Positions 1 to 64,000 of a DNA stretch of 64,000 nt are shown here, in pieces (position 1 is the first letter of the stretch; every line of letters begins with the position of its first letter). The notes under the pieces are model-generated. The model worked only from the letters and a program-made list of their open reading frames with translations. It was not told the origin of the DNA and ran no database searches. A program made the position numbers and the translations under genes. Origin of the DNA: Candidatus Poribacteria bacterium (GTDB lineage: Bacteria; Poribacteria; WGA-4E; WGA-3G). The stretch lies in contig OZ251518.1 of the NCBI GenBank assembly GCA_965242965.1, positions 2,368,001-2,432,000 of the forward strand, written 5' to 3'.

Positions 1-133
1 ATCGGCGTGTAATATGTGCATCGGTGAGCCCGGCGACATTTTGCGCAATTGGGTTCATTCCTCGGAAATCGTATAAGAGCCATGCTTCAAGTTTTAATTC
101 GGTGAGTGCGGTTTGGATTTCGGTTATTTTCAT
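1..133 (-). CDS. M24 family metallopeptidase (Xaa-Pro aminopeptidase-like), N-terminus only; runs off the window edge
   Basis: Manual translation from ATG at 133: MKITEIQTALTELKLEAWLLYDFRGMNPIAQNVAGLTDAHITRR, which matches the WLxYDFRGxNP...HxTRR N-terminus of this family. Confidence 0.7.
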   Translation of the reverse strand, partial: MKITEIQTALTELKLEAWLLYDFRGMNPIAQNVAGLTDAHITRR

Positions 134-339
134 GATGCTATCCTTGATTTTTGCCGAAAAACGGGTTTATGTCGGTATCCACAAAAACCAACGCTCCTGC
201 TCCTCTGCCCTACGGTTCAATTGCAGAAATTTGAAACGTTGCAATTGATGCCTTTCCACATACGGGATACGCCATGTAAGAACGACTTACGTGGTTGGCT
301 AAAACCCAGTCCGCTGGATTAGAACCGGTTGTAACCTCT

Positions 340-1056
340 TCACTTAAATTGAGTTAGCAACTTTCCTAGTTCGCGGAGAGAATTGTTCCGGCGTAAGGTT
401 TCCCGATCGATAACTACATATTCAGCTATGTCGGGGGCCATCGTTTCGCGATACCGCTGCCGCCTAAGGTTCCTCTGGGGCATGTTTGGATTGAGTCTCC
501 GTAGAATTTTCGCAGAAAACTCCACCAAATATTCCTTGGCACCTCTGCCGCCTATTTCCGTTTCAACGATCTTCTCCGTATTGCCACTCTGACGACTTGC
601 AATCCATCGTGCCAAAGTCCGGTCTGCCGAGACTGTATTCCGACAATTTTCCCGATACTGTGCGCGTTTGCGGGCGAAATAACAGAAAATCCCCAGACAA
701 TCAATTAGCAACCATGCTTCAAGTTCCTGAACGGCCTCCGCAAGGAAGACTCTGCCAGCAAAACGACGATTGTTGACAATTCTGGTAACCTGATTGATAA
801 GCGAATTTGGTTCTTGCCGTCGTTGATGTATGGACATTGGGCCATCGCGATCAATGACGAAGATAACACAGACATCCTCTCTGAGATGATTCTGAACTGC
901 CCTCGTCAGCGTATCCCTCTTCGGTATGTCACCTTTGCCAGAGGTTTGGATAGACAGATTCCCGAGATGCAAATGTGTCGCCAATTTACTTGCCAAACAT
1001 TCAACAACTTTAGCATCATAGTCTGATTCCAAAGTCCAGATTCTTATGCTTGGCAT
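340..1056 (-). CDS. DUF4276/RloB-like TOPRIM-type partner of an ABC ATPase
   Basis: N-terminal ESDYD, IFVIDRD and VQELEAWLL motifs; overlaps the ATPase stop codon. Confidence 0.6.
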   Translation of the reverse strand: MPSIRIWTLESDYDAKVVECLASKLATHLHLGNLSIQTSGKGDIPKRDTLTRAVQNHLREDVCVIFVIDRDGPMSIHQRRQEPNSLINQVTRIVNNRRFAGRVFLAEAVQELEAWLLIDCLGIFCYFARKRAQYRENCRNTVSADRTLARWIASRQSGNTEKIVETEIGGRGAKEYLVEFSAKILRRLNPNMPQRNLRRQRYRETMAPDIAEYVVIDRETLRRNNSLRELGKLLTQFK

Positions 1057-2255
1057 GCTAATTTCCCCATCAACTCTTTTAGAAGCGAACTGTGGAAAAT
1101 GGCACTGCCGATGCCGAAATCCACAATCCAGCCATCCAAAGAGGCTCGTTTGTGACGAATGTCCTCGAGATTGACAACTTCTGTGCCTCGTCCCGGCTGG
1201 TTACGTAGAAGCAAAACACCGAGCCAATCCGATAAACTCTCATCCCTAAAGGTATCTAGAAGCTGAGAACTATGGGTTGTGATAATCACCTGGGTGCGTT
1301 CGGCAATTTGCTCAAGCACCTGCGCGATATCCAACAGCGCGCCGGGGTGCAGATTCCGCTCCGGTTCCTCAATGGCGATGAGCGGCGGCAATTTCGGTTG
1401 GTTGAGCAAGACATAATACGCAACGAGACGCAGCGTTCCATCAGACGCGCTCGCCAAAGGTATAGGTCTTTCGTGCCCTTCCCAAAGACAGAGTTGGTTC
1501 TCTCCATCAATTTCACAAAGATCTATGCTGATATTCGTACTCGCCGCGAGGGAATCACTAACGTCGCAAAACCGCTCTCGTGCATTCTTATACCAGTACG
1601 AGAGTAACATAGATAATGTAGAACCATGAATATTAAGTTGTGGAAATTCGCGCAACTCGTCGGATTTATCCGACAAGGCTTTCCCGACTCTAAGAAACGG
1701 AGAGCTCATGAGCTCGTCATCGTCGCGCATGAGATTTGGTTGAAAGTCGTAAAAATTCCACCCCTTAATGAATTCTGTCAAGACATTTGTAGCGGGTTTG
1801 TCGCCGTAATCGCCGGCTGACCTCAAAGCGAGTTTATCGGACTTGTATCTTGTTTGGTTTTCGCCGTTTTCATCCCAAACATGACCTTGGCCGTTCTGAA
1901 TTGATATAACCTTTTCACCGTTAACCAATAATTCCTCGGTAGCAAAAGGACTATCAGTTTCCGTGTTAAGCACCAATTGGTACTCAGCAGGCGTTTTGTC
2001 CACTTCGGACTGCAATCGGAAAGTGATACGGCTCGCATCCCCTGCCCACAGAGAATTTTGGATTAATTCAACTGGGGGAGGTGCTTCAATACGCATCATC
2101 ATGTTAAAAAGGCTCAAAGCATTCAAAACATTCGACTTCCCACTCGCATTGGGACCGACCAGCACCGTCAACGGCTTTAGTGGAAGTTCCACATCACGCA
2201 AACTCAGGAAGTTCTTGATGTGAACCTTCTCTAAAAATACGTTGCCATCAAACAT
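1044..2255 (-). CDS. AAA_21/AbiEii-type ABC ATPase
   Basis: IKNFLSL, Walker A GPNASGKS, signature SDGTLRL, Walker B IEEPERNLHP, H-loop ITTHS. Confidence 0.85.
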   Translation of the reverse strand: MFDGNVFLEKVHIKNFLSLRDVELPLKPLTVLVGPNASGKSNVLNALSLFNMMMRIEAPPPVELIQNSLWAGDASRITFRLQSEVDKTPAEYQLVLNTETDSPFATEELLVNGEKVISIQNGQGHVWDENGENQTRYKSDKLALRSAGDYGDKPATNVLTEFIKGWNFYDFQPNLMRDDDELMSSPFLRVGKALSDKSDELREFPQLNIHGSTLSMLLSYWYKNARERFCDVSDSLAASTNISIDLCEIDGENQLCLWEGHERPIPLASASDGTLRLVAYYVLLNQPKLPPLIAIEEPERNLHPGALLDIAQVLEQIAERTQVIITTHSSQLLDTFRDESLSDWLGVLLLRNQPGRGTEVVNLEDIRHKRASLDGWIVDFGIGSAIFHSSLLKELMGKLACQA

Positions 2256-2285
2256 GGATGTTTACCTCTGATTATTTGTGTTAAA

Positions 2286-2385
2286 TCTTAAGACGCTAAC
2301 ATTTTAGCATAAATCCGATTGTTATGCAAAAGAATTTCGGTGCGAAGTGCAATTGCTCTATCAACGGATAGGGAGTTCGCAGACC
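2286..2385 (-). promoter_or_regulatory. ~100 bp direct repeat, copy 1, containing a sigma70 promoter for the ATPase operon
   Basis: Minus strand TTGCAT(2329-2324)-17 nt-TAAAAT(2306-2301) with extended -10 TG; nearly identical copy at 3184-3284. Confidence 0.7.
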
Positions 2386-2391
2386 TTGCTA

Positions 2392-2535
2392 TCAACATAG
2401 GAATTCATCTGAAAATCTCGTTGGGAGTTCGGAAATTGAAATGTTAAGCGACTCCTGGTTAAAAACTTGAAACAGCAACGGCAAACGCTGAATTTTGGCG
2501 AAGATCGAGAGCACGTCGGTATCTACAAAAACCAA
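2392..2535 (-). pseudogene. Truncated PIN-domain (DUF3368-like) toxin
   Basis: TTG-start LVFVDTDVLSIFAKIQRLPLLFQVF... directly after the UPF0175 gene; stops after 47 codons. Confidence 0.6.
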
Positions 2536-2537
2536 GG

Positions 2538-3020
2538 CTACTGTCCCTCCGTTCTTGCATTGGATTTGCGCAGACGTTTAATGAGCTCAACCCCTGCTTT
2601 CAATTCTTCTGCCGGACGCACTTCAACGATTTTCCAGAGGCCCCTTTCCGCGAAAACCTCGTCTAACTCAAACCGGTGGATGCCCGCAAGATCAGCGGCC
2701 CTTCCGAACGTCACCGCACCTTCTTGATAGAAAAGGATAGCGGCATCGAGTCGCGACGCATTGTCAAGAGACTGACGCAGCAGCTCGTGCTCCATTTCCG
2801 GTTCATTTTTAACAGCAGCGAGCACAGCCTCAAAAGCCTTTTTGACTTCGGCCGTTAGCGTATCCGGAACGGTTTTATCTGACAGCACGGGGGCACACTC
2901 GGGTTCGGATTCTGCGTGTTCTATCAGGGATTCACGCAGCCGCTTACGTTCCTCTTCAGACAGTTTTTGAATCAGCGGCAACAGTTTGTCAAGTGTTACC
3001 GGTTCAGAAATTTGAATCAT
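2538..3020 (-). CDS. UPF0175-family antitoxin-like HTH protein
   Basis: AAILFYQEGAVTFGRAADLAGIHRFELDEVFAERG motif. Confidence 0.75.
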   Translation of the reverse strand: MIQISEPVTLDKLLPLIQKLSEEERKRLRESLIEHAESEPECAPVLSDKTVPDTLTAEVKKAFEAVLAAVKNEPEMEHELLRQSLDNASRLDAAILFYQEGAVTFGRAADLAGIHRFELDEVFAERGLWKIVEVRPAEELKAGVELIKRLRKSNARTEGQ

Positions 3021-3183
3021 TGTAATAGACTCCTTTCAGAACAACGCAAATGAGCACGGCACATCAGCGATGATGACACTCCATGTCAGGAGGTTAATCA
3101 ACTACGCGCAAAATCTGCAATCCGCCCATCAAACACAGACGCGGAAGCACAACCTGTGCAGACTCAGAATCACCGTTGCTAAG

Positions 3184-3284
3184 TCTTAAAACACTAACAT
3201 TTTAGCATAAATCCGATTTTTATGCAAAAGACATTTCGGCGCGAAGTGCAATTGCTCTATCAACGGATGGGGAGTTCGCTGACC
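3184..3284 (-). promoter_or_regulatory. ~100 bp direct repeat, copy 2, containing a sigma70 promoter for the UPF0175 gene
   Basis: Minus strand TTGCAT(3227-3222)-17 nt-TAAAAT(3204-3199). Confidence 0.7.
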
Positions 3285-3309
3285 CCTTTTCCGGTTTGAG
3301 CCTTTCAGT

Positions 3310-3372
3310 CTCAATATCCAATTCCGACACGTCAACTTCACCAGATATGAGTTTCGGAAGCAGGAATTCGCG
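3310..3372 (-). pseudogene. hsdS: C-terminal remnant of a type I R-M specificity subunit
   Basis: REFLLPKLISGEVDVSELDIE is the typical HsdS C-terminus; no upstream body is present. Confidence 0.6.
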
Positions 3373-3767
3373 GGGTTCACAGCACGCCATCCGTCGCACA
3401 GGCCGCCGCACGCGCCTTATCGCGATACCCGCTGTCCGCAAGGATGCACCGCACCCCGTTTTTCACGAGACAGGGGCACTGCGTGTCCAACGCCTTGCCT
3501 CGTTGACAGTCACCGGCAACACGTCAAATCTCAAAGACGAGCAGGGAGACACGGTATAGCACCGCTGTCTGCCGCGCCGGCGAGGTGAGTTCTGGGTGGC
3601 AAAAAAATCTGCTAGCAAAGAAAAAAGCAATGTGATATACTGATGCATGTCAGGAGACTTCATGGGGTGTCTCATAGAATGGATTTGTTCTTCATGCTAG
3701 GATACCCCATCTCCTGACATTTTACAACCATTTATGAAACACCCTCGATTAATTAGGTATTTGCAAC

Positions 3768-5693
3768 TTGATAAAAAACTCTTCAGACACATCAGCACGC
3801 ATCACGGGCCGCTCGCTCATCTTGGGCGTTTTGTTCATCCCTGTCAATGTCTATTGGATGACACTGGTTGAGGTGAAATACTACTCGCTTGACGGTTCGT
3901 GCCTGCCGCTTTTTATCCAACCGGTTTTTATCCTGTTCGTCTGTGTTGTCTTCAACTGCGTGCTGAAACGCCTCGCGCCGCGGGCGATGCTCCAGCAAGG
4001 CGAATTGTTGGGCATCTACATCATGGTAGCGATTTCGTGCACGTTCGCCGGGCACGATACGATGCAAAATATGTTCGGCAGCATCGCACACCCGTTTCGG
4101 TTTGCCACGGACGAGAACGAATGGCAGACGCTGTTTTTCCGTTACCTTCCGAGTTGGCTCACCGTCAGCGATGCGCAAAGTTTGCAAGGGTTTTATGAAG
4201 GCGAGGCTTCTTTCTATACACGGCATAACTTTTTGACATGGGTGAAACCGATCGCGTTCTGGGGACTCTTTTTCCTGATTATGATGTTCATGATGCTATG
4301 CATCAATACGCTTGTGCGGAAGCGGTGGACAGAACAAGAGAAACTGGCGTATCCGATTATCCAACTCCCGCTCGGGCTGGCGGAAAATGGCGGTATCACG
4401 CTGCTAAAAAATCGGATGATGTGGATAGGGTTCAGCATCGCGTTTGTGATTGGTGTGGTTAACGGGATTCACTATCTGTTTCCGCAGTTTCCGGAGATTC
4501 CGTATATCAAACGCACCGCTGTTTTCCAAAACATCTTCACCGACAGGCCGTGGAACGTGATTCGCGGCACCCGCATTTCGGTTTATCCATTTGCGGTAGG
4601 GTTAGCATTTTTTCTTCCCTTGGATCTTTCGTTTTCGTGCTGGTTCTTTTTCGTTGTGCGGTTGGCGGAATTTGTCATCGGCGCGGCACTCGGCACGCGG
4701 TATTTTCCATCGCTCAATGAACAAGCGTATGGCGCGTGGATTGCGCTGTTCGTGCTGGCAGTGTGGGTAACGCGCCGCCACTTGATAGAGGTAATGAAAA
4801 AGGCGTTCGGCTTCCGGTCTTCTTTAGACGATTCCGATGAACCGATGCCATATCGCGCCGCACTGCTCGGCATTGTCGGTTCCCTCATTGCACTCGGCAT
4901 TTTTTGCTCCATGGCCGGGATGGCGTTATGGGTGGCGGGGCTCTTCTTCGGTATTTATTTCCTACTTTCCTTCGCGATTACGCGGGTGCGCGCGGAGCTC
5001 GGGACCCCGCACGAAATCTACTACGTCAATCCGCACGACATGCTGGCTACCGTTGGCGGCACTCGGCAATTTGACACCAGTAGTCTCACGCTCATGTCGC
5101 TGTTTTACTGGTTCAATAGGGGGTATCGCAATCATCCGATGCCGAATCAAATTGAGGCATTTAAAATCGCCGAATCGACAGGAATGGGCAATCGGCGGCT
5201 GTGGGTAGCGATGCTGATTGCCATTATTGTCGGCATTCTCGCGACGTTCTGGGCGAATCTGGATGTCACCTTCCGGAACGGCGCGATTGCGAAGGCAGGC
5301 GGCTTCAAAGGCTGGGTAGGCCGTGAATCGTTCAGCCGACTCCAACGCTGGCTGCACAACCCCGCAGAACCAAACTGGACAGGGGTTGGGTTCATGGGGA
5401 TCGGCGGCTTGCTGACGTTCCTGATGATGTATATGCGGATGCATTTCCTGTGGTGGCCGTTTCATCCCGCCGGCTACGCGCTAGCGATTAGTTTTGCAAT
5501 GGACTATTTCTGGTTCGCGTTCTTCGTCGCCTGGTTCCTGAAACTCATGATTCTGCGCCACGGCGGACTGAAGTTGCATCGCCGCGTTGCACCCCTGTTT
5601 TTAGGGCTGATTTTGGGGGATTATGTCATCGGCAGTATATGGGCGATTATCGGACCGGTGTCCGGTTTGCGCACCTATAAGATTTTTATCTGA
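3768..5693 (+). CDS. DUF6785/DUF6784 multi-TM putative peptide transporter
   Basis: Many TM helices; W..QEKLAYPI.QLP, RVRAELG and WWPFHPAGY motifs; paralog at 24406-26382. Confidence 0.7.
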   Translation: MIKNSSDTSARITGRSLILGVLFIPVNVYWMTLVEVKYYSLDGSCLPLFIQPVFILFVCVVFNCVLKRLAPRAMLQQGELLGIYIMVAISCTFAGHDTMQNMFGSIAHPFRFATDENEWQTLFFRYLPSWLTVSDAQSLQGFYEGEASFYTRHNFLTWVKPIAFWGLFFLIMMFMMLCINTLVRKRWTEQEKLAYPIIQLPLGLAENGGITLLKNRMMWIGFSIAFVIGVVNGIHYLFPQFPEIPYIKRTAVFQNIFTDRPWNVIRGTRISVYPFAVGLAFFLPLDLSFSCWFFFVVRLAEFVIGAALGTRYFPSLNEQAYGAWIALFVLAVWVTRRHLIEVMKKAFGFRSSLDDSDEPMPYRAALLGIVGSLIALGIFCSMAGMALWVAGLFFGIYFLLSFAITRVRAELGTPHEIYYVNPHDMLATVGGTRQFDTSSLTLMSLFYWFNRGYRNHPMPNQIEAFKIAESTGMGNRRLWVAMLIAIIVGILATFWANLDVTFRNGAIAKAGGFKGWVGRESFSRLQRWLHNPAEPNWTGVGFMGIGGLLTFLMMYMRMHFLWWPFHPAGYALAISFAMDYFWFAFFVAWFLKLMILRHGGLKLHRRVAPLFLGLILGDYVIGSIWAIIGPVSGLRTYKIFI

Positions 5694-6397
5694 TGAAAAG
5701 CCAACTGCGAGACTACCCCCTCGCGAACGTTCGCATTTCGCTAGGCGACAGGGAGCTCCCACTCACAATTATCGAAGAACCTGACTGGTTCCTCGAACGG
5801 CTCAGCCGAGAGGATAACGAAGGCAGACTCTATCTCCCCTATTGGACTTACCTCTGGGAGGCTTCCATCGGTTTGGCGCGCTATATTGAGAAATCCGGCG
5901 AAACGCTTACCGGGCAGCGCGCCCTAGAAATCGGGTGTGGCTTTGGGCTCACCGGCATTGTCGCTTGTCAAAATGGCGCGGAAGTCGTCTTCACGGACGC
6001 GGAACAGGAAGCACTCCGATTTGCCCGATACAACGCGTTGCAAAACGGCGTTGCAGAACGCGCCGCTTTCGTCCAAATGGATTGGAACTTTCCCTGTCTC
6101 CGTGGGCAATATCCTTACATCCTCGCTTCCGATGTCATATATGAAGAACACCATTGGCAACCGATTGTGAAGTTACTCCAAGAACACCTCGCGCCAGAGG
6201 GTATTGCGCTTTTCTCTGAGCCGAATCGCACGAATGCTATCAGATTTTTCGATATGGTTTGTGAGAATGGGTTTGTCTATCGAAAATCTGGCTGTCCTGT
6301 CAAAGGTGATGGAAAGAAATCCACCGTGTCTATCTATACGGTGCGGCGCGCGAACGCCGAACGAATTGCAAATCCTACCGATTTGCACAAAAAATAG
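5693..6397 (+). CDS. Class I SAM-dependent methyltransferase (Methyltransf_16-like)
   Basis: PYWTYLWEAS, LEIGCGFGLTG and ILASDVIYE motifs. Confidence 0.85.
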   Translation: MKSQLRDYPLANVRISLGDRELPLTIIEEPDWFLERLSREDNEGRLYLPYWTYLWEASIGLARYIEKSGETLTGQRALEIGCGFGLTGIVACQNGAEVVFTDAEQEALRFARYNALQNGVAERAAFVQMDWNFPCLRGQYPYILASDVIYEEHHWQPIVKLLQEHLAPEGIALFSEPNRTNAIRFFDMVCENGFVYRKSGCPVKGDGKKSTVSIYTVRRANAERIANPTDLHKK

Positions 6398-6518
6398 GAA
6401 ATTTTTGCTGAAAAAGTAGGCAAAATGACGATGCCCGCGGCTTGCCCGCGGGCTTTTCCTTTTAACGGTGCCCTGTGCCGCTTGGCGAAATCCGACCGGG
6501 GTGATTTTGAAACGGCTT

Positions 6519-6584
6519 TGGCATCGTTCTTGCTTATAGTCAATAGAGGATAATGTTTTTGCATAGGTTGGCAAAGAGCTTGCG
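6519..6584 (+). promoter_or_regulatory. Two tandem sigma54 (-24/-12) promoter motifs
   Basis: TGGCAT-CGTTC-TTGCT (6519-6534) and TGGCAA-AGAGC-TTGCG (6569-6584) upstream of the nitrate assimilation cluster. Confidence 0.65.
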
Positions 6585-6701
6585 GCAACCCTGCATGCAA
6601 TAACGGCGCATGCGGGGTTACGTCAAGCGATGTCATTGTGCCAACCCTACATATCAAACGCTTTGTGCCAATACAAAAAAACGATGAAGGAAGTCGCCGC
6701 A

Positions 6702-7292
6702 GTGCCGAGAATTTTAATCATTGATGACAATCCGGAACGGACGCGTCTGTTGAGCCAGATATTGGAAGCCGTTCCTTACGAGGTGCTTGCTCCGTTGCCG
6801 CTAAAGCTGCAGGAAGTTTTGCCCGAGCAGGTAGCGCAGCGGCATCCAGATATTCTTCTGATTGGGGCTGACTTCCCTGGGCAAGCTGTCTTGAAAGGCA
6901 TGGCGTTCCTCAGCGAGAACTACCCGTGTCCGACGGTGATGTTCTCCGAAGATGCGTGCGCCGAGACGATTCAGTCGGCGACGCGCGCGGGGGTGTCCGC
7001 GTATGTTGTCGGAAAACTCACCGAGGCACGGGTACGGACTATTATTGAGGCAGCCGTTGCACGGTTCCGTGAACGCCAAGCATTGCAACGCGAACTTGAG
7101 AAGACGAAGGCGAGCCTCGCCGAACGCAAAATCGTTGAACGCGCGAAAGAAGTTGTCGCACAGCAACGTGGCTGTAGCGAGGCGGAAGCGTATCAGGTTT
7201 TGCGCAAAATGGCGATGAATCGCAGAAAGCGGCTTGCAGAAGTCGCTCAGGATGTGCTGTCTATAACAGAGGTACTGACGAGTAAACGGTAG
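6702..7292 (+). CDS. nasT: ANTAR-domain antiterminator NasT (pseudo-receiver + ANTAR)
   Basis: Receiver-like ILIIDD; ANTAR LAERKIVERAK...AYQVLRKMAMNRR; context next to nitrite/nitrate reductases; start could be GTG 6702 or ATG 6684. Confidence 0.85.
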   Translation: MPRILIIDDNPERTRLLSQILEAVPYEVLAPLPLKLQEVLPEQVAQRHPDILLIGADFPGQAVLKGMAFLSENYPCPTVMFSEDACAETIQSATRAGVSAYVVGKLTEARVRTIIEAAVARFRERQALQRELEKTKASLAERKIVERAKEVVAQQRGCSEAEAYQVLRKMAMNRRKRLAEVAQDVLSITEVLTSKR

Positions 7293-7347
7293 AAGGCGCG
7301 TGTTCAACGACGAATAGGCGCACTACAAAAATTGATAACGAAGGTAT

Positions 7348-7385
7348 CCAAACCAAAGCCGGTTTGGGCAAGGACAAAGGTGTCC
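7348..7385 (+). promoter_or_regulatory. ANTAR-binding dual hexaloop hairpin RNA
   Basis: CCAAACC-AAAGCC-GGTTTGG and GGAC-AAAGGT-GTCC; both loops have A1/G4. Confidence 0.8.
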
Positions 7386-7430
7386 ATTGGGCTGAGCACG
7401 CTGCTCACCGATGGATGCCTATCTTTTTTT
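7378..7430 (+). terminator. Intrinsic terminator (attenuator) overlapping the second ANTAR hairpin
   Basis: AGGTGTCCATTGG...CCGATGGATGCCT stem followed by a T run. Confidence 0.8.
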
Positions 7431-7494
7431 AATTTGCTTAGGAATTTGCTTAAGATTGACAGGGAAGTCCTGCCTAATAGAGGAGATTTCAGCA

Positions 7495-9060
7495 ATGAAC
7501 GAACTGGAAACAAAAAAGCGGCGGCTCAGCGGAAAATCAGGCGGGCGCAAAAAGACACGAGCCCCCAAGATAACCGCCGCAGAGGCACTCAAACGCGAGA
7601 AGAACGGACTCGAAGTGATCGATGACATCCCGAACTACATCCGGAACGGCTGGGAATCAATCCCGCCGGACGAACGCGACCGGCTCAAGTATGTCGGGGT
7701 GTTTTATCGGAAGCAAACACCGGGCGCGTTTATGATGCGGCTCCGCATGTCCTGCGGGTTTAGCAACGCCGAACAATTCCGCGTCATCGCCGACATCAGT
7801 GAGAAATACGGGCCGGGATTCGTAGATCTCACTACGCGGCAGCAGATTCAACTGCGCGGGTTCGCAATCGGGGATGTGCAACATATCTGGAACCGACTGG
7901 AAGAGGTGGGCTTAAACTCGATGCAGACAGGGTTTGACAACATTCGCGGTGTCACGGGATGCCCCGTCGCCGGCCTCACCCCTAATGAGTTGTTCGATGC
8001 CTCGCCTGTAGCGAAGCAGTTCACAGACATGTTTGTCGGGAATAAGGCATACACCGATATCCCGCGCAAATTTAACGTCGGCATCACCGGATGCTTGGAT
8101 AACTGCACGCATGCCGCTTCGCAGGATATCTCACTCACGCCTGCCGTAAAAAGCATTGATGGAGTGGAGACAAAGGGGTTTAACGTCGCTGTCGGCGGCA
8201 AGATGGGCTCCGGCGGCTATACCGTCGCAAAGGAACTTGACGTGTTCGTTACGCCAGAGGAAGCAGCAGAATTGTGCGGACACATTACGCTGGTTTTCCG
8301 GGACCACGGGCCGCGAACCTCCCGCAATAAATCGCGACTCGCTTTTCTCATCGCAGACTGGGGTGTGGAAAAATTTCGGGAAGAGGTAGAACGCCGACAT
8401 TGTAACGGGAAGCCGCTCCTGCAAGCCGGGAAAGATATGCGGAAGAAAAAGAAGACGGACCACGGCGGTATCTACGCGCAAAAACAGCCAGACCTGAACT
8501 ATGTCGGGCTTGTCGTGCCGGTGGGACGCATGACGACAGCGCAACTCGTTGAAACCGCACGCATCGCAGACGCATACGGCAACGGCGATATCCGCCTAAC
8601 ACAGGAACAGAACCTGATTATCCCCAACGTGCCGAGCCTCAAACTGGGGGATTTAACGGCGGAACCACTTCTGCAAGAACTCCGCTATGAGCCTTCGGAG
8701 GTGATGCGCGGCATGGTGAGTTGCACCGGTATTGACTACTGTCACTTCTCTTTGATTGAGACGAAGGAGCGGGCGATGGAGGCGATTCGGCATTTGGAAG
8801 CGAAACTCGGAAATACGAAACCGCTCACTATCGCCTGGTCTGGGTGCCCCAACGGGTGTGGCAATCACGCCGCCGCCGATATCGGGCTCCTCGGCAAGAA
8901 AACCAAAATCAACGGTGTCGTCACCGATGCCGTGGATGTGTTTGTCGGCGGGAAAACGGGACCGAATCCGAAGACTGCCACGAAGTTATTAGAGAACGTG
9001 CCTTGCGATGAATTGCCACAGGTCCTGGAGGGACTTATTCCGTATTTATCACGTCGATAA
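7495..9060 (+). CDS. nirA: Ferredoxin-nitrite reductase
   Basis: TTRQQIQLR, DNIRGVTGCP, PRKFNVGITG, SCTGIDYC and WSGCPNGCG siroheme/4Fe-4S motifs; RBS GAGGAG before ATG 7495. Confidence 0.9.
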   Translation: MNELETKKRRLSGKSGGRKKTRAPKITAAEALKREKNGLEVIDDIPNYIRNGWESIPPDERDRLKYVGVFYRKQTPGAFMMRLRMSCGFSNAEQFRVIADISEKYGPGFVDLTTRQQIQLRGFAIGDVQHIWNRLEEVGLNSMQTGFDNIRGVTGCPVAGLTPNELFDASPVAKQFTDMFVGNKAYTDIPRKFNVGITGCLDNCTHAASQDISLTPAVKSIDGVETKGFNVAVGGKMGSGGYTVAKELDVFVTPEEAAELCGHITLVFRDHGPRTSRNKSRLAFLIADWGVEKFREEVERRHCNGKPLLQAGKDMRKKKKTDHGGIYAQKQPDLNYVGLVVPVGRMTTAQLVETARIADAYGNGDIRLTQEQNLIIPNVPSLKLGDLTAEPLLQELRYEPSEVMRGMVSCTGIDYCHFSLIETKERAMEAIRHLEAKLGNTKPLTIAWSGCPNGCGNHAAADIGLLGKKTKINGVVTDAVDVFVGGKTGPNPKTATKLLENVPCDELPQVLEGLIPYLSRR

Positions 9061-9081
9061 GGAGGAAGAAAGTCCAAAGAC

Positions 9082-9510
9082 TCGTAGCGAGTTTTCGGTG
9101 GACCGGAGCATGGCGAGGGACAGGCCCTCGCCCTACGGAAGGAGAGATTCCAAAGGCCCGTAGCGCGGGGGCCTGTCCCCCGCGATCGCTCGATCACCGG
9201 AGCGGGGGGGCTGTCGCCCGCGATCGTTGCATGGCGAGGGACAGGCCCTCGCCCTACGGTAAAAGGAGCCGTTCTGGATACCGTAGCGCGGGGGCCCTCG
9301 GATGCCATACGCGCATCCGAGCGGGTTTCCCCCGCGATCGTGGCATGGCGAGGGACAGGCCCTCGCCCTACGGTAAAACGAGCCGTTCTGGATACTGTAG
9401 CGCGGGGGCCTGTCCCCCGCGATCGTGGCAGCTTTCCAAAGGCTCGTAGCGCGGGGGCCTGTCCCCCGCGATCTCTCGATCACCGTAGCGCGGGGGCCCT
9501 CGCCCTACGG
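9082..9510. repeat. Cluster of GTAG-type REP-like palindromes (family A)
   Basis: Repeated GTAGCGCGGGGGCCTGTCCCCCGCG and GCGAGGGACAGGCCCTCGCCCTAC units in both orientations. Confidence 0.85.
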
Positions 9511-9572
9511 AAGATGAAGGCGGTTTCGGAAAAAACCGATTTCCGCCATAAAAAATAAAAAGGAAAAAATAA

Positions 9573-10928
9573 ATGGAAATTAAAAACAAAGCGACTCAGA
9601 TTAACCTATTCAATTTGAAAACCGTCCAGATGCGCGCCTTTCATACCACGTGGTTCGCATTCTTCCTCGCCTTTTTCGGATGGTTCGGCATTGCCCCGCT
9701 AATGGCAATCGTCCGCGAAGACTTGATGTTAACCAAGGCGCAAATCGGCAACACAATTATTGCCTCCGTGGCCATCACGGTAGTGGTGCGAATCTTAATC
9801 GGCCCGCTGTGTGACAGGGTAGGTTCGCGGAAGGCGTATACGTGGCTCCTCATCCTCGGTTCAATACCGGTGATGGGCATCGGGCTCGCGCAAAGTTATG
9901 AGACATTCCTGCTGTTTCGTTTGGCAATCGGTGCCATCGGCGCGGCGTTCGTTATCACGCAGTATCACACCTCCGTGATGTTTGCACCGAATTGTGTCGG
10001 TGCCGCGAATGCAACCACGGCGGGATGGGGGAACCTAGGCGGCGGTGTCACCCAGATGGTAATGCCGCTGCTCTTTACGGCGGTGCTCAGTTTCGGCGTG
10101 GATAAGTTCCTCGGATGGCGGCTCGCCATGATTATCCCCGGCGTTGCCCTATTTTTCATGGCGTTCGTTTACTACTTCTGCACGCAAGATGCACCCGATG
10201 GAAACTATAAGGAACTTCGCGCCCGCGGCGAAATGGAACCCGCCGAAGGCAAAGGCATGGAATCCTTCATGCTAGCCATTAAGGATTACCGCGTCTGGGC
10301 ACTCTTTGTCATTTACGCCGCCTGTTTTGGCGTGGAACTCACGATTAACAACGTCGCCGCGCTCTACTATCACGACAAGTTCCAATTAGATGTAAAGACA
10401 GCGGGAATCATCGCCGGGCTGTTCGGTTTGATGAACATTTTCGCCCGAACGATGGGTGGTGTTTTTTCCGATTTCTTCGCGAAGAAAATGGGATTGAGGG
10501 GGAGAGTGTTGTTTCTATTTTTCGTCCTCCTCGGCGAGGGTATCATGCTGATGCTGTTTTCGCAAATGGCGGTGCTTATCCTCGCTGTCGGCGTGATGAT
10601 AGTCTTCAGTCTCTTCGTGCAGATGTCCGAAGGCGCGACTTACGGGATTGTCCCGTTCATTAACAAAAAGGCGTTGGGGGCTGTCGCCGGCATCGTCGGT
10701 GCCGGTGGCAACGCAGGTGCAGTTGCCGCGGGCTTCCTTTTCCGGGCAGAGAGCATCACGATGCAGCAAGGGCTGCTCTATCTCGGTGCAGCGGTTGCTG
10801 TCGCTTCAGTTGCGACAGGACTCGTCCGGTTTTCACCGGCTGTTCAAGCGGCAGAGAAAAAGGCGTTTGATGCGGCACTCGCTGAGAAACAGCGTCTGAA
10901 GGCAGAAACTGGCAACGCTGTTGCCTAA
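9573..10928 (+). CDS. MFS nitrate/nitrite transporter (NarK/NRT2 family)
   Basis: Nitrate signatures AGWGNLGGG and AGIVGAGGNAG; FGVELT; multiple TM helices. Confidence 0.9.
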   Translation: MEIKNKATQINLFNLKTVQMRAFHTTWFAFFLAFFGWFGIAPLMAIVREDLMLTKAQIGNTIIASVAITVVVRILIGPLCDRVGSRKAYTWLLILGSIPVMGIGLAQSYETFLLFRLAIGAIGAAFVITQYHTSVMFAPNCVGAANATTAGWGNLGGGVTQMVMPLLFTAVLSFGVDKFLGWRLAMIIPGVALFFMAFVYYFCTQDAPDGNYKELRARGEMEPAEGKGMESFMLAIKDYRVWALFVIYAACFGVELTINNVAALYYHDKFQLDVKTAGIIAGLFGLMNIFARTMGGVFSDFFAKKMGLRGRVLFLFFVLLGEGIMLMLFSQMAVLILAVGVMIVFSLFVQMSEGATYGIVPFINKKALGAVAGIVGAGGNAGAVAAGFLFRAESITMQQGLLYLGAAVAVASVATGLVRFSPAVQAAEKKAFDAALAEKQRLKAETGNAVA

Positions 10929-10983
10929 TCAAAACCGCGGCGGGTAGGCGCGCTTTCAACGCGCGCCTACCCAAACGCAGTGT

Positions 10984-13110
10984 ATGGAGAAAACAGTGAA
11001 AACTTCAACAGGAAAAGCCGTGTGTCCCTATTGTGGTGTTGGCTGCGTTATCAGTGCTACGGTGCGCGATAATCAAATTATCAAGATTGCAACGGATGCG
11101 GCTCTCGCGCCGAATTACGGCATGCTCTGTCCGAAAGGCGCGCACCTCAAACAAGCGTTTCAGCATCCCGACGGCCGGCTCGCTTATCCGATGATTCGCG
11201 ACCGGCGCGGCGTGCCCCCGCGCCAGGTTACGTGGGATGAAGCCCTCGCGTTCACAGCAAACCGCTTGCAGGATATTCAATTGGAGCACGGCAAAGATTC
11301 GATCGCGTTCTACGGTTCTGGACAGCTGGACACCGAAGCCTCTTATGTTTTCAACAAATTGTTCAAGGGGTTCCTCCGCACCAATAACGTTGACACAAAC
11401 AGCCGGCTCTGCATGTCTTCGGCAGTGGTAGGTTATATTCAGACGTTCGGTTCGGATGGCCCGCCGACGTGCTACGAGGATATCCAGCACGCCGATGTGT
11501 TCCTGATTATCGGCGCGAATATGGCGGCGAATCATCCCGTGCTTTTCCAAATGATTCGGAAGCGGCGCGCGGTGGAATCCAACACGCGGATTATCACCGT
11601 CGACCCGAGGCGAACGAAAACGGCAGACTTCTCGGATATTCATGTGCCGCTCGCGCCCGGCAGCGATGTCGCATTCCTGCAACTTATTGCCAAACGGCTC
11701 CTCGCGATGGGCCGCGTTAATAGACGCTTTATTCGGCGCGGCACTGAAAACTTCAGCGCATACGAGAGCCATTTACAAAGCCTTGATGAGGAAGCATTGC
11801 TGGCGGCTTGCGGGGGTGGTGAGGCTTGGCATCCCGCGCGGATTGACGAAATCGTCGAATACCTCTCCAAGCCGAGTCGGTTGCTCAGTTTCTATTGCCA
11901 AGGCACGAACCAAAGCACCAGCGGGGTGGACAAAAACGTCGCGTTGATTAATCTCCATCTGCAATTAGGCGAAGTCGGTATCAAAGGAGCCGGTCCGTTT
12001 TCGTTAACGGGACAACCGAATGCGATGGGGGGACGTGAAGTCGGGTATCTGGCGCATCAACTGCCCGGTTATCGCGTCGTCACGAACGATATGCACCGTG
12101 CCTATATGGAAGGCGCGTGGCGATTGCCACCGGGTAGCATTGATGCGAAGCCGGGGTTAACTGCCGTGCCGATGTTCGAGGCAGCGGCAAAAGGCGATGT
12201 CCGCGCACTCTGGATTGCCTGCACGAATCCCGCTGTCAGCATGCCCGACACGAAGGTTTCGCAAGCCGGGCTCCGACGCGCAGACCTGGTTATTGTGCAG
12301 GACTGCTATTACCCCACGGAAACAGCAGAATACGCCGATGTCCTCCTTCCCGCGGCGCAGTGGGGAGAAAAGCGTGGCACGATGACGAATAGCGAACGCC
12401 TCGTTGTTCGCAGTGACCGGTTTCTCACACCGCCGGGAGAAGCGAAGCCGGATTGGTGGATATTCGCGCAAGTCGCCAAGGCGATGGGATTCAAGAGAAG
12501 TTTTGACTTCCACTCTATGGAAGAAGTCTGGGATGAATATCGCATGCTGACAGCGGGCACCCCGTGCGATCAGGTAGGGATGACGAACGAACGGCTTGCA
12601 AAAACCTCTTTGCAATGGCCCTGTCCGCATCCACGGCACCCTGGCACGGCGCGCAGATACACGCGTCGGCGGTTTCTCACGCCTTCCGGCAAGGCGCAGT
12701 TTCAAACCCCTGTCTATCGGCCACCGCAAGAGGAACCCGATGCAGATTTTCCCCTCGGTTTGACAACAGGCCGGGTCGCGAGTCAGTGGCATACCCGCAC
12801 CCGCACCGGCAAGGTGCCACAACTCGTAAAAAAAGATCCGGAACCGTTTGTGGAAATCCATCCTGACGATGCGGATACTTATGAAGTGCAAGATGGGGAG
12901 TGGGTTTATCTTGTGAGCCGCCGCGGCCGTTGCTATGCGCGTGCCCGTGTCACGGAGGCGATTCGGCGTGGGTTGCTCTTCACGCCGTTCCATTGGGGTG
13001 ATTTGTTCCACACCGAGACGAACGCGAATTATGTGACGACTTCGGCGGCGGACCCGGTATCAAAGCAGCCGGAGTTGAAGTTTTGTGCGGTTCGGATTGA
13101 GGCGGCATAG
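10984..13110 (+). CDS. Assimilatory nitrate reductase, molybdopterin catalytic subunit (NarB/NasA type)
   Basis: CPYCGVGC...LCPKG, NSRLCMSSA, SLTGQPNAMGGRE, LTTGR..QWHT.TRTG and DPVSKQPELK motifs. Confidence 0.92.
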   Translation: MEKTVKTSTGKAVCPYCGVGCVISATVRDNQIIKIATDAALAPNYGMLCPKGAHLKQAFQHPDGRLAYPMIRDRRGVPPRQVTWDEALAFTANRLQDIQLEHGKDSIAFYGSGQLDTEASYVFNKLFKGFLRTNNVDTNSRLCMSSAVVGYIQTFGSDGPPTCYEDIQHADVFLIIGANMAANHPVLFQMIRKRRAVESNTRIITVDPRRTKTADFSDIHVPLAPGSDVAFLQLIAKRLLAMGRVNRRFIRRGTENFSAYESHLQSLDEEALLAACGGGEAWHPARIDEIVEYLSKPSRLLSFYCQGTNQSTSGVDKNVALINLHLQLGEVGIKGAGPFSLTGQPNAMGGREVGYLAHQLPGYRVVTNDMHRAYMEGAWRLPPGSIDAKPGLTAVPMFEAAAKGDVRALWIACTNPAVSMPDTKVSQAGLRRADLVIVQDCYYPTETAEYADVLLPAAQWGEKRGTMTNSERLVVRSDRFLTPPGEAKPDWWIFAQVAKAMGFKRSFDFHSMEEVWDEYRMLTAGTPCDQVGMTNERLAKTSLQWPCPHPRHPGTARRYTRRRFLTPSGKAQFQTPVYRPPQEEPDADFPLGLTTGRVASQWHTRTRTGKVPQLVKKDPEPFVEIHPDDADTYEVQDGEWVYLVSRRGRCYARARVTEAIRRGLLFTPFHWGDLFHTETNANYVTTSAADPVSKQPELKFCAVRIEAA

Positions 13111-13353
13111 TGCCGGTTTTTTCACCGTCGTAAGGACAGCAGCGGCGTGCTGCCCCCGCGAGCGTTAGGGTGCGGGAACGATGGCGCGGGAAACCCGCTC
13201 GCATGCGCGTGTGGCATGCGAGGGCCCGCGCCCTACGGTAAGAGGCAGCGATTTGGGTCTAGCGCGGGACAGGCCCGCGCCCTACGAGAACCCCAGCATT
13301 GCATCGAGACCAGGAGGTCTCTCCTACCAGGAAAATGCCTTGATCCCGAGGTC

Positions 13354-15918
13354 CTACTTCCGAATTACCATCTTCTTGGTTGCGATGAAATCCCCCGCCA
13401 GCAGCGTGTAGAAATAGACACCGCTTGCAACCAGTTCTCCCCGCGCATTGCAGCCATCCCAATACGCGGCGCGTCCCTTTGTCTGATAGATACCCGCAGA
13501 CCTCTGGCCTAATGCCAACGTGCGGACTAACCTCCCATCTGCCGAATGAATGGAGACCGCCACCTCAGCAGGTTTTGCTAATTGATAAGGTATCCACGTT
13601 TCCGGGTTAAACGGATTCGGATAGTTCGCAAGCAGTGCTGTTTTTTTCGGTGTCAAACGTGCGAGGAGCTGTTCCAACTTCGCGATGCCGCGTTGATAAG
13701 TGGGATTGGTAAGGTCGAGTCGTTGCGCCTGCACGAGCCAGGCTTGCACCTCGGTGGCGGTTAGCCGCTGTGCGGCAGGTGCGGCGGGTGCCTCTCCTTC
13801 CTCGGCGGCTTCTTCGTTGGCGGCTCCAAGGTCAATTGCATCCGCAACAATCAAGAGATCAGCGATGGTGACAGCACCATCGCCGTTGACATCGGCGGGG
13901 TGTGCAGTGCCGGTGTGTCCGAAGTTCAAGGCGACGAGGGCCAAATCAAAGTTGTTGACGATGCCATCGCCGCTTACATCAACGTTAAGTAGCGGTTCCG
14001 GTGCAGGCGGCGCGACGATGCCATCGCCGCTTACATCAGCGTTAGGTGGCGGTTCCCATGCGGGCGGCGCAAGTTTCCACAGGAGCACTACGCTACCGGA
14101 AAGCGTCGCAAGTGTGCGGCCATCGGAACTGAAGACACCGCTTCCGGCATACCTCGTATCTCCTTGGAGTGTGTTTTCTTCAAGTTGTCCGGTGGCTACA
14201 TCCCACAAGAAAACGGTTTCGACCTCACTCCATGCGAGGGTGCGGCCATCCGGGCTGAAGACAACGCTACCCCCATGCCCTTGTAGGGTATTTTGGAGTT
14301 TTCCGGTAGTGGCATCCCACAGGCGGATTCCATCTCCACCTGATGCGAGGGTGCGGCCATCCGGACTGAAGACAACCCTATAGACACCGCGGCCCAGCCT
14401 TTGTAGGGTATTTTGGAGTTTTCCGGTAGTGGCATCCCACAGGCGGATCTCTCTATCTTCACCACCCGATGCGAGGGTGCGGCCATCCGGACTGAAGGCA
14501 ACGCTCCAGACATCGCCCCTATGTCCTTGGAGGATATTGAGGGGGTGTCCGGTGATTGCATTCCACAGACGAATGATGGTGTCCTTACTTCCTGATGCGA
14601 GGGTGCGGCCATCCGGACTGAAGACGACGCTGATGACTCTATCCGTATGCCCTTGTAGGGTGTTTTGGAGTTTTCCGGTAGTGGCATCCCACACACGGAC
14701 GGTTTCGTCCCGACTTCCCGATGCGAGGATGCGGCCATCCGGACTGAAGACGACGCTCAAGACATAATCCGTATGTCCTTGTAGGGTATTTTGGAGTTTT
14801 CCGGTAGTGGCATCCCACAGACGGATCTCTCCAACGTGACTTCCCGATGCGAGGGTGCGACCATCCGGGCTGAAGACGACGCTGTCGCCTGTGGCCGTAT
14901 GCCCTTGTAGGATGTTTTTTTCGAGAAGTTTTCCGGTAATGGCATCCCACAGGAGGATTTCTCCATCTCCATCTGATACGAGGGTCCGGCCATCGGGGCT
15001 GAAGACGACGCTAGAGACATAGTCCGTATGTCCTTGTAGGGTGTTGAGGAGTTCGCCGGTAGTGGCATCCCACAGGCGGATTCCATCTCCACCGCCCGAA
15101 CCGCCCGATGCGAGGGTCCGGCCATCGGGGCTGAAGACGACGCTAGAGACATAGTCCGTATGTCCTTGTAGGGTGTTGAGGAGTTCGCCGGTAGTGGCAT
15201 CCCACAGGCGGATTCCATCTCCACCGCCCGAACCGCCCGATGCGAGGGTCCGGCCATCCGGACTGAAGACAACCCCATAAACATTGCCCCAATGTCCTTG
15301 TAGGGTGTTGAGGAGTTCGCCGGTAGTGGCATCCCACAGGCGGAGTTCTCCACCGGCACCACCCGATGCGAGGGTGCGGCCATCCGGACTGAAGACAACC
15401 TTAGAGACACCGCCCCTATGCCTTTGTAGGATATTGAGGGGGTGTCCGGTGATTGCATTCCATAGACGAATGATGGTGTCCTCACTCCCCGATGCGAGGG
15501 TGCGGCCATCCGGACTGAAGACGACGCTAGAGACATAGTCCGTATGCCCTTGTAGGGTGTTGAGGAGTTTTCCGGTAGTGGCATCCCACAGGCGGATCTC
15601 TCCATCTCGACTGCCCGATGCGAGGGTGCGGCCATCCGGACTGAAGACGACGCTAGAGACACTGCCCGTATGCCCGGTGAGCAGTGCCACTTCTTGATAG
15701 GTACCCGTATCGTAGAGCCAAATCCCGATGGAACTCGCAACCGCAAGCAGGGTGTCATCGGGAGAATACGCAATATCTGCGATGCCGCCTTTGCCGAGGC
15801 GCAGGGTTGCGCCTTCGGGCAATCCCCATCGGGCGGAGTCTTCTTGGGCGGTGGCGGGTATCAGTGCCATCGCGGCGTTTAATAGCAGGGTTAAGGTGAA
15901 CAACGTTAATTTCTTCAT
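13354..15918 (-). CDS. Secreted WD40-repeat protein with dockerin-like repeats and a C-terminal sorting/FlgD-like domain
   Basis: Signal peptide; about 14 GH...VVFSPDGRTLASG...LWD repeats; ADVNGDGAVTIADL; LLANYPNPFNPETWIPYQL...SGVYFYTL tail. Confidence 0.9.
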   Translation of the reverse strand: MKKLTLFTLTLLLNAAMALIPATAQEDSARWGLPEGATLRLGKGGIADIAYSPDDTLLAVASSIGIWLYDTGTYQEVALLTGHTGSVSSVVFSPDGRTLASGSRDGEIRLWDATTGKLLNTLQGHTDYVSSVVFSPDGRTLASGSEDTIIRLWNAITGHPLNILQRHRGGVSKVVFSPDGRTLASGGAGGELRLWDATTGELLNTLQGHWGNVYGVVFSPDGRTLASGGSGGGDGIRLWDATTGELLNTLQGHTDYVSSVVFSPDGRTLASGGSGGGDGIRLWDATTGELLNTLQGHTDYVSSVVFSPDGRTLVSDGDGEILLWDAITGKLLEKNILQGHTATGDSVVFSPDGRTLASGSHVGEIRLWDATTGKLQNTLQGHTDYVLSVVFSPDGRILASGSRDETVRVWDATTGKLQNTLQGHTDRVISVVFSPDGRTLASGSKDTIIRLWNAITGHPLNILQGHRGDVWSVAFSPDGRTLASGGEDREIRLWDATTGKLQNTLQRLGRGVYRVVFSPDGRTLASGGDGIRLWDATTGKLQNTLQGHGGSVVFSPDGRTLAWSEVETVFLWDVATGQLEENTLQGDTRYAGSGVFSSDGRTLATLSGSVVLLWKLAPPAWEPPPNADVSGDGIVAPPAPEPLLNVDVSGDGIVNNFDLALVALNFGHTGTAHPADVNGDGAVTIADLLIVADAIDLGAANEEAAEEGEAPAAPAAQRLTATEVQAWLVQAQRLDLTNPTYQRGIAKLEQLLARLTPKKTALLANYPNPFNPETWIPYQLAKPAEVAVSIHSADGRLVRTLALGQRSAGIYQTKGRAAYWDGCNARGELVASGVYFYTLLAGDFIATKKMVIRK

Positions 15919-16304
15919 GTGGATTTCTCCGTTTGATATTGAGACCGGGAGGTCTCTCCTACTGATAACATTGAGACTTGAAGGTCTCGTCTATTCTTCC
16001 AATCCTAAAGACTTGAGCGAAAACCCACTTTTTTCGTAACGCGAGGGCCTGTCCCCCGCGCTACGGTAACACGAACCGTTTTTTTTCACCGTAGCGCGAG
16101 GGCCTGTCCCTCGCGATCTCCAGCGTCAAAAGGTGGTGTTTTAGATCCGACGGACCTGAAGAGACGTTTTTTCCATAGCACGAACGATGGCGCGGGAAAC
16201 CCGCTCGCCTGCGCGTGTGGCAGGCGAGGGCCCGCGCCCTACGAAAACCCCGGCGTTGCATCGAGACCGGGAGGTCTCTCCTACCGAAGCGCGGCGATCC
16301 CTGT

Positions 16305-17252
16305 TTAGAACCCCAACTGCTTATTCACAACGTTCTCCAACGGCTCACCCTTCAAATACCGCTCAAGGTTATCCAAGAAGAACGAAGTCGCCCGATGCTG
16401 ACGGTGCTGCGAACCACCTGCCGAATGCGGCGTGATGATCACGTTGTCTAAATCCCATAACGGACTCTCCGCCGAGAGCGGCTCGACCTCGGTGACATCT
16501 AACCCCGCGCCGGCGATTTTGCGCGCTTGTAGAATTTCAATCAGATCGGGTTCGTTGACAATCGGGCCGCGGGCGACGTTGATGAAAAACGCTGTCGACT
16601 GCATCACGGAGAGATTTGACGCGTTGATTAGCCCGCGCGTCTCCTCAGTCAGCGGACACGCAATCATGACAACCTCAACGCGGCTCATCAGGTTCGAGAG
16701 CTGATCGATCGGCATCAGTTCATCGACGTTATCCGGCTTCTCGGTGCGATAAGCATCGACAGCGATGACGTGCATGTCAAACCCTTTCGCGCGCTTCGCC
16801 ATCTGCATCCCGATGCCGCCCATCCCGACAATGCCGATTTTGAATCCATCAATCTCAATCATCGGGGATTTGCCGCCGCCCCACTGATGCTTATCTTGGT
16901 TGCGGACAGCGTCGTGGATGCCGCGCGCCAAACCGAGGAGGAGCGCGAACGCCTGGTCTGCGACATGCGAGCCGTAAAGCCCGGCGGCGTTCGTCAAAAT
17001 GACATCGCTGTCGCGGAGCGCAGGATACATGTGCCTGTCCATCCCCGCGCTGGAGGCTTGGATCCACTTGATATTCGGCAGGTGCGGGAAAATCTCCTCG
17101 CTGCAGAACCCGTAGAATACTTCGGCATCCGTGCCTTCTGCGATGAGTTCTTCGCGGGAGCTCGGCGTAACGAAGGTATGTTCGGTGCCAGTAATCGCCT
17201 CCAAACGTTGGAGGAGTTCGCCTTCTAAACGTCCTTGTAATAGAATTTTCAT
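16305..17252 (-). CDS. D-2-hydroxyacid dehydrogenase
   Basis: GIVGMGGIG, INVARG, AGLDVTEVEPL and ITPHSAG motifs. Confidence 0.9.
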   Translation of the reverse strand: MKILLQGRLEGELLQRLEAITGTEHTFVTPSSREELIAEGTDAEVFYGFCSEEIFPHLPNIKWIQASSAGMDRHMYPALRDSDVILTNAAGLYGSHVADQAFALLLGLARGIHDAVRNQDKHQWGGGKSPMIEIDGFKIGIVGMGGIGMQMAKRAKGFDMHVIAVDAYRTEKPDNVDELMPIDQLSNLMSRVEVVMIACPLTEETRGLINASNLSVMQSTAFFINVARGPIVNEPDLIEILQARKIAGAGLDVTEVEPLSAESPLWDLDNVIITPHSAGGSQHRQHRATSFFLDNLERYLKGEPLENVVNKQLGF

Positions 17253-17379
17253 AAATTTTCCTTTCGGTTTCAGTGCGGACAGATATAGACATCTGTCCTT
17301 ACAGCCCGCTGGGTAGGAGGGACCTCCTGGTCCCGATGTGAAATATCGAGCCGGCGGGTTCTCCTACCGGTTTCTCGTG

Positions 17380-18276
17380 TTAGAGCCACGGCGGGTTTTC
17401 TGGGAGCAACGCCTGAAATGTGCCTAGCAATTCGGCTTCATAGACACCTGCGTATTGTTCGTTAAAGAACCTGTCCATCGCTTCGTCAAGGAAGCGGGCC
17501 CAGGATGCATCTTCGGCACCGGGATTCACAGGGAAAAACAGCGCGCCTACATCGCGGGCAGCTTTCAAATCGCCCGGCGAATCTCCGAGCATCAAGACGT
17601 GGTTTTCCGGATACCGGTCCTTCGTCGTTATCGTGAGATGTTCGGTTTTGGTGCCCATCTCCTGTCCGGCGATGAGCGCGACGTGCCGTTCGATCTGGTG
17701 TTCAGCCCATTCGCGTTTAAGTGCTTCGTCTGGCGTAGCGGAGACGACGATGACATCAGCCTTTCCCTGCAGCCGCTGCAACGTTTCTCGGACACCGGGA
17801 AATGGCGGGAGGTTATAGACAATCTCGGCGACGCTTTCGTTCACACCGAGGCTCCACGCCATCACCTGACTGAGTTCCTCGCGTTTCGCGCCGGTAGCGT
17901 TGTCAATCGCTTCTTGTAAGGCTGGATTACCGAGTTTGGTTTCGGTTGCAACCCAGTTGCGTAGATGTGGAAGTTCTGGCACGTTCACCCCCATCTTCTG
18001 CACAAGCGGCATTTGGCGGAGGAAATCGCACGAGAGCAAGATGGCTTTAAACCGATTCGTGCCGCGCGTCGTAGAGTAGAGGTTGACGAAATCCCACACT
18101 TGATGCACCTGCCGCGAGATGGAGGCAAGCCCGAAGTGTTTGACGAGATTGACGCTGAAGCAGTCGTTGTGTTTCACCTCCATGCTGTTGAAAACGCAAC
18201 CGTCCGAGTCAATGCCGACGAAGAACTCGTGTTGCGGTTGAAAATCGTATAAGGCTTGTTGCGGTTCGTGTGGCAT
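17380..18276 (-). CDS. HAD-superfamily hydrolase
   Basis: IDSDGCVF (motif I), VVSAT and MLGDSPGD motifs. Confidence 0.85.
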   Translation of the reverse strand: MPHEPQQALYDFQPQHEFFVGIDSDGCVFNSMEVKHNDCFSVNLVKHFGLASISRQVHQVWDFVNLYSTTRGTNRFKAILLSCDFLRQMPLVQKMGVNVPELPHLRNWVATETKLGNPALQEAIDNATGAKREELSQVMAWSLGVNESVAEIVYNLPPFPGVRETLQRLQGKADVIVVSATPDEALKREWAEHQIERHVALIAGQEMGTKTEHLTITTKDRYPENHVLMLGDSPGDLKAARDVGALFFPVNPGAEDASWARFLDEAMDRFFNEQYAGVYEAELLGTFQALLPENPPWL

Positions 18277-18294
18277 AGAGCCCTCCTGTCCTGA

Positions 18295-19758
18295 TTAATC
18301 GATAACGACTTCCGGGCGGCCGTCTAACATCCATTCGGTGTGGAACACCGTCGGTTCGCCGTTTTCGCCGAGGATAGTGTTTCCATCGGCATCAAGTTTA
18401 TGATAGGTGTGCGCGCCGAAGTAATCGCGCATCGCTTGGATGAGGTTCGCCGAAAGCCGCCCGCTACGATAACTATCGAAATAGGCGAGCGCGGAACTGA
18501 ACGCCGGCATCGGCACGCCGAGCTGCGTCGCTGTCGCGACGACATGCCGCCACTGCGGTTGCGCCTTCTCAATCACCTCGCGAAAATAGTCGTCAAGCAA
18601 GAGATTCGGCAAGGCAGGGTTCCTCTCAAACGCCTCGGCGATGCGGTGCAGGAATTTCGCGCGGATGATACACCCGCCGCGCCAGCCGAGACTGATACTC
18701 CCCAGTTCGAGGTTCCAGTCAAATTCCTTGCTTGCTTCTCGCATTAAGGCGAACCCTTGCGCGTAGGAGCAGATCTTCGCGGCGTAAAGCGCGTCGTGAA
18801 TAGCCGTGAGAAATTCGTCGCGGCTGCCTTCGTAGAGCCCGCTGGGGCCCTTGATAATCTGTGATGCTTCCACCCGTTCGCTTTTGATGGCAGAGATGCA
18901 TCGCGCGAAAACCGCCTCGGCGATAGTGGGGGCAGAGATGCCTAAGTCAAGCGCGGAGATGCTCGTCCATTTGCCTGTGCCTTTCTGTCCCGCCTGATCG
19001 AGAACAACATCGACAAAGGCAGCACCGCCGGCATCAAGTTGCGTAAAGATGTCTGCCGTGATTTCGATTAAGTAAGAATTCAGTTCGCCGCTGTTCCATT
19101 CGCTGAACACTTCGTGCATCTCCGCTGCTTCCATGCCGAGGGTGTTTTTCATCAGCGCATAAGCCTCGCAGATGAGTTGCATGTCGCCGTATTCGATGCC
19201 GTTATGCACCATCTTGACGTAGTGTCCCGCGCCGTTCGGGCCGATATAAGAACAGCAGGGAGTGCCGTCCACTTGCGCGGCAATCTGGGTGAAAATGGGT
19301 TCAACGAGCGCGTAAGCCTCCGGCGAGCCGCCGGGCATCATCGCTGGGCCCTTGAGCGCGCCCTCCTCGCCGCCGGAGATCCCCGTGCCGATGAAGAGGA
19401 TATCGCGTTCGGCGAGTGCCGCATGCCGACGGATAGTATCCATAAAATTAGAGTTACCGCCATCAATAACCAGATCACCGGTGGAAAGGTGCGGCACTAA
19501 CTGCGCGATAAATGCATCGACTGGTTCCCCCGCCTTCACCATCAAAATGATTTTCCGCGGTGTCTCCAATTCTTCGATGAGCGCTGGAATGGCGTGCGCG
19601 CCGACAATATTTTTCCCCTTCGCCGCGCCTGATATGAAAGCGTCAACGCGTGACACGGTGCGGTTAAAGACGGCGACTTCAAACCCGCGGCTTTCGATGT
19701 TCAGCGCGAGGTTTTCGCCCATCACCGCCAATCCGATAAGTCCAATATCTGCTGCCAA
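18295..19758 (-). CDS. gnd: NADP-dependent 6-phosphogluconate dehydrogenase
   Basis: GLAVMG, GHYVKMVHNGIEYGDMQ, QKGTGKWT and RDYFGAHTY motifs. Confidence 0.95.
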   Translation of the reverse strand: MAADIGLIGLAVMGENLALNIESRGFEVAVFNRTVSRVDAFISGAAKGKNIVGAHAIPALIEELETPRKIILMVKAGEPVDAFIAQLVPHLSTGDLVIDGGNSNFMDTIRRHAALAERDILFIGTGISGGEEGALKGPAMMPGGSPEAYALVEPIFTQIAAQVDGTPCCSYIGPNGAGHYVKMVHNGIEYGDMQLICEAYALMKNTLGMEAAEMHEVFSEWNSGELNSYLIEITADIFTQLDAGGAAFVDVVLDQAGQKGTGKWTSISALDLGISAPTIAEAVFARCISAIKSERVEASQIIKGPSGLYEGSRDEFLTAIHDALYAAKICSYAQGFALMREASKEFDWNLELGSISLGWRGGCIIRAKFLHRIAEAFERNPALPNLLLDDYFREVIEKAQPQWRHVVATATQLGVPMPAFSSALAYFDSYRSGRLSANLIQAMRDYFGAHTYHKLDADGNTILGENGEPTVFHTEWMLDGRPEVVID

Positions 19759-19923
19759 ATTTGTATTCCTCCGAAATTCGCTCCGGGTAGGTGCGGTTTC
19801 AAACCGCGCCTACGGGGTTTCGTTTTGCGTCCGTTCTCTTTCGCTTACACTATAATAAATTGAAAAGGAAATCGTGTCAAGAAAAAAAGAGACGCGTCTG
19901 CTATAACTTGGCATAATTTTATT

Positions 19924-20253
19924 GAGGGTGTTTCATAACTCAAGAAACCGTCCGGTTACCGTAGCGCGGGGGCCTGTCCCCCGCGAGCGTTTCAAAAAAT
20001 AAATGCCGATTTACCGTAGCGCGAGGGCCTGTCCCTCGCGATCGTTACATGGCGAGGGACAAGCCCTCACCCTACAGTAAATCGGGGCGTTTTTTGTCGA
20101 CCCGTTCGGGAGCAGGCGCTCCCGAACTACGGTCTTTTACAAGGTCTAGGCATGGCGAGGGACAGGCCCTCGCCCTACGTGAAGGGGCGACGTTTTTTTA
20201 CCGTAGCGCGAGGCCTGTCCCCCGCGACGTTGAGCGAGTTATGAAACCCCCTC
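19924..20253. mobile_element. Composite MITE: 18 bp TIRs enclosing REP palindromes, 9 bp TSD
   Basis: Left GAGGGTGTTTCATAACTC, right GAGTTATGAAACCCCCTC; AATTTTATT duplicated at 19915-19923 and 20254-20262. Confidence 0.8.
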
Positions 20254-20352
20254 AATTTTATTAAACCTTTTTTTGCAAATTCACGTCAAACCAATAGTGC
20301 CTGTTATCGCAACATTTGCCGCCCGGCGCAATCGGCCGGAAAGGAACCCACA

Positions 20353-22116
20353 ATTCGTAGTCTACTCGGTTTAAAAAAATACGTCATTCGTTATAGATAC
20401 GCCATCTTAGCCAGTTTTATTCTGGTGTTGCTGACGAACGCGCTGATGCTCGTCAGCCCGAAAATTCTCCAGATGGTTTTTGATGAACTGGACCAGGTAT
20501 TGCGTGATAAAGACAGGACGATATCTTCGGGTCGGCTCGTCTTTTTCGCGATGCTCGTTTTCGGTGTCGCGCTGTTTGCTGGCATCCTGCGGTTCGTGCA
20601 GCGGCGCACTATTCAGAGCGTCGCGCGGCAGATGGAATATCACCTCCGTGCGGATTTCTTTATCCACCTGCAAAAACTCTCCGCCGCTTATTACGATAAC
20701 GTGCGCACTGGAGATTTGATGACGCGCGCCACTAGCGATTTGAACGCCATCCGGATGGTGCTCAGCAGTGCGGTGATGTATACCGCCGATGCGACGGTGT
20801 TTTTCGGTTTCGCACTGTTGCTCATGTTGCGGATTGATGCAAGTCTGACGCTCGTCGCGCTGCTGCCCTATCCCGTCCTCGCGATTTTCATTCGCCAGCT
20901 CGGAAAGCGGCTGCACGTCCACTACGAAGGCATTCAAGAGGCGTTTTCTGTGCTAAACACGAAGGTGCAGGAGAACCTCTCCGGCGTGCGCGTCGTGAAG
21001 GCATATACGCTGGAGCAAAGCGAGGTAGCGCATTTTCAGGAACTCAACGATGAATTTGTCGGACGGAATCACCGGCAAATCCGGCTGATGTCCTTCTTCT
21101 TTCCGCTCTTCCGGTTTCTACCCGGCATCGCCACCGTGGTTCTACTCTGGATGGGCGGCCTCCATGTCATCGAAGAAAAAATCACCATTGGTGAGTTTGT
21201 GGCGTTCAACGCCTATCTCCTCATGCTCGTGCGCCCGATGATAACACTCGGTTTCATCGTGAATACTTTTGAACGCGGCGCGGCATCTATGGGGAGAATG
21301 AACGCAATCCTCAATGAAAAACCTGAGATTTACGATGGCGAAAACGTCAAGTGGCAGATCAAAAGCATTGACGGAGAAATTGAGTTTCGGGAACTGAATT
21401 TTGCGTATCCCGATGGACTACCGGTGCTGAAAAATATCAATCTCAAGGTGAAGAGCGGTTCAACACTCGCGATTGTCGGCGGCACGGGTTCCGGGAAATC
21501 GACGTTGGTGACGCTGATTTCGCGTATCCGCCAAGCAGAACGCGGGACGGTGTTTATTGATGGCGTTGATATTCAGGATATCCCGCTGAACGTCCTCCGT
21601 TCTAACATCGGCGTTGTAGAGCAGGAACCCTTTCTATTTTCAGACTATTTGCGGAATAACATCGCTTACGGGGTGGAGACTGCCAACGATGAGGAGATTC
21701 GGGAGGCGGCACGAACCGCCGATCTACTCGCGCAAATTGAGGAGTTCCCGGAAGGATTAGATACGCTTTTAGGCGAACGCGGCGCGACGATTTCAGGCGG
21801 ACAACGCCAACGGAGTGCCCTCGCCCGGGCCATTCTGATTAAGCCCAAAATACTTATCCTTGACGATGCCTTCGCGAATGTCGACACGCAAACGGAGGAC
21901 ACCATCCTCTCCCGACTCGCGCACATCATGAAAGACCGGACGACTATCCTCATCTCGCATCGCATATCAACAGTGAAAAACGCAGACCGGATTATCGTCC
22001 TCAACGATGGAAGCATCGTTGAAACCGGCACGCACGAGCAGTTGCTCGCGCAAAACGGGGTTTATGCCGGCATCTATGAGAAGCAGCTTTTGCAGGAAGA
22101 ATTAGCGGAATTGTAA
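20353..22116 (+). CDS. ABC exporter, fused permease/ATP-binding subunit A
   Basis: TM domain, GGTGSGKST, ISGGQRQR, ILDDAF (degenerate Walker B); start probably ATT 20353 (first canonical start is GTG 20425). Confidence 0.88.
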   Translation: MRSLLGLKKYVIRYRYAILASFILVLLTNALMLVSPKILQMVFDELDQVLRDKDRTISSGRLVFFAMLVFGVALFAGILRFVQRRTIQSVARQMEYHLRADFFIHLQKLSAAYYDNVRTGDLMTRATSDLNAIRMVLSSAVMYTADATVFFGFALLLMLRIDASLTLVALLPYPVLAIFIRQLGKRLHVHYEGIQEAFSVLNTKVQENLSGVRVVKAYTLEQSEVAHFQELNDEFVGRNHRQIRLMSFFFPLFRFLPGIATVVLLWMGGLHVIEEKITIGEFVAFNAYLLMLVRPMITLGFIVNTFERGAASMGRMNAILNEKPEIYDGENVKWQIKSIDGEIEFRELNFAYPDGLPVLKNINLKVKSGSTLAIVGGTGSGKSTLVTLISRIRQAERGTVFIDGVDIQDIPLNVLRSNIGVVEQEPFLFSDYLRNNIAYGVETANDEEIREAARTADLLAQIEEFPEGLDTLLGERGATISGGQRQRSALARAILIKPKILILDDAFANVDTQTEDTILSRLAHIMKDRTTILISHRISTVKNADRIIVLNDGSIVETGTHEQLLAQNGVYAGIYEKQLLQEELAEL

Positions 22117-22189
22117 TTTTCCTCGCGTGCGCGGTTTGTAATCGCGCCTGCCGAACGCCTTGCGAACAACAAAAAAGGAGGAACTGCCC

Positions 22190-24004
22190 ATGTTTGGGAT
22201 GGGAGGTGACCTGCACGAATATAGCGATGAAGAACAAGAACTCGGAAAAGTCTATGACCGGGTGCTAATGAAACGGCTCCTCGCGTATCTCAAGCCGTAT
22301 AAATTCCAATTAGTGCTTATCGGTTTTTTCATCCTCGGAAATACGCTGGCGGCCCTCGCCAGGCCGGCTCTGATGCAACTCGCGATTGACGAGAAAATCA
22401 CCCCCGGCCAACTTGAAGGGTTAAGCACCATCGCGATGTTTGTGGTATTTGCGTTGGTGAGCGAGTTCGTGTTTAGTTATTTTGAGGAGTATCGCACGCA
22501 GTTGCTCGGGCAACATGTCATGCGCGACCTGCGGAGAACCCTCTTTACACATCTCCAACGCTTAGATGTGCAGTTTTTCGACAGAAACCCGGTGGGCAGG
22601 CTCATGACGCGCGTGATGGGCGATGTGCAAGTGCTGAATGAACTGTTCAGTTCCGGCGTGATTACAGGCTTCGCGAACCTACTCAAAATAGCTGGCATCA
22701 TGGTGGCGATGCTGCTCTACAATTGGAAATTGGCACTGGCGACGTTTACCGTCATCCCGATTATCTTCGTCGCGACGCTGGTTTACCAGATTTACTCGCG
22801 CCGCGCGTTTCGCGAACAACGCAAGCAGTTGGCACGCATCAATGCTTTCTTGCAGGAAAACATCGTCGGCATGACGACGATGAAGTTGTTCGCGCAGGAA
22901 CGGCGCAGCTATTTACGTTTCAACGAACGCAACCGAAAATACCTCGCCGCGAATCTACGGAGCATCTTCTATTTCTCCATTTTCCATCCGCTAATCGAAG
23001 TGATGGGCTCCCTCGCGACAGCGGTGATTATCTGGTATGGCGGCGGACAACTCGTGCAAGATGCGTTGACGTTGGGCGTGCTTGTCGCCTTCATCGGCTA
23101 TGCTGAACGCCTCTTCTGGCCGATTCGGGAACTGAGCGAGAAATACACCATTTTCCAAAACGCAATGGCATCCTCCGAACGCATCTTCCAACTGCTAGAT
23201 ACGCAGCCAACTATCGCCTCTACTGCGCCGAGGAGCGGGAGCCCCAAAGTCTTGAAAGGCGAGATTGAGTTCCGCAACGTCTGGTTTGCCTATAACGATG
23301 ACGACTACGTCCTCCGCGATGTCTCCTTCACCGTGAAGCCGGGCGAAAAAGTCGCGCTCGTTGGGCATACCGGTGCAGGAAAGAGTTCAATTATCAACAT
23401 CCTCAGCCGTTTCTATGAAATCAACAAAGGACAAATTCTGATTGATGGCGTGGATATCCGGGACATGGCTCTGGAAGAACTGCGCGAAGCGATTAGCATC
23501 GTGCAACAGAACATCTTCCTCTTTTCGGATTCCATTGAACGGAATATCAGTCTCGGCAAGTCCGCAGTCTCATCCGAGCAGGTGAAGCAAGCCGCCAAAG
23601 ATGTGCATTTGGATCGGTTTGTTCAGAAAATGCCTGAGATATACGGCACCGTAGTCAAAGAAGATGGCGGTGGGTTATCGGTTGGGCAGAAGCAACTCGT
23701 TGCCTTCGCGCGCGCCTTAGCCTCCGACCCGAGTATTCTCGTCTTAGACGAAGCCACTTCTAGCGTTGACACCGAGACAGAGATTTTAATTGAAGATGCG
23801 CTGAATCGTTTGATGGAGAATCGGACTTCTGTCGTCATCGCGCATCGGCTCTCCACTATCCAGAATGCGGATAAGATTATTGTGCTGCACCGAGGTGAGA
23901 TCCGCGAGACAGGCACGCATGCGGCACTTTTGCAACAGCGCGGGATTTATTATCGGTTGTATCAGTTGCAGTATAAGGGACAGGAGGCGTTGCGCGCCCG
24001 GTAG
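22190..24004 (+). CDS. ABC exporter, fused permease/ATP-binding subunit B
   Basis: GHTGAGKSS, LSVGQKQL and LDEATSSVD motifs; RBS AGGAGG before ATG 22190. Confidence 0.9.
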   Translation: MFGMGGDLHEYSDEEQELGKVYDRVLMKRLLAYLKPYKFQLVLIGFFILGNTLAALARPALMQLAIDEKITPGQLEGLSTIAMFVVFALVSEFVFSYFEEYRTQLLGQHVMRDLRRTLFTHLQRLDVQFFDRNPVGRLMTRVMGDVQVLNELFSSGVITGFANLLKIAGIMVAMLLYNWKLALATFTVIPIIFVATLVYQIYSRRAFREQRKQLARINAFLQENIVGMTTMKLFAQERRSYLRFNERNRKYLAANLRSIFYFSIFHPLIEVMGSLATAVIIWYGGGQLVQDALTLGVLVAFIGYAERLFWPIRELSEKYTIFQNAMASSERIFQLLDTQPTIASTAPRSGSPKVLKGEIEFRNVWFAYNDDDYVLRDVSFTVKPGEKVALVGHTGAGKSSIINILSRFYEINKGQILIDGVDIRDMALEELREAISIVQQNIFLFSDSIERNISLGKSAVSSEQVKQAAKDVHLDRFVQKMPEIYGTVVKEDGGGLSVGQKQLVAFARALASDPSILVLDEATSSVDTETEILIEDALNRLMENRTSVVIAHRLSTIQNADKIIVLHRGEIRETGTHAALLQQRGIYYRLYQLQYKGQEALRAR

Positions 24005-24405
24005 GCGCGCCTTCCCGATACACCGCCGTTTTTTCGTAGGGCGAGGGCCTGTCCCTCGCCATGCAACGATCGCAAGGAAACCCGCTCGGATGCGCGTGTG
24101 GCATCCGAGGGCCTCCGCACTACGATAACCCCTTCACCCCTGTAGGTCAAGATCGCCTGATCTTGACCCGTTTGTGATCAGGCGATCACAAACTACAGAA
24201 GTGGGCCCGATGCCTTCCGGTAGGTGAGACCTCCTGGTCTCGATGCAAGACTGGGGGACTGGAAACATTCTCTTCAGGTCCGTAGGACCTGAAACGCCAC
24301 CGCTTGCCGATGGACGATCGCGGGGGACAGGCCCCCGCGCTACGTGGATGGACAGGCTGCAGGTTCGCGGGGGACAGCCCCCGCGCTACGGGAATGGACA
24401 TAAAA

Positions 24406-26382
24406 TTAATGCCACACAATATAAGTCGGCATTTGCAAAACCAACCCAATAAGACTCCACACACATCCAAGCGTATAATCTCCCAAGATCAGCCCGAGGA
24501 AAAACGGCACCGCCTGCCGATAGAGTTTCACGCCGCCGATTTTCAGCACGATGGCTTTCGCCAGCCAACTGAGGAAAATCGGGAACCACAAGCCGCCCAT
24601 CCCCGTGCCGCTGACAAGCACGTAACCACCCGGGTGCAAGGGCCACCACAGAAACCGCATCTTCATCACCATCAGGAATATAGTAAAGAAGAAGCTGCTC
24701 CCGATAACGCCGAGTTCTGGCACACTCGTCTCGCGCGGGCTGACAAGCCACGTTTGAAGGCGGTTGAAAGTCTCCCATCCCATATAGACTATCCAGCCGC
24801 GCGCCTTGCTTCCCGCGCCCATATCGTAAAGCACATGCAGATACGCCCAAAACGTGATGAGGATGCCGAAGACAATCGCCAAAATCATCCCGATGAGCAG
24901 TTGCCGGTATCCGATGCGCGTTCGCTCAGCAAGCCGGAACGCCTCAAGTTCACTCGGTGTCGGATGCGCGCGGAAACAGCGGACAAACGGGTAGAGGAAC
25001 GTTAACCCCGTCAAATTCGCCGAGCCGAGCCTGCGCGTGCCTAATGCTAATACCATCGTCCTACCCGGGTCAACGAAGATGAGTTGATGCAGCGGCGGAC
25101 CGATTTCGGCGCGAATCCGCGTGATCCCGATAACTAGCGGAAAGTAGAAAAGGAAAAACAGCCCAATCGCCCAAAATGTCATCCCCATCTGATAACAGAA
25201 AAAGAAGAGGCACAGCAGGCCGCCGGTGAAGAGAAGGGCTGCGGTGCGGTAGCGCATGGGTTCGTTTTCGTCCGAGACCGGGTGATCGCGAGGGACAGGC
25301 CCTCGCGCTACGGTGTCGGGAAGTGATGGCTCGCGAGGGACAGGCCCTCGCGCTACGGATAGATTGAAAATCTTTCGCAAGATTCTGCCGTAATGCCGTC
25401 TGCCAATCCACAGCGGAATGCATCCGAACGCCATCCATGCGCCGGTCTGCTGTTCAAGATGATAGATATTTCGCGCGCCGAGCGCGTCGGTTAAAATCAA
25501 TTGGACGCGGCTGAGGAGCCAGAAGAACCAGCAGGAAAAGGAGAGATCGAGCGGCGTAAAAAACATTAACCCGATGCTGAACGGATAAAAGGAGATGCGG
25601 ATAGGCCCCATCGCGCTCCACGGTTTTGAACTGAATTGCCCGATGGTTTTGCCTTTGAGTGGCAAGGCGGGGATGTCTGGAAATAGGTAGTTTAAGCCGT
25701 TCAGTAATTCCGCGCCGCCTGCCAGCGCGAAGCCTAACCACATCCACGGCGAACTGAAAAAGCGTTTCGGATTGCTAGTGAGTGCTAACGGCAATTGCAC
25801 GATGGGATAGTTGAGCCGTTCGTTTTCTGTCCACTGCTTGCGGAGAAAAACCGTGACAGACAGCAGCGTCAGCCAAAGCGCGATGACAAAACCAGACCAG
25901 GCGAGGACCGGTGGTATCCACGCGTTGAGCGTCGCAGAACGGTAAAGTGTAGAATCGCCTTCATAGAACCCTGTTAAAATGCGAGGGTCCTTCACCGCAA
26001 TCCATGTCGGGATGTGATGTCCGAAGAGCGGAATCCATTCGTTTTCGGGGGAGGCGAACTGAAAGGCGTGCGCGAGAACGGGGATAAGATAGCCCATCAT
26101 CGTGTGCCCGCTAATCGTCGTCAGCATGACTACCATCACGTAGATGGTTTGCAAATCGGCTTGCGACATGGACATGCGCGGCAGAAAACGTGTCAATAGC
26201 AGATTAAGCAACACGAGAACAAGGAGCGTAAAAACGGCGTTGAAAAACAGCGAAGCGATCGTCAACTGCGTTGAGTGCCACACCTCTGTCCCCATCAAGC
26301 ACCAATAACTGTTAAAGGCGACGAGTGCCAACCCAATCAGTAAAATATGCGGTTTGACGCTGTTTCGGTTTCTGTTAGCCAT
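24406..26382 (-). CDS. DUF6785/DUF6784 multi-TM putative peptide transporter (paralog) carrying an in-frame REP insertion
   Basis: WTENERLNYPIVQLP, RIRAEIG and WWPLHPGGY motifs; VARGPVPR occurs twice in a loop. Confidence 0.7.
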   Translation of the reverse strand: MANRNRNSVKPHILLIGLALVAFNSYWCLMGTEVWHSTQLTIASLFFNAVFTLLVLVLLNLLLTRFLPRMSMSQADLQTIYVMVVMLTTISGHTMMGYLIPVLAHAFQFASPENEWIPLFGHHIPTWIAVKDPRILTGFYEGDSTLYRSATLNAWIPPVLAWSGFVIALWLTLLSVTVFLRKQWTENERLNYPIVQLPLALTSNPKRFFSSPWMWLGFALAGGAELLNGLNYLFPDIPALPLKGKTIGQFSSKPWSAMGPIRISFYPFSIGLMFFTPLDLSFSCWFFWLLSRVQLILTDALGARNIYHLEQQTGAWMAFGCIPLWIGRRHYGRILRKIFNLSVARGPVPREPSLPDTVARGPVPRDHPVSDENEPMRYRTAALLFTGGLLCLFFFCYQMGMTFWAIGLFFLFYFPLVIGITRIRAEIGPPLHQLIFVDPGRTMVLALGTRRLGSANLTGLTFLYPFVRCFRAHPTPSELEAFRLAERTRIGYRQLLIGMILAIVFGILITFWAYLHVLYDMGAGSKARGWIVYMGWETFNRLQTWLVSPRETSVPELGVIGSSFFFTIFLMVMKMRFLWWPLHPGGYVLVSGTGMGGLWFPIFLSWLAKAIVLKIGGVKLYRQAVPFFLGLILGDYTLGCVWSLIGLVLQMPTYIVWH

Positions 26383-26473
26383 GTTGGCGTGTGTTTCCTC
26401 TCGTCTCTGTAGGGCAAGTTCGCCTGAGTTTGAGTGTTCGGAATCAGGCGATCCCGAATTACAATGATTAATC

Positions 26474-26930
26474 GAAGGTGTTTCATAACTCCGTTATGGA
26501 TGCCTCTTTAGGTCCTTTAGGACCTGCATGTCTATAGAAAAACAGACATGCCACTGTTTTCAAGGTCCGCTAGGACCTTAATCCAGCGGCAGCGAGGGAA
26601 GCAGGCACATTAAGGTCCTACAGACCTTAGGTGCGCTGCGATGCAGGATGCTATAGACATTAAGGTCTTACAGACCTTATTGTTCTCGTAGCGCGGGGGC
26701 CTGTCCCCCGCGATCTCTCAACCTTTGCGGAAAACGCCCGCAACCCAGAGACCACGGATGTTTGCTGCTCAGACCGGTGCATGGCGAGGGACAGGCCCTC
26801 GCCCTACGGTGAAAGCGGCAATCAAGCTTGGCGAGGGACAGGTTTTCCCACCGCCCTACGTGAAGGGAGGCGTTTTTTTACCGTAGCGCGGTAGCCTACC
26901 ACCGCGACGTTGAGCGATTCCGAACCACAG
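26474..26930. mobile_element. Composite MITE copy with a degraded right TIR
   Basis: Left GAAGGTGTTTCATAACTC; flanks TGATTAATC and TGATTAATA; interior has GGWCC palindromes and REP-A. Confidence 0.6.
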
Positions 26931-26944
26931 TGATTAATACGGTA

Positions 26945-27691
26945 TTATCGGGCCCCGAGGTCTCTCCTACTGATGTGTTGCAGTGCTTTCCGGAGCACTT
27001 CTTCGTTGCTATAGTTCAAAGATGCGCGGTTTGCAACTGCGCCTACCGGCATCGCATTTTCTATTTCTTTACACAACAACGGCAATGCCCGCACGACGTT
27101 ATCCACAATCGTCACACTCGCCTGTTTTGCCGTGCGCGACATCGGGTTCAGATCTACGGTGACGACCTCTTTTCGCATCTTCCGTAGTGCTTCACACCTG
27201 TCGCCATCTTCAAGCGGCACGAAAACGACATCCGCCTTGAAAATCCCTTCCGGATGCACAAACTTTCGGTTGGAGTCAATGTAGGAAAGTTGCGCTTCGG
27301 TGGTGGGCATCAGCACCTCCGAGGCACCGTGCTTGAGTAGATGCTGTTGGATGGCCATCTCCCGTTCACCGTCGGTGTGAAAAATGTTTACCTCTAAAGG
27401 CGCGTTGAGCAATCTTCCGAACGCGATCAGTGCGTCTGGCACTAGTGCTGCCACGTTCCCATTAACAGAAATTACGGGATGTTCCGCCGAGAGGAGCATC
27501 GCTGTCGCTGCACGAATTGCCTCAACGGCGAACAGCTGCGTCTTCTCACCGATGAGATAGTCAAACGCCTCGCCGCGTCCGTGCGCGATGAGTCCATGGA
27601 TAGAGGTAATGCCGCGCTCAACGCCTTCTACGATGGTATCTCGCAGCGTTAACGAGAGGTAGCGCGGGTGTGTTTTTGGAACGTCGCTCAA
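26945..27691 (-). CDS. Archaeal-type 4-phosphopantoate--beta-alanine ligase (phosphopantothenate synthetase, COG1701)
   Basis: HPRYLSL, GLIAHGRGEAFDYLIGEKT, VISVNGN, VPLEDGDR and DLNPMSRT motifs. Confidence 0.9.
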   Translation of the reverse strand: MSDVPKTHPRYLSLTLRDTIVEGVERGITSIHGLIAHGRGEAFDYLIGEKTQLFAVEAIRAATAMLLSAEHPVISVNGNVAALVPDALIAFGRLLNAPLEVNIFHTDGEREMAIQQHLLKHGASEVLMPTTEAQLSYIDSNRKFVHPEGIFKADVVFVPLEDGDRCEALRKMRKEVVTVDLNPMSRTAKQASVTIVDNVVRALPLLCKEIENAMPVGAVANRASLNYSNEEVLRKALQHISRRDLGAR

Positions 27692-27786
27692 TTTTCGTCA
27701 CTCCTTGTTTTTTTGCGATGGGTTAACTATACACGGAATTGTTGCGTTTGTCAACGCTTTTTTTAGAACCCGGGGACATTTAGTGT

Positions 27787-28210
27787 GAAGGAGTTTCATA
27801 AATCTGTGTAGGAGAGACCTCCCGGTCTCGATGCAATAGGGCGGCGCGCCTACCGGGGCTGCGGTGACAGAAAGCCTCCTTCATCGTAGGGCGAGGGCCT
27901 GTCCCTCGCCATCGTCCTCTTCAGGTCCGTAGGACCTGAATGTCTATAGCAGCCCAAACGCAAAAGGCTCTAAGGTCCTTTAGGTCCTTAATAGGTTTTG
28001 CCAGGGCCGCGTGCTTTTTATTAAGGACCTAAAGGACCTTGACAACGTAACGACACGTGTTGCTATAGACATTAAGGACCTAAAGGACCTAAAACGCCCC
28101 CGCTTGACGATGACCAACGCGGGGGACAGGCCCCCGCGCTACGGGAAAATTGAGACCAGGAGGTCTCGCCTACCCGAAGAAATCGAGACCAGGAGGTCTC
28201 TCCTACAGGA
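27787..28210. repeat. REP/GGWCC repeat cluster starting with a MITE-like left TIR
   Basis: GAAGGAGTTTCATAA, then REP-B, REP-A and AAGGTCCTTTAGGTCC/GGACCTAAAGGACC palindromes. Confidence 0.7.
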
Positions 28211-28336
28211 ACATCGCTTGCAGCGAGTAACATCAAAAACAGAAAACTAAACGGTTTCTGTGCGCAGCGATATTCATGTTGATATTCTTTGTGTTTTCAT
28301 GCGATACTGTATTGAACGAAAAAAAGGAGGCAGCAG

Positions 28337-29047
28337 ATGGCACGTCGAAAACGAAAAATGAACAAGGATGTGTATACACATCGCGGGTACCTGCATAACC
28401 AGCGCGGTGAATACGACAAAGGTGTCAAGGATTTCCAGAAAGCCCTTGAACTTGACCCGGATTGCGCGGCGGCGCATAACAACCTCGGTGCTACCTACAT
28501 CCTGCTGGACAGGAAGGACGAAGCCGTTTTCCACTTGCGGCAGGCACTCGCCTTGGATGCGAGTTTAACAGAGGTGCGTATTAACCTCGCCGATGTCTAT
28601 CTCAAAATGGATAAATACGAGGAGGCGCGCGAGGTCCTCATCCCTGAGATGGCGCAGGGCAAGGAGCCCGAAAGTTATTACTATCTCATCGGTCGCGTTC
28701 ACTTCGGGCTGTGCGAGTATGAAGCCGCGCTCCAAGCGTGGCTGAAGTCGCGCGAACTGGGGATGACGAAGATTGACCTGAACCTATTCCTGGGGAACGC
28801 CTATTTCTACTTGGAAGAGTTGGATAAGGCGTTTCACCATTTCCAGCAATTAACGCGCAATAAACCGGACTTCGCTAGCGGATACTCGGCTATCGCCATG
28901 GTCTACATGAAGCGCAAGCAGTTTGACGCGGCGGAGCAATCCCTCGCCGACGCGCTGATGCGAGATCCTTCGGACTGGGGGGCTCTCTACCTAGTAGATC
29001 TGCTCGAAAAGGAGCGGAAGGCGTATGCAGCAGCGTCTGCATCGTGA
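28337..29047 (+). CDS. Tetratricopeptide repeat protein
   Basis: Repeated TPR patterns (AHNNLG, LFLGNAYF, ALELDP). Confidence 0.85.
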   Translation: MARRKRKMNKDVYTHRGYLHNQRGEYDKGVKDFQKALELDPDCAAAHNNLGATYILLDRKDEAVFHLRQALALDASLTEVRINLADVYLKMDKYEEAREVLIPEMAQGKEPESYYYLIGRVHFGLCEYEAALQAWLKSRELGMTKIDLNLFLGNAYFYLEELDKAFHHFQQLTRNKPDFASGYSAIAMVYMKRKQFDAAEQSLADALMRDPSDWGALYLVDLLEKERKAYAAASAS

Positions 29048-29074
29048 TGCGCGCCATTCAAGGAGGCAGCGTCC

Positions 29075-29833
29075 ATGGTTTCGCCAAAAGAGATTCAAGC
29101 GGCTTGTGATGACATCGTTCGCGAGTTCGCGCCGCTACAAATTATTCTCTTCGGCTCCTATGCGTATGGCGCGCCGATGGAGGATTCGGATGTCGATCTA
29201 CTCGTCGTGATGGCTATTCCGGAATCGGAGAGACGCGGAAAGGCTGTGGAGATTCGGCAGCGCATTCCGCGTCGATTCCCTATGGATTTGCTCGTCCGTT
29301 CACCGGCAGAGATAGCCTATCGCGTCTCGCACAACGACTGGTTTCTCCGAGAAATCCTTGAGAAGGGGACTGTCCTTTACGATTCGGGTGGTTTTTCCAA
29401 GGGCGCGTTGGAAACCGCTTGCGAGCTGCGCGATAAGAAGGCGGCCGACGTGATGAATCCGTTGACATTAGAGTATGTCGAAAAAGCGGAGGAGAATTAC
29501 GCCAATATCGACTGGCTTCAGCAGGCACCCACGCCGAGGCATAATTCGGTGTGTTTCAACGCGCAGCAATGTATTGAGAAGTATCTGAAGGCGTGGTTGC
29601 AGGAGGCGAACCTCCCTGTTCCGCGAACGCATGATCTGGTAGAATTACTTTATCTGATTGTGCCGTTGCGTCCTGCGTGGCGTGCGTGGGATGCGGATTT
29701 TTCAGCGTTTGTTAAACATGCGGTGGATTTCCTGTATCCGAGGGAATCAGCCACTGCTGCGGATGCGCGTCATGCCGCAAGAATTGCTGCTGAGGTTCGG
29801 CAAGCGGTTCGTGATGGGTTGGGGATTTCTTGA
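29075..29833 (+). CDS. Fused minimal nucleotidyltransferase (MNT) - HEPN protein
   Basis: ILFGSYAYG...DSDVDLLVV, then CFNAQQCIEKYLKA...RTHDL. Confidence 0.8.
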   Translation: MVSPKEIQAACDDIVREFAPLQIILFGSYAYGAPMEDSDVDLLVVMAIPESERRGKAVEIRQRIPRRFPMDLLVRSPAEIAYRVSHNDWFLREILEKGTVLYDSGGFSKGALETACELRDKKAADVMNPLTLEYVEKAEENYANIDWLQQAPTPRHNSVCFNAQQCIEKYLKAWLQEANLPVPRTHDLVELLYLIVPLRPAWRAWDADFSAFVKHAVDFLYPRESATAADARHAARIAAEVRQAVRDGLGIS

Positions 29834-29952
29834 ATTTTTGACATCAGCCAATCTCTTCGGGATGCGTGCAGTCTCTGCGTGTCGATTGTATCCGAACTGT
29901 GATGATGGATTTCTATATCCGCCTGCAGATCGAGATTAACTGATTTTTTTCG

Positions 29953-29981
29953 TTGCAATTTATTGCAAATTTAGGTATAAT
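29953..29981 (+). promoter_or_regulatory. sigma70 promoter of the vWA-PP2C-kinase operon
   Basis: TTGCAA-17 nt-TATAAT; RBS GGAGG upstream of ATG 30012. Confidence 0.7.
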
Positions 29982-30011
29982 TGGCGTATCAACAAAAATG
30001 GGAGGATTAGC

Positions 30012-30845
30012 ATGGCATATAGCAATGTGCCTATCGGAACATCTAACCCCGGATGCATTGTCATCTTAGTCGACCAGTCGTGGTCGATGAGTGAAGGTTG
30101 GCAAACGGGCACTAAGGCGGAGATTGCAGCGATCGCCGTTAATCGCGTCATTGAGGAGCTGGTCTTGGCCTGCCGCCGCGGAGACGTGATTAGAGAACGG
30201 TGCCATATATCCGTGATTGGTTATGGTGGAGACGTTGAATGTCTCGTAGAAGGGATGATTTCAGAGATGACTTCGGCACTGATTGAAGTCAGGAAGGGCA
30301 AAAAGTTGATACCGGATGGCGCGGGCGGTGTCATTGAAATTGACTACGAAATGCCAATTTGGCTGGAACCACGGGCGGATAACGGCACACCGATGCATAC
30401 CGCTTTTGAGTTCGCCGCCGATGTCGTTGAGCAGTGGTGTGTCAAGTGGCCAAACAGTTTCCCGCCCATTGTTATTAACATTACCGATGGCGCGGCCTCG
30501 CATGCCAATTTAACAGTGAATGCCGCGCAACGAGTGATGCATCTCCAGACATCGGATGGGAACGCCTTAGTCTTCAACCTGCATATAGCTAGCAGTGGCA
30601 ACAGTGCATTTTTGCCGAGTAGCACTGCACAATTTGCGGGTGACTTCTTAGCAGGATTCCTTTTTGAAATTTCTAGCGTTTTGCCGTCCTCTTTACACGC
30701 GTCGGCGGAAAAAGAGGGGATTCTATTGGAAGCAGATGCTCGGTGTTTTCTCTATAATGGCAACGAAACCCAAATGATTAAACTTCTGCAATTTGGATCC
30801 CTGGATTTACCGCAAGTCCACGTTCTTCCTCAACCTTCGGCTTGA
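30012..30845 (+). CDS. vWA domain protein (TerY-like)
   Basis: MIDAS DQSWS, GTPM and INITDG motifs. Confidence 0.85.
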   Translation: MAYSNVPIGTSNPGCIVILVDQSWSMSEGWQTGTKAEIAAIAVNRVIEELVLACRRGDVIRERCHISVIGYGGDVECLVEGMISEMTSALIEVRKGKKLIPDGAGGVIEIDYEMPIWLEPRADNGTPMHTAFEFAADVVEQWCVKWPNSFPPIVINITDGAASHANLTVNAAQRVMHLQTSDGNALVFNLHIASSGNSAFLPSSTAQFAGDFLAGFLFEISSVLPSSLHASAEKEGILLEADARCFLYNGNETQMIKLLQFGSLDLPQVHVLPQPSA

Positions 30846-30849
30846 TGTG

Positions 30850-31725
30850 ATGATAACTTTAACGACGCGCTCTTTCGTGACTCATAAAAAGGCGGAAAGC
30901 CTGGATGATTGTCAAGATGCATCCGCGGTTAATGAAAACACCGCGCGCTACGCCATCGCTGATGGCGCGACCCGGTCATTCTTCCCGAAATGGTGGGCAG
31001 AACTCCTCGTAAGACACTTCTGCGAAACCGAAACGCTGTCTTTGGATAAAGCGAATTGGGCAGAATGGTTACACCCTATTCAACACAAATGGTATCAGAA
31101 GGTATCAGAAAGGGTAAAATCCCGGAACCTATTTTACCTCACTAATTCCTTCAACGCCAATGACCCGGCCACATCTACTTTTATCGGACTTGAATTCGAC
31201 AAACTGAAAGCGGCGTGGCAAGCGATGATTATCGGTGACAGTTGTCTTTTTCACTATACGGACACTGAACTAAAAAGTTATCTCATCGATAATTCCGAAT
31301 TTTTTACGAATCGCCCCGAGGCTCTTGCGAGTTTTGCCGACAAGAACCACTATACCCCTGAATTTATCAGCGGCGGCGTTAAGCCGGGGGACACTTTTAT
31401 CTTAGCGACAGACGCTTTGGCAAAATGGATCCTGGAACATAAGGAATCGGGGAGATTAGACCAGGCACTTGCCCAACTCAACGCGATAAAAACGGAGGAT
31501 GCCTTTTCCACGTTCGTTGATGAAGCGCGCAAGGCTGAAGATATTCGTCTCGTTAATGACGACGTAACGCTTATGCTAATTTCGGTTGAAAAATCTCAAC
31601 GAGAAGTTCCACCGGATCCAGTGTTGCCGCGATTACTTTTTTGGGGGATTCTCGCCACCGGCGCGTTTGGCATTTTCGTTTGGTTTCTCATGCTTCTTTG
31701 GAGATTCCTCAAGAGAGATGATTAA
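30850..31725 (+). CDS. PP2C-like protein phosphatase with a C-terminal TM anchor
   Basis: CQDA, AIADGAT, IGDSCL, LATDAL and DDVTL motifs; hydrophobic C-terminal helix. Confidence 0.85.
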   Translation: MITLTTRSFVTHKKAESLDDCQDASAVNENTARYAIADGATRSFFPKWWAELLVRHFCETETLSLDKANWAEWLHPIQHKWYQKVSERVKSRNLFYLTNSFNANDPATSTFIGLEFDKLKAAWQAMIIGDSCLFHYTDTELKSYLIDNSEFFTNRPEALASFADKNHYTPEFISGGVKPGDTFILATDALAKWILEHKESGRLDQALAQLNAIKTEDAFSTFVDEARKAEDIRLVNDDVTLMLISVEKSQREVPPDPVLPRLLFWGILATGAFGIFVWFLMLLWRFLKRDD

Positions 31726-31740
31726 AAATTGGAGTGATTC

Positions 31741-34476
31741 ATGTCCTGGCCAAGCCGTGCCGATTACACACAGGCCGTACGCGATTATCCTGATCGCAGC
31801 CTGAAAGATACGAAGCTTGAAGGTGGAAAACCTAGGCGGGCGAAAGACAACTTCTTGGCAAGTTACGAAGGCGGGTGGTCCATAGTCTTCCCGATTGAGA
31901 AGGCTTCCAAAACTTTCGCGCTGCGATGTTGGATTAAAGATGTTGTTGATGCTGAAATTCGGTATCAAAAAATATCGGCGCATCTAGCTCAGGAGAATTT
32001 GCCTTACTTTGTAGACTTTGAATATGTCCCCGAAGGCATTTGGGTGAGGGGCACCAAATATCCCATCACTCGCATGGAATGGGCGAACGGGCTCCCGCTG
32101 CGCGCTTTCATTACGCAGAATCTGCAGGAAACCGACGTGTTCAGAACCGTTGCAACCGAATTTCAAAAAATGGTCGCAGCTCTCCATGTTCACGACATCT
32201 CGCACGGTGACCTGCAGGATGGCAACATTCTGCTCAACCGAAACGGGACTCAGGTTGACATCAAGTTGATAGACTACGACAGCGTTTTCGTCCCCGCGCT
32301 CCGTGGTTCTCCCGATAGCGGCATCGTCGGCCTTCCGGAATATCAACATCCGCGAAGAATCGCAGGCGGCGGACAAACCGGCGAAAAGGTGGACTATTTT
32401 TCGGAACTCGTCATCTATCTCTCCTTCCTAAGTCTCGCGGAAAAACCAGAGCTCTGGAATCAGTTTAAGGATAGCACTGGAGACGGCCTCCTCTTTTCAG
32501 CCGATGACTTTAAAAATCCCGACACCTCTGGCGTTTTCAGCGAACTTGGAAAGTTGTCGCCCGAGGTGCAGACACTCGCTGCAACGCTGAAGGATTTTTG
32601 TGCAGAAACAGCCATCGAACGGCTGGCACCGTTAGAGGATGTCTTGCCAGAACCACCGCATGAGAAATGTTATGAACAGGGAACGACTTACCTGCAGAAG
32701 GGACAATACTACGAGGCAGCTGACGAGTTCAGCAAGGCAATCTCCCTCAAACCCGATTTTAAGGAGGCCTATCACGCCCTGGGGTTCACTTACATGATGA
32801 TAGGGAAATTGGATGAGGCGAAAGAGGAAGCCGAAAACGCACTTGCAATTGATTCAGACTATGAACCTGCGCTCGGACTTTTGGACGCTATTCAACCTCG
32901 CCTTGTAACCGTTGATAAAATTCGCACCCTTCGCCGCCAAAACGAAGAGTTGCAAACTCAAATTGACGCACTCCACGCCGAAAATCAGGCGTTGCAAACT
33001 CAGAAGATGGATTTGGGAAAGCAACTGAACGACGCGCGGCAAGACTGGCAAACTGAAACATCGGATATTCGCGGCGAAAAACAGGTGTTGCAGAACGAGA
33101 TTGCTGAACTTCGCACCCAAAACCAAGGGTTGCAAACGGAGAAGGCGGATTTAGGAAAGCAACTGGACGGTGCGCGACAACATTTGGGGACAGAGACTGC
33201 TGAACTTTCCAGAGTTCGCAGCGGAAACCAAAAATTGCAAACCGAGGTCGCCGGACTTCGCAACGAAAACCAAGGGTTGCATGCCGAAACTGCTGAGTTT
33301 CAGACTCAAAACAGCGCGTTGCAGGAAGAAAAAACGGCTTTACAGCAGCAATTGGCCAGAGCGTTCCGACGTTGGATAACCGTTATTGGGGTATTAAGCG
33401 TGATTTGCGTTGCTTGTCTCATCGCGTTCTTCGTCCAATTCAACACCAAGGATGAAGCAGACTCCCAGGTTGGGTTGTTGCAGCAGGAATTGGATGAGAA
33501 GGATACCGAAATCCGCGGACTGGAATCTGCCTTGCAGGAATCGGCGCAAAGGGAAGAACAACTTCGCGGCCAAAACCAGAAGTTGAAAAATCAGAACGCG
33601 GCGTTGCTGAAGGAACTTGACATGGAGCGACAACAAAACCGGACATTGAGGAATCGAATTGCTGCGTTGCAGAAGGAACTTGACGAGCTGCGACCGGCTA
33701 ACGGGACTCCACCGCCATCAAATTCCGTTGATGCCAACATGGCACTGATTCCTGCGGGCCGGTTTCAGATGGGAAGCAAGAATGGTGAATTTGACGAAAA
33801 GCCGGTGCATACCGTCTACGTTGATGCATTTTATATTGACAAATATGAAGTGACAAACGCGCAATATAAGCAATTCGTTGATGCCAATCCTCAATGGAGG
33901 AAGAACCGCATTCCTCGCGCATATCATAACGGCAGTTACCTCAGCGATTGGAATCTGAATGATTATCCCGTCGGAAAAGGCGAGCATCCTGTCACCTATG
34001 TGAGTTGGTATGCAGCGATGGCTTACGCGCAATGGGCTGGCAAACGGCTTCCGACAGAAGCAGAATGGGAGAAAGCGGCGCGCGGTGGAGAGGTTGGACA
34101 GAGATACCCCTGGGGGAACTCTATTGATTCCGGCAAAGCAAACTACGGAACGAATAGTGGTGGGACCACCCGCGTAGGAAACTATCCTGCGAACAACTAT
34201 GGTTTATACGACATGACGGGTAACGTGAGGGAGTGGTGCCTTGATGCCTATCAGGGAGGATTCTATAAAAGTTCGCATCGGCGAAATCCGCTCGCCGGCG
34301 GCACGCTGACCGAGGTTGTGGAGAATTTCGCCAACCTGAAAGGTTCCCGCGTGTTGCGTGGGGGCTCATGGAGTAGTCCAGCCAGGGGGATGCGTGTCGC
34401 CGACCGCCTCGGGTATATGCCAACATACGCGTATCCATACGTCGGTTTCCGATGTGCGAAATCTGTAACCCGCTAA
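31741..34476 (+). CDS. Ser/Thr kinase-like - TPR - coiled coil - TM - coiled coil - FGE-sulfatase (CLec) domain protein
   Basis: HGDLQDGNILL, IDYDS, YQHP; TPRs; heptad repeats; WITVIGVLSVICVACLIAFFV helix; RLPTEAEWEKAARG, GLYDMTGNVREW, RGGSW, GFRC. Confidence 0.85.
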   Translation: MSWPSRADYTQAVRDYPDRSLKDTKLEGGKPRRAKDNFLASYEGGWSIVFPIEKASKTFALRCWIKDVVDAEIRYQKISAHLAQENLPYFVDFEYVPEGIWVRGTKYPITRMEWANGLPLRAFITQNLQETDVFRTVATEFQKMVAALHVHDISHGDLQDGNILLNRNGTQVDIKLIDYDSVFVPALRGSPDSGIVGLPEYQHPRRIAGGGQTGEKVDYFSELVIYLSFLSLAEKPELWNQFKDSTGDGLLFSADDFKNPDTSGVFSELGKLSPEVQTLAATLKDFCAETAIERLAPLEDVLPEPPHEKCYEQGTTYLQKGQYYEAADEFSKAISLKPDFKEAYHALGFTYMMIGKLDEAKEEAENALAIDSDYEPALGLLDAIQPRLVTVDKIRTLRRQNEELQTQIDALHAENQALQTQKMDLGKQLNDARQDWQTETSDIRGEKQVLQNEIAELRTQNQGLQTEKADLGKQLDGARQHLGTETAELSRVRSGNQKLQTEVAGLRNENQGLHAETAEFQTQNSALQEEKTALQQQLARAFRRWITVIGVLSVICVACLIAFFVQFNTKDEADSQVGLLQQELDEKDTEIRGLESALQESAQREEQLRGQNQKLKNQNAALLKELDMERQQNRTLRNRIAALQKELDELRPANGTPPPSNSVDANMALIPAGRFQMGSKNGEFDEKPVHTVYVDAFYIDKYEVTNAQYKQFVDANPQWRKNRIPRAYHNGSYLSDWNLNDYPVGKGEHPVTYVSWYAAMAYAQWAGKRLPTEAEWEKAARGGEVGQRYPWGNSIDSGKANYGTNSGGTTRVGNYPANNYGLYDMTGNVREWCLDAYQGGFYKSSHRRNPLAGGTLTEVVENFANLKGSRVLRGGSWSSPARGMRVADRLGYMPTYAYPYVGFRCAKSVTR

Positions 34477-34494
34477 CTCTTTACCGTTTTCTGT

Positions 34495-34524
34495 TTGCAA
34501 TCCGTTGCAAATATGTGGTATAAT
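34495..34524 (+). promoter_or_regulatory. sigma70 promoter of the ATPase-nuclease cassettes
   Basis: TTGCAA-18 nt-TATAAT with TG extension. Confidence 0.6.
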
Positions 34525-34574
34525 ATCCTCATGTTACATAAGAAGCAGTCTCCTGACGAATAGGGAAAATTATC

Positions 34575-36059
34575 ATGCAAAACGCCAAAGACGCGGGCGG
34601 CACGGTTCGCCTGAAACCCCCAGATGTCCAAATTTCTGTGCAGAATTTTGGGCCGATAACGCATGCGGACATCGATCTGCGTCCGCTGACGGTGTTTGTC
34701 GGGGAGAGCAATACCGGCAAGACTTACCTCGCCGCGCTGATTTATGCCCTGCATCAGCATTTTGAGGGATTTTCACGGTTCCCTCGGGCGTATCTGAATT
34801 TTGCTGACTTAGACTTTCGTTATCGCTATCCTTTGCGACATCACAATCCGGAAATGCAGTCCGAGTTAGACGAAGAGATGCGAGATATCCTTGAAAAGTT
34901 AAACGCGCCTGGGAGGCCGTTCAAGGTATCAGATTTACCACGGCAGTTAAGTGCTGTGTTGCAACGTAGCATTGAAGATGCTGAAAGTCTTGAAGACCAG
35001 GTTAAGCGATACTTCGATCTGGAGTCTGTCGCGGAACTAATCAGGTCTACGAGCGATTTCCCGCACAATGAAATGGCGATTACGTTGGAAGTTCGTGAGG
35101 ACAAGCAGACATGTTGGACCTGTAACATGCGTAACGGTAAGTATGGTACCGCGATAACGGGAGGTGTTGGCAAAAACCTGGTCCTTCTCTCCGCGCAAGA
35201 ATTAGCAGGTCAAGAAATACTAGATTTCGGAGAATTTGCGAGACTTCTGCCTGTTTCTAGGTGGGAAGCGGATGCGTACTATTTGCCTGCCGCGCGGAGC
35301 GGCATCATGCAAAGTCACCGCGTGATTGCGAGATCGCTTGTGAAGAGCGCAACTCGTGTCGGCGTAGACAGGTTTCGCGAGATACCGACGTTTTCGGGGA
35401 TGATAGCGGATTTCCTTGAGGAGATTATCGGCTACGAAGACCGGAATGGTGATTGGGACGAAATGACAAGCATCGCGAACCTGCTAGAGATGGAAGTGTT
35501 ACGGGGGAAGATTGAGGTTAAACATGCAGTGGCAGAGGGATATCCGGAATTCCTCTACCGTCCCAAGGATACAGCGCGCCCACTGCGTATGAGTCAATCG
35601 TCCTCAATGGTATCGGAACTTGCGCCGTTGGTGCTGTTTTTGCGCGGTATCGTTCGTCCGGGCGATTTGCTCATTATTGAAGAGCCTGAATCCCACTTGC
35701 ATCCCGGTGCACAAACCGCGATTGCCCTGACCCTTGCGCGTTTGGTTCGAGCAGGGGTGCGGGTGGTTGTGACGACACACAGTAGTTGGTTTCTCCAGCA
35801 AATTGCGAATCTCATTCGCGAAGGGGAAGTAAATAGGCTGGCAAACGGTATGCCAGCATCGGCGGACTGGTTCTGGAAAGAAGATGTTGGTGCATGGTGG
35901 TTCCACCGTGACAAACCAGTAACGGAAATTCCGTTTGACCTGATTGACGGGATAGAGCCGCGGGATTTCGGGGACGTTGCCGAAATACTCTACAATCGTT
36001 CGGTAACCCTCCAAGAGAAGCTCGTGAATAGGACAGGAGAACGACGTGAAATTGAATGA
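34575..36059 (+). CDS. AAA_15/AAA_21 ABC-type ATPase, cassette 1
   Basis: NFGPI, GESNTGKT, YLPAARSG, SSSMVSELAP, IEEPESHLHP and TTHS motifs. Confidence 0.85.
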   Translation: MQNAKDAGGTVRLKPPDVQISVQNFGPITHADIDLRPLTVFVGESNTGKTYLAALIYALHQHFEGFSRFPRAYLNFADLDFRYRYPLRHHNPEMQSELDEEMRDILEKLNAPGRPFKVSDLPRQLSAVLQRSIEDAESLEDQVKRYFDLESVAELIRSTSDFPHNEMAITLEVREDKQTCWTCNMRNGKYGTAITGGVGKNLVLLSAQELAGQEILDFGEFARLLPVSRWEADAYYLPAARSGIMQSHRVIARSLVKSATRVGVDRFREIPTFSGMIADFLEEIIGYEDRNGDWDEMTSIANLLEMEVLRGKIEVKHAVAEGYPEFLYRPKDTARPLRMSQSSSMVSELAPLVLFLRGIVRPGDLLIIEEPESHLHPGAQTAIALTLARLVRAGVRVVVTTHSSWFLQQIANLIREGEVNRLANGMPASADWFWKEDVGAWWFHRDKPVTEIPFDLIDGIEPRDFGDVAEILYNRSVTLQEKLVNRTGERREIE

Positions 36060-36609
36060 CGTTCTTTCGGAAATCCGAACACGAGTGGATAAAGACAGCC
36101 TGACAGACTCCTGCAGCGGTGAGGGATGTGACGTGGATATGACGGACATACCCGATGAGCGCGTGATAATCCTCGTGGAACATGAGTTTGAGTTGCGCGA
36201 AATGGAGGGTAGACGCTGCGACCGGCTCCTTTTCTTCACTGTTGACAACATCCTCTTCATCGTCCCAATTGAACTCAAAAGTGGGAACATTAGGGCATCA
36301 AGAGGAACCAGGCAGTTGCTTGGTGGTGTAAAACTCGCAAATCATTTAGTTCCAGAGGCGAACGATTTTGAAACCATTTGCCTCCCGGTATTGTTCAGTG
36401 GCAATGTCATTCATCCTGAACAGCACAAAAGGCTCAATCAACGTAGCGGAACTTTCCGAAACCAGTTTTTCAAGGTTAGAACAGCGCGATGCGGTAAGGA
36501 GCGGAGTTTAGCGGATGCTCTGTTCGGCGCGATCCCGAAAACCCCGCAGGAAGTGTTGGAAGAGCGCACGCGTATAAGGGATGTCGTATTGGGTGGACTT
36601 TCTAACTAA
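36046..36609 (+). CDS. Putative PD-(D/E)xK nuclease, cassette 1
   Basis: RCDRLLF...PIELKSG...QL pattern; overlaps the ATPase stop codon. Confidence 0.55.
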   Translation: MKLNDVLSEIRTRVDKDSLTDSCSGEGCDVDMTDIPDERVIILVEHEFELREMEGRRCDRLLFFTVDNILFIVPIELKSGNIRASRGTRQLLGGVKLANHLVPEANDFETICLPVLFSGNVIHPEQHKRLNQRSGTFRNQFFKVRTARCGKERSLADALFGAIPKTPQEVLEERTRIRDVVLGGLSN

Positions 36610-36653
36610 TCAAGGTTCCATTGTGGAATTGAGACGAAAACGGAGAGATTATC

Positions 36654-37853
36654 ATGCAAAACACCAAAAAAACAACGCCCCCGAATATCCACCTCGCGGT
36701 GAAGAATTTTGGGCCGATAGGGAGTGCGGACATCGCGCTGCGTCCACTGACGGTGTTTGTCGGGGAGAGCAATACCGGCAAGACTTACCTCGCCGCGCTG
36801 ATTTATGCCCTGCATCGCACCTTTCAGGTGCCAATGAAACATGGAGACATCGCAGGTGCAAAGTCTAACTTCGGGGATGCGGCGGCGTTTGAAGCCGAAC
36901 TCAAACGGTGTTTTGACATTGACGCTGTCTCGGCGTTAATCCGCGTGACTGACAAGGCTGCCTGCGATGAAATGCAGGTGAGACTCGCGGTCTGCGCGGA
37001 TAATCAGACTCGATGCGTCTTTCAGTTGCGCGCCACCAAACGCGGTATCGCTGTAGAGCACTCTATCGATCTGCCGCCGCGGTCAGAGTTGAAAGAGGCT
37101 GCGTCACTTAACGAACGGAGCCGTGCTTATTTCTTGCCAGCGGGCCGCCGTGGGCTGCTGCAGGCGCATGAGACAGGGGCCGCTGCTGTCAAGACAAACG
37201 GGTTTTCTACCGATTTCCTGCAGCAACTCATCGGTAACCACGAGATAGATAACGGGGGTTCTGCCAAACTGCGCGGCGTTGCCGACTTCCTAAGGGATGA
37301 GGTGCTGCGTGGGGAGATAGAAATGGAGCCGTCGGTGCCGGCAGGCTCTCCTGCATTTTTCTACCGTCCGCAGAAAACCTCGCGCGTGCTGCGGTTAAGT
37401 CACTCGTCATCGCAAGTCTCTGCACTTGCGCCGTTAGCGTTGTTTGTTCGGGCGGTGCTGCGTCCGGGGGATTTGCTCATTATTGAGGAGCCTGAGTCTC
37501 ACTTGCATCCAGGTGCACAAACCGCGATTGCCCTGACCCTGGCGCGTTTGGTTCGAGCGGGGGTGCGGGTGATTGTCACGACACATAGCGATTGGTTTCT
37601 CCAGCAACTCGGCAATCTCATTCTTGAGGGAGAATTAGAGAAACTGGGTGAACCTTACAGCCAGCACGGAGAGTGGTTGCAGCGTGAAGATATTGGCGCA
37701 TGGCTGTTCCAAGAACACGGGACGGTGGAAGAAATTCCGTTTGACATCGTTGGCGGCATAGAGCCTCTGGAATATGGTGTCATTGCCGAGGAACTCTACA
37801 ACCATACGGTGAACCTCCGTAGCCGATACAGAAATGCCACCGGTGAGGAATAG
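36654..37853 (+). CDS. AAA_15/AAA_21 ABC-type ATPase, cassette 2
   Basis: Same motifs as cassette 1, with a shorter central region. Confidence 0.85.
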   Translation: MQNTKKTTPPNIHLAVKNFGPIGSADIALRPLTVFVGESNTGKTYLAALIYALHRTFQVPMKHGDIAGAKSNFGDAAAFEAELKRCFDIDAVSALIRVTDKAACDEMQVRLAVCADNQTRCVFQLRATKRGIAVEHSIDLPPRSELKEAASLNERSRAYFLPAGRRGLLQAHETGAAAVKTNGFSTDFLQQLIGNHEIDNGGSAKLRGVADFLRDEVLRGEIEMEPSVPAGSPAFFYRPQKTSRVLRLSHSSSQVSALAPLALFVRAVLRPGDLLIIEEPESHLHPGAQTAIALTLARLVRAGVRVIVTTHSDWFLQQLGNLILEGELEKLGEPYSQHGEWLQREDIGAWLFQEHGTVEEIPFDIVGGIEPLEYGVIAEELYNHTVNLRSRYRNATGEE

Positions 37854-37859
37854 CGGAAC

Positions 37860-38378
37860 ATGCGTCAGACGAACACGAATGAGGTTCTTCAGCACATCCG
37901 GAGCCGGATAGGCGAAGAAAACCTTATTCAGAGAAATGCGTTCAACAAAGATGGATGTCGGGTGGATTTAACCGGCATCCAACAAGACAGAGTTGTCGTG
38001 GATATGGACAAAGTATTCCCCAGTGGACGAGATAGAGTGAAACTGTGTGATTGTGTCCTCTTCTACTTTGATTCTGACGCAAACTTCGTCACGGTTCCAA
38101 TAGAATGCACAACCGAGAAGAAGGTTGACGTATCAAAGGAATCCGAACAGTTGAAAGCCGGGGCAACCTACGCTGCTGAATTTGCCCCACCAAATGCTAA
38201 AAACTGCATCCCGATTCTTGTCTACAGTGGTGGGCTTCACAAAGTAGAAGTTGATGAACTCAGCAGACGGCGTTCCAAGGTCGGCTTCCGTGGGGGAGCC
38301 CCTGCCGATATTAGAACGACGAAATGTGGAATCCGCAGGAACATAACGACTGTGTTGTCCAAGGCAGGTAGCCTCTAA
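37860..38378 (+). CDS. Putative PD-(D/E)xK-fold protein, cassette 2 (degenerate ExK)
   Basis: LCDCVLF...PIECTT...QL; homologous to 36046-36609. Confidence 0.5.
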   Translation: MRQTNTNEVLQHIRSRIGEENLIQRNAFNKDGCRVDLTGIQQDRVVVDMDKVFPSGRDRVKLCDCVLFYFDSDANFVTVPIECTTEKKVDVSKESEQLKAGATYAAEFAPPNAKNCIPILVYSGGLHKVEVDELSRRRSKVGFRGGAPADIRTTKCGIRRNITTVLSKAGSL

Positions 38379-38429
38379 CCTCTTTCATCTTCGGGTATTG
38401 GCTTCGCTGATGTCCTTGAAACACGTGGT

Positions 38430-38503
38430 TGATTTATGCCCTGCATCGCATTTTTCTACTTTGCCACCGCCTTCGTCACAGTCCCTATGGCGCTCAAAAG
38501 TGG
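38430..38503 (+). pseudogene. Collapsed remnant of a third ATPase-nuclease cassette
   Basis: GATTTATGCCCTGCATCGCA (ATPase post-Walker A) joined to TTCTACTTT...TTCGTCACAGTCCCTATGGCGCTCAAAAGTGG (nuclease core). Confidence 0.6.
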
Positions 38504-38548
38504 TAGGGTCGCTGAAACAAGCCAAAGTGTTGCCTATATCAGATAAGT

Positions 38549-39072
38549 GAGGGTGTTTCATAAATCCGTTGGCGCGCCCTCCCGGTCTCGATGCAATAGG
38601 CAGAAAGCTCCTCCTTCATCGTAGGGCGAGGGCCTGTCCCTCCCCATCGTTCGCGCTACGGAAAAAACGTCTCTTCAGGTCCTTTAGGACCTGAATGTCT
38701 ATAGTCACGTGAGGCTGCGAAGAACGCTAAGGTCCTTTAGGTCCTTAATAGGTTTTGCCATGTCCGCGTGTGTTTTATTAAGGACCTAAAGGACCTTGAC
38801 GTGGGAGCGGCACGTGTTGCTATAGACATGTAGGTCCTAAAGGACCTAAGACGGCATCTTGACGATGGCCAACGCGGGGGACAGGCCCCCGCGCTACGGG
38901 AACATCAAGACCAGAGGGCTCGCCTACCGGATGCATCGAGACTGGTAGGAGGGACATCCTTGCCCCGATAGGCGCATCAACAAAACGCATCGAGACCAGG
39001 AGGTCTCTCCTACGGGAAAATCGCTCGCATCGAGACAGCGCGGGAGTGCCAACGGATTTAGGAAACCCCTTC
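38549..39072. mobile_element. Composite MITE with 19 bp TIRs and an 8 bp TSD
   Basis: GAGGGTGTTTCATAAATCC ... GGATTTAGGAAACCCCTTC; AGATAAGT at 38541-38548 and 39073-39080. Confidence 0.8.
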
Positions 39073-39136
39073 AGATAAGTGACGCTCAGTTTCGTAAAGA
39101 ACGCAAAATCAAAACAAAAAAGGAGCAATCCCTTTC

Positions 39137-40126
39137 ATGGCATACCTCAGATGGGGAATAATCGGATGCGGCGATGTCGCCGAGCATAAAGGCGGGCCGC
39201 CGCTTTATACCGTTCATGATTCTGAACTCATCGCGGTGATGCGGCGCGACCGGAAGAAAGCCGAAGCGTTCGCCGCCAGACACGGCGCGAAATGGGCTTA
39301 CGCCGACGTAGACGCACTACTCGCTGACGACGAACTAAACGCTGTTTACATCGCTACGCCGCCGCACCTGCACTGCGAACAGACTCTCCGCGCGGCGCAA
39401 GCCGGCAAGCACATCCTTTGCGAAAAACCAATGGCGATGAACGTTGAAGAATGCCAGCGCATGGTGCAAGCGTGTTGGGACGCGGGCGTTACTTTGATGA
39501 TTGCCTATTATCGCAATTTCTATCCAAACATCGTGAAAATGAAGGCGTTGATAAAAGAGGGGGCTATCGGTGAAGTTGTCCTCGCTCGGGTCAACTGCAC
39601 CGGATTCTTCAACCCCAGTCGGCACGATTTTGCTAATTGGCGCGTGAACCCCGCAATCAGCGGCGGCGGAGTCCTCATGGACATCGGCAGCCACCGAATC
39701 TCGCTGCTTCAATATTTGATGGGCGATGTCGTCTCGGCGCGGGGACATGCGGAACCTGTCTACTTAGACGTTGATATTGACGACTCCGCCGTGTTTACGC
39801 TCCGTTTTGCGAGCGGCGCGCACGCTGTCGCGAACATCAATTGGAACATCGGCATCTCGGAAGACGCTGTCGAAATTTACGGCACGGAGGGATGCATCCG
39901 TTGTCCGCAACTGAATAACGGTAACGTGACGCTTGAGCAGGCGGGTAAAGTGTTTGAGATGCATGAACCGCCGTTGCGCTACACGCACACCGGACTAGTG
40001 GCGGATTTTGTCACACATCTCAAGACAGGCGCGCCTATCCGCTGCTCAGGCGAAGAAGGGTTGAAAACAAACGCTGTCATTGAGCAGATTTATGCCGAAG
40101 GCCCCTCCCGGAGGCGCGGTTTGTAA
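39137..40126 (+). CDS. Gfo/Idh/MocA oxidoreductase
   Basis: GIIGCG, HILCEKPMA and GGGVLMDIGSH motifs. Confidence 0.9.
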   Translation: MAYLRWGIIGCGDVAEHKGGPPLYTVHDSELIAVMRRDRKKAEAFAARHGAKWAYADVDALLADDELNAVYIATPPHLHCEQTLRAAQAGKHILCEKPMAMNVEECQRMVQACWDAGVTLMIAYYRNFYPNIVKMKALIKEGAIGEVVLARVNCTGFFNPSRHDFANWRVNPAISGGGVLMDIGSHRISLLQYLMGDVVSARGHAEPVYLDVDIDDSAVFTLRFASGAHAVANINWNIGISEDAVEIYGTEGCIRCPQLNNGNVTLEQAGKVFEMHEPPLRYTHTGLVADFVTHLKTGAPIRCSGEEGLKTNAVIEQIYAEGPSRRRGL

Positions 40127-40197
40127 TCCTAACCCTGATACGGAGCGGTATCTCCTTGATTTATCGGACAGATACCCATCGGCGGATTTGGGATTAT

Positions 40198-41352
40198 TCA
40201 TTGCGCAAGCCGTTTGGATTCCAACGCTAACCACTCCCAATAACCGCGTGGCATCTCCACCGGCGGTGCCAATCCAGCTTCCTCGCGCCAGCGGAGGAGA
40301 GGATGCCGCCGGTCTGCCTGCGGCAGCGCAACGCGTTCGCCATAAGCAGCGGATTCAAAGATGCCCATCATTATCTCGATGACATGACGTGCTTCCTTGC
40401 CGCTGCACCCGTGCTCGCGCCCGGCATCCAATGCGTTGACATATTCTTCCACGAACCAATAATCGGCTTCGGACGCGCCGCTTTTGGCATCGTAGTGTTC
40501 GGGATAGATAAGCTCCAACGCTTCCCACCGGTCATGCGTTCCATCGGGGATATAGTGTGGATGCGGCAACCACCACGCGCCGCCGCTTTTCCAAAACAGC
40601 CGCCCTTCACTGCCATAAAGTTCCATAGCATACGCGCCGGTGTCCATCTTGTCAAAGCGATGCTGGAGCAGGGTGCCGGTGACATTGCCGGTATACTGCA
40701 TCGTCGCGGTGATGTATTCGCCGGCGATGGTGCCCATGCCGCTCGGCGATGGCACAACGTCTTCAGGCGCGATAGGCTTGCCGCCTGTCGTAAGGTGCGC
40801 GACAACGCTTTGGCATTGCCGCCCGAAATGCAACATGTTATTGAGGGTGTGCGTGCCGATGTTCATCAAGCCATACCCGCCGTAATAGCCTTTGCCGCTG
40901 CCGTAAATATAGCGGAGTTCGCCGATTTTACCAGCCTGAAAGGCGCGCGCAATCGCCTGCATCGACGCGCCGACTCTGCCTTGGTGATGCACGGCTACCT
41001 GCACGTCTTTCGCCTCCGCTTTGGCGATAACGGCATCCGCTTGCACCAAATCAATGCACATGGGTTTTTCCACCTCAATGTGGACTCCGTGTTCCAGCAC
41101 GCGCATGCACAAATCGTAATGGAACTCCGTCCCGGTGGGAATCGCGACGATGTCGGGGGCAGTCTCCCGAATCATCTTATCCAAATCGGTGAACAGCGCG
41201 GTGACGTTGACTTCGTCGCCCAACGTATCAAGGCGTTCTTGCACCACATCACAGAGGCTGACAATGTTGGTGCGGGGATGCGCGTGGTAGGCGCGAGCTG
41301 CCGCTGTGCCGCGGCCTCTGCATCCCAAAATGGCAATTCGATAGTTTTTCAT
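40198..41352 (-). CDS. Gfo/Idh/MocA oxidoreductase
   Basis: AILGCRGRG, EKPMC and LMNIGTH motifs. Confidence 0.85.
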   Translation of the reverse strand: MKNYRIAILGCRGRGTAAARAYHAHPRTNIVSLCDVVQERLDTLGDEVNVTALFTDLDKMIRETAPDIVAIPTGTEFHYDLCMRVLEHGVHIEVEKPMCIDLVQADAVIAKAEAKDVQVAVHHQGRVGASMQAIARAFQAGKIGELRYIYGSGKGYYGGYGLMNIGTHTLNNMLHFGRQCQSVVAHLTTGGKPIAPEDVVPSPSGMGTIAGEYITATMQYTGNVTGTLLQHRFDKMDTGAYAMELYGSEGRLFWKSGGAWWLPHPHYIPDGTHDRWEALELIYPEHYDAKSGASEADYWFVEEYVNALDAGREHGCSGKEARHVIEIMMGIFESAAYGERVALPQADRRHPLLRWREEAGLAPPVEMPRGYWEWLALESKRLAQ

Positions 41353-41566
41353 GGGTTTCTCCTATTCTGCATGTCTATAGTAACCCCGAGATAAGAAACA
41401 CTAAGGTCTTTTAGGTTCTATAGGCAAATCCTTCCTGGCCCGTAGCGCGGGGGCCTGTCCCCCGCGATCGTTCGACCCGCGCGAAAAACGCACGCCGGCC
41501 AAGGCCGTTTTCCCGTTCTGATGGCATGGCGAGGGACAGGCCCTCGCCCTACAGTGACGACGCTAT

Positions 41567-41638
41567 AATCTTGCTAATCTTGGAAATCCTGCAAATCCTG
41601 CTCAATCTTGGAAATCCTGCTCAATCTTGGAAATTCTG
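41567..41638. repeat. AATC(C/T)TG short tandem repeat, 9-10 bp period
   Basis: AATCTTGCT AATCTTGGA AATCCTGCA AATCCTGCTC...; a similar tract lies at about 56112-56150. Confidence 0.7.
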
Positions 41639-41722
41639 TTGCTTTAAAACCGATTTTGTGGTATCCTCATAGAAAAAGAGTCGCGACCGGGAGGTCGCGG
41701 CGATATGCAAAGGAGAACCCGA

Positions 41723-41977
41723 ATGAACGTTACAGTCAAATACTTCGCTGTCTGCCACGAGATGCTCGACAGAGCCGAGGAGGAAATGCACCTCCCCGAA
41801 GATGCTACCGTCAAAACGATTTTGGAACGGCTCGAGGAAGAATGGCCCGAAATCGCTGAGTTTTACGAGGTGATGCAAATGTCTGTCAACTGGGAATATG
41901 CCACCGAACATACCGAACTCGCCGATGGCGATGAAGTCGCGCTGATTCCACCAGTCACAGGGGGCAGCGATGTTTAA
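41723..41977 (+). CDS. moaD: Molybdopterin synthase sulfur carrier subunit
   Basis: VKYFA...DGDEVALIPPVTGG followed by an SDV extension. Confidence 0.85.
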   Translation: MNVTVKYFAVCHEMLDRAEEEMHLPEDATVKTILERLEEEWPEIAEFYEVMQMSVNWEYATEHTELADGDEVALIPPVTGGSDV

Positions 41978-42410
41978 GATAACCACCGAAGTTATCACCG
42001 GCACCGAAGTTCGCGTAGCAGTAGAGGGACCGGATGCCGGCGCAGTCGTGGTATTTCTCGGCACGGTGCGGAATAACACCGATGGCAGACCGGTGACTCG
42101 GCTTGAATACGAGGCTTACCCACCGATGGCGGAGAAGAAGATGGCGGAGATCGCGCAAGAAATCGCGCAAAAATGGGGCGATACTCTCCGCACCGCTATG
42201 GTGCATCGCATCGGGAAACTGGAAATCGGCGAGGTGAGCGTCGCCGTCGCCATCGCCTCGCCGCACCGAAAAGATGGGTTTGAAGCATGCCAATACGCCA
42301 TGAATCGCCTCAAGCAGATTGTGCCTATCTGGAAACGCGAAGTCTGGGCTGATGGCGAGGCGGAATGGGTGAAACCGGACGCGGTGTTTTTTGATGGGCG
42401 GCCGGCATGA
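41970..42410 (+). CDS. moaE: Molybdopterin synthase catalytic subunit
   Basis: GAVVVFLGTVR, LEYEAY, HRIG and LKQIVPIWKRE motifs. Confidence 0.92.
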   Translation: MFKITTEVITGTEVRVAVEGPDAGAVVVFLGTVRNNTDGRPVTRLEYEAYPPMAEKKMAEIAQEIAQKWGDTLRTAMVHRIGKLEIGEVSVAVAIASPHRKDGFEACQYAMNRLKQIVPIWKREVWADGEAEWVKPDAVFFDGRPA

Positions 42411-42434
42411 ACGGCAGCTGTCCCAGCGATAGCA

Positions 42435-43559
42435 TTACACGCAAAACCTGTCAACAAATCGGCTGAAAATGGAAACGCCTTTGTCAAACTGGTCCAACGC
42501 CATCCACTCATCAACGGTGTGCGCTTGTAGAATGCTCCCCGGCCCGATGATGACGATTTCCATGTGTTGCGCGAAGGCGGTTGCATCCGTGCCGTAGGCG
42601 ACGGTGCGCGGTTCTGTCTCACCGGTAATCTCAAGGGCGGCTTGGATAATCTCGGCATCGGGCTCGGTGCGCACCGGCGGTCCTTCGATTAACATAGCGA
42701 AATCTAATCCGTGTTTTTCTGCGGACTCGCGCGCCTTGCCTATCCACGCTTGCGTATCGTGTCCCGGCATCGGCCGGTAGTTGATATTGCACACACTGCG
42801 CGGCGCAGTGATGTTCGCCGCACACTCGCCATCGCTGAGCGTGATATTCCAATCCGTAAACGGCGGCGAGAATTCGGCGTTGAAATACCGCGTATCGGTA
42901 GTCAACTCGTCATGAATCTCACGCATTTCGGCGAGGAACGGAATCATCTTGAGGTTGGCGTTAACACCCTTGCCGGTACTACTGTGCGCGGCGTATCCGT
43001 GCGCCGTGACGGTAAACCGGCAGACACCTTTGTGCCCATACACGGCGTGCAACTCTGTCGGTTCGCCGACAATGCCGTAGCGTGGAAACCCATGCCGTTT
43101 GAACATCTCCGATTTTTCGACAACAGCCGTCGCGCCGAGGTAGCCGACTTCTTCATCGGCGGTGATGACGACATACAACGGCGCGGCGAGTTCTGATGCA
43201 GTGTATCGGGACGCGACTTCTATCATACAGGCGACGCTCCCTTTCATATCGCAGCTGCCGCGCCCATACATCTTGCCATCAATAACCCGTGCCTCAAACG
43301 GATTTTCTGACCAGGCGATGGCAGGCACCGTGTCAATATGCCCTAGCAGTGCTAGCCCGCGTTCGTCTGTGTTCGTTCGTCCCTTGCGCCCAATCAGATT
43401 CACCTTCGGCACGCCGCCCGGGTCGGTGTATTCCACCCGTTCCACTTCGCAATCGATGGATTCAAGCGTTTCAGTGAGGTAGTCCATCACTTCAACGTTG
43501 CTCCGCGTGCTGACTGTATTGTAACTAATGAGGGTTTTGGTCAGTTCTTTTGCATCCAT
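42435..43559 (-). CDS. argE: M20 family acetylornithine deacetylase-like hydrolase
   Basis: GHIDTVP, GRGSCDMKG, ADEEVG, GEPT and AHTVDE motifs. Confidence 0.75.
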   Translation of the reverse strand: MDAKELTKTLISYNTVSTRSNVEVMDYLTETLESIDCEVERVEYTDPGGVPKVNLIGRKGRTNTDERGLALLGHIDTVPAIAWSENPFEARVIDGKMYGRGSCDMKGSVACMIEVASRYTASELAAPLYVVITADEEVGYLGATAVVEKSEMFKRHGFPRYGIVGEPTELHAVYGHKGVCRFTVTAHGYAAHSSTGKGVNANLKMIPFLAEMREIHDELTTDTRYFNAEFSPPFTDWNITLSDGECAANITAPRSVCNINYRPMPGHDTQAWIGKARESAEKHGLDFAMLIEGPPVRTEPDAEIIQAALEITGETEPRTVAYGTDATAFAQHMEIVIIGPGSILQAHTVDEWMALDQFDKGVSIFSRFVDRFCV

Positions 43560-43566
43560 GCAGTTT

Positions 43567-43595
43567 ATTTTACAAAAAACTGCGAATTTTGTCAA
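43567..43595 (-). promoter_or_regulatory. sigma70 promoter giving a probably leaderless argE-like mRNA
   Basis: TTGACA-17 nt-TAAAAT, 7 nt from the ATG; no SD. Confidence 0.6.
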
Positions 43596-43634
43596 GGATT
43601 TTTCGTCTACAGAAGTCCTGCAAAAGAAAGTGAC

Positions 43635-43663
43635 TTGACATTTGCTGCAAATGATGGTATAAT
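43635..43663 (+). promoter_or_regulatory. Consensus sigma70 promoter
   Basis: TTGACA-17 nt-TATAAT immediately before a MITE. Confidence 0.75.
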
Positions 43664-43669
43664 TATTGT

Positions 43670-44048
43670 GAGTCCATAAATCGCTCAGCATCGCGGGGGA
43701 CAGGCCCCCGCGCTACGATGAAAAATGGGGAATTGTCGGTAGGAGAGACCTCCTGGTCTCGATGCTTCAGTCACTCGCAAACGAGAGCGATGCGCCTATC
43801 CTCTAGTGCAGGCGCAACGCCCCTGTAGGTCAAGATCGTCTGAAGCTCTGGCACATTTGCCAAGCGATCTTGACCCGTTCGGGAGCGGGCGCTCCCGAAC
43901 TACAGAAATGGGCTCAATGCCTTCCGGTAGGAGGGACATCCTTGTCCCGATACGCAGCACATTGAGACCAGGAGGGCACGCCTCCCCGAAGAAATCGAGA
44001 CCGGGAGGTCTCTCCTACCGGGAAGCCATCGAGATATGAAACACCCTC
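43670..44048. mobile_element. Composite MITE with a partly deleted left TIR
   Basis: Right TATGAAACACCCTC; flanks AATTATTGT and AATTATTTT; interior has REP families A, B, C, E and F. Confidence 0.65.
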
Positions 44049-44060
44049 AATTATTTTGTC

Positions 44061-44306
44061 ATGGAGGAACTTGTCATGAAAGAAATGAGTGGAAAGTGTT
44101 ATTTGCCCGGCTTCGATCCGGAGACTTACACGGACCCGGTCCTCGAAGAATGCTACCGAATCAAGCGGGAACTCAGCGCGGAACTCCGGAACGTTGAGGA
44201 CTACTATGAATACGCGGTAGCGCAAAAAGAGAAATGGGAGAAAGCAGGAGTGAAATATCTCCCTCTCCCGCCGCACTTGACCCCGATCCGTCCGGAGAAA
44301 GATTAA
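44061..44306 (+). CDS. Small hypothetical protein
   Basis: 81 aa ORF with GGAGG (alternative start ATG 44076); DPVLEECYRIKRELS motif typical of small TA-associated proteins. Confidence 0.5.
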   Translation: MEELVMKEMSGKCYLPGFDPETYTDPVLEECYRIKRELSAELRNVEDYYEYAVAQKEKWEKAGVKYLPLPPHLTPIRPEKD

Positions 44307-44734
44307 GTCTCTCCTATCGGAAGAAATCGAGACCAGGAGGTCTCTCCTACGGGGATGTGCATCAAGATTACAGAATAGGCGCAGTTTCACGTAGGGCTTG
44401 GGCCCTCGCCTGCCACACGCGCAGGCGAGCGGGTTTCCCTCGCCATGCGTTTGGCTGGCAGACCGCATCACCCCTGTAGTTCAAGATCGCCTGATCTTGA
44501 CCCGTTCAGGAGCGGGCGCTCCCGAACTACAGAAATGGGCCCGATGCATGCCGGTAGGAGGGACATCCTTGTCCCGATACGAAAAATCGAGACCGGGAGG
44601 TCTTTCCTACCCCGAAGCCATCGAGCCCCGAGGTCTCTCCTACCGGGATGTGCATCGAGACCGCGGAATAGGCGCGGTTACAAACCGCGCCTACCGTCAC
44701 ATCTCTTGCAAATTGCCTGCATCAGGACTGATTC

Positions 44735-47122
44735 CTAAAAATCCACCTGATACAGAAATTTAACATTCCTGCCCGGCTCCGGCATCACCGATTTAATGCG
44801 CGAGAGATGGGCGTGATGGATGGTGTCCAAGAGGTTCTCAACTTCAAAGACTACCAAATGTTGCAATTTCCACCACGACAGGCTGAGATACCCCCCTGCA
44901 TCATAGACGAGATACCCGTCTGTCGGTTCTTCAAATTCACCGAGGCGCGTTTGGCCCGCGGAAAATCGGGTTGTGAAATGAATGTCAACATCCAGCGTTT
45001 CACGCGCGAGCAAATCGCCGCTGATGCGGAGTTTCCCGTTGAGCGGAGGCATCCGCTCTAACGGCTGTCCACTCGCAGCAATCGTGCCGTCGACGTAACT
45101 CATATCCATCTGCACATTCAGACGCGGTAAGACTTCGGCATCAAGGCGCATTTCCACGCCATCCATGATGACATCATGCCCCATGTATTGGTAAATCCAC
45201 AGCCATCCAGCTGGGCCGCTCCCCCATTCTTTTTCGCCGGTGTTTGTCGGAATGAGATACCCTTGGATCTGGTTACGGAAAAGCGCGAGATCCAGCTTGA
45301 GTCTGTCGGCGGCATACCGTGCGAACACTTCGCTGCCGTATCCGTGCTCCGCGTCAAGTTCCGCATTGCCGACTTCATAAGCATAGACAGCGAGATGCGG
45401 GCCATCGGAGAAGAGCTCCTCTATGCCGGGCGCGCGAAACGTCTTCATTAACGTCGCACCGGTGCTGAGCCTATTACTCCAGTGGTAAATCCCCGAAGCC
45501 GCGCCGGATACGCCTTGAAAATCACGCCGTTTGACAAGTCCCGCGCGGATAACTGTGCCAGGGTGAAACGGCTCCGCGCGCCTGATGTCATAACGGATAG
45601 CACCTTGCAAGGTGAACCGGTCGAAGTTTCGTTGGTTGAGATAGAACCCGGCGAGCGCGAACTCGCGGGTGTGCGGTGTCCAATAAAACCCGCCGGTGGC
45701 GTGGTCCCGATATTCTCCCCACACGCCCGCGATGGCACTGTCCATCACATAAGCCATCGCCGAGAAGTTATAGGTAAGCACGCCGAATTCCACACCGAGG
45801 GTGCCGTTTGCTTCCAACTCTTGGTGCTGATAACGGGTGTAGGCAGTCTGGAGTTTTATCTTCTTTATCCACGCGGGCGAATAAAAAGAACTCCCCTTAC
45901 CTGCTGAAGGCGCGGTATCAAAGCGGTATTCCAGTTGTCCTTCATACCGCTGCCTGTCCAACGCGATGTTCACCCCGCTGAGATGCCCCTCCGGCGAACC
46001 AGGAATACCGTAATCAGACTGGTAACTGCCCCCCGATATACCGACATTCCCCCACGGCTTCACAAACGATGCCCCGGTCAAAAAATTGAGCGTGGACAGG
46101 GACGTGTTCTTTAATGTGCCGAGGGGTGTCTGTGTATCATCGGCGATGCGTCGATTCCATTCAACCGCGCCGACAAAATCGCCGAGCGGTGCGACGAAAC
46201 CCGCGTTAGCAGTCCTCCCAGAATTGACAGATTCGCTTTGGAAGGTGAGATGCGTATCGGCGCGTTGCGGCACAAAGTCAAGGATGCTGTTGCGTTTGAC
46301 GTTGACAACCCCACCGAGGGTGCTTGAGCCATAGATGAGCGAGGCAGGGCCGCGCGTAACCTCAACGCGCTCGGCAGAAGTCGGATCGAACGCAACGGCG
46401 TGGTCTGCGCTAGAAGCCGATTTGTCGCCGGTGCGCGCACCGTTTTCAAGGATGAGCAGTCTATCGCCGCCCAACCCGCGGATGACTGGACGCGCGACCG
46501 CGCGCCCCATCGTCCGTTGCGCAACGCCGACTTCGTCCGCCAGCGTATCCGCTAATGTCATCCCCAGTTGTTTCGGGAGAGATACCTCACTCAATACCAG
46601 ATCCGTTGTTTTCTCAAATTGCGAGGTATCGCGGCGTGCACCGTAAACCTGCACCTTCTCAAGTTGAAAAGGCACTCGCTGCAACGCAATCTGGATTTCA
46701 GGCGTAGACTCCCCGACATCAACTACCTTCTCAAATGCCTGATAGTCATGCAGTGCGAACTGAAGCGTCTGTTGTTCTTCAGGCACTTTGTCAAGTTGGA
46801 ATCTGCCATCCGCGTCGGTGCGTGTCGTCATCGGCGGACCGCGCCTGCCGGGTGTGACGCTAACGGTAACCCCGGCGAGCGGCCCGCGGCTTCGTTCGTC
46901 AAGCACCTGTCCGCGAAGCGTCCACGTTTTCACCTCAATGCCTTGCGCATTCCTGACGTAGCAGAACAGACACACTATCCCCAAGCCGAGCAAAAATCGC
47001 CGCCAATGGGGCCAAGCACGAGGCCAAGCACTACGAGGCCAAGAGCCACGGTGCCAAGCGCAAGTGCATACGGAGGCGCGCCGGCAAGGCACGCCTCCAG
47101 AAAACGAAAAATAATTTCGCAT
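44735..47122 (-). CDS. TonB-dependent receptor (metal-uptake type) with an N-terminal carboxypeptidase-regulatory-like domain
   Basis: RPVIRGLGGDR, DHAV, EVTRGPASLIYG and HLSRIK..PEPGRN motifs; C-terminal Phe. Confidence 0.85.
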   Translation of the reverse strand: MRNYFSFSGGVPCRRASVCTCAWHRGSWPRSAWPRAWPHWRRFLLGLGIVCLFCYVRNAQGIEVKTWTLRGQVLDERSRGPLAGVTVSVTPGRRGPPMTTRTDADGRFQLDKVPEEQQTLQFALHDYQAFEKVVDVGESTPEIQIALQRVPFQLEKVQVYGARRDTSQFEKTTDLVLSEVSLPKQLGMTLADTLADEVGVAQRTMGRAVARPVIRGLGGDRLLILENGARTGDKSASSADHAVAFDPTSAERVEVTRGPASLIYGSSTLGGVVNVKRNSILDFVPQRADTHLTFQSESVNSGRTANAGFVAPLGDFVGAVEWNRRIADDTQTPLGTLKNTSLSTLNFLTGASFVKPWGNVGISGGSYQSDYGIPGSPEGHLSGVNIALDRQRYEGQLEYRFDTAPSAGKGSSFYSPAWIKKIKLQTAYTRYQHQELEANGTLGVEFGVLTYNFSAMAYVMDSAIAGVWGEYRDHATGGFYWTPHTREFALAGFYLNQRNFDRFTLQGAIRYDIRRAEPFHPGTVIRAGLVKRRDFQGVSGAASGIYHWSNRLSTGATLMKTFRAPGIEELFSDGPHLAVYAYEVGNAELDAEHGYGSEVFARYAADRLKLDLALFRNQIQGYLIPTNTGEKEWGSGPAGWLWIYQYMGHDVIMDGVEMRLDAEVLPRLNVQMDMSYVDGTIAASGQPLERMPPLNGKLRISGDLLARETLDVDIHFTTRFSAGQTRLGEFEEPTDGYLVYDAGGYLSLSWWKLQHLVVFEVENLLDTIHHAHLSRIKSVMPEPGRNVKFLYQVDF

Positions 47123-47134
47123 GATGTGTTCTCC

Positions 47135-47767
47135 CTATTGCACCGTTATCGGAATCGGGAGAGCGGCGGTGAAGTCCGGATGGTCTCCGTGAATAAGCTG
47201 CAGTGTGATGTGCGTCGTCCCGGCTTTCACGCCTACGACTTCAAACACCCACTTTTCTTCATCCTCTTCATGCGCGTCCTCCTCTTCTTCAGCGTGCCCA
47301 TGCTCGTCTTCCTCGTGTTCTTCTTCCTCGTGTTCTTCAACGTGAAGATGAACCTCGGCGATTGCGGTGTCGTAGCCAGTCAGCCCCAAGGCGAATTCTT
47401 CTACTTCGTCGTGGGCATGGCCATGTTCGTCCTCTTCGTGTTCCCCTTCCTCTTCAGGTTGGGGAATGAACCCCACGCCATCGGGATTGAGAAATTGGAC
47501 ATGCACGTCAATTTCCTCACCGACACCGACGGTGATACCGCCTGTCTCGGTGCCTTGGAACTGCCGGTAGATTTCCACGCCGTCCACTTCTAGGAAAAAG
47601 CCATCAGCTTCGGCGTGATAAGGCGCGTCTTCTTCGGTTGCCGGTGTGTCAATAATAGGGTTATCGTCTTCGCCGCAGCCGGCAAAAAACAGTGCGGCCG
47701 CGAAAGCGACGAACATCAGTGCAACAGAGGCGACAGGAATGTCGCGGCTCAAAAATTTCGTAAACAT
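47135..47767 (-). CDS. His/Glu-rich lipoprotein (putative metal-binding)
   Basis: Lipobox FAGC; EHEEDEHGH repeats; LIHGDHPDF. Confidence 0.7.
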   Translation of the reverse strand: MFTKFLSRDIPVASVALMFVAFAAALFFAGCGEDDNPIIDTPATEEDAPYHAEADGFFLEVDGVEIYRQFQGTETGGITVGVGEEIDVHVQFLNPDGVGFIPQPEEEGEHEEDEHGHAHDEVEEFALGLTGYDTAIAEVHLHVEEHEEEEHEEDEHGHAEEEEDAHEEDEEKWVFEVVGVKAGTTHITLQLIHGDHPDFTAALPIPITVQ

Positions 47768-47983
47768 CGTATCCTCCAAAAAGAGTCATTTTGTCTAATC
47801 CGCGCAAACATTTAGCGCGAACATTTAGAATTGTGCCAGCAGTGTTGAAGGCGCGCGAAAGTATACGGCAACGTTACGTCTAGTGCCGTTCTGCCCATTT
47901 AGGGCGACATATTACGGACGCGCCGAAAAGCCGGCGGGAGCGCAGAAACGGTGTTTTCCGCGCAAAACAGAAATGAACGTTCG

Positions 47984-48286
47984 TTAGGAGGATACGGGAG
48001 GCCCGCGAATGAGCGTGTGATATGGAAGTTTTAACGTGAGGATGACTGCCTCAGAACACGGCGGTTTCGCGTAAGAAATGGCAGGCGAAACGGGCGCGAA
48101 GGCGTAGCTTTCAACATGAACGCGATGCGCTTGGTAAAAGCACGCAGAACACTCGCTTTCCGAGCACTCGCTTTCCGAATCGACATCGTCATGGGAATGC
48201 GTCAGTGCGGTAAGACTCAGCACCGTGACATAAACACAGATGCCGAAAAATATGAGAAGATGAGTTAGAATGCTATCGTGTTTCAT
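47984..48286 (-). CDS. DUF2946-like leader protein with signal/TM, HSH, CxxC and C-terminal RGPP
   Basis: THSHDD..ECSAC...LIRGPPVSS*, upstream of the lipoprotein and TonB receptor; promoter TTGACA-17-TATAAT at about 48361-48333. Confidence 0.7.
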   Translation of the reverse strand: MKHDSILTHLLIFFGICVYVTVLSLTALTHSHDDVDSESECSESECSACFYQAHRVHVESYAFAPVSPAISYAKPPCSEAVILTLKLPYHTLIRGPPVSS

Positions 48287-48410
48287 TATTATTTCGCGCC
48301 AACCGAGATGAGCGACTGTCAACTTGCAAAGTATTATACCACATTTTGCGGGTGATGTCAAATTTTTTTTTGATGTTGACATTCGTTCGCATTTTCGTGT
48401 ATACTTAAAT

Positions 48411-48842
48411 GAGGGTGTTTCGTAAATCGCTCAGCGTCGCGGTGACAGGTCCCCGCGCTATTGCCGGTAGGAGAGACCTCCTGGTCTCGATCTTCCGTAG
48501 CGCGGGGGCCTGTCCCCCGCGTTGTCCATCGTCAAGCGGTGGTGTTTTAGGTCCTTTAGGTCCTACATGTCTATAGCAGCACGTGTCGTCCTGTTTTCAA
48601 GGTCCTTTAGGTCCTTAATAAAACACGCGCCGCATGGCAAAACCTATTAAGGACCTAAAGGACCTTAGAGTTCTTCGCGAGCACGCGTGCTATAGACATT
48701 AAGGTCCTACGGACCTAAGAACCGTTTTTTCATCGTCGTGCGGGGCAGAAATCGAGACCGGGAGGTCTCTCCTACCGGGGAAATGGAATCGCTCGGGGTA
48801 TCGCGAAACCATTTTGACAACAACGAGTTAGGAAACACTCTC
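48411..48842. mobile_element. Composite MITE
   Basis: GAGGGTGTTTCGTAAATC ... GAGTTAGGAAACACTCTC; flanks ACTTAAAT and AATTAAAT. Confidence 0.75.
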
Positions 48843-48878
48843 AATTAAATCTAAATAACACAGAAAAGGAGAATCAGT

Positions 48879-49331
48879 ATGACTTTTGACTATCGATTCC
48901 GCCTGCGCGGATGTGGCGTGACGTTTGTCTGCATGCTTATCATGCCGGCGTTACTCCTCGGATGCAGAGCGAAGACTAGCATACCGGAAAGTGCGGAGAT
49001 GTTAACGCTGTCTGCCACCATCACTGAAATCGATGACCACGGTAACGCTGTCACCGACATACTCAGCGAGGCGTTTACCGAACGCGGGTGGCATCTCGGC
49101 GATACGCTGGAGGCAACGTTTGCAACCGCTCAGCCAATCCAATTCCAATTCGTTGAAGACTACGGTGATGTCCCGGTTGGCGAATATCTGGGCCGCTTTT
49201 CTACGTCCACGGGCCGGTTTAAGATTGCGATTAACCACGGGAGTATCGCTGAAACGTTGCAGTTAAAAAGCGCGAGTCAAGTGACGCTTCGGAAAGTAGA
49301 GCTGGCGGTTCCGGTAAAGGACGTGCCATAA
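48879..49331 (+). CDS. Lipoprotein with a stand-alone SAM hydroxide adenosyltransferase C-terminal (SAM_HAT_C/DUF62-C) domain
   Basis: Lipobox LLGC; IDDHGNAVTDI, YGDVPVGE and KIAINHGSIAETL motifs. Confidence 0.65.
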   Translation: MTFDYRFRLRGCGVTFVCMLIMPALLLGCRAKTSIPESAEMLTLSATITEIDDHGNAVTDILSEAFTERGWHLGDTLEATFATAQPIQFQFVEDYGDVPVGEYLGRFSTSTGRFKIAINHGSIAETLQLKSASQVTLRKVELAVPVKDVP

Positions 49332-50938
49332 TGGCGCAAACACAAAAAGAACCTAAAATGCTTTTCACACTGAAACAGGCAAGCGAATGGGCATCGCAAC
49401 ACCTGCGGAAAAACGTCACACCTGCAAACATCACCTATCTCATCCAATACGGACGGATTGAATCTGTGATGCAAAACGGCGTGACGTTGATTCCCAAGGA
49501 GAGCCTCGTCGGTTACTACAACGCTTACCTCAAAAGGCGAGAAGCACACTGGAAAGCGGAACTGGGCGAGGACCTGAACTGGGCATTGTCCTTTGAAGAG
49601 GTAAAGGAAGCGGAAACCACGAAGCATGTCCACCGCCTGCATCCTTACAAAGGGAAATTCATCCCGCAACTGGTAGAGTATTTTTTGGATACGCACACCG
49701 ACGAATTTAAGCGGGAGACGTATTTTCAACCGGGCGACATCGTGCTGGACCCGTTTTGTGGGAGTGGGACGACGCTCATCGAAGCGAACGAACGCGGCAT
49801 GCACGCAATTGGTGTCGATGTCTCGGCATTTAACGCTTTCATCGGAAATGCGAAGGTTGCCACCTACGATTTCGTTCAACTCTGGAATGCCAGCCGCGAA
49901 ATTACGGCGGAACTCAGACAATTCTACTCGCGCAACGGGGCCATTACGTTTGAAGAGAAACTGGCAGAAGCCCTTGCAGACTTCAACAACCAGTATTTCC
50001 CCGCTTCTTTCAAAAGCAAAGTTAGAACCGGGCAGATCGACCAGAAGCGTTACGGTGCCGAGAAAGAAGCCGAATTCTTGAAGACATATCGGCAACTCGT
50101 CGCGGATTATGACGTTGATATTCAGATGCCGACTGATTCCGCGAGTTTTATGAAATTGTGGTATCTTCCCGGTGTCCGGGCCGAGGTCGATTTCGTCCAC
50201 AGATTAATCAACAAAGTGGAAGAGCCCGGCACGCGAAGTGCCCTGATGCTTATCTTAAGTCGGACTATCCGCTCGTGCCGTGCCACGACACACGCCGATT
50301 TAGGAACATTGCGCGAACCCGTAACGACAACCTACTACTGCCGGAAACACGGCAAAATTTGTAAACCGCTATTCTCCATCTTGAGGTGGTGGGAGCGATA
50401 TAGCAAAGATAGCATCCAGCGATGGGTTGAGTTCGGTAGGTTGAGAACGGAGACGTTTCAGCACTGCTTAACCGGTGATGCGCGGACAATTAACATCATC
50501 GCGATGCTCCGGCGGGCACATCCACAGCTTGCTGAACTTGTCCAAACGCAGCGTATCAAAGGCATTTTCACGAGTCCGCCTTACGTCGGCTTGATTAACT
50601 ATCACGAACAACACGCTTACGCCTATGATCTCTTCGGGTTTAAACGGCTTGACGCATTAGAAATCGGACCGCTTTTCAGAGGCAAAGGGCGTGAGGCACG
50701 GGCATCCTACATTCACGGCGTGTCGGAAGTCTTGAAAAACTGCAAGCGATTTCTGGCGGCGGACTACGATGTCTTTGTCGTGGCCAACGATAAGTTTAAC
50801 ATGTATCCTACCATCGCGGAAGCGGCGGGAATGCGTATCGTGACGCAGTATAAGCGGCCCGTCTTAAATCGGACAGAGAAAAATCGCGGTTCGGCTTATG
50901 CCGAAACGATATTCCATCTCAAAGAGAAGAGGAATTGA
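49331..50938 (+). CDS. Type II DNA amino-methyltransferase (M.MjaII-like, probably m4C) with an N-terminal HTH-like region
   Basis: HPYKGKFIPQL; motif I DPFCGSGTT before motif IV TSPPY. Confidence 0.85.
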   Translation: MAQTQKEPKMLFTLKQASEWASQHLRKNVTPANITYLIQYGRIESVMQNGVTLIPKESLVGYYNAYLKRREAHWKAELGEDLNWALSFEEVKEAETTKHVHRLHPYKGKFIPQLVEYFLDTHTDEFKRETYFQPGDIVLDPFCGSGTTLIEANERGMHAIGVDVSAFNAFIGNAKVATYDFVQLWNASREITAELRQFYSRNGAITFEEKLAEALADFNNQYFPASFKSKVRTGQIDQKRYGAEKEAEFLKTYRQLVADYDVDIQMPTDSASFMKLWYLPGVRAEVDFVHRLINKVEEPGTRSALMLILSRTIRSCRATTHADLGTLREPVTTTYYCRKHGKICKPLFSILRWWERYSKDSIQRWVEFGRLRTETFQHCLTGDARTINIIAMLRRAHPQLAELVQTQRIKGIFTSPPYVGLINYHEQHAYAYDLFGFKRLDALEIGPLFRGKGREARASYIHGVSEVLKNCKRFLAADYDVFVVANDKFNMYPTIAEAAGMRIVTQYKRPVLNRTEKNRGSAYAETIFHLKEKRN

Positions 50939-50942
50939 AGTG

Positions 50943-51713
50943 ATGCCGTCACCACGCCAGACGATGATTAAAGAGCGGCTTGTGGAGTGTATCCGGACTA
51001 AATTCCGCACCTACACGCCTGAAACGAACTATATGCCGTTCCACCACCGCTTGCTCGGCAGAGATAGGATGGCATTATTCTCTTTCATCCATTCCTTGAA
51101 TACGACATTCGGGGTTTCCATCTATGAGCCAGTCGCCCTTGAATTAGCACGTGAGCGATTTCGGCGCGTGGAAACACAGGTGAAACCTGCCGGGGAAATC
51201 AGCACGGAGGCTCACCGGCAAATCCAAACCATCATCGATGGATTGGTGCGCGCAACGCGAGAACCCGATAGAACCGTCGAAACAGAAGAAATTAGAGCGG
51301 TTTGTCAAGCAGGCGATTTAAACCGTGTGAAACTGACTCGGGTTGACATCTGGTTAGAAAACCATGAGGGGGAACTGTTTTTAATCGATCTGAAAACAGT
51401 CAAACCTAACGTGAAAGGGTTTGAGTCATACAAACGAACCCTCCTAGAGTGGACAGCAGCAGAACTGGCTCGTGCTCCAGAGGCTGCTATCCAAACGCTA
51501 ATTGGCATTCCCTACAATCCTTATGAACCGGAACCGTATCGTCGATGGACGATGAGAGGACTGTTTGACATGCCGAACGAAATTTTGGTAGCGGAAGAAC
51601 TCTGGAATTTTATCGGTGGAGAAGGCAGTTACGCAGATTTGCTAGTCGCTTTTGAACTCGCCGGGATGGAACTCCGGTCCGAAATTGACGAGTATTTTGA
51701 GAAGTTCCGATAG
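50943..51713 (+). CDS. Type II restriction endonuclease, TdeIII/MjaII family
   Basis: MPFHHRLLG, SFIHSLNTTFG, VDIWL...IDLKTVKPN and IPYNPY motifs. Confidence 0.8.
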   Translation: MPSPRQTMIKERLVECIRTKFRTYTPETNYMPFHHRLLGRDRMALFSFIHSLNTTFGVSIYEPVALELARERFRRVETQVKPAGEISTEAHRQIQTIIDGLVRATREPDRTVETEEIRAVCQAGDLNRVKLTRVDIWLENHEGELFLIDLKTVKPNVKGFESYKRTLLEWTAAELARAPEAAIQTLIGIPYNPYEPEPYRRWTMRGLFDMPNEILVAEELWNFIGGEGSYADLLVAFELAGMELRSEIDEYFEKFR

Positions 51714-51734
51714 CCTTTCGCGCCTCAGGATTGG

Positions 51735-52757
51735 ATGTCTATGAAAGTTGACAACACTTTTGACAAAACCGAGTTAAAAAAACGGCTCAACGCCGCATAC
51801 GCTCTCAACCTGCAAACCCTCACTTTTCTACCGGAAGGCGAAGATAGTTACGGCTATATCGCCACCTCCGAAACAGGGGAACGCTATTTTGCCAAAGCCT
51901 CCTCTTCCGTGCCGGAGGCATCTTTGCATATCGCTACGCACTTACGAGAACAGGGCGGCATAGCCGAAGTTGTCGCGCCTTTGAAAACGCAAGCAGGCGC
52001 GCTCAGCATCGCATGGCACGATTTTCGCGTCTCTCTATTTCCGTTCATTGCCGGTAAAAGCCGATGGGACTTGTGGAAAATCGGAGAAGATTTCACCGAT
52101 GCAGCATTGGCGAAGTGCGGCGAATTGCTCGCAAAAATCCACAACTGTCCAGAACCCATCGCGCCGGTGATGGCCACGAAAACCACATATCAATTGCCTC
52201 TTCGGCACGAACTTTTCGCCGTTCTCAATGCCGCTGAGAACGGCACGCCGTGTCAAAACCGCTATCAACGCCAACTGCTGGAAGCACTCTCTCTGCACCG
52301 CGCAGCTATTCTGCAAACCTTGGAGAGATATGATAACCTCGGACATTCAGCGGAAGCACTGCAAACGCCGTTTGTCATCACACACGGAGATGCGACACCG
52401 GGCAATCTCATTCTAGATACCGAAGACCGGATGCACCTGATCGATTGGGACGGTGCATGCCTCGGGCCACCTGAGAAGGACCTGGTTTCTTTCACCGGTG
52501 AACAGTTTGAGATAGTTCTGGCGGCATATCTGAAACACCGCTATGCAGCCTTACACGCCGATATTTTCGGTTTCTATATTTACGAATGGACGCTCAACGA
52601 AATCCGAGATTACGGCATGAAAATCTTGTTTAAAAACAGCGACGCACAGCAGAATGAATACGACTGGGAAAGCCTGCAAGAATATCTACCGCCAGCCCAG
52701 GACGCTATGGAGGTAGGCATAGAGGCTCTTCACAAAATTTTGGGCAGAATTTTGTAG
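51735..52757 (+). CDS. Aminoglycoside/aminocyclitol phosphotransferase-family kinase
   Basis: FLPEGED, THGDATPGN, LIDWD and PPEKDL motifs. Confidence 0.75.
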   Translation: MSMKVDNTFDKTELKKRLNAAYALNLQTLTFLPEGEDSYGYIATSETGERYFAKASSSVPEASLHIATHLREQGGIAEVVAPLKTQAGALSIAWHDFRVSLFPFIAGKSRWDLWKIGEDFTDAALAKCGELLAKIHNCPEPIAPVMATKTTYQLPLRHELFAVLNAAENGTPCQNRYQRQLLEALSLHRAAILQTLERYDNLGHSAEALQTPFVITHGDATPGNLILDTEDRMHLIDWDGACLGPPEKDLVSFTGEQFEIVLAAYLKHRYAALHADIFGFYIYEWTLNEIRDYGMKILFKNSDAQQNEYDWESLQEYLPPAQDAMEVGIEALHKILGRIL

Positions 52758-52840
52758 CGGCGATTTCTAGAGTCGCCCTACACGCTATTATTAGGGTGGA
52801 TTTCTACGTCCATCTACATCCCCGATAAGGGAGGACACCC

Positions 52841-53569
52841 ATGTCTCAAATCAAATCCGTGCTATTGTGGGAAAACCAACGCCGTTATATCCGCGAGGCT
52901 ATCGATGCCGGCACCCTCAAAGGCGCGATTATCCCTACCGGCAGCACAGAGCAGCACAACGAACACCTCGCGATGTACCACGATACGCAAAGTGCTGTTT
53001 ACGTTTCCAAATTAGCGGCGGAAAAGTTGTTTCCGCAGGTTATCGTCACGACACCGCTGGCGATTGGCGTATCGGAACACTGGATGGACCACAAGGGCAC
53101 GCTTACGTTGCGCCCCGAGGTCTTCGGCGAAGTGCTTTACGATGTCGCCGATAGCATCCGCCGACACGGTATCCATAACATCTTGATTGTCAACGGGCAC
53201 GCCGGTAATACGGCACCCGTGCAGGAACGTTTGGACGGATTCCGCGCCAGACTCGGCATTAACCTCGCGTATCACTCTTATTGGGAGGCATACAGCGAAG
53301 AATTGGTGCAGGAACAGATGGAATCCGGGGTCTGCCCTGGGCACGCGGCGGAGTTCGAGACAGCGTTCGCCCTCGCCGCCTTCCCCGAAAACGTGGATTG
53401 GAACGGCGTAGACTACAACGGCGCGAAACTCACCATCTCCAATGCCGGGCAAGCGGCAGCAGACAGGGAGTATCATCACCAAGCCAAATTGGCGACTGCC
53501 GAAAAGGGCCAAGCAATGCTCGATGTCGCCGTGGCATGGGTTACGGAACGGATGCAGGCGATGTTTTAG
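52841..53569 (+). CDS. Creatininase family amidohydrolase
   Basis: GSTEQH.EHL..D, GVSEHW, NGHAGN and GHAAEFET motifs. Confidence 0.88.
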   Translation: MSQIKSVLLWENQRRYIREAIDAGTLKGAIIPTGSTEQHNEHLAMYHDTQSAVYVSKLAAEKLFPQVIVTTPLAIGVSEHWMDHKGTLTLRPEVFGEVLYDVADSIRRHGIHNILIVNGHAGNTAPVQERLDGFRARLGINLAYHSYWEAYSEELVQEQMESGVCPGHAAEFETAFALAAFPENVDWNGVDYNGAKLTISNAGQAAADREYHHQAKLATAEKGQAMLDVAVAWVTERMQAMF

Positions 53570-53635
53570 GCGCGATGTCCCGCGGTTGCGTTGGAGCGGT
53601 AGGCGCGGTTTGAAACCGCGCCTACCGGCTTGGAT

Positions 53636-54424
53636 TTAATGTCCTTCAAGTGCCTTCCGCAACCCATCGCCGTGTTCGCGCCACCAACTATAGAGAATGG
53701 AGATATCGGTGCCGATGCAGAAATGCCGCACGCCCATATCTAAATATCGTTTCGCCCCATCGGCACTGCCAATCTCCGCGCGTGGGGGCACACCCATCTT
53801 TAGCGAAGTCTCAAAGACTTTGCGTTCCGCCGCTTGGATTTCGGGCGCGCCGCGCTGCCCCGCCATGCCGACGCTCATCGAATAATCCGCGCCGCCCCAC
53901 TGAATCATGTCAACGCCTTCAACCGCCAGCACCTCTTCGAGATTTTCGACGGTGCCTTTCTTCTCAATCATGATGACGACGACGACATCGCGGAGTGCCT
54001 GAATGTAGTCCGGGCTCCCCCCGTATCCCATATAAGAGAATCGACGGGTTGCGACACCATAACTGCCGCCATCTTCGGGTGTATCGGCGCGCGTAATGCG
54101 AACGCATTCCTTCACATCCTCAACGTTTTGGCAATCGGCGTAAAGCACACTCTGGAAGCCGGAACCGATAGCGCGTTGCGCGAGGAAGCCGCGCGGCTCC
54201 TGGTCTACTTTAATCATCGTTGAGATGTTATGCAGTTCCGCCGCCCGGCACAGATTGTCCAAATCGTGCAGGTCAAACGGGCCATACTCCCCAACGAATT
54301 CAACGTAGTCATACATCCCAGTGTGGCCGATTGCCTCCACGATGGAGGGCCACGTCGTGTGGATGTGCGTGCCGACGGTAGGTTTATCGGCGTTCAATAA
54401 CTCTCGAAAGGTATTTTTTCTCAT
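53636..54424 (-). CDS. HpcH/HpaI aldolase family protein
   Basis: EYGPFD, MIEK and GVDMIQWGGADYSMS motifs. Confidence 0.85.
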   Translation of the reverse strand: MRKNTFRELLNADKPTVGTHIHTTWPSIVEAIGHTGMYDYVEFVGEYGPFDLHDLDNLCRAAELHNISTMIKVDQEPRGFLAQRAIGSGFQSVLYADCQNVEDVKECVRITRADTPEDGGSYGVATRRFSYMGYGGSPDYIQALRDVVVVIMIEKKGTVENLEEVLAVEGVDMIQWGGADYSMSVGMAGQRGAPEIQAAERKVFETSLKMGVPPRAEIGSADGAKRYLDMGVRHFCIGTDISILYSWWREHGDGLRKALEGH

Positions 54425-54570
54425 CAATTTCACCTCGTGCTGTTCGGAAGATTTTTCGCTGAAAACTCAACGTCTCTATATTAGCAGCGTCCCGCACTTT
54501 TTTCAACTGAAAAATGGTTGCATCACAAAGCGATGTGTGTTAAAATTATTCACGGCAACGGAGGTATCTC

Positions 54571-55353
54571 ATGGAAAAAAGTTTTCTATTACCCACAAAT
54601 TTCGGTGACTATCTGACAATTGAAAACGCTGCGCAACGCTTTGAAGAGGCGACAGACGTGGCATTGAAAGTTTCCAATGCAGGTGTAAGACTGTATGCCA
54701 CCATGGATCACGCTGCGATTTTCTGTGACCCGCCGCATCTCGTCGCTGGCGGTTTGAAACAGGTAGGCTATGTGAACGGCTGGGATGCGCGGTGTTACCC
54801 TTCGCCTGTCGATGGACACGATTACATCAACGTCTCGGCGCGATTGCCCGAACGTCATCCAGCGCGCGCTTCCGGGTGGTTTGACTACGTCGCTGTCGTG
54901 CATCCCGTTGACGAACCTGCGCGGCAACACATGCTTGGGCAAGGGTATGGCAATCCGTTTATCCACCACCTGACGTGGGGCATCGTTCCCTTACAGCGCG
55001 CCGATGCTGACGATTTCACTTACGCCAGCCGAGTCGTTCCGGATATGGTTGAGAAACGCGAGATTATCGGGAACGCCATCGGCGACGCGCCCGGCACGCT
55101 GATTATTGCGCTGCCCGAGAACGTCATCGCCGATGCGCGCTTTGAAGAGGCACTGCCCGAGTGGCTGGGGGCCCTTGATGAGGAAGAATATCAGGTCGAA
55201 GCAATGCAGGGCGGCGGCTTCCTCATCCAGTTTTTCGTGCTGACTGGCGGCAGGATTGAGGTAGCGATGCGTGCGGATACAACGCAGACGTTTAATCCGA
55301 AGAGCGTGCACAAAATCTCGGCGGATGAAATTAGTGCTGTGCAGGGAGAATAA
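54571..55353 (+). CDS. Hypothetical protein, possibly a VOC/HPPD-like metalloenzyme
   Basis: DHAA, IHHLTWG, LIQFF and RIEVAMR echo the VOC His/His/Glu triad. Confidence 0.45.
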   Translation: MEKSFLLPTNFGDYLTIENAAQRFEEATDVALKVSNAGVRLYATMDHAAIFCDPPHLVAGGLKQVGYVNGWDARCYPSPVDGHDYINVSARLPERHPARASGWFDYVAVVHPVDEPARQHMLGQGYGNPFIHHLTWGIVPLQRADADDFTYASRVVPDMVEKREIIGNAIGDAPGTLIIALPENVIADARFEEALPEWLGALDEEEYQVEAMQGGGFLIQFFVLTGGRIEVAMRADTTQTFNPKSVHKISADEISAVQGE

Positions 55354-55581
55354 GTTTTGCGTTTTCCTTGACACCGGCAATGTTGTGTGGTATCCTTAAA
55401 GGCAAACGCCTTCTGCCCCAGAAGTCGTCAGCGTTTCAATAGACATGCTGAAACGATGCACGGAAAGTCAAAGCGCGCGGCGAAAATGCGATATGTATAC
55501 TTTTTATACATATCCTGTCAAAATATGGTGGAAAATGACAACAAAGGCACAATTCGATCCAAATATCCCATGGGACAGAGC

Positions 55582-56291
55582 CGTAGGAGAGCCCTCCTGG
55601 TCTCGATGCGAGCGGTGTCCCGGTAGGAGAGCCCTCCTGGTCTCGATGCGTTTTGTTGCTGTGCTATCGGGACAAGGATGTCCCTCCTACCGGTCTCGAT
55701 GCGTTCGGCGGTTCCCGTAGGGCGAGGGCCTGTCCCTCGCCGTGCCAAAATTCTCCTTTCACCGTAGGGCGAGGGCCTGTCCCTCGCCATGCACAGGTCT
55801 GAGCAGCAAACATCCGAGGTCTATGAGCTGCAGGCGTTTTTCGCGGAGATCGGCAGATCGCGGGGGACAGGCCCCCGCGCTACGGTAAGAAATAAGAAAT
55901 CGTCCCCGTTCACCGTAGGGCGAGGGCCTGTCCCTCGCCGTGCCTAAGGTCCCTTAGGTCCTTAATATGATTTTTCACGTCTTGTCTCCCGCACATTAAG
56001 GTCCTAACGGACCTTGAAAAGTTTGGCAGACCGGGGTTTCTATAGACATGCAGGTCTTAAAAGACCTGAAGAGGCATCCATTGCAAAAAGCATGCTCGTT
56101 GCGCGGGAGATAATCTTGTAAATCGTGTAAATCCTGTAAATCCTGATTCAGACTATTAAGATTGCGGGGGAAACCCGCTCGGATGCGCGGATGGCATCCG
56201 AGGGCCCCCGCGCTACGAACTACGGACGTTTGAGGCATCGAGACCAGGAGGTCTCTCCTACCGGGAAGGCATCAAGATATGAAACCCCCTC
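55582..56291. repeat. Large mixed REP array ending in a MITE right TIR
   Basis: REP-A/B/C, GGWCC palindromes, AATCCTG tract; TATGAAACCCCCTC ends at 56291. Confidence 0.75.
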
Positions 56292-56388
56292 ACTTAACTG
56301 TGGCGGAGCCCTTGACGATGCACGGGTGGCAGGAGCACGCGGTAAAATCAATACGCATCCTTTTTGTAGATATAGGAGGATTTCCTCA

Positions 56389-56994
56389 ATGCCGTATAGC
56401 AATTTTACGTTAGAAAAAGTGCGGAAAACGTTTCATTTAGAGGCGTTTGAAGAGGCGGACATCTCCTCTGACATCGAACCGGTAAGTCCAAGCGCAGAAC
56501 TTACCAAGGCATTGTCGCGCAATGTGCCGGTAGCGAAAGCCATCAACACTGAGAAGGCGAAATCGGAAATGATTGTCGCTAATGTTCTCCTTGAACTTCG
56601 CGAGCACTTTGAGCGGCGTATCAGTCTTTTTTCAGGTATCGATTTCAACGTTGACGACAAGACAGAATTAACCGGCGTGTGCGACTTCCTCGTCAGTCTG
56701 TCTCCGGTGCAATTTCATTTAGAGGCACCCATCATCATTCTTGTAGAGGCGAAGAAGGATGATCTGACGGTTGGATTCGGGCAGTGTGTCGCGGAGATGG
56801 TGGCCGCCCAACGCTTTAATGCCGAGAGAGGCAATGACATCCGTTGCGTTTATGGTGCTGCCACATCAGGAATAGTGTGGCAATTCCTCAAATTGGAGGG
56901 ACAAGCACTCTATATTGATAGCACCGTGTATGTAATCGGGCAGTGCGGCAAAATCCTCGGCATCCTCGCCAGTATGGTGGAACAAAAGGCATGA
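56389..56994 (+). CDS. PD-(D/E)xK (HSDR_N-like) protein, paralog 1 (201 aa)
   Basis: YSNFTL, TEKAKSE, GVCDFL, VEAKK and GQCVAEMVAAQRFN motifs; RBS AGGAGG. Confidence 0.7.
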   Translation: MPYSNFTLEKVRKTFHLEAFEEADISSDIEPVSPSAELTKALSRNVPVAKAINTEKAKSEMIVANVLLELREHFERRISLFSGIDFNVDDKTELTGVCDFLVSLSPVQFHLEAPIIILVEAKKDDLTVGFGQCVAEMVAAQRFNAERGNDIRCVYGAATSGIVWQFLKLEGQALYIDSTVYVIGQCGKILGILASMVEQKA

Positions 56995-57009
56995 ACCGGA
57001 GATGAACAG

Positions 57010-57615
57010 ATGGCATACAGCAACTTCACCCTAGATTCGGTGGAAGCAGCGTTTCAGTTAGAAGTCGTTGAACGCGCGGGTATCTTTTCTGGGATAGAAC
57101 CGGTGGCACCGAGCCTCTATCTATCAACAGGCTTAGCCAAAAAGGTTGCACTGGCCACCGCGATAGGCACTGAGAAAGCGCGTTCGGAACTCATTGTTGC
57201 CGACATTCTCGTTGAACTGCGGGAACATTTCGAGTTTCGCATTAGCTTTTTTTCGGGGATTGACTTCAACGTTGATGCAGAAAACGAACTCACCGGTGTC
57301 TGCGATTTCTTAGTGAGTCTATCCCCTAGACAATCGCTTTTAAAGGCACCTATCATCGCGCTGGTGGAAGCAAAGAACGTTGACGTGAAACAAGGACGAG
57401 GACAGTGTGTGGCGGAGATGATTGCCGCCCAACGCTTTAACGCCGACAAAGGCAATGACATCCCCCGCATTTACGGTGCATCGACTACGGGAACGGAGTG
57501 GCAGTTCCTGAAATTAGAGGAGAAGTGCCTGCACCTAGATATGGATACCTACCCTATCCAGCGGTGCGATGCAATCCTCGGCATCCTCGCCAGTATGGTG
57601 GAACAAAAAGCATGA
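57010..57615 (+). CDS. PD-(D/E)xK (HSDR_N-like) protein, paralog 2 (201 aa)
   Basis: Same motifs; VEAKN. Confidence 0.7.
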   Translation: MAYSNFTLDSVEAAFQLEVVERAGIFSGIEPVAPSLYLSTGLAKKVALATAIGTEKARSELIVADILVELREHFEFRISFFSGIDFNVDAENELTGVCDFLVSLSPRQSLLKAPIIALVEAKNVDVKQGRGQCVAEMIAAQRFNADKGNDIPRIYGASTTGTEWQFLKLEEKCLHLDMDTYPIQRCDAILGILASMVEQKA

Positions 57616-57630
57616 ACGGGAGATAAGCCG

Positions 57631-58236
57631 ATGGAGTCCAGCAACTTCACCCTAGAAATAGCGCGGAAGAGGTTTCAACTTGAAGAAACTCAATCTATCG
57701 GCATCTTCGCCGACATAGAGCCGGTGACACCGCGTGCGCACTTTATCACCGAGTTCGCGGATAGAGTGTCAATCGCCGCCGCTATAAACACCGAGAAGGC
57801 AAAATCGGAACTCCTTGTCGCCGAAGTGCTGTTTGAGCTCCGCGCGCACTGCACCCGGCAGATAAGTTTTTTTTCGGGGATTGACTTCAACGTGAATGCC
57901 GATGATGAACTCACGGGTGTATGCGACTTTCTCGTGAGTCTGTCGCCAAATCAATTTGATTTAGAAGCACCTGTCATCATTCTCGTAGAGGCAAAGCGGG
58001 ATGCACCGGCATTCGGCTTGGGGCAGTGTGTGGCGGAGATGATTGCCGCTCAACGCTTTAATACCGACAAAGGCAATGACATCCCCCGCATTTACGGTGT
58101 CTCCACCACCGGCACCGAGTGGCTATTCCTCAAATTAGAGGAACGGCACCTGCAAATTGATCGGGATATCTACCACATCAAGCAGTGCGGCGCAATCCTC
58201 GGCATCCTCGCCTGCATGGTGGAACAAAAAGCGTGA
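57631..58236 (+). CDS. PD-(D/E)xK (HSDR_N-like) protein, paralog 3 (201 aa)
   Basis: Same motifs; VEAKR. Confidence 0.7.
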   Translation: MESSNFTLEIARKRFQLEETQSIGIFADIEPVTPRAHFITEFADRVSIAAAINTEKAKSELLVAEVLFELRAHCTRQISFFSGIDFNVNADDELTGVCDFLVSLSPNQFDLEAPVIILVEAKRDAPAFGLGQCVAEMIAAQRFNTDKGNDIPRIYGVSTTGTEWLFLKLEERHLQIDRDIYHIKQCGAILGILACMVEQKA

Positions 58237-58270
58237 CTCAAATGCCCCTGGAACAGTGAGGTGATTTCAG

Positions 58271-58876
58271 ATGGCGTATAGCAACTTTACGTTAGATTCG
58301 GCAGTGAAAGCGTTTGATTTAGAAATCGTTGAATCCGCCGCTCTTTTCTCTCCAATAGAGCCGATAGTCCCGCGGCCCCATTTCATAACCGATTTGGCGA
58401 AAAAGGCGAAGGTCGCGGCCGCTATCGGCACCGAAAAGGCGAAGTCCGAACTCATCGTCGCCAGCGTGCTGTTTGAACTCCTTGAGAACACTGATTTCGG
58501 CATCAGCCTGTTTTCAGGCATTGAATTCAACGTTGATAACGAAAAGGGGTTGAACGGGGTGTGTGATTTCTTAGTCAGTTTGTCACCGGTGCAATATCTC
58601 TTACAGACACCTGTTATTGTCCTCGTTGCAGCGAAAAAAGATAACGTGAGAGAGGGCCTCGGGCAGTGTATCGCCGAAATGGTGGCCGCCCAACGCTTTA
58701 ACTCGGAAATGGAAAATGACATCGCCCGCGTTTATGGTGCATCTACGACAGGGAGGGATTGGCAATTCCTTACATTAGCGGAAAGGCAGCTGCACTTGGA
58801 TAGGGAGATTTACCACATCCAGCAGTGCGACAAAATCCTCGGCATTCTCACCAGCATGGTGGCGCAAAATGCGTGA
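58271..58876 (+). CDS. PD-(D/E)xK (HSDR_N-like) protein, paralog 4 (201 aa, E-to-A in the ExK motif)
   Basis: Same motifs; VAAKK. Confidence 0.7.
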   Translation: MAYSNFTLDSAVKAFDLEIVESAALFSPIEPIVPRPHFITDLAKKAKVAAAIGTEKAKSELIVASVLFELLENTDFGISLFSGIEFNVDNEKGLNGVCDFLVSLSPVQYLLQTPVIVLVAAKKDNVREGLGQCIAEMVAAQRFNSEMENDIARVYGASTTGRDWQFLTLAERQLHLDREIYHIQQCDKILGILTSMVAQNA

Positions 58877-58899
58877 GTCGCGCGCATTAAAAAATAAAT

Positions 58900-58928
58900 T
58901 TGCAATTCGCGCGGCAATATGGTATAAT
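58900..58928 (+). promoter_or_regulatory. sigma70 promoter of the pyr operon
   Basis: TTGCAA-17 nt-TATAAT. Confidence 0.7.
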
Positions 58929-58959
58929 TAAAAGCAATGAGGATATTATGCACGCAAAA

Positions 58960-58993
58960 CCTTTTTAATCCCATCCGGCGAGGTGGAAAAAGG
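58960..58993 (+). promoter_or_regulatory. PyrR-binding RNA hairpin
   Basis: CCTTTTTAATCCCATCCGGCGAGGTGGAAAAAGG resembles the UUUAA...UCCnGnGAGGy consensus; lies upstream of pyrR. Confidence 0.7.
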
Positions 58994-59168
58994 ATGTTCA
59001 GTTACACGCTGGGAGTCGGAACTCCCGTTCACTGTCAACTTCATTGTCAGCTACACGCGCACCAACGGATAACGCACGCGCATTCCTGCGCGCCGCGCAC
59101 CATTGCATCCAAACCCATCGTCTTTCACTTGCACGCCGCCGTTATTGAACAGAAAACCGCCGAATTCT

Positions 59169-59209
59169 GCCTTGCTCATCGTTTTTTGATGTGCAAGGCT
59201 TCTTTTTTT
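59169..59209 (+). terminator. Attenuator terminator upstream of pyrR
   Basis: GCCTTGCTCATC-loop-GATGTGCAAGGC followed by a T run. Confidence 0.75.
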
Positions 59210-59223
59210 GTAGGAATAAACAG

Positions 59224-59760
59224 ATGCACGAAAAAGCACAAGTCATGAACGCCGAAGACATCCGGCGCGCCTTAATGCGTATCGCACACGAAATTTTGGA
59301 GCGGAACCACCAGCACATCGCTGATTTGGTGCTTGTCGGTGTGAAAAGCCGCGGCGATACGCTCGCGCACCGCATCGCGCAAAACATTGAACGCATTGAA
59401 AACGTTGATATCAAGGTTGGCGCGATTGATGTCACCCTCTACCGCGACGATATCAACCTCTATGAAACGCAGATGCAGGTGAACAGCACGGAAATCCCGT
59501 TTGACATTACCGGCAAGCGGGTTATTCTCGTAGATGAGGTGCTTTACACGGGCCGCACAATTCGCGCCGCGATGGATGCCCTCATGGATTTCGGCAGGCC
59601 CGCCGCCATCCAACTCGCCGCACTCGTCGATAGAGGCCACCGCGAACTCCCCATCTCAGCGGACTACATCGGCAAAAACGTGCCGACTGCGCGGAAAGAG
59701 TTCGTCCGCGTGCAACTTGTTGAAGAACACGGCGTGGATGCCGCGATAATCTATGAATAG
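59224..59760 (+). CDS. pyrR: Pyrimidine operon attenuation protein / UPRTase
   Basis: RIAHEILERN, TLYRDD, VLYTGRTIRAA and DRGHRELPI motifs. Confidence 0.95.
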   Translation: MHEKAQVMNAEDIRRALMRIAHEILERNHQHIADLVLVGVKSRGDTLAHRIAQNIERIENVDIKVGAIDVTLYRDDINLYETQMQVNSTEIPFDITGKRVILVDEVLYTGRTIRAAMDALMDFGRPAAIQLAALVDRGHRELPISADYIGKNVPTARKEFVRVQLVEEHGVDAAIIYE

Positions 59761-59856
59761 AAAAGCGGAAAATGGGCAAGAAAAGGCAACGTCTTTTCGG
59801 TGTCTTTTCTGCCCGATAAGCCAAACGCAGCTGAACAACCGCTAGGAACAACAAAA

Positions 59857-61158
59857 ATGCTTATTCAGAACGGCCGCATCATCGAACCCGCGAACAACGT
59901 TAACGAGATTGGCGACATCCTCATTATTGATGGAAAAATCGCGCAAGTCGGCGGCAAAATTACAGCACCGACAGCAGAAGTCCAACGCATTGACGCAACC
60001 GGGATGATTGTCGCGCCGGGGCTCATCGACATGCACGTCCACCTGCGAGAACCGGGATTTGAACATAAAGAGACGATTGCGACTGGCACAGCGGCGGCGG
60101 ATGCCGGCGGGTTCACCTCTGTCGCCTGCATGGCGAATACGTCACCGGTGACAGATTCGCCAGCACGGATTCAGCACATCAAAGACATCGCGCACAAGAA
60201 CGCGAAGACGAACGTTTTCCCGATAGGGAGCATTACCAAAAACCTCGCGGGGGAGGGACTCTCTGATATCCGCGGCATGCTCGCCGCCGGTGCAGTCGGC
60301 ATCAGCGATGATGGCGTTACCGTGATGAACGCCGAACTGATGCGCCAGGCGTTGGCACTCAGCGCGGAACTCGATTTTCCTGTCATGGTTCACTGCGAAG
60401 AGCACAACCTCAACGCCGGTGCCGTGATGAACCTCGGCGAGACATCGCGAAGGCTGAATCTCAAAGGGAGCCCGAATGCAGCGGAGGACATCATCGTCGC
60501 GCGCGACATCCTGTTGGCGGAGATGACAGGCGGACACGTGCATATCCTGCACGTCAGCACGGCAGGCGCGGTTGAACTCGTGCGGCAAGGAAAACAGCGC
60601 GGCGTTCACGTTACGGCGGAAGCGTGCCCACACCACTGGCTCCTCACCGATGCAGCGGTGGAAAAACAGGGAACGAACGCCAAGATGCATCCGCCGCTGC
60701 GCGCGCAAGCGGATATTGACGCAGTCCTTGAAGGGTTACGCGATGGCACTATCGACTCGATTGCGACGGACCACGCGCCGCACGCGCCCGAAGAAAAGGC
60801 ACTCGGCATGCAAAACGCACCCAACGGGATTATCGGTTTGGAAACGTGCGTGCCGCTCGTTTTGACGCACCTCGTGGAGGCAGGACATCTCACGTTATCC
60901 GAGGCGATTGCGAAACTTACTTGCATCCCAGCGGAAATCCTCGGCATCAAACGTGGTACATTGTCCATCGGCACCGTGGCGGACATGACTCTCATCGCTC
61001 TGGATAAAGTGGCTAAAGTGGACGTGGCAAAATCCCAGTCAAAAAGCAGAAACACGCCTTTTGATGGATGGGAATTGAAGGGATGGCCCGCAATGGTTAT
61101 CCGCGGCGGTATCAAACCGGCCACGGCCCGTAGCGCGAGGGCCTATCGCGGCCCGTAG
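59857..61158 (+). CDS. pyrC: Dihydroorotase
   Basis: DMHVHLREPG, HCEE and ATDHAPH motifs; the C-terminus runs into a REP. Confidence 0.93.
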   Translation: MLIQNGRIIEPANNVNEIGDILIIDGKIAQVGGKITAPTAEVQRIDATGMIVAPGLIDMHVHLREPGFEHKETIATGTAAADAGGFTSVACMANTSPVTDSPARIQHIKDIAHKNAKTNVFPIGSITKNLAGEGLSDIRGMLAAGAVGISDDGVTVMNAELMRQALALSAELDFPVMVHCEEHNLNAGAVMNLGETSRRLNLKGSPNAAEDIIVARDILLAEMTGGHVHILHVSTAGAVELVRQGKQRGVHVTAEACPHHWLLTDAAVEKQGTNAKMHPPLRAQADIDAVLEGLRDGTIDSIATDHAPHAPEEKALGMQNAPNGIIGLETCVPLVLTHLVEAGHLTLSEAIAKLTCIPAEILGIKRGTLSIGTVADMTLIALDKVAKVDVAKSQSKSRNTPFDGWELKGWPAMVIRGGIKPATARSARAYRGP

Positions 61159-61420
61159 CGCGAGGGCCTGTCCCTCGCGAACTCTCAGAGGTATTAAACC
61201 GTCCGCGGCCCGTAGCGCGAGGGCCTGTCCCTCGCGAACTCTCAGAGGTATCAAATCGTCCTCGGCTCATAGCGCGAGGGCCTGTCCCTCGCGAGCTCTC
61301 AGAGGTATAAAATCGTCCGCGGCCCGTAGCGCGAGGGCCTGTCCCTCGCGAGCTCTCAGAGGTATAAAATCGTCCGTGGCCCGTAGCGCGAGGGCCTGTC
61401 CCTCGCGAACTCTCAAAGGA
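61108..61420. repeat. ~57 bp tandem array of REP-A plus the pyrC 3' end
   Basis: CGGCCCGTAGCGCGAGGGCCTGTCCCTCGCGA(A/G)CTCTCAGAGGTAT... repeated about 5 times. Confidence 0.85.
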
Positions 61421-61426
61421 AACTTT

Positions 61427-62569
61427 ATGAAAGCAATTCTCGCATTAGCAGACGGAACCGTTTTTGAAGGACAGCAATTCGGCACGACAGGCGAAACCGT
61501 CGGCGAAGTTGTCTTCAATACCAGCATGACGGGGTATCAGGAAGTCCTCACAGACCCTTCGTATAAAGGGCAGCTCGTCACGATGACGTATCCGTTAATC
61601 GGCAATTACGGCTGCAACGAGACAGACATCGAATCTATCCGCCCACAAGTGGAAGGCTTTGTCGTGCGCGAATACAGCGCGTATCCGAGCAATTGGCGTT
61701 CACAATGGAGTTTGGATGCCTACTTGGAAAAGCACGGTATCATCGGCATTCAGGGGATTGATACCCGTGCGCTCACGCGGCGGCTTCGTATCCACGGCGT
61801 GATGAACGCGTGCCTTTCAACGGAAGATGTTAACCCAGAAAGCCTCGTCGCGAAGGCACAAGCGTGGCACGGTTTAGTCGGACACGATTTGGTGCAACGC
61901 GTCACGTGTCCGAATCCGTATGCATGGAATGGACATCCTGAGCACGGAGGAAGAGATGCCCTCGGACTACAGCATGAGGAGTGCTCTTCGCGCGGAAAAT
62001 ATCGCGTCGTCGCGATGGATTTCGGCGTTAAATATAATATCTTGCGGCAACTCACTGCACACGGATGCGAGGTGCAGGTTGTCCCGGCGGCGACGACAGC
62101 AGCGGAGATTCTTGCAGCCGAACCCGACGGTGTGTTCCTCTCTAACGGCCCCGGCGACCCGAGCCCGTTAGACTATGCCACCCAGACGATTCAAGGGTTG
62201 ATGGGTAAAAAGCCGCTCTTCGGCATCTGCTTAGGACATCAATTGCTGTCCCTCGCCCTCGGTGGGAAAACCTATAAACTGAAGTTTGGGCACCGCGGCG
62301 CGAATCAGCCTGTCCAACACGTCAAGACAGAACAGGTGGAAATCACCTCCCAGAACCACGGTTTCTGTGTTGACATTGATTCGTTACCGGGGAGCATTGA
62401 CGTGACGCATATTAACCTAAACGATGACACGCTTGAGGGCATACAGCATCGGGACGTTCCGATGTTTTCGGTGCAGTATCATCCCGAAGCCGCGCCCGGT
62501 CCACACGATGCGAGTTATCTGTTTTCAAAGTTTACGCGGATGATGGAGAATAATCTTTCTGGCGCGTAG
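61427..62569 (+). CDS. carA: Carbamoyl-phosphate synthase small subunit
   Basis: GEVVFNTSMTGYQE, SNGPGDP, GICLGHQ and QYHPEA motifs. Confidence 0.95.
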   Translation: MKAILALADGTVFEGQQFGTTGETVGEVVFNTSMTGYQEVLTDPSYKGQLVTMTYPLIGNYGCNETDIESIRPQVEGFVVREYSAYPSNWRSQWSLDAYLEKHGIIGIQGIDTRALTRRLRIHGVMNACLSTEDVNPESLVAKAQAWHGLVGHDLVQRVTCPNPYAWNGHPEHGGRDALGLQHEECSSRGKYRVVAMDFGVKYNILRQLTAHGCEVQVVPAATTAAEILAAEPDGVFLSNGPGDPSPLDYATQTIQGLMGKKPLFGICLGHQLLSLALGGKTYKLKFGHRGANQPVQHVKTEQVEITSQNHGFCVDIDSLPGSIDVTHINLNDDTLEGIQHRDVPMFSVQYHPEAAPGPHDASYLFSKFTRMMENNLSGA

Positions 62570-63275
62570 CGCGAGGGCCTCGTGAGGAAAAAATAAGGCC
62601 GCGCACGGTTGCTAATAGGCGCAACACGGCGGGGGACAGGCCCCCGCCCTACGGGAAAAAGGGGGTTCGCTTTCGGATGGAGAGTAATCTTTCTGGTTCG
62701 TAGCGCGAGGGCCTGTCCCTCGCGAGGGCCTCGTGAGGAAAAAATAAAGCCGCGAACGGTTGCTAGTAGGCGCAACACGGCGGGGGGACAGGCCCCCGCC
62801 CTACGGGACAAGGGGTTCGCTTTCGGATAGAGAGTAATCTTTCTGGTTCGTAGCGCGAGGGCCTGTCCCTCGCGAGGGCCTCGTGAGGAAAAAATAAGGC
62901 CGCGCACGGTTGCTAATAGGCGCAACACGGCGGGGGACAGGCCCCCGCCCTACGGGACAAGGGGGTTCGCTTACGGATAGAGAAGAATCTTTCTGGCGCG
63001 TAGCGCGAGGGCCTGTCCCTCGCGATGCCCTAGTGAGGGAAAAATAAGGCCGCGAACAGTTTCTAATAGGCACAACACGGCGGGGGACAGGCCCCCGCCC
63101 TACGGGACAAGGGGTTCGCTTTCGGATGGAGAAGAATCTTTCTGGCGCGTAGCGCGAGGGCCTGTCCCTCGCGATGCCCTCGTGAGGAAAAAATAAAGCC
63201 GCGAACGGTTGCTAATAGGCGCAACACGGCGGGGGACAGGCCCCCGCCCTACGGGACAACGGGGGTTCGCTTACC
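62548..63275. repeat. ~150 bp tandem array (about 5 units) of inverted REP-A doublets plus the carA 3' end
   Basis: Units start near 62566, 62700, 62850, 63000 and 63149. Confidence 0.88.
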
Positions 63276-63302
63276 TTTGGAACAAGGATAACATAACAAA
63301 AG

Positions 63303-64000
63303 ATGCCAAAACGGACAGATATTCAAAAAATCTTAATTATCGGGTCCGGTGCGATTATCATCGGGCAGGCGTGCGAGTTTGACTACTCCGGCACGCAGGC
63401 GTGCAAAGCACTGAAAGAAGAGGGCTACCAGATCGTGCTTGTCAACAGCAATCCTGCGACAATCATGACAGACCCGGATTTCGCCGATCGCACCTACATC
63501 GAACCTATCACTGCCGATACGGTGGAGCTCGTCATCGAGAAGGAGCGGCCGCAGGCGTTGCTGCCGACGTTAGGCGGACAGACTGCCCTCAACGTCTCCG
63601 TGGAACTCGCTGAATCCGGGGTGCTAGATAAATACGGCGTGGAGCTCATCGGCGCGAAACTGCCCGCCATCCAGAAAGCGGAAGACCGGGCACTCTTCAA
63701 GTCGGCGATGCAAAAAATCGGGTTAGCCGTGCCACAAAGCGGTATCGCGCACACCGTTGCCGAGGCGTTAGAACTCGTGGAGGACATCGGTTTTCCGGCG
63801 ATTATCCGGCCCGCCTTCACCCTCGGCGGCACCGGCGGCGGCATCGCCTATAACATCGAAGAATATCAGAAGATGGTAACCACCGGCATCGCGCTCAGCC
63901 CAATCAACGAACTCCTCATCGAAGAATCTGTCATCGGTTGGAAGGAATTTGAATTGGAGGTGATGCGAGACGGTGCAGACAACGTCGTCATCATCTGCTC
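63303..64000 (+). CDS. carB: Carbamoyl-phosphate synthase large subunit (5' part; runs off the window)
   Basis: Manual translation [41 protein letters not shown]. Confidence 0.95.

What the first reader, a model, noticed from the sequence alone, without database searches (positions are those of the whole stretch)
19915..20262. Composite MITE: IS256/Mutator-like ends that package variable REP cargo
Seen: TIR GAGGGTGTTTCATAA with a perfect 9 bp TSD (AATTTTATT) here, a perfect 8 bp TSD at 38549-39072, and one-mismatch TSDs at 26474-26930, 43670-44048 and 48411-48842; single ends at about 3746, 27787 and 56291. Interiors (330-524 bp) differ and are mosaics of REP families and GGWCC palindromes. 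Known: 8-9 bp TSDs fit IS256/Mutator DDE elements, whereas REPs depend on HUH enzymes. Inference: a two-tier parasite in which a DDE-mobilised shell carries, or is colonised by, HUH-type repeats. I do not recognise this as a described element.
Basis: partly seen in the sequence, partly recalled or inferred. Interest (0 to 1): 0.75.

Follow-up and report, generated by a model that had tools for sequence, protein, structure and literature searches.

The report
REP-filled MITE of a poribacterial IS982-like element
This is a small non-coding jumping element in a sponge-symbiont (Poribacteria) genome that borrows the ends of a previously unannotated IS982-like insertion sequence while its inside is made of the host's ordinary REP palindromes, an unusual make-up for a known kind of element.

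Summary
The motif GAGGGTGTTTCATAA occurs 11 times against 1.2 expected. It bounds five units of 330-524 bp, and their 8-9 bp flanking duplications match 9/9, 8/9, 8/8, 8/9 and 7/8. Twenty mismatched-flank controls reach at most 7/9.

The IS256/Mutator assignment is wrong. The same ends enclose a 1,110-bp insertion sequence in a Candidatus Poribacteria chromosome (L039). Its intact relatives encode a 332-aa DDE transposase that is distantly IS982-like. The window's host is a poribacterium and holds a decayed relic of this IS at 3344-3746.

The units share only 17-31 bp with the IS, so they are type II MITEs. Their interiors are GTAG-headed REP palindromes at 9.8/kb, the same kinds that fill other intergenic clusters at 12.4/kb.

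Copies C, s2 and E share a collinear core, so the interior moved with the ends. REP-sized indels show later remodelling.

Still open: empty sites, a RAYT gene, and an intact IS in this genome. The verdict is a new member of a known kind, of moderate interest.

The parts
19915..19923 (.). Left target-site duplication of copy A (AATTTTATT)
   Evidence: Identical 9/9 to 20254-20262
19924..19942 (+). Left terminal inverted repeat of copy A (GAGGGTGTTTCATAACTC...)
   Evidence: Exact match to the 15-nt motif. 17/18 identical to the reverse complement of the right end. Same terminus as the IS in L039
19961..20228 (.). Interior of copy A. GTAG-headed REP hairpins at 19961-19985(+), 20016-20042(+), 20051-20075(-), 20104-20130(-) and 20152-20178(-), plus a degenerate unit near 20204-20228. 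The pair 20016-20075 is an inverted REP doublet (REPIN-like)
   Evidence: Hairpin scan and REP1 list. The same REP types occur outside the TIR units. No similarity to the IS interior
20235..20253 (-). Right terminal inverted repeat of copy A
   Evidence: 1 mismatch to the 15-nt motif. Pairs with the left TIR in the single-strand fold
20254..20262 (.). Right target-site duplication of copy A
26474..26930 (.). Copy B (457 bp). Left TIR intact, right TIR degenerate, TSD 8/9. Holds part of a GGWCC module and REP1 units. Its right ~110 bp are collinear with copy A's right end
27787..28227 (+). Copy s2. Collinear with copy C from the left TIR onward but lacking the last ~40 bp and the right TIR
   Evidence: Alignment A1, 81% mean column identity, differences are REP-sized indels
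38549..39072 (.). Copy C (524 bp), perfect 8-bp TSD AGATAAGT. Long imperfect TIRs, several REP families and a ~190-bp GGWCC module
43670..44048 (.). Copy D (379 bp). Left TIR has an internal deletion, TSD 8/9. No GGWCC module
48411..48842 (.). Copy E (432 bp), TSD 7/8. Carries the C-type core in the opposite orientation. Its right end keeps 31 bp of the IS left end
56160..56291 (-). Solo end s3: TIR plus a REP2 module collinear with copy D's right end. No partner TIR found
3344..3746 (-). Decayed, internally deleted and right-truncated relic of the autonomous IS. It has the left TIR, the 5' leader, transposase residues ~1-41 and ~180-244 (including ADSGY, which matches the DNGY motif), and stop codons
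   Evidence: blastn to the L039 IS, positions 1-129, 72% identity. tblastn with P0001/P0100, 39-52% identity, E 1e-8 to 2e-5. Alignment A3. Translations

Best explanation
Window 19924-20253 is one copy of a family of non-autonomous type II MITEs. The family belongs to a Poribacteria-specific, distantly IS982-like insertion sequence of about 1.11 kb. That IS has 20-bp TIRs and one 332-aa DDE transposase.

The transposase, supplied in trans, needs only the ~18-19 bp termini (inferred). It moves whatever lies between two such termini into an AT-rich, palindromic 8-bp target (consensus ANTTAANT), which is duplicated on insertion as 8 bp, sometimes 9.

What lies between the termini here is not IS DNA. 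It is a block of the host's own GTAG-headed REP/REPIN palindromes, plus in some copies a ~190-bp GGWCC-rich palindromic module. The same repeats fill most intergenic spacers of this genome.

The block was present before at least some transposition events, because it recurs collinearly at different loci. It has since been remodelled by REP-sized insertions and deletions and by exchange of halves between copies.

Shown: the TIRs, the TSDs, the shared termini with an IS that encodes a DDE transposase, the REP make-up, and the collinearity.

Inferred: trans-mobilisation, the order of events, and that RAYT-type enzymes or REP-REP recombination cause the remodelling.
For: (1) TIR over-representation: 11 vs 1.22 expected. 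TSDs of 9/9, 8/9, 8/8, 8/9 and 7/8 beat 20 mismatched-flank controls (max 7/9) and random positions (P of about 3e-4).

Eleven of the 57 are Candidatus Poribacteria, and 4 of those contigs end at the TIR.

(3) L039 1909-3018 is a 1,110-bp unit with 19/20-matching 20-bp TIRs around a transposase ORF. L019 1716-2398 is a 683-bp internal-deletion derivative of it.

(4) Intact relatives are 332 aa, with 1335 hits at E<=1e-3. Many sit on ~1.1-kb contigs. Both rows that name an organism say Candidatus Poribacteria.

(5) Transposase family:
- Pfam DDE_Tnp_1_3 scores 34-39 bits against a cutoff of 27.
- The best NCBIfam model is IS982.
- 11 of 15 plasmid tblastn matches lie under 'IS982 family transposase'.
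- D121, D213 and E269 are invariant in the alignment with one of those.

(6) The host is a poribacterium. All 8 CarA rows that name an organism are Candidatus Poribacteria. The window carries a relic of the IS.

(7) The MITEs match the IS over only 17-31 terminal bp.

(8) Interiors are REPs: 25 GTAG hairpins in 2,563 bp. The REP types are identical to those outside the units.

(9) Carriage:
- C and s2 are collinear over ~440 bp starting at the TIR.
- E shares ~300 bp with C.
- Non-REP segments are shared only among TIR units.
- The REP1 tail variant TTGxxCATCGTCAAG occurs in 3 of 44 REP1 units, all at the homologous place in C, s2 and E.

(10) The target consensus ANTTAANT comes from 26 flanks, with 88% AT against 47% for the window.

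(11) No Pfam family matches any ORF overlapping the units.
Against: - No intact IS lies in the window. The IS copies with both ends come from other Poribacteria species.
- The two IS-type copies with both ends (L039, L019) do not have matching flanks, by my reading of the flanks listed (about 4-5 of 8). L039's ORF is also frameshifted.
- None of the other 9 Poribacteria loci shows a REP-filled MITE. The composite may therefore be confined to the window's lineage, and the sample is small.
- Parts of the shared interior (REP1-linker-GGWCC hairpin) also occur outside TIR units at 16091-16170, 24270-24345 and 55945-56085. Some collinearity could therefore reflect an independently repeated composite.
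- No empty site was examined.
- B, D, s2 and s3 have damaged or missing ends, so much of the family is fossil.
- The NCBIfam IS982 score (49-56 bits) is far below its cutoff of 130.
Confidence: 0.8

Rival explanations
1. Colonisation only. The TIR shells inserted with a different or minimal interior. Each copy was later filled independently by REP/REPIN insertion through RAYT-type activity, so REPs never travel with the shell.
For: - REPs occupy almost every intergenic spacer, and 55 of 80 GTAG hairpins lie outside the TIR units.
- C and s2 differ by REP-sized indels of 19, 25 and 53 bp.
- A and D lack the GGWCC module that B, C, E and s2 carry.
- Pieces of the 'core' occur outside TIR units.
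Against: - Independent filling would not give ~440 bp of the same units, in the same order with the same non-REP spacers, starting at the TIR in both C and s2.
- It would not give the shared REP1 tail variant found only in C, s2 and E.
- It would not give the shared TIR-plus-REP end modules of A/B, D/E and D/s3.
Confidence: 0.12
2. One reading: the ends belong to an IS256/Mutator-like DDE element.
For: TSDs of 8-9 bp are compatible with IS256 (recalled family property, not tested here).
Against: - The only transposase found between these TIRs hits DDE_Tnp_1_3, DDE_Tnp_1 and DDE_Tnp_1_5 in Pfam and IS982, IS5, IS1182, IS4 and IS1634 in NCBIfam.
- No Mutator/IS256 model appears at E<=0.01.
- Plasmid relatives are annotated IS982 family.
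Confidence: 0.02
3. Not a mobile unit at all. The IS inserted repeatedly into or next to REP clusters (REPs are known IS targets) and decayed to solo ends that happen to face each other.
For: - REPs are documented insertion targets of several IS families (PMC3184786 and PMC3733652, passages seen).
- Solo ends and a relic exist in the window.
Against: - The flanks next to the ends are AT-rich ANTTAANT sites, not REPs.
- The direct repeats bracket the whole TIR-to-TIR unit in 5 of 5 pairs. Two independent insertions would not produce that.
Confidence: 0.04

Closest known systems
Type II MITEs (MITEs that share only their TIRs with an autonomous IS; Minnick 2024 review, PMC10969869, section 2.2, passage seen)
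   Same: Short TIRs identical to those of an IS, TSDs, no coding capacity, multiple copies, an intergenic location, and an interior unrelated to the IS.
   Different: The interior is a mosaic of a second class of repeats (GTAG REPs/REPINs) that is itself abundant genome-wide. Interiors vary between copies by whole repeat units.
IS982-family insertion sequences and their MITEs (e.g. ISCca4 / MITECca01 of Cardinium, PMC9769881, passages seen)
   Same: An IS of about 1 kb with a single DDE_Tnp_1_3 transposase ORF and terminal inverted repeats. The acidic triad aligns with an annotated IS982 transposase. A non-autonomous derivative shares the IRs.
   Different: Only 27-28% identity to annotated IS982 transposases over ~58% of the length. 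The NCBIfam IS982 score is well below its cutoff. The protein is ~45 aa longer (332 vs 287 aa) and is annotated only as 'hypothetical protein'. The Cardinium MITE retains sequence from its parent IS (passage seen), whereas these retain only the termini.
BrickBuilt MITE of Porphyromonas gingivalis (a MITE containing a minisatellite; PMC4596501, abstract seen)
   Same: A MITE whose interior is made of another kind of repeat. Copies differ in how much repeat they hold.
   Different: The BrickBuilt interior is a tandem 23-nt minisatellite specific to the element. Here the interior is dispersed-type REP palindromes that also live independently outside the element.
REP / BIME / REPIN clusters associated with RAYT (Y1 HUH) transposases (PMC2817692 Table 1 and PMC3733652, passages seen; PMC3116915 and PMC3333891, search listing only)
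   Same: The cargo units have a GTAG head followed by a GC-rich imperfect palindrome. They form inverted doublets and mosaic clusters, and they are almost exclusively extragenic.
   Different: Described REP clusters are not bounded by DDE-type TIRs and TSDs. No RAYT gene was found in this window.

Membership tests
MITE (type II) | Terminal inverted repeats | tested here: met
   Five facing pairs. Copy A's ends match 17/18.
MITE (type II) | Target-site duplications better than chance | tested here: met
   9/9, 8/9, 8/8, 8/9 and 7/8, against at most 7/9 in 20 mismatched controls.
MITE (type II) | No transposase or other coding capacity; small size | tested here: met
   330-524 bp. ORFs overlapping the units have no Pfam family.
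MITE (type II) | TIRs shared with an autonomous IS, interior unrelated to it | tested here: met
   The L039 IS has the same termini. The MITEs match it over 17-31 bp only.
MITE (type II) | Evidence of mobility (empty vs filled orthologous sites) | not testable with these tools
No orthologous locus from a close relative was available.
IS982 family (autonomous partner) | Transposase carries the DDE_Tnp_1_3 domain (PF13612) above Pfam's gathering score | tested here: met
   34.1-38.6 bits against a cutoff of 27 for P0001, P0012 and P0100. 37.3 bits for the L039 ORF.
IS982 family (autonomous partner) | Reaches NCBIfam equivalog NF033520 cutoff | tested here: not met
   49-56 bits against a cutoff of 130. 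IS982 is nevertheless the best-scoring IS family.
IS982 family (autonomous partner) | Acidic DDE triad alignable with an annotated family member | tested here: met
   D121, D213 (DNGY/DKGY) and E269 are invariant in alignment A4 with the Acinetobacter plasmid IS982-family transposase.
IS982 family (autonomous partner) | About 1 kb, single ORF, TIRs, short TSD (size and 3-9 bp TSD range recalled from ISfinder, not from a call) | tested here: met
   1,110 bp, one ORF, 20-bp TIRs. The 8-9 bp TSDs were seen on the MITE copies. The two IS-type copies themselves lack matching flanks.
IS256 / Mutator | Mutator-type transposase | tested here: not met
   No such Pfam or NCBIfam family appears among the hits at E<=0.01 for P0001, P0012 and P0100.
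REP/REPIN (cargo) | GTAG (or GTGG) head followed by a GC-rich imperfect palindrome, many copies, extragenic | tested here: met
   80 GTAG hairpins, at 0.17/kb in coding DNA against 5.3-12.4/kb in intergenic DNA. The architecture matches Table 1 of PMC2817692 (passage seen).
REP/REPIN (cargo) | A cognate RAYT (Y1 HUH transposase) gene flanked by the same REPs | tested here: inconclusive
   None among the 151 ORFs of >=90 aa in the 64-kb window. RAYTs are usually single-copy (PMC5581495, abstract in the search listing), so absence from one window says little.

The most novel reading that the evidence does not exclude
REP/REPIN repeats, normally dependent on a single-copy HUH (RAYT) enzyme, gain a second, RAYT-independent route of spread here. 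They ride inside DDE-mobilised MITE shells, which drop whole ready-made REP clusters into AT-rich promoter-proximal sites. In return, the REP hairpins and REP-REP recombination diversify the MITE and help fold its ends together. That would be a genuine two-layer interaction between two classes of non-autonomous elements rather than incidental co-location.
Probability: 0.15. Interest if true: 0.6.

Novelty: new member of a known kind. Interest (0 to 1): 0.35.

Why it matters
Three things follow.

1. It identifies an abundant insertion-sequence lineage of sponge-symbiont Poribacteria that current annotation calls 'hypothetical protein'. The same element breaks MAG contigs at its ends. It can now be masked, counted and used as a marker.

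2. It defines the lineage's termini and its palindromic 8-bp target, ANTTAANT.

3. It offers a natural case in which two kinds of non-autonomous DNA are physically nested: DDE-type MITEs and HUH-type REPs. With complete genomes, one could ask directly whether REP clusters can be seeded by MITE transposition. That bears on how REP/BIME clusters arise at new loci.

The mechanism itself, trans-mobilisation of a type II MITE, is ordinary.

Tried and rejected
- Rfam (gathering thresholds) and tRNA scans of the window found nothing, so the units are not known structured RNAs.
- A search for the relic's own transposase lineage, using the 44-aa open N-terminal stretch (P0241, lengths 'longer'), found no hit at E<=0.01. 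The tool calls this weak evidence. It leaves open whether the window's genome, or the 5.74-Mb contig with the 98%-identical CarA, holds an intact copy.
- The window does not overlap any fetched Poribacteria locus (megablast).
- I first recalled the Geobacter MITE Chunjie as REP-containing. The passages I saw (PMC3184786, PMC10969869) describe 178-235 bp A+T-rich elements with 21-bp TIRs and 9-bp DRs and do not mention REPs, so I dropped that comparison.
- IS256/Mutator was rejected on the transposase family.
- 'IS inserted into REP targets' was rejected because the flanks are AT-rich non-REP sites.
- Literature searches for Poribacteria together with IS982, MITE, REPIN or REP returned no paper containing Poribacteria. 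Searches for MITE+REP+BIME+mosaic and MITE+REP+RAYT returned no title or abstract describing a REP-filled MITE. These cover only the held open-access library, and I read passages, not whole papers.
- ISfinder could not be consulted.

Full report
**1. What is there**

The region 19915-20262 reads AATTTTATT | GAGGGTGTTTCATAACTC ... GAGTTATGAAACCCCCTC | AATTTTATT. The 15-nt terminus, allowing up to 3 mismatches, occurs 11 times in the 64-kb window. Shuffles give 1.22 on average, and 0 of 100 reach 11.

Ten of the eleven ends form five facing pairs once two badly damaged partner ends are counted (B right, D left). These are A 19924-20253, B 26474-26930, C 38549-39072, D 43670-44048 and E 48411-48842. 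Three further ends stand alone, at 3746, 27787 and 56291.

The flanking direct repeats score 9/9, 8/9, 8/8, 8/9 and 7/8. Pairing the left flank of one unit with the right flank of another (20 pairs) never exceeds 7/9 or 5/8. Random positions at the same spacings reach >=8/9 with a frequency of about 3e-4.

**2. Host and context**

The window is ordinary chromosomal DNA at 47-59% G+C. It carries housekeeping and accessory genes and no transposase, and none of the 151 ORFs of >=90 aa hits a Y1/HUH transposase family. Rfam and tRNA scans are empty.

CarA (61376-62569) has a 98%-identical relative on an unnamed 5.74-Mb contig. All 8 listed rows that name an organism say Candidatus Poribacteria, at 78-82% identity. 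The host is therefore a poribacterium, a sponge-associated lineage.

**3. The autonomous partner**

Eleven of the 57 are Candidatus Poribacteria MAGs or chromosomes. The rest are single hits scattered over unrelated taxa, as expected by chance for an 18-nt degenerate word in roughly 600 Gb (my estimate, not a tool result).

In four Poribacteria loci the contig ends at the terminus (L013, L017, L030, L032), which is the signature of an assembly-breaking repeat.

- **L039**, from a complete chromosome, has two termini 1,110 bp apart (1909-3018). They are 20-bp inverted repeats matching 19/20, and they enclose a 264-aa ORF.
- **That ORF is damaged.** The copy is frameshifted near its C-terminus and interrupted near its N-terminus.
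- **Intact relatives** are 331-334 aa, mostly 332. There are 1335 hits at E<=1e-3 among 2340 candidates, many of them on contigs of about 1.1 kb. Both rows that name an organism say 'hypothetical protein [Candidatus Poribacteria bacterium]'.
- **L019** 1716-2398 is a 683-bp internal-deletion derivative, joining IS positions 1-113 to 549-1110.
- **L002, L022, L029 and L037** carry IS right-end relics.

**4. Which IS family**

- The intact proteins reach Pfam DDE_Tnp_1_3 (PF13612) at 34-39 bits against a gathering score of 27. Weaker matches go to DDE_Tnp_1 and DDE_Tnp_1_5.
- In NCBIfam the best model is IS982 (NF033520) at 49-56 bits, far below its cutoff of 130. IS5, IS1182, IS4 and IS1634 trail behind it.
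- tblastn against plasmids gives 15 records. Eleven lie under 'IS982 family transposase', at 27-28% identity over 58% of the query.
- In an end-to-end alignment with one of these, D121, D213 (DNGY/DKGY) and E269 are invariant, as is an N-terminal ITxLFxxLDxF motif.
- No Mutator/IS256 model appears.

The partner is a distant IS982-like element, not IS256/Mutator. It fails one curated membership threshold, so I file it as 'IS982-like', possibly a new subgroup.

**5. The window's own trace of the IS**

The 'single end' at 3746 continues inward with about 130 bp that are 72% identical to the IS left end. Transposase remnants follow: residues 1-41 at 3663-3532 and 180-244 at 3541-3344. They are 39-52% identical (E 1e-8 to 2e-5), include ADSGY at the DNGY position, and carry stops. 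No right end is left. The IS family therefore lived in this lineage. Whether an intact copy survives in this genome is unknown (one search found nothing, which is weak evidence).

**6. Relation of the MITEs to the IS**

blastn of the IS against the window finds only the termini in A, C and E, at 17-19 bp, or 31 bp at E's right end. The units are therefore not deletion derivatives like L019. They share only their ends with the IS, which is the published definition of a type II MITE (PMC10969869, section 2.2, passage seen). At position 18 most MITE ends carry the C of the IS right end rather than the A of its left end (read from the sequences).

**7. What the interiors are**

The window is saturated with GTAG-headed GC-rich palindromes. 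Several families are present, for example:
- GTAGCGCGGGGGCCTGTCCCCCGCG and its GTAGGGCGAGGG... partner
- GTAGGAGAGACCTCCYGGTCTC
- GTAGGAGGGACATCCTTGTCCC
- a GTAGTTCGGGAGCG... type

They often occur as inverted doublets. This is the REP/REPIN architecture tabulated for RAYT-associated repeats (PMC2817692 Table 1 and PMC3733652, passages seen).

A simple GTAG-hairpin scan finds 80 units:

| Location | Hairpins | Length | Density |
|---|---|---|---|
| Six TIR units | 25 | 2,563 bp | 9.75/kb |
| Other intergenic DNA | 46 | 8,674 bp | 5.3/kb |
| of which nine non-TIR REP clusters | 39 | 3,135 bp | 12.4/kb |
| Coding DNA | 9 | 52,763 bp | 0.17/kb |

The interiors are therefore ordinary REP-cluster material and hold a minority of the window's REPs.

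Copy A folds as a single strand at -95.5 kcal/mol against -56.2 +/- 4.2 for shuffles (z = -9.3). The two TIRs close a set of REP hairpins.

**8. Carried or colonised?**

Evidence for carriage:
- C and s2 lie at different loci and align from the TIR inward over ~440 bp at 81% mean column identity.
- E carries ~300 bp of the same core, the GGWCC module plus REP1 plus REP2, in the opposite orientation.
- Non-REP stretches of this core are found only in TIR units within the window.
- The REP1 unit beside it has a tail (TTGxxCATCGTCAAG) seen in 3 of 44 REP1 units, exactly those in C, s2 and E.
- A/B share ~110 bp at one end, D/E ~85 bp, and D/s3 another module.

This is what transposition of a REP-containing unit, followed by exchange of halves, would give.

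Evidence for later turnover: C and s2 differ by 19-, 25- and 53-bp indels that are whole or partial REP units. The 53-bp indel is bracketed by a GCATCGAGAC direct repeat.

A caution: REP1-linker-GGWCC-hairpin arrangements also occur without TIRs, at 16091-16170, 24270-24345 and 55945-56085. The interior was probably drawn from a pre-existing composite repeat, and part of the collinearity may come from that.

**9. Target**

I took 26 flanks, 13 from the window and 13 from Poribacteria loci, with right flanks reverse-complemented. They give A(23/26) N T(19) T(21) A(22) A(20) N T(23) next to the terminus. This is a palindromic 8-bp ANTTAANT target, 88% A+T against 47% for the window. All five complete units are intergenic.

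Against the simple picture, the two IS-type copies with both ends (L039, L019) do not have matching flanks.

**10. What stays open**

- No empty-site comparison was possible.
- No RAYT was found.
- There is no intact IS from the window's own genome.
- No REP-filled MITE appeared in the 9 other Poribacteria loci with a single terminus.
- ISfinder was not available.

The literature checks cover only the open-access library and only the passages read. Within them I found no description of a MITE whose interior is made of REPs, and no paper linking Poribacteria with IS982, MITEs or REPINs.

**11. Verdict**

This is a real, TSD-bracketed, non-autonomous element family. The partner is IS982-like, not IS256/Mutator. 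Mechanistically it is an ordinary type II MITE whose cargo happens to be the host's REP clusters. 'Two-tier parasite' remains an interesting but unproven reading.

Noticed in passing
window 26510-26680, 27920-28095, 38672-38850, 48545-48720, 55945-56085, partial at 41360-41425; R-M genes at 49331-51713: A ~190-bp palindromic module carries 3-4 paired motifs AGGWCC-TWWA-GGWCCT spaced about 51 bp apart, plus TGTCTATAG / CTATAGACA arms. The paired motif occurs 16 times against 0.13 expected. The module falls into two subfamilies. GGWCC as a whole is depleted in the window (79 vs 114 +/- 8.5), and about half the sites sit in these modules. A DNA methylase plus TdeIII-type restriction enzyme pair lies next to copy E. 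The enzyme's GGNCC specificity is recalled, not tested. Whether the module is a protein-binding array, a separate MITE or related to the R-M system is unexplained.
   Followed up: partly
window 25274-25359, inside the DUF6785/DUF6784 gene 24406-26382(-): Two REP1 units (25287 and 25332, minus strand) lie inside an apparently intact 658-aa ORF. Its paralog at 3768-5693 is 641 aa, so this may be an in-frame REP insertion into a coding sequence.
   Followed up: no
window 3746/3768 and 26382/26474: Both DUF6785 paralogs have an IS or MITE end inserted at a GATTAAT site just upstream of their start codons (22 bp and 92 bp). This may reflect target preference for AT-rich promoter regions, or a shared history.
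   Followed up: no
window 61108-61419 and 62542-63274: There are tandem arrays of REP-containing units: about 57-bp units x5-6 directly upstream of and overlapping the annotated GTG start of carA, and about 150-bp units x5 between carA and carB. CarA homologues are ~380 aa and cover 94-96% of the 397-aa ORF, so the true start is probably downstream of the array.
   Followed up: partly
window 56191-58876: Four adjacent ORFs (267, 201, 201 and 201 aa) have no Pfam family and are built from ~1.1-kb repeated DNA (56545-57656 vs 57773-58876). This is a tandemly duplicated gene of unknown function.
   Followed up: no
window 340-2255, 29075-29833, 34575-37853: Defence-like genes are scattered through the window: an AAA_21/AAA_15 ATPase next to a DUF4276 protein, a nucleotidyltransferase-HEPN fusion, and two paralogous AAA_15/AAA_21 ATPases that share repeated segments.
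   Followed up: no
L013, L017, L030, L032 (Poribacteria MAG contigs): These contigs end within 0-5 bp of the IS terminus, so this IS/MITE family is a recurrent cause of assembly breaks in Poribacteria MAGs. Its transposase is annotated only as 'hypothetical protein'.
   Followed up: partly
window 43670-43691 and 43914-44048: The listed start of the M20 peptidase ORF (42435-43691, minus) lies 22 bp inside copy D. A 185-aa ORF with no Pfam family (43914-44471, minus) runs from a REP cluster into D's right end. These are probably a mis-called start and a spurious ORF, not gene fusions.
   Followed up: no

Follow-up and report, generated by a model that had tools for sequence, protein, structure and literature searches.

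What would a phosphorylation triad of the TerY-P type do when both its kinase and its phosphatase carry a hydrophobic segment and the kinase ends in a lectin-like domain? The question is raised by a tight three-gene operon, vWA-PP2C-kinase, that lies at positions 30012-34476 of the window (the whole stretch of 64,000 nucleotides that was analysed), with all three genes on the same strand in the ORF list. We consider it, at a probability of roughly 0.6 for the reading as a whole, switch mechanism included, to be a TerY-P phosphorylation triad set into the membrane, which would work as an outside-in Ser/Thr switch by analogy with PpkA/PppA/TagR. The longest open reading frames span 30012-30845 (277 aa), 30793-31725 (from a TTG) and 31741-34476 (911 aa); the middle gene, encoding the phosphatase, probably begins at GTG 30847 or ATG 30850, 2-5 nt past the vWA stop, and the kinase ATG lies 15 nt downstream of the PP2C stop. 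A ribosome-binding site, GGGAGGA, stands directly before ATG 30012 of the vWA gene, and promoter-like sites in the region number 6 observed versus 8.6 expected from shuffles. The parts of the operon are as follows.

29953-29981, + strand: promoter-like site, TTGCAA and TATAAT with a 17-nt spacer, some 30 nt before the vWA start; consensus match only
30012-30845, + strand: TerY-like vWA protein, 277 aa, soluble (PADLOC TerY 8.7e-54; Pfam VWA_2 4.4e-7)
30850-31725, + strand: PP2C-family Ser/Thr phosphatase, 291 aa from ATG 30850; catalytic domain followed by a putative C-terminal anchor helix
31633-31710, + strand: hydrophobic C-terminal segment of the PP2C, LLFWGILATGAFGIFVWFLMLLW (KD19 2.08), with 7 residues remaining after it
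31741-32655, + strand: TerY-P-type kinase domain, residues 1-305 (PADLOC STK_OB 3.6e-61; Pfam Pkinase 5.8e-10)
32668-32877, + strand: two TPR repeats, residues 310-379 (Pfam TPR_2 3e-11, TPR_1 1e-8)
32896-33360, + strand: coiled-coil stalk, residues 386-540, read as cytoplasmic (heptad z 6.5 versus shuffles)
33364-33447, + strand: single predicted TM segment, residues 542-569 (Kyte-Doolittle 19-residue mean 2.88; hydrophobic 541-570)
33454-33690, + strand: putative outer coiled-coil stalk, residues 572-650 (heptad z 3.7; modelled helix 572-649, low confidence)
33736-34461, + strand: FGE-sulfatase-fold (C-type-lectin-like) domain, residues 666-907 (Pfam FGE-sulfatase 1e-62)

The TerY-P triad is said to go back to Anantharaman, Iyer and Aravind in 2012, and Gao et al. 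reportedly recognised it as a defence system in 2020. As the initial annotation had proposed, the present operon corresponds to it in its three gene families, in their order and in their tight packing, and all three genes match PADLOC TerY-P models: the vWA protein over model positions 1-270 of 277 of TerY, the phosphatase over 11-241 of 242 of PP2C (2.4e-24), and the kinase over 1-297 of 562 only of STK_OB, of which it retains the kinase half and leaves positions 298-562 unmatched. Because a vWA gene is found in 70 and a PP2C gene in 72 of the 77 homologous loci (the window counted in), the arrangement is far from chance. As in other TerY-P triads, the motifs of all three proteins are conserved. 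The vWA MIDAS motif is intact (D21-x-S23-x-S25, T126, D159), with its residues kept in 68-70 of 70 homologues. The kinase has an HGD catalytic loop, N162 and a DYD motif; D157 is kept in 76/77 sequences and N162 and D178 in 77/77, and R62, which we read as standing at the beta3 lysine position, is found in 70/77 with Lys in the other 7. Its matches to solved eukaryote-type kinases are remote (best 5.8e-5). The phosphatase yields a confident AlphaFold2 model (pLDDT 95.1), the best PDB matches of which in Foldseek are PppA (6jkv, 5.4e-12) and PstP (1txo, 6.1e-12), with probability 1.00, and its acidic motif residues D23, D38-G39, G129-D130, D188 and D237-D238 are invariant in 40 sequences. Given that kinase-TPR-vWA fusion proteins exist (P0104 and P0114), one such fusion lying inside a triad operon of a same-genus genome (L092), kinase and vWA protein appear to be functionally linked.

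Sequence evidence supports a single-pass kinase in which TPR, coiled coil, TM segment, coiled coil and FGE-fold domain take the place of the usual OB tail; this layout had been sketched in the initial annotation and holds up by Pfam, hydropathy and heptad statistics. The stalk at 386-540 consists of internal repeat units some 46-49 residues long, which appear in the DNA as repeat family D20 at 32930-33341, and AlphaFold2 places helices at 375-485 and 495-563 with low confidence; the kinase domain, the TPR repeats and the FGE domain show no heptad periodicity (z -0.3 to 0.8). The model of the full-length kinase is poor (mean pLDDT 54.7) and uninformative on domain arrangement; within it only the TPR repeats, read as cytoplasmic, are modelled well (pLDDT >90). 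A membrane-anchored PP2C had likewise been suggested, and the C-terminal segment, which falls within a modelled helix at 258-288 (AlphaFold2 pLDDT about 87-91), is hydrophobic enough to be read as a tail anchor; 23 of 27 Poribacteria-type loci encode a PP2C with an equivalent segment. A Kyte-Doolittle scan reveals no hydrophobic segment in the vWA protein, and none of the 7 proteins scanned besides the kinase and the PP2C reaches a KD19 of 1.6.

A single TM segment of this kind is present in 109 of the 120 closest kinase homologues, yet the block is only 23% identical in distant ones; that hydrophobicity is conserved though sequence is not counts for membrane anchoring. In this kinase the N-side flank has a net charge of +4 and the C-side flank one of -2; among the homologues net charge is higher on the kinase side in 74/109, lower in 20 and equal in 15. 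A plain K+R count is less favourable to this orientation, with the kinase side ahead in just 51/109, the other side in 36, and 22 ties. From hydropathy and this charge bias we infer an N-in/C-out kinase, with the FGE-like domain read as extracytoplasmic. Both enzymes are anchored in 22 of the 27 Poribacteria-type loci, and the anchored architecture is widespread among genomes of this type. Beyond them, kinase and PP2C anchors are only loosely linked: among the other 50 loci, 3 have both anchors, 6 the kinase anchor only, 4 the PP2C anchor only and 32 neither, and 5 are incomplete. One genome (G085) has two triads 8 kb apart, one all-soluble (PP2C 268 aa, kinase 673 aa) and one all-anchored (PP2C 319 aa, kinase 804 aa). 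The FGE-like domain need not be outside the cell, since kinase-FGE fusions without a TM segment exist, namely in an Akkermansia MAG (L049) and in the 673-aa kinase of L023/G085; 3 of 7 FGE-bearing representatives are soluble in this way.

What the terminal domain does may be judged from its relatives. Its best solved relative is SUMF2/pFGE (3.8e-31), a cysteine-less paralogue, and the LCHxSYC-type stretch of bacterial FGEs is replaced here by a 3-residue gap without cysteine. With both active-site cysteines missing the domain is non-catalytic as an FGE, and a binding role is therefore plausible. That it is instead an active formylglycine-generating enzyme, maturing sulfatases under control of the kinase, would agree with the strong Pfam match, but the shortened stretch, the lost cysteines and the kinship with SUMF2 make this highly improbable. 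We give equally little credence to the proposal that a diversity-generating retroelement (DGR) has this C-type-lectin-like domain as its variable target. The fold is used by some DGR variable proteins, among them Treponema denticola TvpA (PDB 2y3c), which matches the domain at 5.8e-16, and the C-terminal RGGSW...GFRC string, pointed to in the initial annotation, is present. However, the organism's own genome (2 contigs, 94.66% complete) yields no reverse-transcriptase (RVT_1) match and nothing resembling a template repeat: apart from the self match, the closest DNA similarity is 74% over 201 nt, within a paralogous ORF of three domains. Nor is the tail hypervariable, residues 866-911 (the last 46) being 84% identical among the 20 closest homologues.

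Variation of another kind is evident at the level of whole modules. Beyond the TM segment, the 109 anchored homologues carry an FGE-like module (49), TPR (54) or something else (6), and the FGE label changes at least 9 times, as forced by well-supported branches. In some pairs kinase domains that are 96-100% identical are joined to sensor halves 10-20% identical, and sharp mosaic breakpoints fall at the end of the kinase domain. By these comparisons the module beyond the TM segment behaves as an exchangeable sensor; the domain swapping that was to be looked for among homologues is real and frequent.

TerY-P kinases as described in PMC11090510 end in a C-terminal OB fold or zinc ribbon, unlike the tail seen here; the anchored PP2C is a further difference. 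In its logic the proposed switch parallels the threonine phosphorylation pathway of the Pseudomonas aeruginosa H1-T6SS: TagR, a periplasmic FGE-fold protein, promotes the activating dimerisation of the membrane Ser/Thr kinase PpkA after membrane damage, its FGE-sulfatase-like residues 127-359 being proposed to dimerise PpkA, and PppA is the PP2C antagonist of PpkA (PMC13713981). Both systems combine a membrane Ser/Thr kinase, a PP2C and an FGE-sulfatase-fold module read as lying on the outer side, and among solved structures PppA matches this operon's PP2C best. The periplasmic domain of PpkA is a vWA domain; the vWA protein of the present operon is cytoplasmic. TagR is a separate protein and PpkA a standard Hanks kinase; here a TerY-P-type kinase carries the FGE-like domain on its own chain. 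The target of the Pseudomonas system is an FHA protein and its output type VI secretion; a Pfam scan of the neighbours detects no T6SS genes near the present operon. In the mycobacterial PknB/PstP system, the PstP catalytic domain being the second-best match of this PP2C, PstP is membrane-anchored and encoded beside its receptor kinase PknB of Mycobacterium tuberculosis; that system differs in its PASTA sensor domains, the lack of a vWA partner and an essential growth-control role. The kinase-TM-FGE-sulfatase layout is already on record for other bacterial kinases: an atlas of bacterial STKs describes "Proteo1" Hanks-type kinases, a different family from this one, whose C-terminal part holds a TM region and an FGE-sulfatase domain (preprint, 10.1101/2025.01.12.632604). 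The words vWA, PP2C and TerY do not occur in the text of that preprint.

In the reading proposed here, the FGE-like domain would stand on a stalk of about 80 residues outside the cytoplasmic membrane (about 11-12 nm if a straight helix). Ligand binding or a change in the envelope would alter the pairing of the coiled-coil stalks, and the altered pairing would activate the cytoplasmic kinase by trans-autophosphorylation. The substrate of the kinase would be cytoplasmic, most likely the vWA protein of the same operon, and the co-anchored PP2C would reset the switch at the membrane. Since a lectin-like domain sits on the kinase's outer side, the switch probably reports on cell-envelope events. 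Its most likely output, and the weakest step of the reading, is stress or phage defence, as suggested by the family name and the literature on other TerY-P systems.

A question remains, are the neighbouring genes part of the system? The genes in question lie on both sides of the triad.

29075-29833, + strand: fused nucleotidyltransferase-HEPN protein, outside the triad (Pfam HEPN 1.2e-14, NTP_transf_2 1.1e-9)
34575-38378, + strand: two ATPase/small-protein pairs, paralogous to each other, the ATPases being AAA_15/AAA_21; outside the triad (PADLOC PD-T4-4_A)
34575-36059 with 36046-36609, + strand: first ATPase pair
36654-37853 with 37860-38378, + strand: second ATPase pair

The triad had been suggested to act as the sensor of adjacent ATPase-nuclease effectors. 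The pairs are on the same strand and close, the first ATPase gene beginning only 98 nt past the stop of the kinase gene, and the ATPases resemble PD-T4-4_A (1.3e-34 and 1.5e-36), AriA and GajA-type defence ATPases. Against this, none of the four genes adjoins the triad in any of the 76 other loci, the pairs being seen in this window only; related genomes have other genes between the triad and a Gfo/Idh/MocA pair; and a promoter-like site with an extended -10 (34495-34524, consensus match only) separates kinase and ATPase. The small partners, 28% identical to each other (E 9e-16), match neither a nuclease nor any other family in Pfam, PADLOC and further searches, so that the label of nuclease is no more than tentative. 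We regard such a coupling as improbable. The nucleotidyltransferase-HEPN gene adjoins the triad in just 1 other locus.

It is possible, though we find it the less probable course, that the operon serves resident Ser/Thr signalling, sensing the envelope or the host, and is not an immune system, comparable to receptor kinase/PP2C pairs controlling cell-envelope processes; the ligands of FGE-like or TPR ectodomains would then be glycans or proteins of a sponge host or of the cell wall. Against it speak the models that all three genes match, which derive from TerY-P genes of defence systems, as well as the patchy occurrence of the kinase (30/176 genomes of the phylum, 7/31 genera), the shuffled sensor half with its sharp mosaic boundaries, a pattern commoner in conflict systems, and the defence-type neighbours in the window, namely the MNT-HEPN fusion and the two PD-T4-4_A-like ATPases. 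In its favour, several genomes have the triad flanked by the same families, DUF6785 and PPS_PS on one side and the Gfo/Idh/MocA pair on the other, and a search with the kinase comes up empty in 50,697 phage records and hits just 2 of 72,556 plasmid records; the kept neighbourhood and this near-absence from mobile records suit resident signalling no less than a role in defence. Likewise, FGE-sulfatase-fold matches number at least 40 in the organism's own genome, which makes the fold a general extracytoplasmic module of the lineage, and the DNA is found in sponge metagenome runs.

We find that the architecture of the window triad is a widespread variant of TerY-P, and that a membrane-anchored triad of this type is undescribed within the literature searched. 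PMC11090510 and a commentary (PMC7699616) on the work of Gao et al. describe the TerY-P triad as a stand-alone anti-phage system, and the former gives its kinases OB or zinc-ribbon tails. These known tails are cytoplasmic, whereas the window kinase runs from its kinase domain through TPR, a coiled coil, a transmembrane (TM) segment and a second coiled coil into an FGE-like domain. The three genes, taken from ORF calls, are:

30012-30845, plus strand: vWA gene, 277 aa, TerY-like
30793-31725, plus strand: PP2C gene, longest frame from TTG 30793, with in-frame GTG 30847 and ATG 30850
31741-34476, plus strand: kinase gene, 911 aa

The genes are tightly packed, with 2-5 nt between the vWA stop and GTG 30847/ATG 30850 of the PP2C gene, 15 nt between PP2C and kinase, and a GGGAGGA ribosome-binding site directly 5' of ATG 30012. 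A promoter-like TTGCAA-17-TATAAT site at 29953-29981 is a consensus match only, in a region where chance alone would give 8.6 such sites and 6 are present. The vWA protein matches the PADLOC TerY model (8.7e-54, positions 1-270 of 277), the PP2C the PP2C model (2.4e-24, positions 11-241 of 242) and the kinase the STK_OB model (3.6e-61), the last match being limited to positions 1-297 of 562. Positions 298-562 are unmatched, and the tail has neither the OB fold of the Gao type nor the zinc ribbon of the CoCoNuT type. In Pfam, the vWA protein matches VWA_2 (4.4e-7) and the kinase matches Pkinase (5.8e-10), TPR at residues 310-379 and FGE-sulfatase at residues 666-907 (1e-62). Of the 28 loci drawn, the window among them, 25 show the order vWA-PP2C-kinase; for the remaining L010, L018 and L025 the PP2C frame was dropped by the non-overlapping ORF pick. 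The three PADLOC matches in one tight operon thus confirm what the initial annotation had observed, a TerY-P-type triad, and its interpretation holds in part: the triad stands, but the proposed DGR target and ATPase link do not.

Judged by conserved residues and fold, all three enzymes look functional. The MIDAS residues of the vWA protein are conserved: D21, S23, S25, T126 and D159 each recur in 68-70 of 70 homologues. The PP2C has no Pfam match at 0.01, and a relaxed search gives only SpoIIE (0.016). Its acidic metal-site motifs D23, D38-G39, G129-D130, D188 and D237-D238 are invariant in a 40-row alignment, its AlphaFold2 model is confident (pLDDT 95.1), and Foldseek places bacterial PP2Cs on top, PppA 6jkv (5.4e-12) and PstP 1txo (6.1e-12), at probability 1.00. 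The kinase finds only remote matches among solved eukaryote-type kinases (best 5.8e-5). It keeps the catalytic-loop HGD, with D157 present in 76 of 77 relatives and N162 in 77/77, and D178 of DYD, the equivalent of DFG, in 77/77. Residue 62 (window 31741-32655) is Arg, in a column that we read as the beta3 lysine position and that holds Arg in 70/77 relatives and Lys in 7/77. Arg at this position is unusual for an active protein kinase; to judge from the alignment, it is characteristic of the family and not a defect of the window copy.

Two of the nine proteins scanned carry a hydrophobic anchor, and both belong to the triad. The kinase has a single hydrophobic segment at residues 541-570 (Kyte-Doolittle 19-residue mean, KD19, 2.88). 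The PP2C ends in LLFWGILATGAFGIFVWFLMLLW followed by seven residues (KD19 2.08), a segment that falls within modelled helix 258-288; none of the remaining proteins reaches 1.6. On either side of the kinase TM segment, heptad periodicity is strong against shuffles, at residues 386-540 (z 6.5) and 572-650 (z 3.7), and by the same test it is absent from the kinase, TPR and FGE parts. The first of these stalks is encoded by DNA repeats at 32930-33341 (family D20). The full-length AlphaFold2 model, built from a 38-row alignment, is poor (mean pLDDT 54.7, pTM 0.38) and was used cautiously, for secondary structure alone; it draws helices at 375-485, 495-563 and 572-649. A homodimer prediction for residues 375-660 scores 0.35 against a mark of 0.42, which weighs neither for nor against binding.

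Which way does the kinase face? Its TM segment is flanked by a charge of +4 N-terminally and -2 C-terminally, favouring N-in. Among 109 anchored homologues, the kinase-side flank has the higher net charge in 74 and the lower in 20, with no difference in 15; a plain K+R count over the same set is only weakly biased in this direction (higher in 51, lower in 36, ties in 22). From the hydrophobic segment and the flank charges we infer an N-in/C-out kinase, which would place the FGE-like domain outside the cytoplasm.

How common is this layout? A kinase-domain search (E <= 1e-3) returned 550 proteins of 501-1595 aa, the only hit with a name being a Candidatus Poribacteria MAG protein. Among the best 120 of the 550, 49 have a TM segment and an FGE-like domain, 60 a TM segment without FGE-like domain, and 11 no TM segment; the last are nine proteins of 595-596 aa with S1 (PF00575) and two kinase-TPR-vWA fusions (P0104, P0114). 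The S1/OB-tailed relatives of 595-596 aa occur in the window's own lineage. Beyond the TM segment, the 109 anchored homologues carry FGE-like domains (49), TPR (54) or other modules (6), one of these with WD40-type families; the S1 and WD40-type assignments are those of the database's precomputed Pfam column. A 50%-identity library contains 3142 representatives of the kinase domain at E <= 1e-30. Among the top 150, a hydrophobic segment follows the kinase domain in 78 and an FGE-like domain is present in 7, 4 with a TM segment and 3 without. Across the window's phylum, 30/176 genomes (26/133 of good quality) and 7/31 genera carry the kinase, which is single-copy in the window's own genome. None of 50,697 phage records contains it, and 2 of 72,556 plasmid records do. 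A metagenome scan for a PP2C partner of the S1/OB-tailed Poribacteria-type kinases (class of protein P0064) gave 5 loci, none of that class.

A scan of species-representative genomes yields 76 triad loci, 26 of them Poribacteria to judge by record title; counting the window, a vWA relative is found in 70/77 and a PP2C in 72/77. Of the 27 Poribacteria-type loci, 22 anchor both enzymes, 3 the kinase only, 1 the PP2C only and 1 neither. The corresponding counts for the 50 other loci are 3, 6, 4 and 32, with 5 incomplete. Because the loci are kin, these counts are not independent, and genome G085 is a cleaner control. It holds two complete triads 8 kb apart (L093 at C72:58000-77000, and L023), one soluble, with a PP2C of 268 aa and a kinase of 673 aa, and one anchored, with a PP2C of 319 aa and a kinase of 804 aa; each kinase carries an FGE-like domain at its C-terminus. 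A further arrangement stands in a genome of the window's genus (L092, G066:C1:2288000-2300000), where a soluble kinase-TPR-vWA fusion (667 aa) lies between the vWA and PP2C genes, giving a four-gene version of vWA, fusion, anchored PP2C and anchored kinase-FGE (1009 aa). In L049, a vWA-PP2C-kinase triad on an Akkermansia muciniphila MAG contig, the kinase reaches its FGE-like domain through a proline-rich linker and has no hydrophobic segment (maximum KD19 1.21). The soluble kinase-FGE fusions of L049, L023 and the three library representatives caution against regarding the FGE-like domain as inherently periplasmic; it is a binding module of general use. No conserved fourth gene accompanies the triad; a TPR-only ORF is present in 8 of 27 other loci listed, usually not adjacent.

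The best solved relative of the C-terminal domain is SUMF2/pFGE (3.8e-31), PDB FGEs match at about 1e-30, and other matches are PorK/GldK (4.7e-24) and a Treponema DGR variable protein (5.8e-16). An active FGE would need more than the fold. The bacterial FGEs 6s07 and 6muj hold both active-site cysteines within one short stretch, where the aligned window domain is three residues shorter and cysteine-free. We therefore reject this function: despite its FGE-sulfatase fold the domain is, on this alignment, no FGE enzyme. At least 40 matches to the fold (40 candidates scored) are found in the window's own genome, so that it is a common module in the source organism. Several ORFs of this genome (e.g. 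C1:3998465-4000894, C1:2677934-2680450) carry two or three tandem copies, as in a 1287-aa frame.

The kinase C-terminus had also been proposed as a DGR target, which predicts a reverse transcriptase, a template repeat and a hypervariable tail. RVT_1 gives 0 matches in the own genome (5.70 Mb, 2 contigs, 94.66% complete), with control genomes positive. A DNA search with 34100-34476 finds no near-identical repeat, only paralogous coding sequence; its best match runs over 201 nt at 74%, and a further 62 nt reach 87%. Nor is the tail hypervariable: the 20 closest homologues share 84% identity across residues 866-911 and 87% across the complete domain. The DGR proposal is therefore rejected.

The sensor half is shuffled among homologues. 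In a FastTree phylogeny built on the kinase domains of the 120 best homologues, the kinase of the window belongs to a 33-member clade of FGE-type kinases (support 99), whose sister is the kinase-vWA fusions; elsewhere in the tree FGE and TPR types are interleaved, with 14 parsimony changes, at least 9 of them forced by well-supported branches. Mosaic proteins display the same interchange. Kinase domains are 88-100% identical within the sets P0047/P0044/P0052, P0055/P0058, P0061/P0084 and P0048/P0109, and past about residue 300 identity drops sharply to 10-25% over the sensor half; in P0047/P0044 and P0055/P0058 the first 250-300 residues are 96-100% identical and the ectodomain 10-20%. One member of a mosaic pair has an FGE sensor half, the other TPR. 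Such pairs could arise from gene conversion between paralogues or from cassette exchange. The survey of C-terminal domain swapping suggested in the initial annotation thus came out positive, and it points to the sensor half being a swappable extracytoplasmic module within one phylum.

The nearest described logic is the threonine phosphorylation pathway of P. aeruginosa, in which, according to PMC13713981, the PP2C PppA counteracts the membrane kinase PpkA, and periplasmic TagR, FGE-sulfatase-like at residues 127-359, is proposed to dimerise PpkA upon membrane damage. A preprint atlas (10.1101/2025.01.12.632604) also records a kinase-TM-FGE-sulfatase layout for a Hanks-kinase family. On the PpkA/PppA/TagR logic and the TerY-P descriptions, we infer a four-step switch for the observed parts: an outside signal would alter stalk pairing, the kinase would thereby be switched on, a cytoplasmic target, probably the vWA protein, would be phosphorylated, and the anchored PP2C would reset the switch. 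The window system ties TerY-P to the membrane-damage logic of that pathway. With a probability that we put at roughly one in five, the triad would be an immune receptor facing the surface: its stalked lectin-like or TPR ectodomain would detect phage adsorption or envelope breach from beyond the cytoplasmic membrane and set off the TerY-P response in the cytoplasm as the phage genome enters or earlier, and the repeated exchange of ectodomains on near-identical kinase domains would record an arms race over recognition. Given the 78 of 150 representatives with a TM segment and the exchangeable sensor half, TerY-P switches may in many cases sense the envelope rather than the cytoplasm. Natural controls exist in the soluble and anchored triads of one genome and in the FGE or TPR ectodomains on identical kinases.

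Does the triad act with its neighbours? The following features surround it:

26945-27691, minus strand: PPS_PS ORF (phosphopantothenate/pantothenate synthetase), Pfam 3.9e-63
27830-28230 and 38560-39030: composite direct repeats of ~420 nt, aligned parts mostly identical, with two insertions
29075-29833: nucleotidyltransferase (MNT-like)-HEPN fusion, a single protein resembling a fused toxin-antitoxin pair
34575-38378: two tandem paralogous ATPase/small-partner pairs, AAA_15/AAA_21, PADLOC PD-T4-4_A 1.3e-34 and 1.5e-36

The two ATPase genes are 71% identical in DNA over 300 nt, and their small partners (172-187 aa) are 28% identical to each other, have no Pfam, PADLOC (E 0.01) or NCBIfam match and fall in unnamed clusters only of the protein atlas. 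A D...ExK-like string seen by eye in one small partner is absent from its paralogue and carries no evidential weight. It had been suggested that the triad possibly feeds these adjacent ATPase effectors; the ATPases and their small partners stand beside it in 0/76 other loci, and in view of this lack of conserved association we reject the suggested link. The MNT-HEPN gene recurs in one other triad locus. In several genomes, as in the window, DUF6785/PPS_PS genes flank the triad on one side and a Gfo/Idh/MocA pair on the other, and the genes between vary; PPS_PS, a mainly archaeal family present here in a bacterial genome, shares synteny with the triad in several relatives. The ~420-nt direct repeats bracket a 10.3-kb stretch (28.2-38.5 kb) that holds a TPR gene, the MNT-HEPN gene, the triad and both ATPase pairs, at a GC of 0.48-0.53 versus about 0.55 outside; related inverted copies lie at 48495-48633. 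From neighbour conservation, synteny and repeat data we conclude that the triad is self-contained.

Other repeats are abundant in the window. REP-like GC-rich palindromes of type CGTAGCGCGGGGGCCTGTCCCCCGCG fill intergenic regions between 9088 and 63269, one family comprising 29 copies of a 41-nt unit; examples are:

9148-9474: REP-like palindromes
26676-26810: REP-like palindromes
55705-55943: REP-like palindromes
61143-61411: REP-like palindromes

Tandem arrays with 57-nt and 150-nt periods lie at 61.1-61.4 kb and 62.5-63.3 kb, and repeats inside coding sequence comprise about 12 copies of a 126-132-nt unit at 14100-15800 and four copies of a 621-640-nt unit at 56386-58876.
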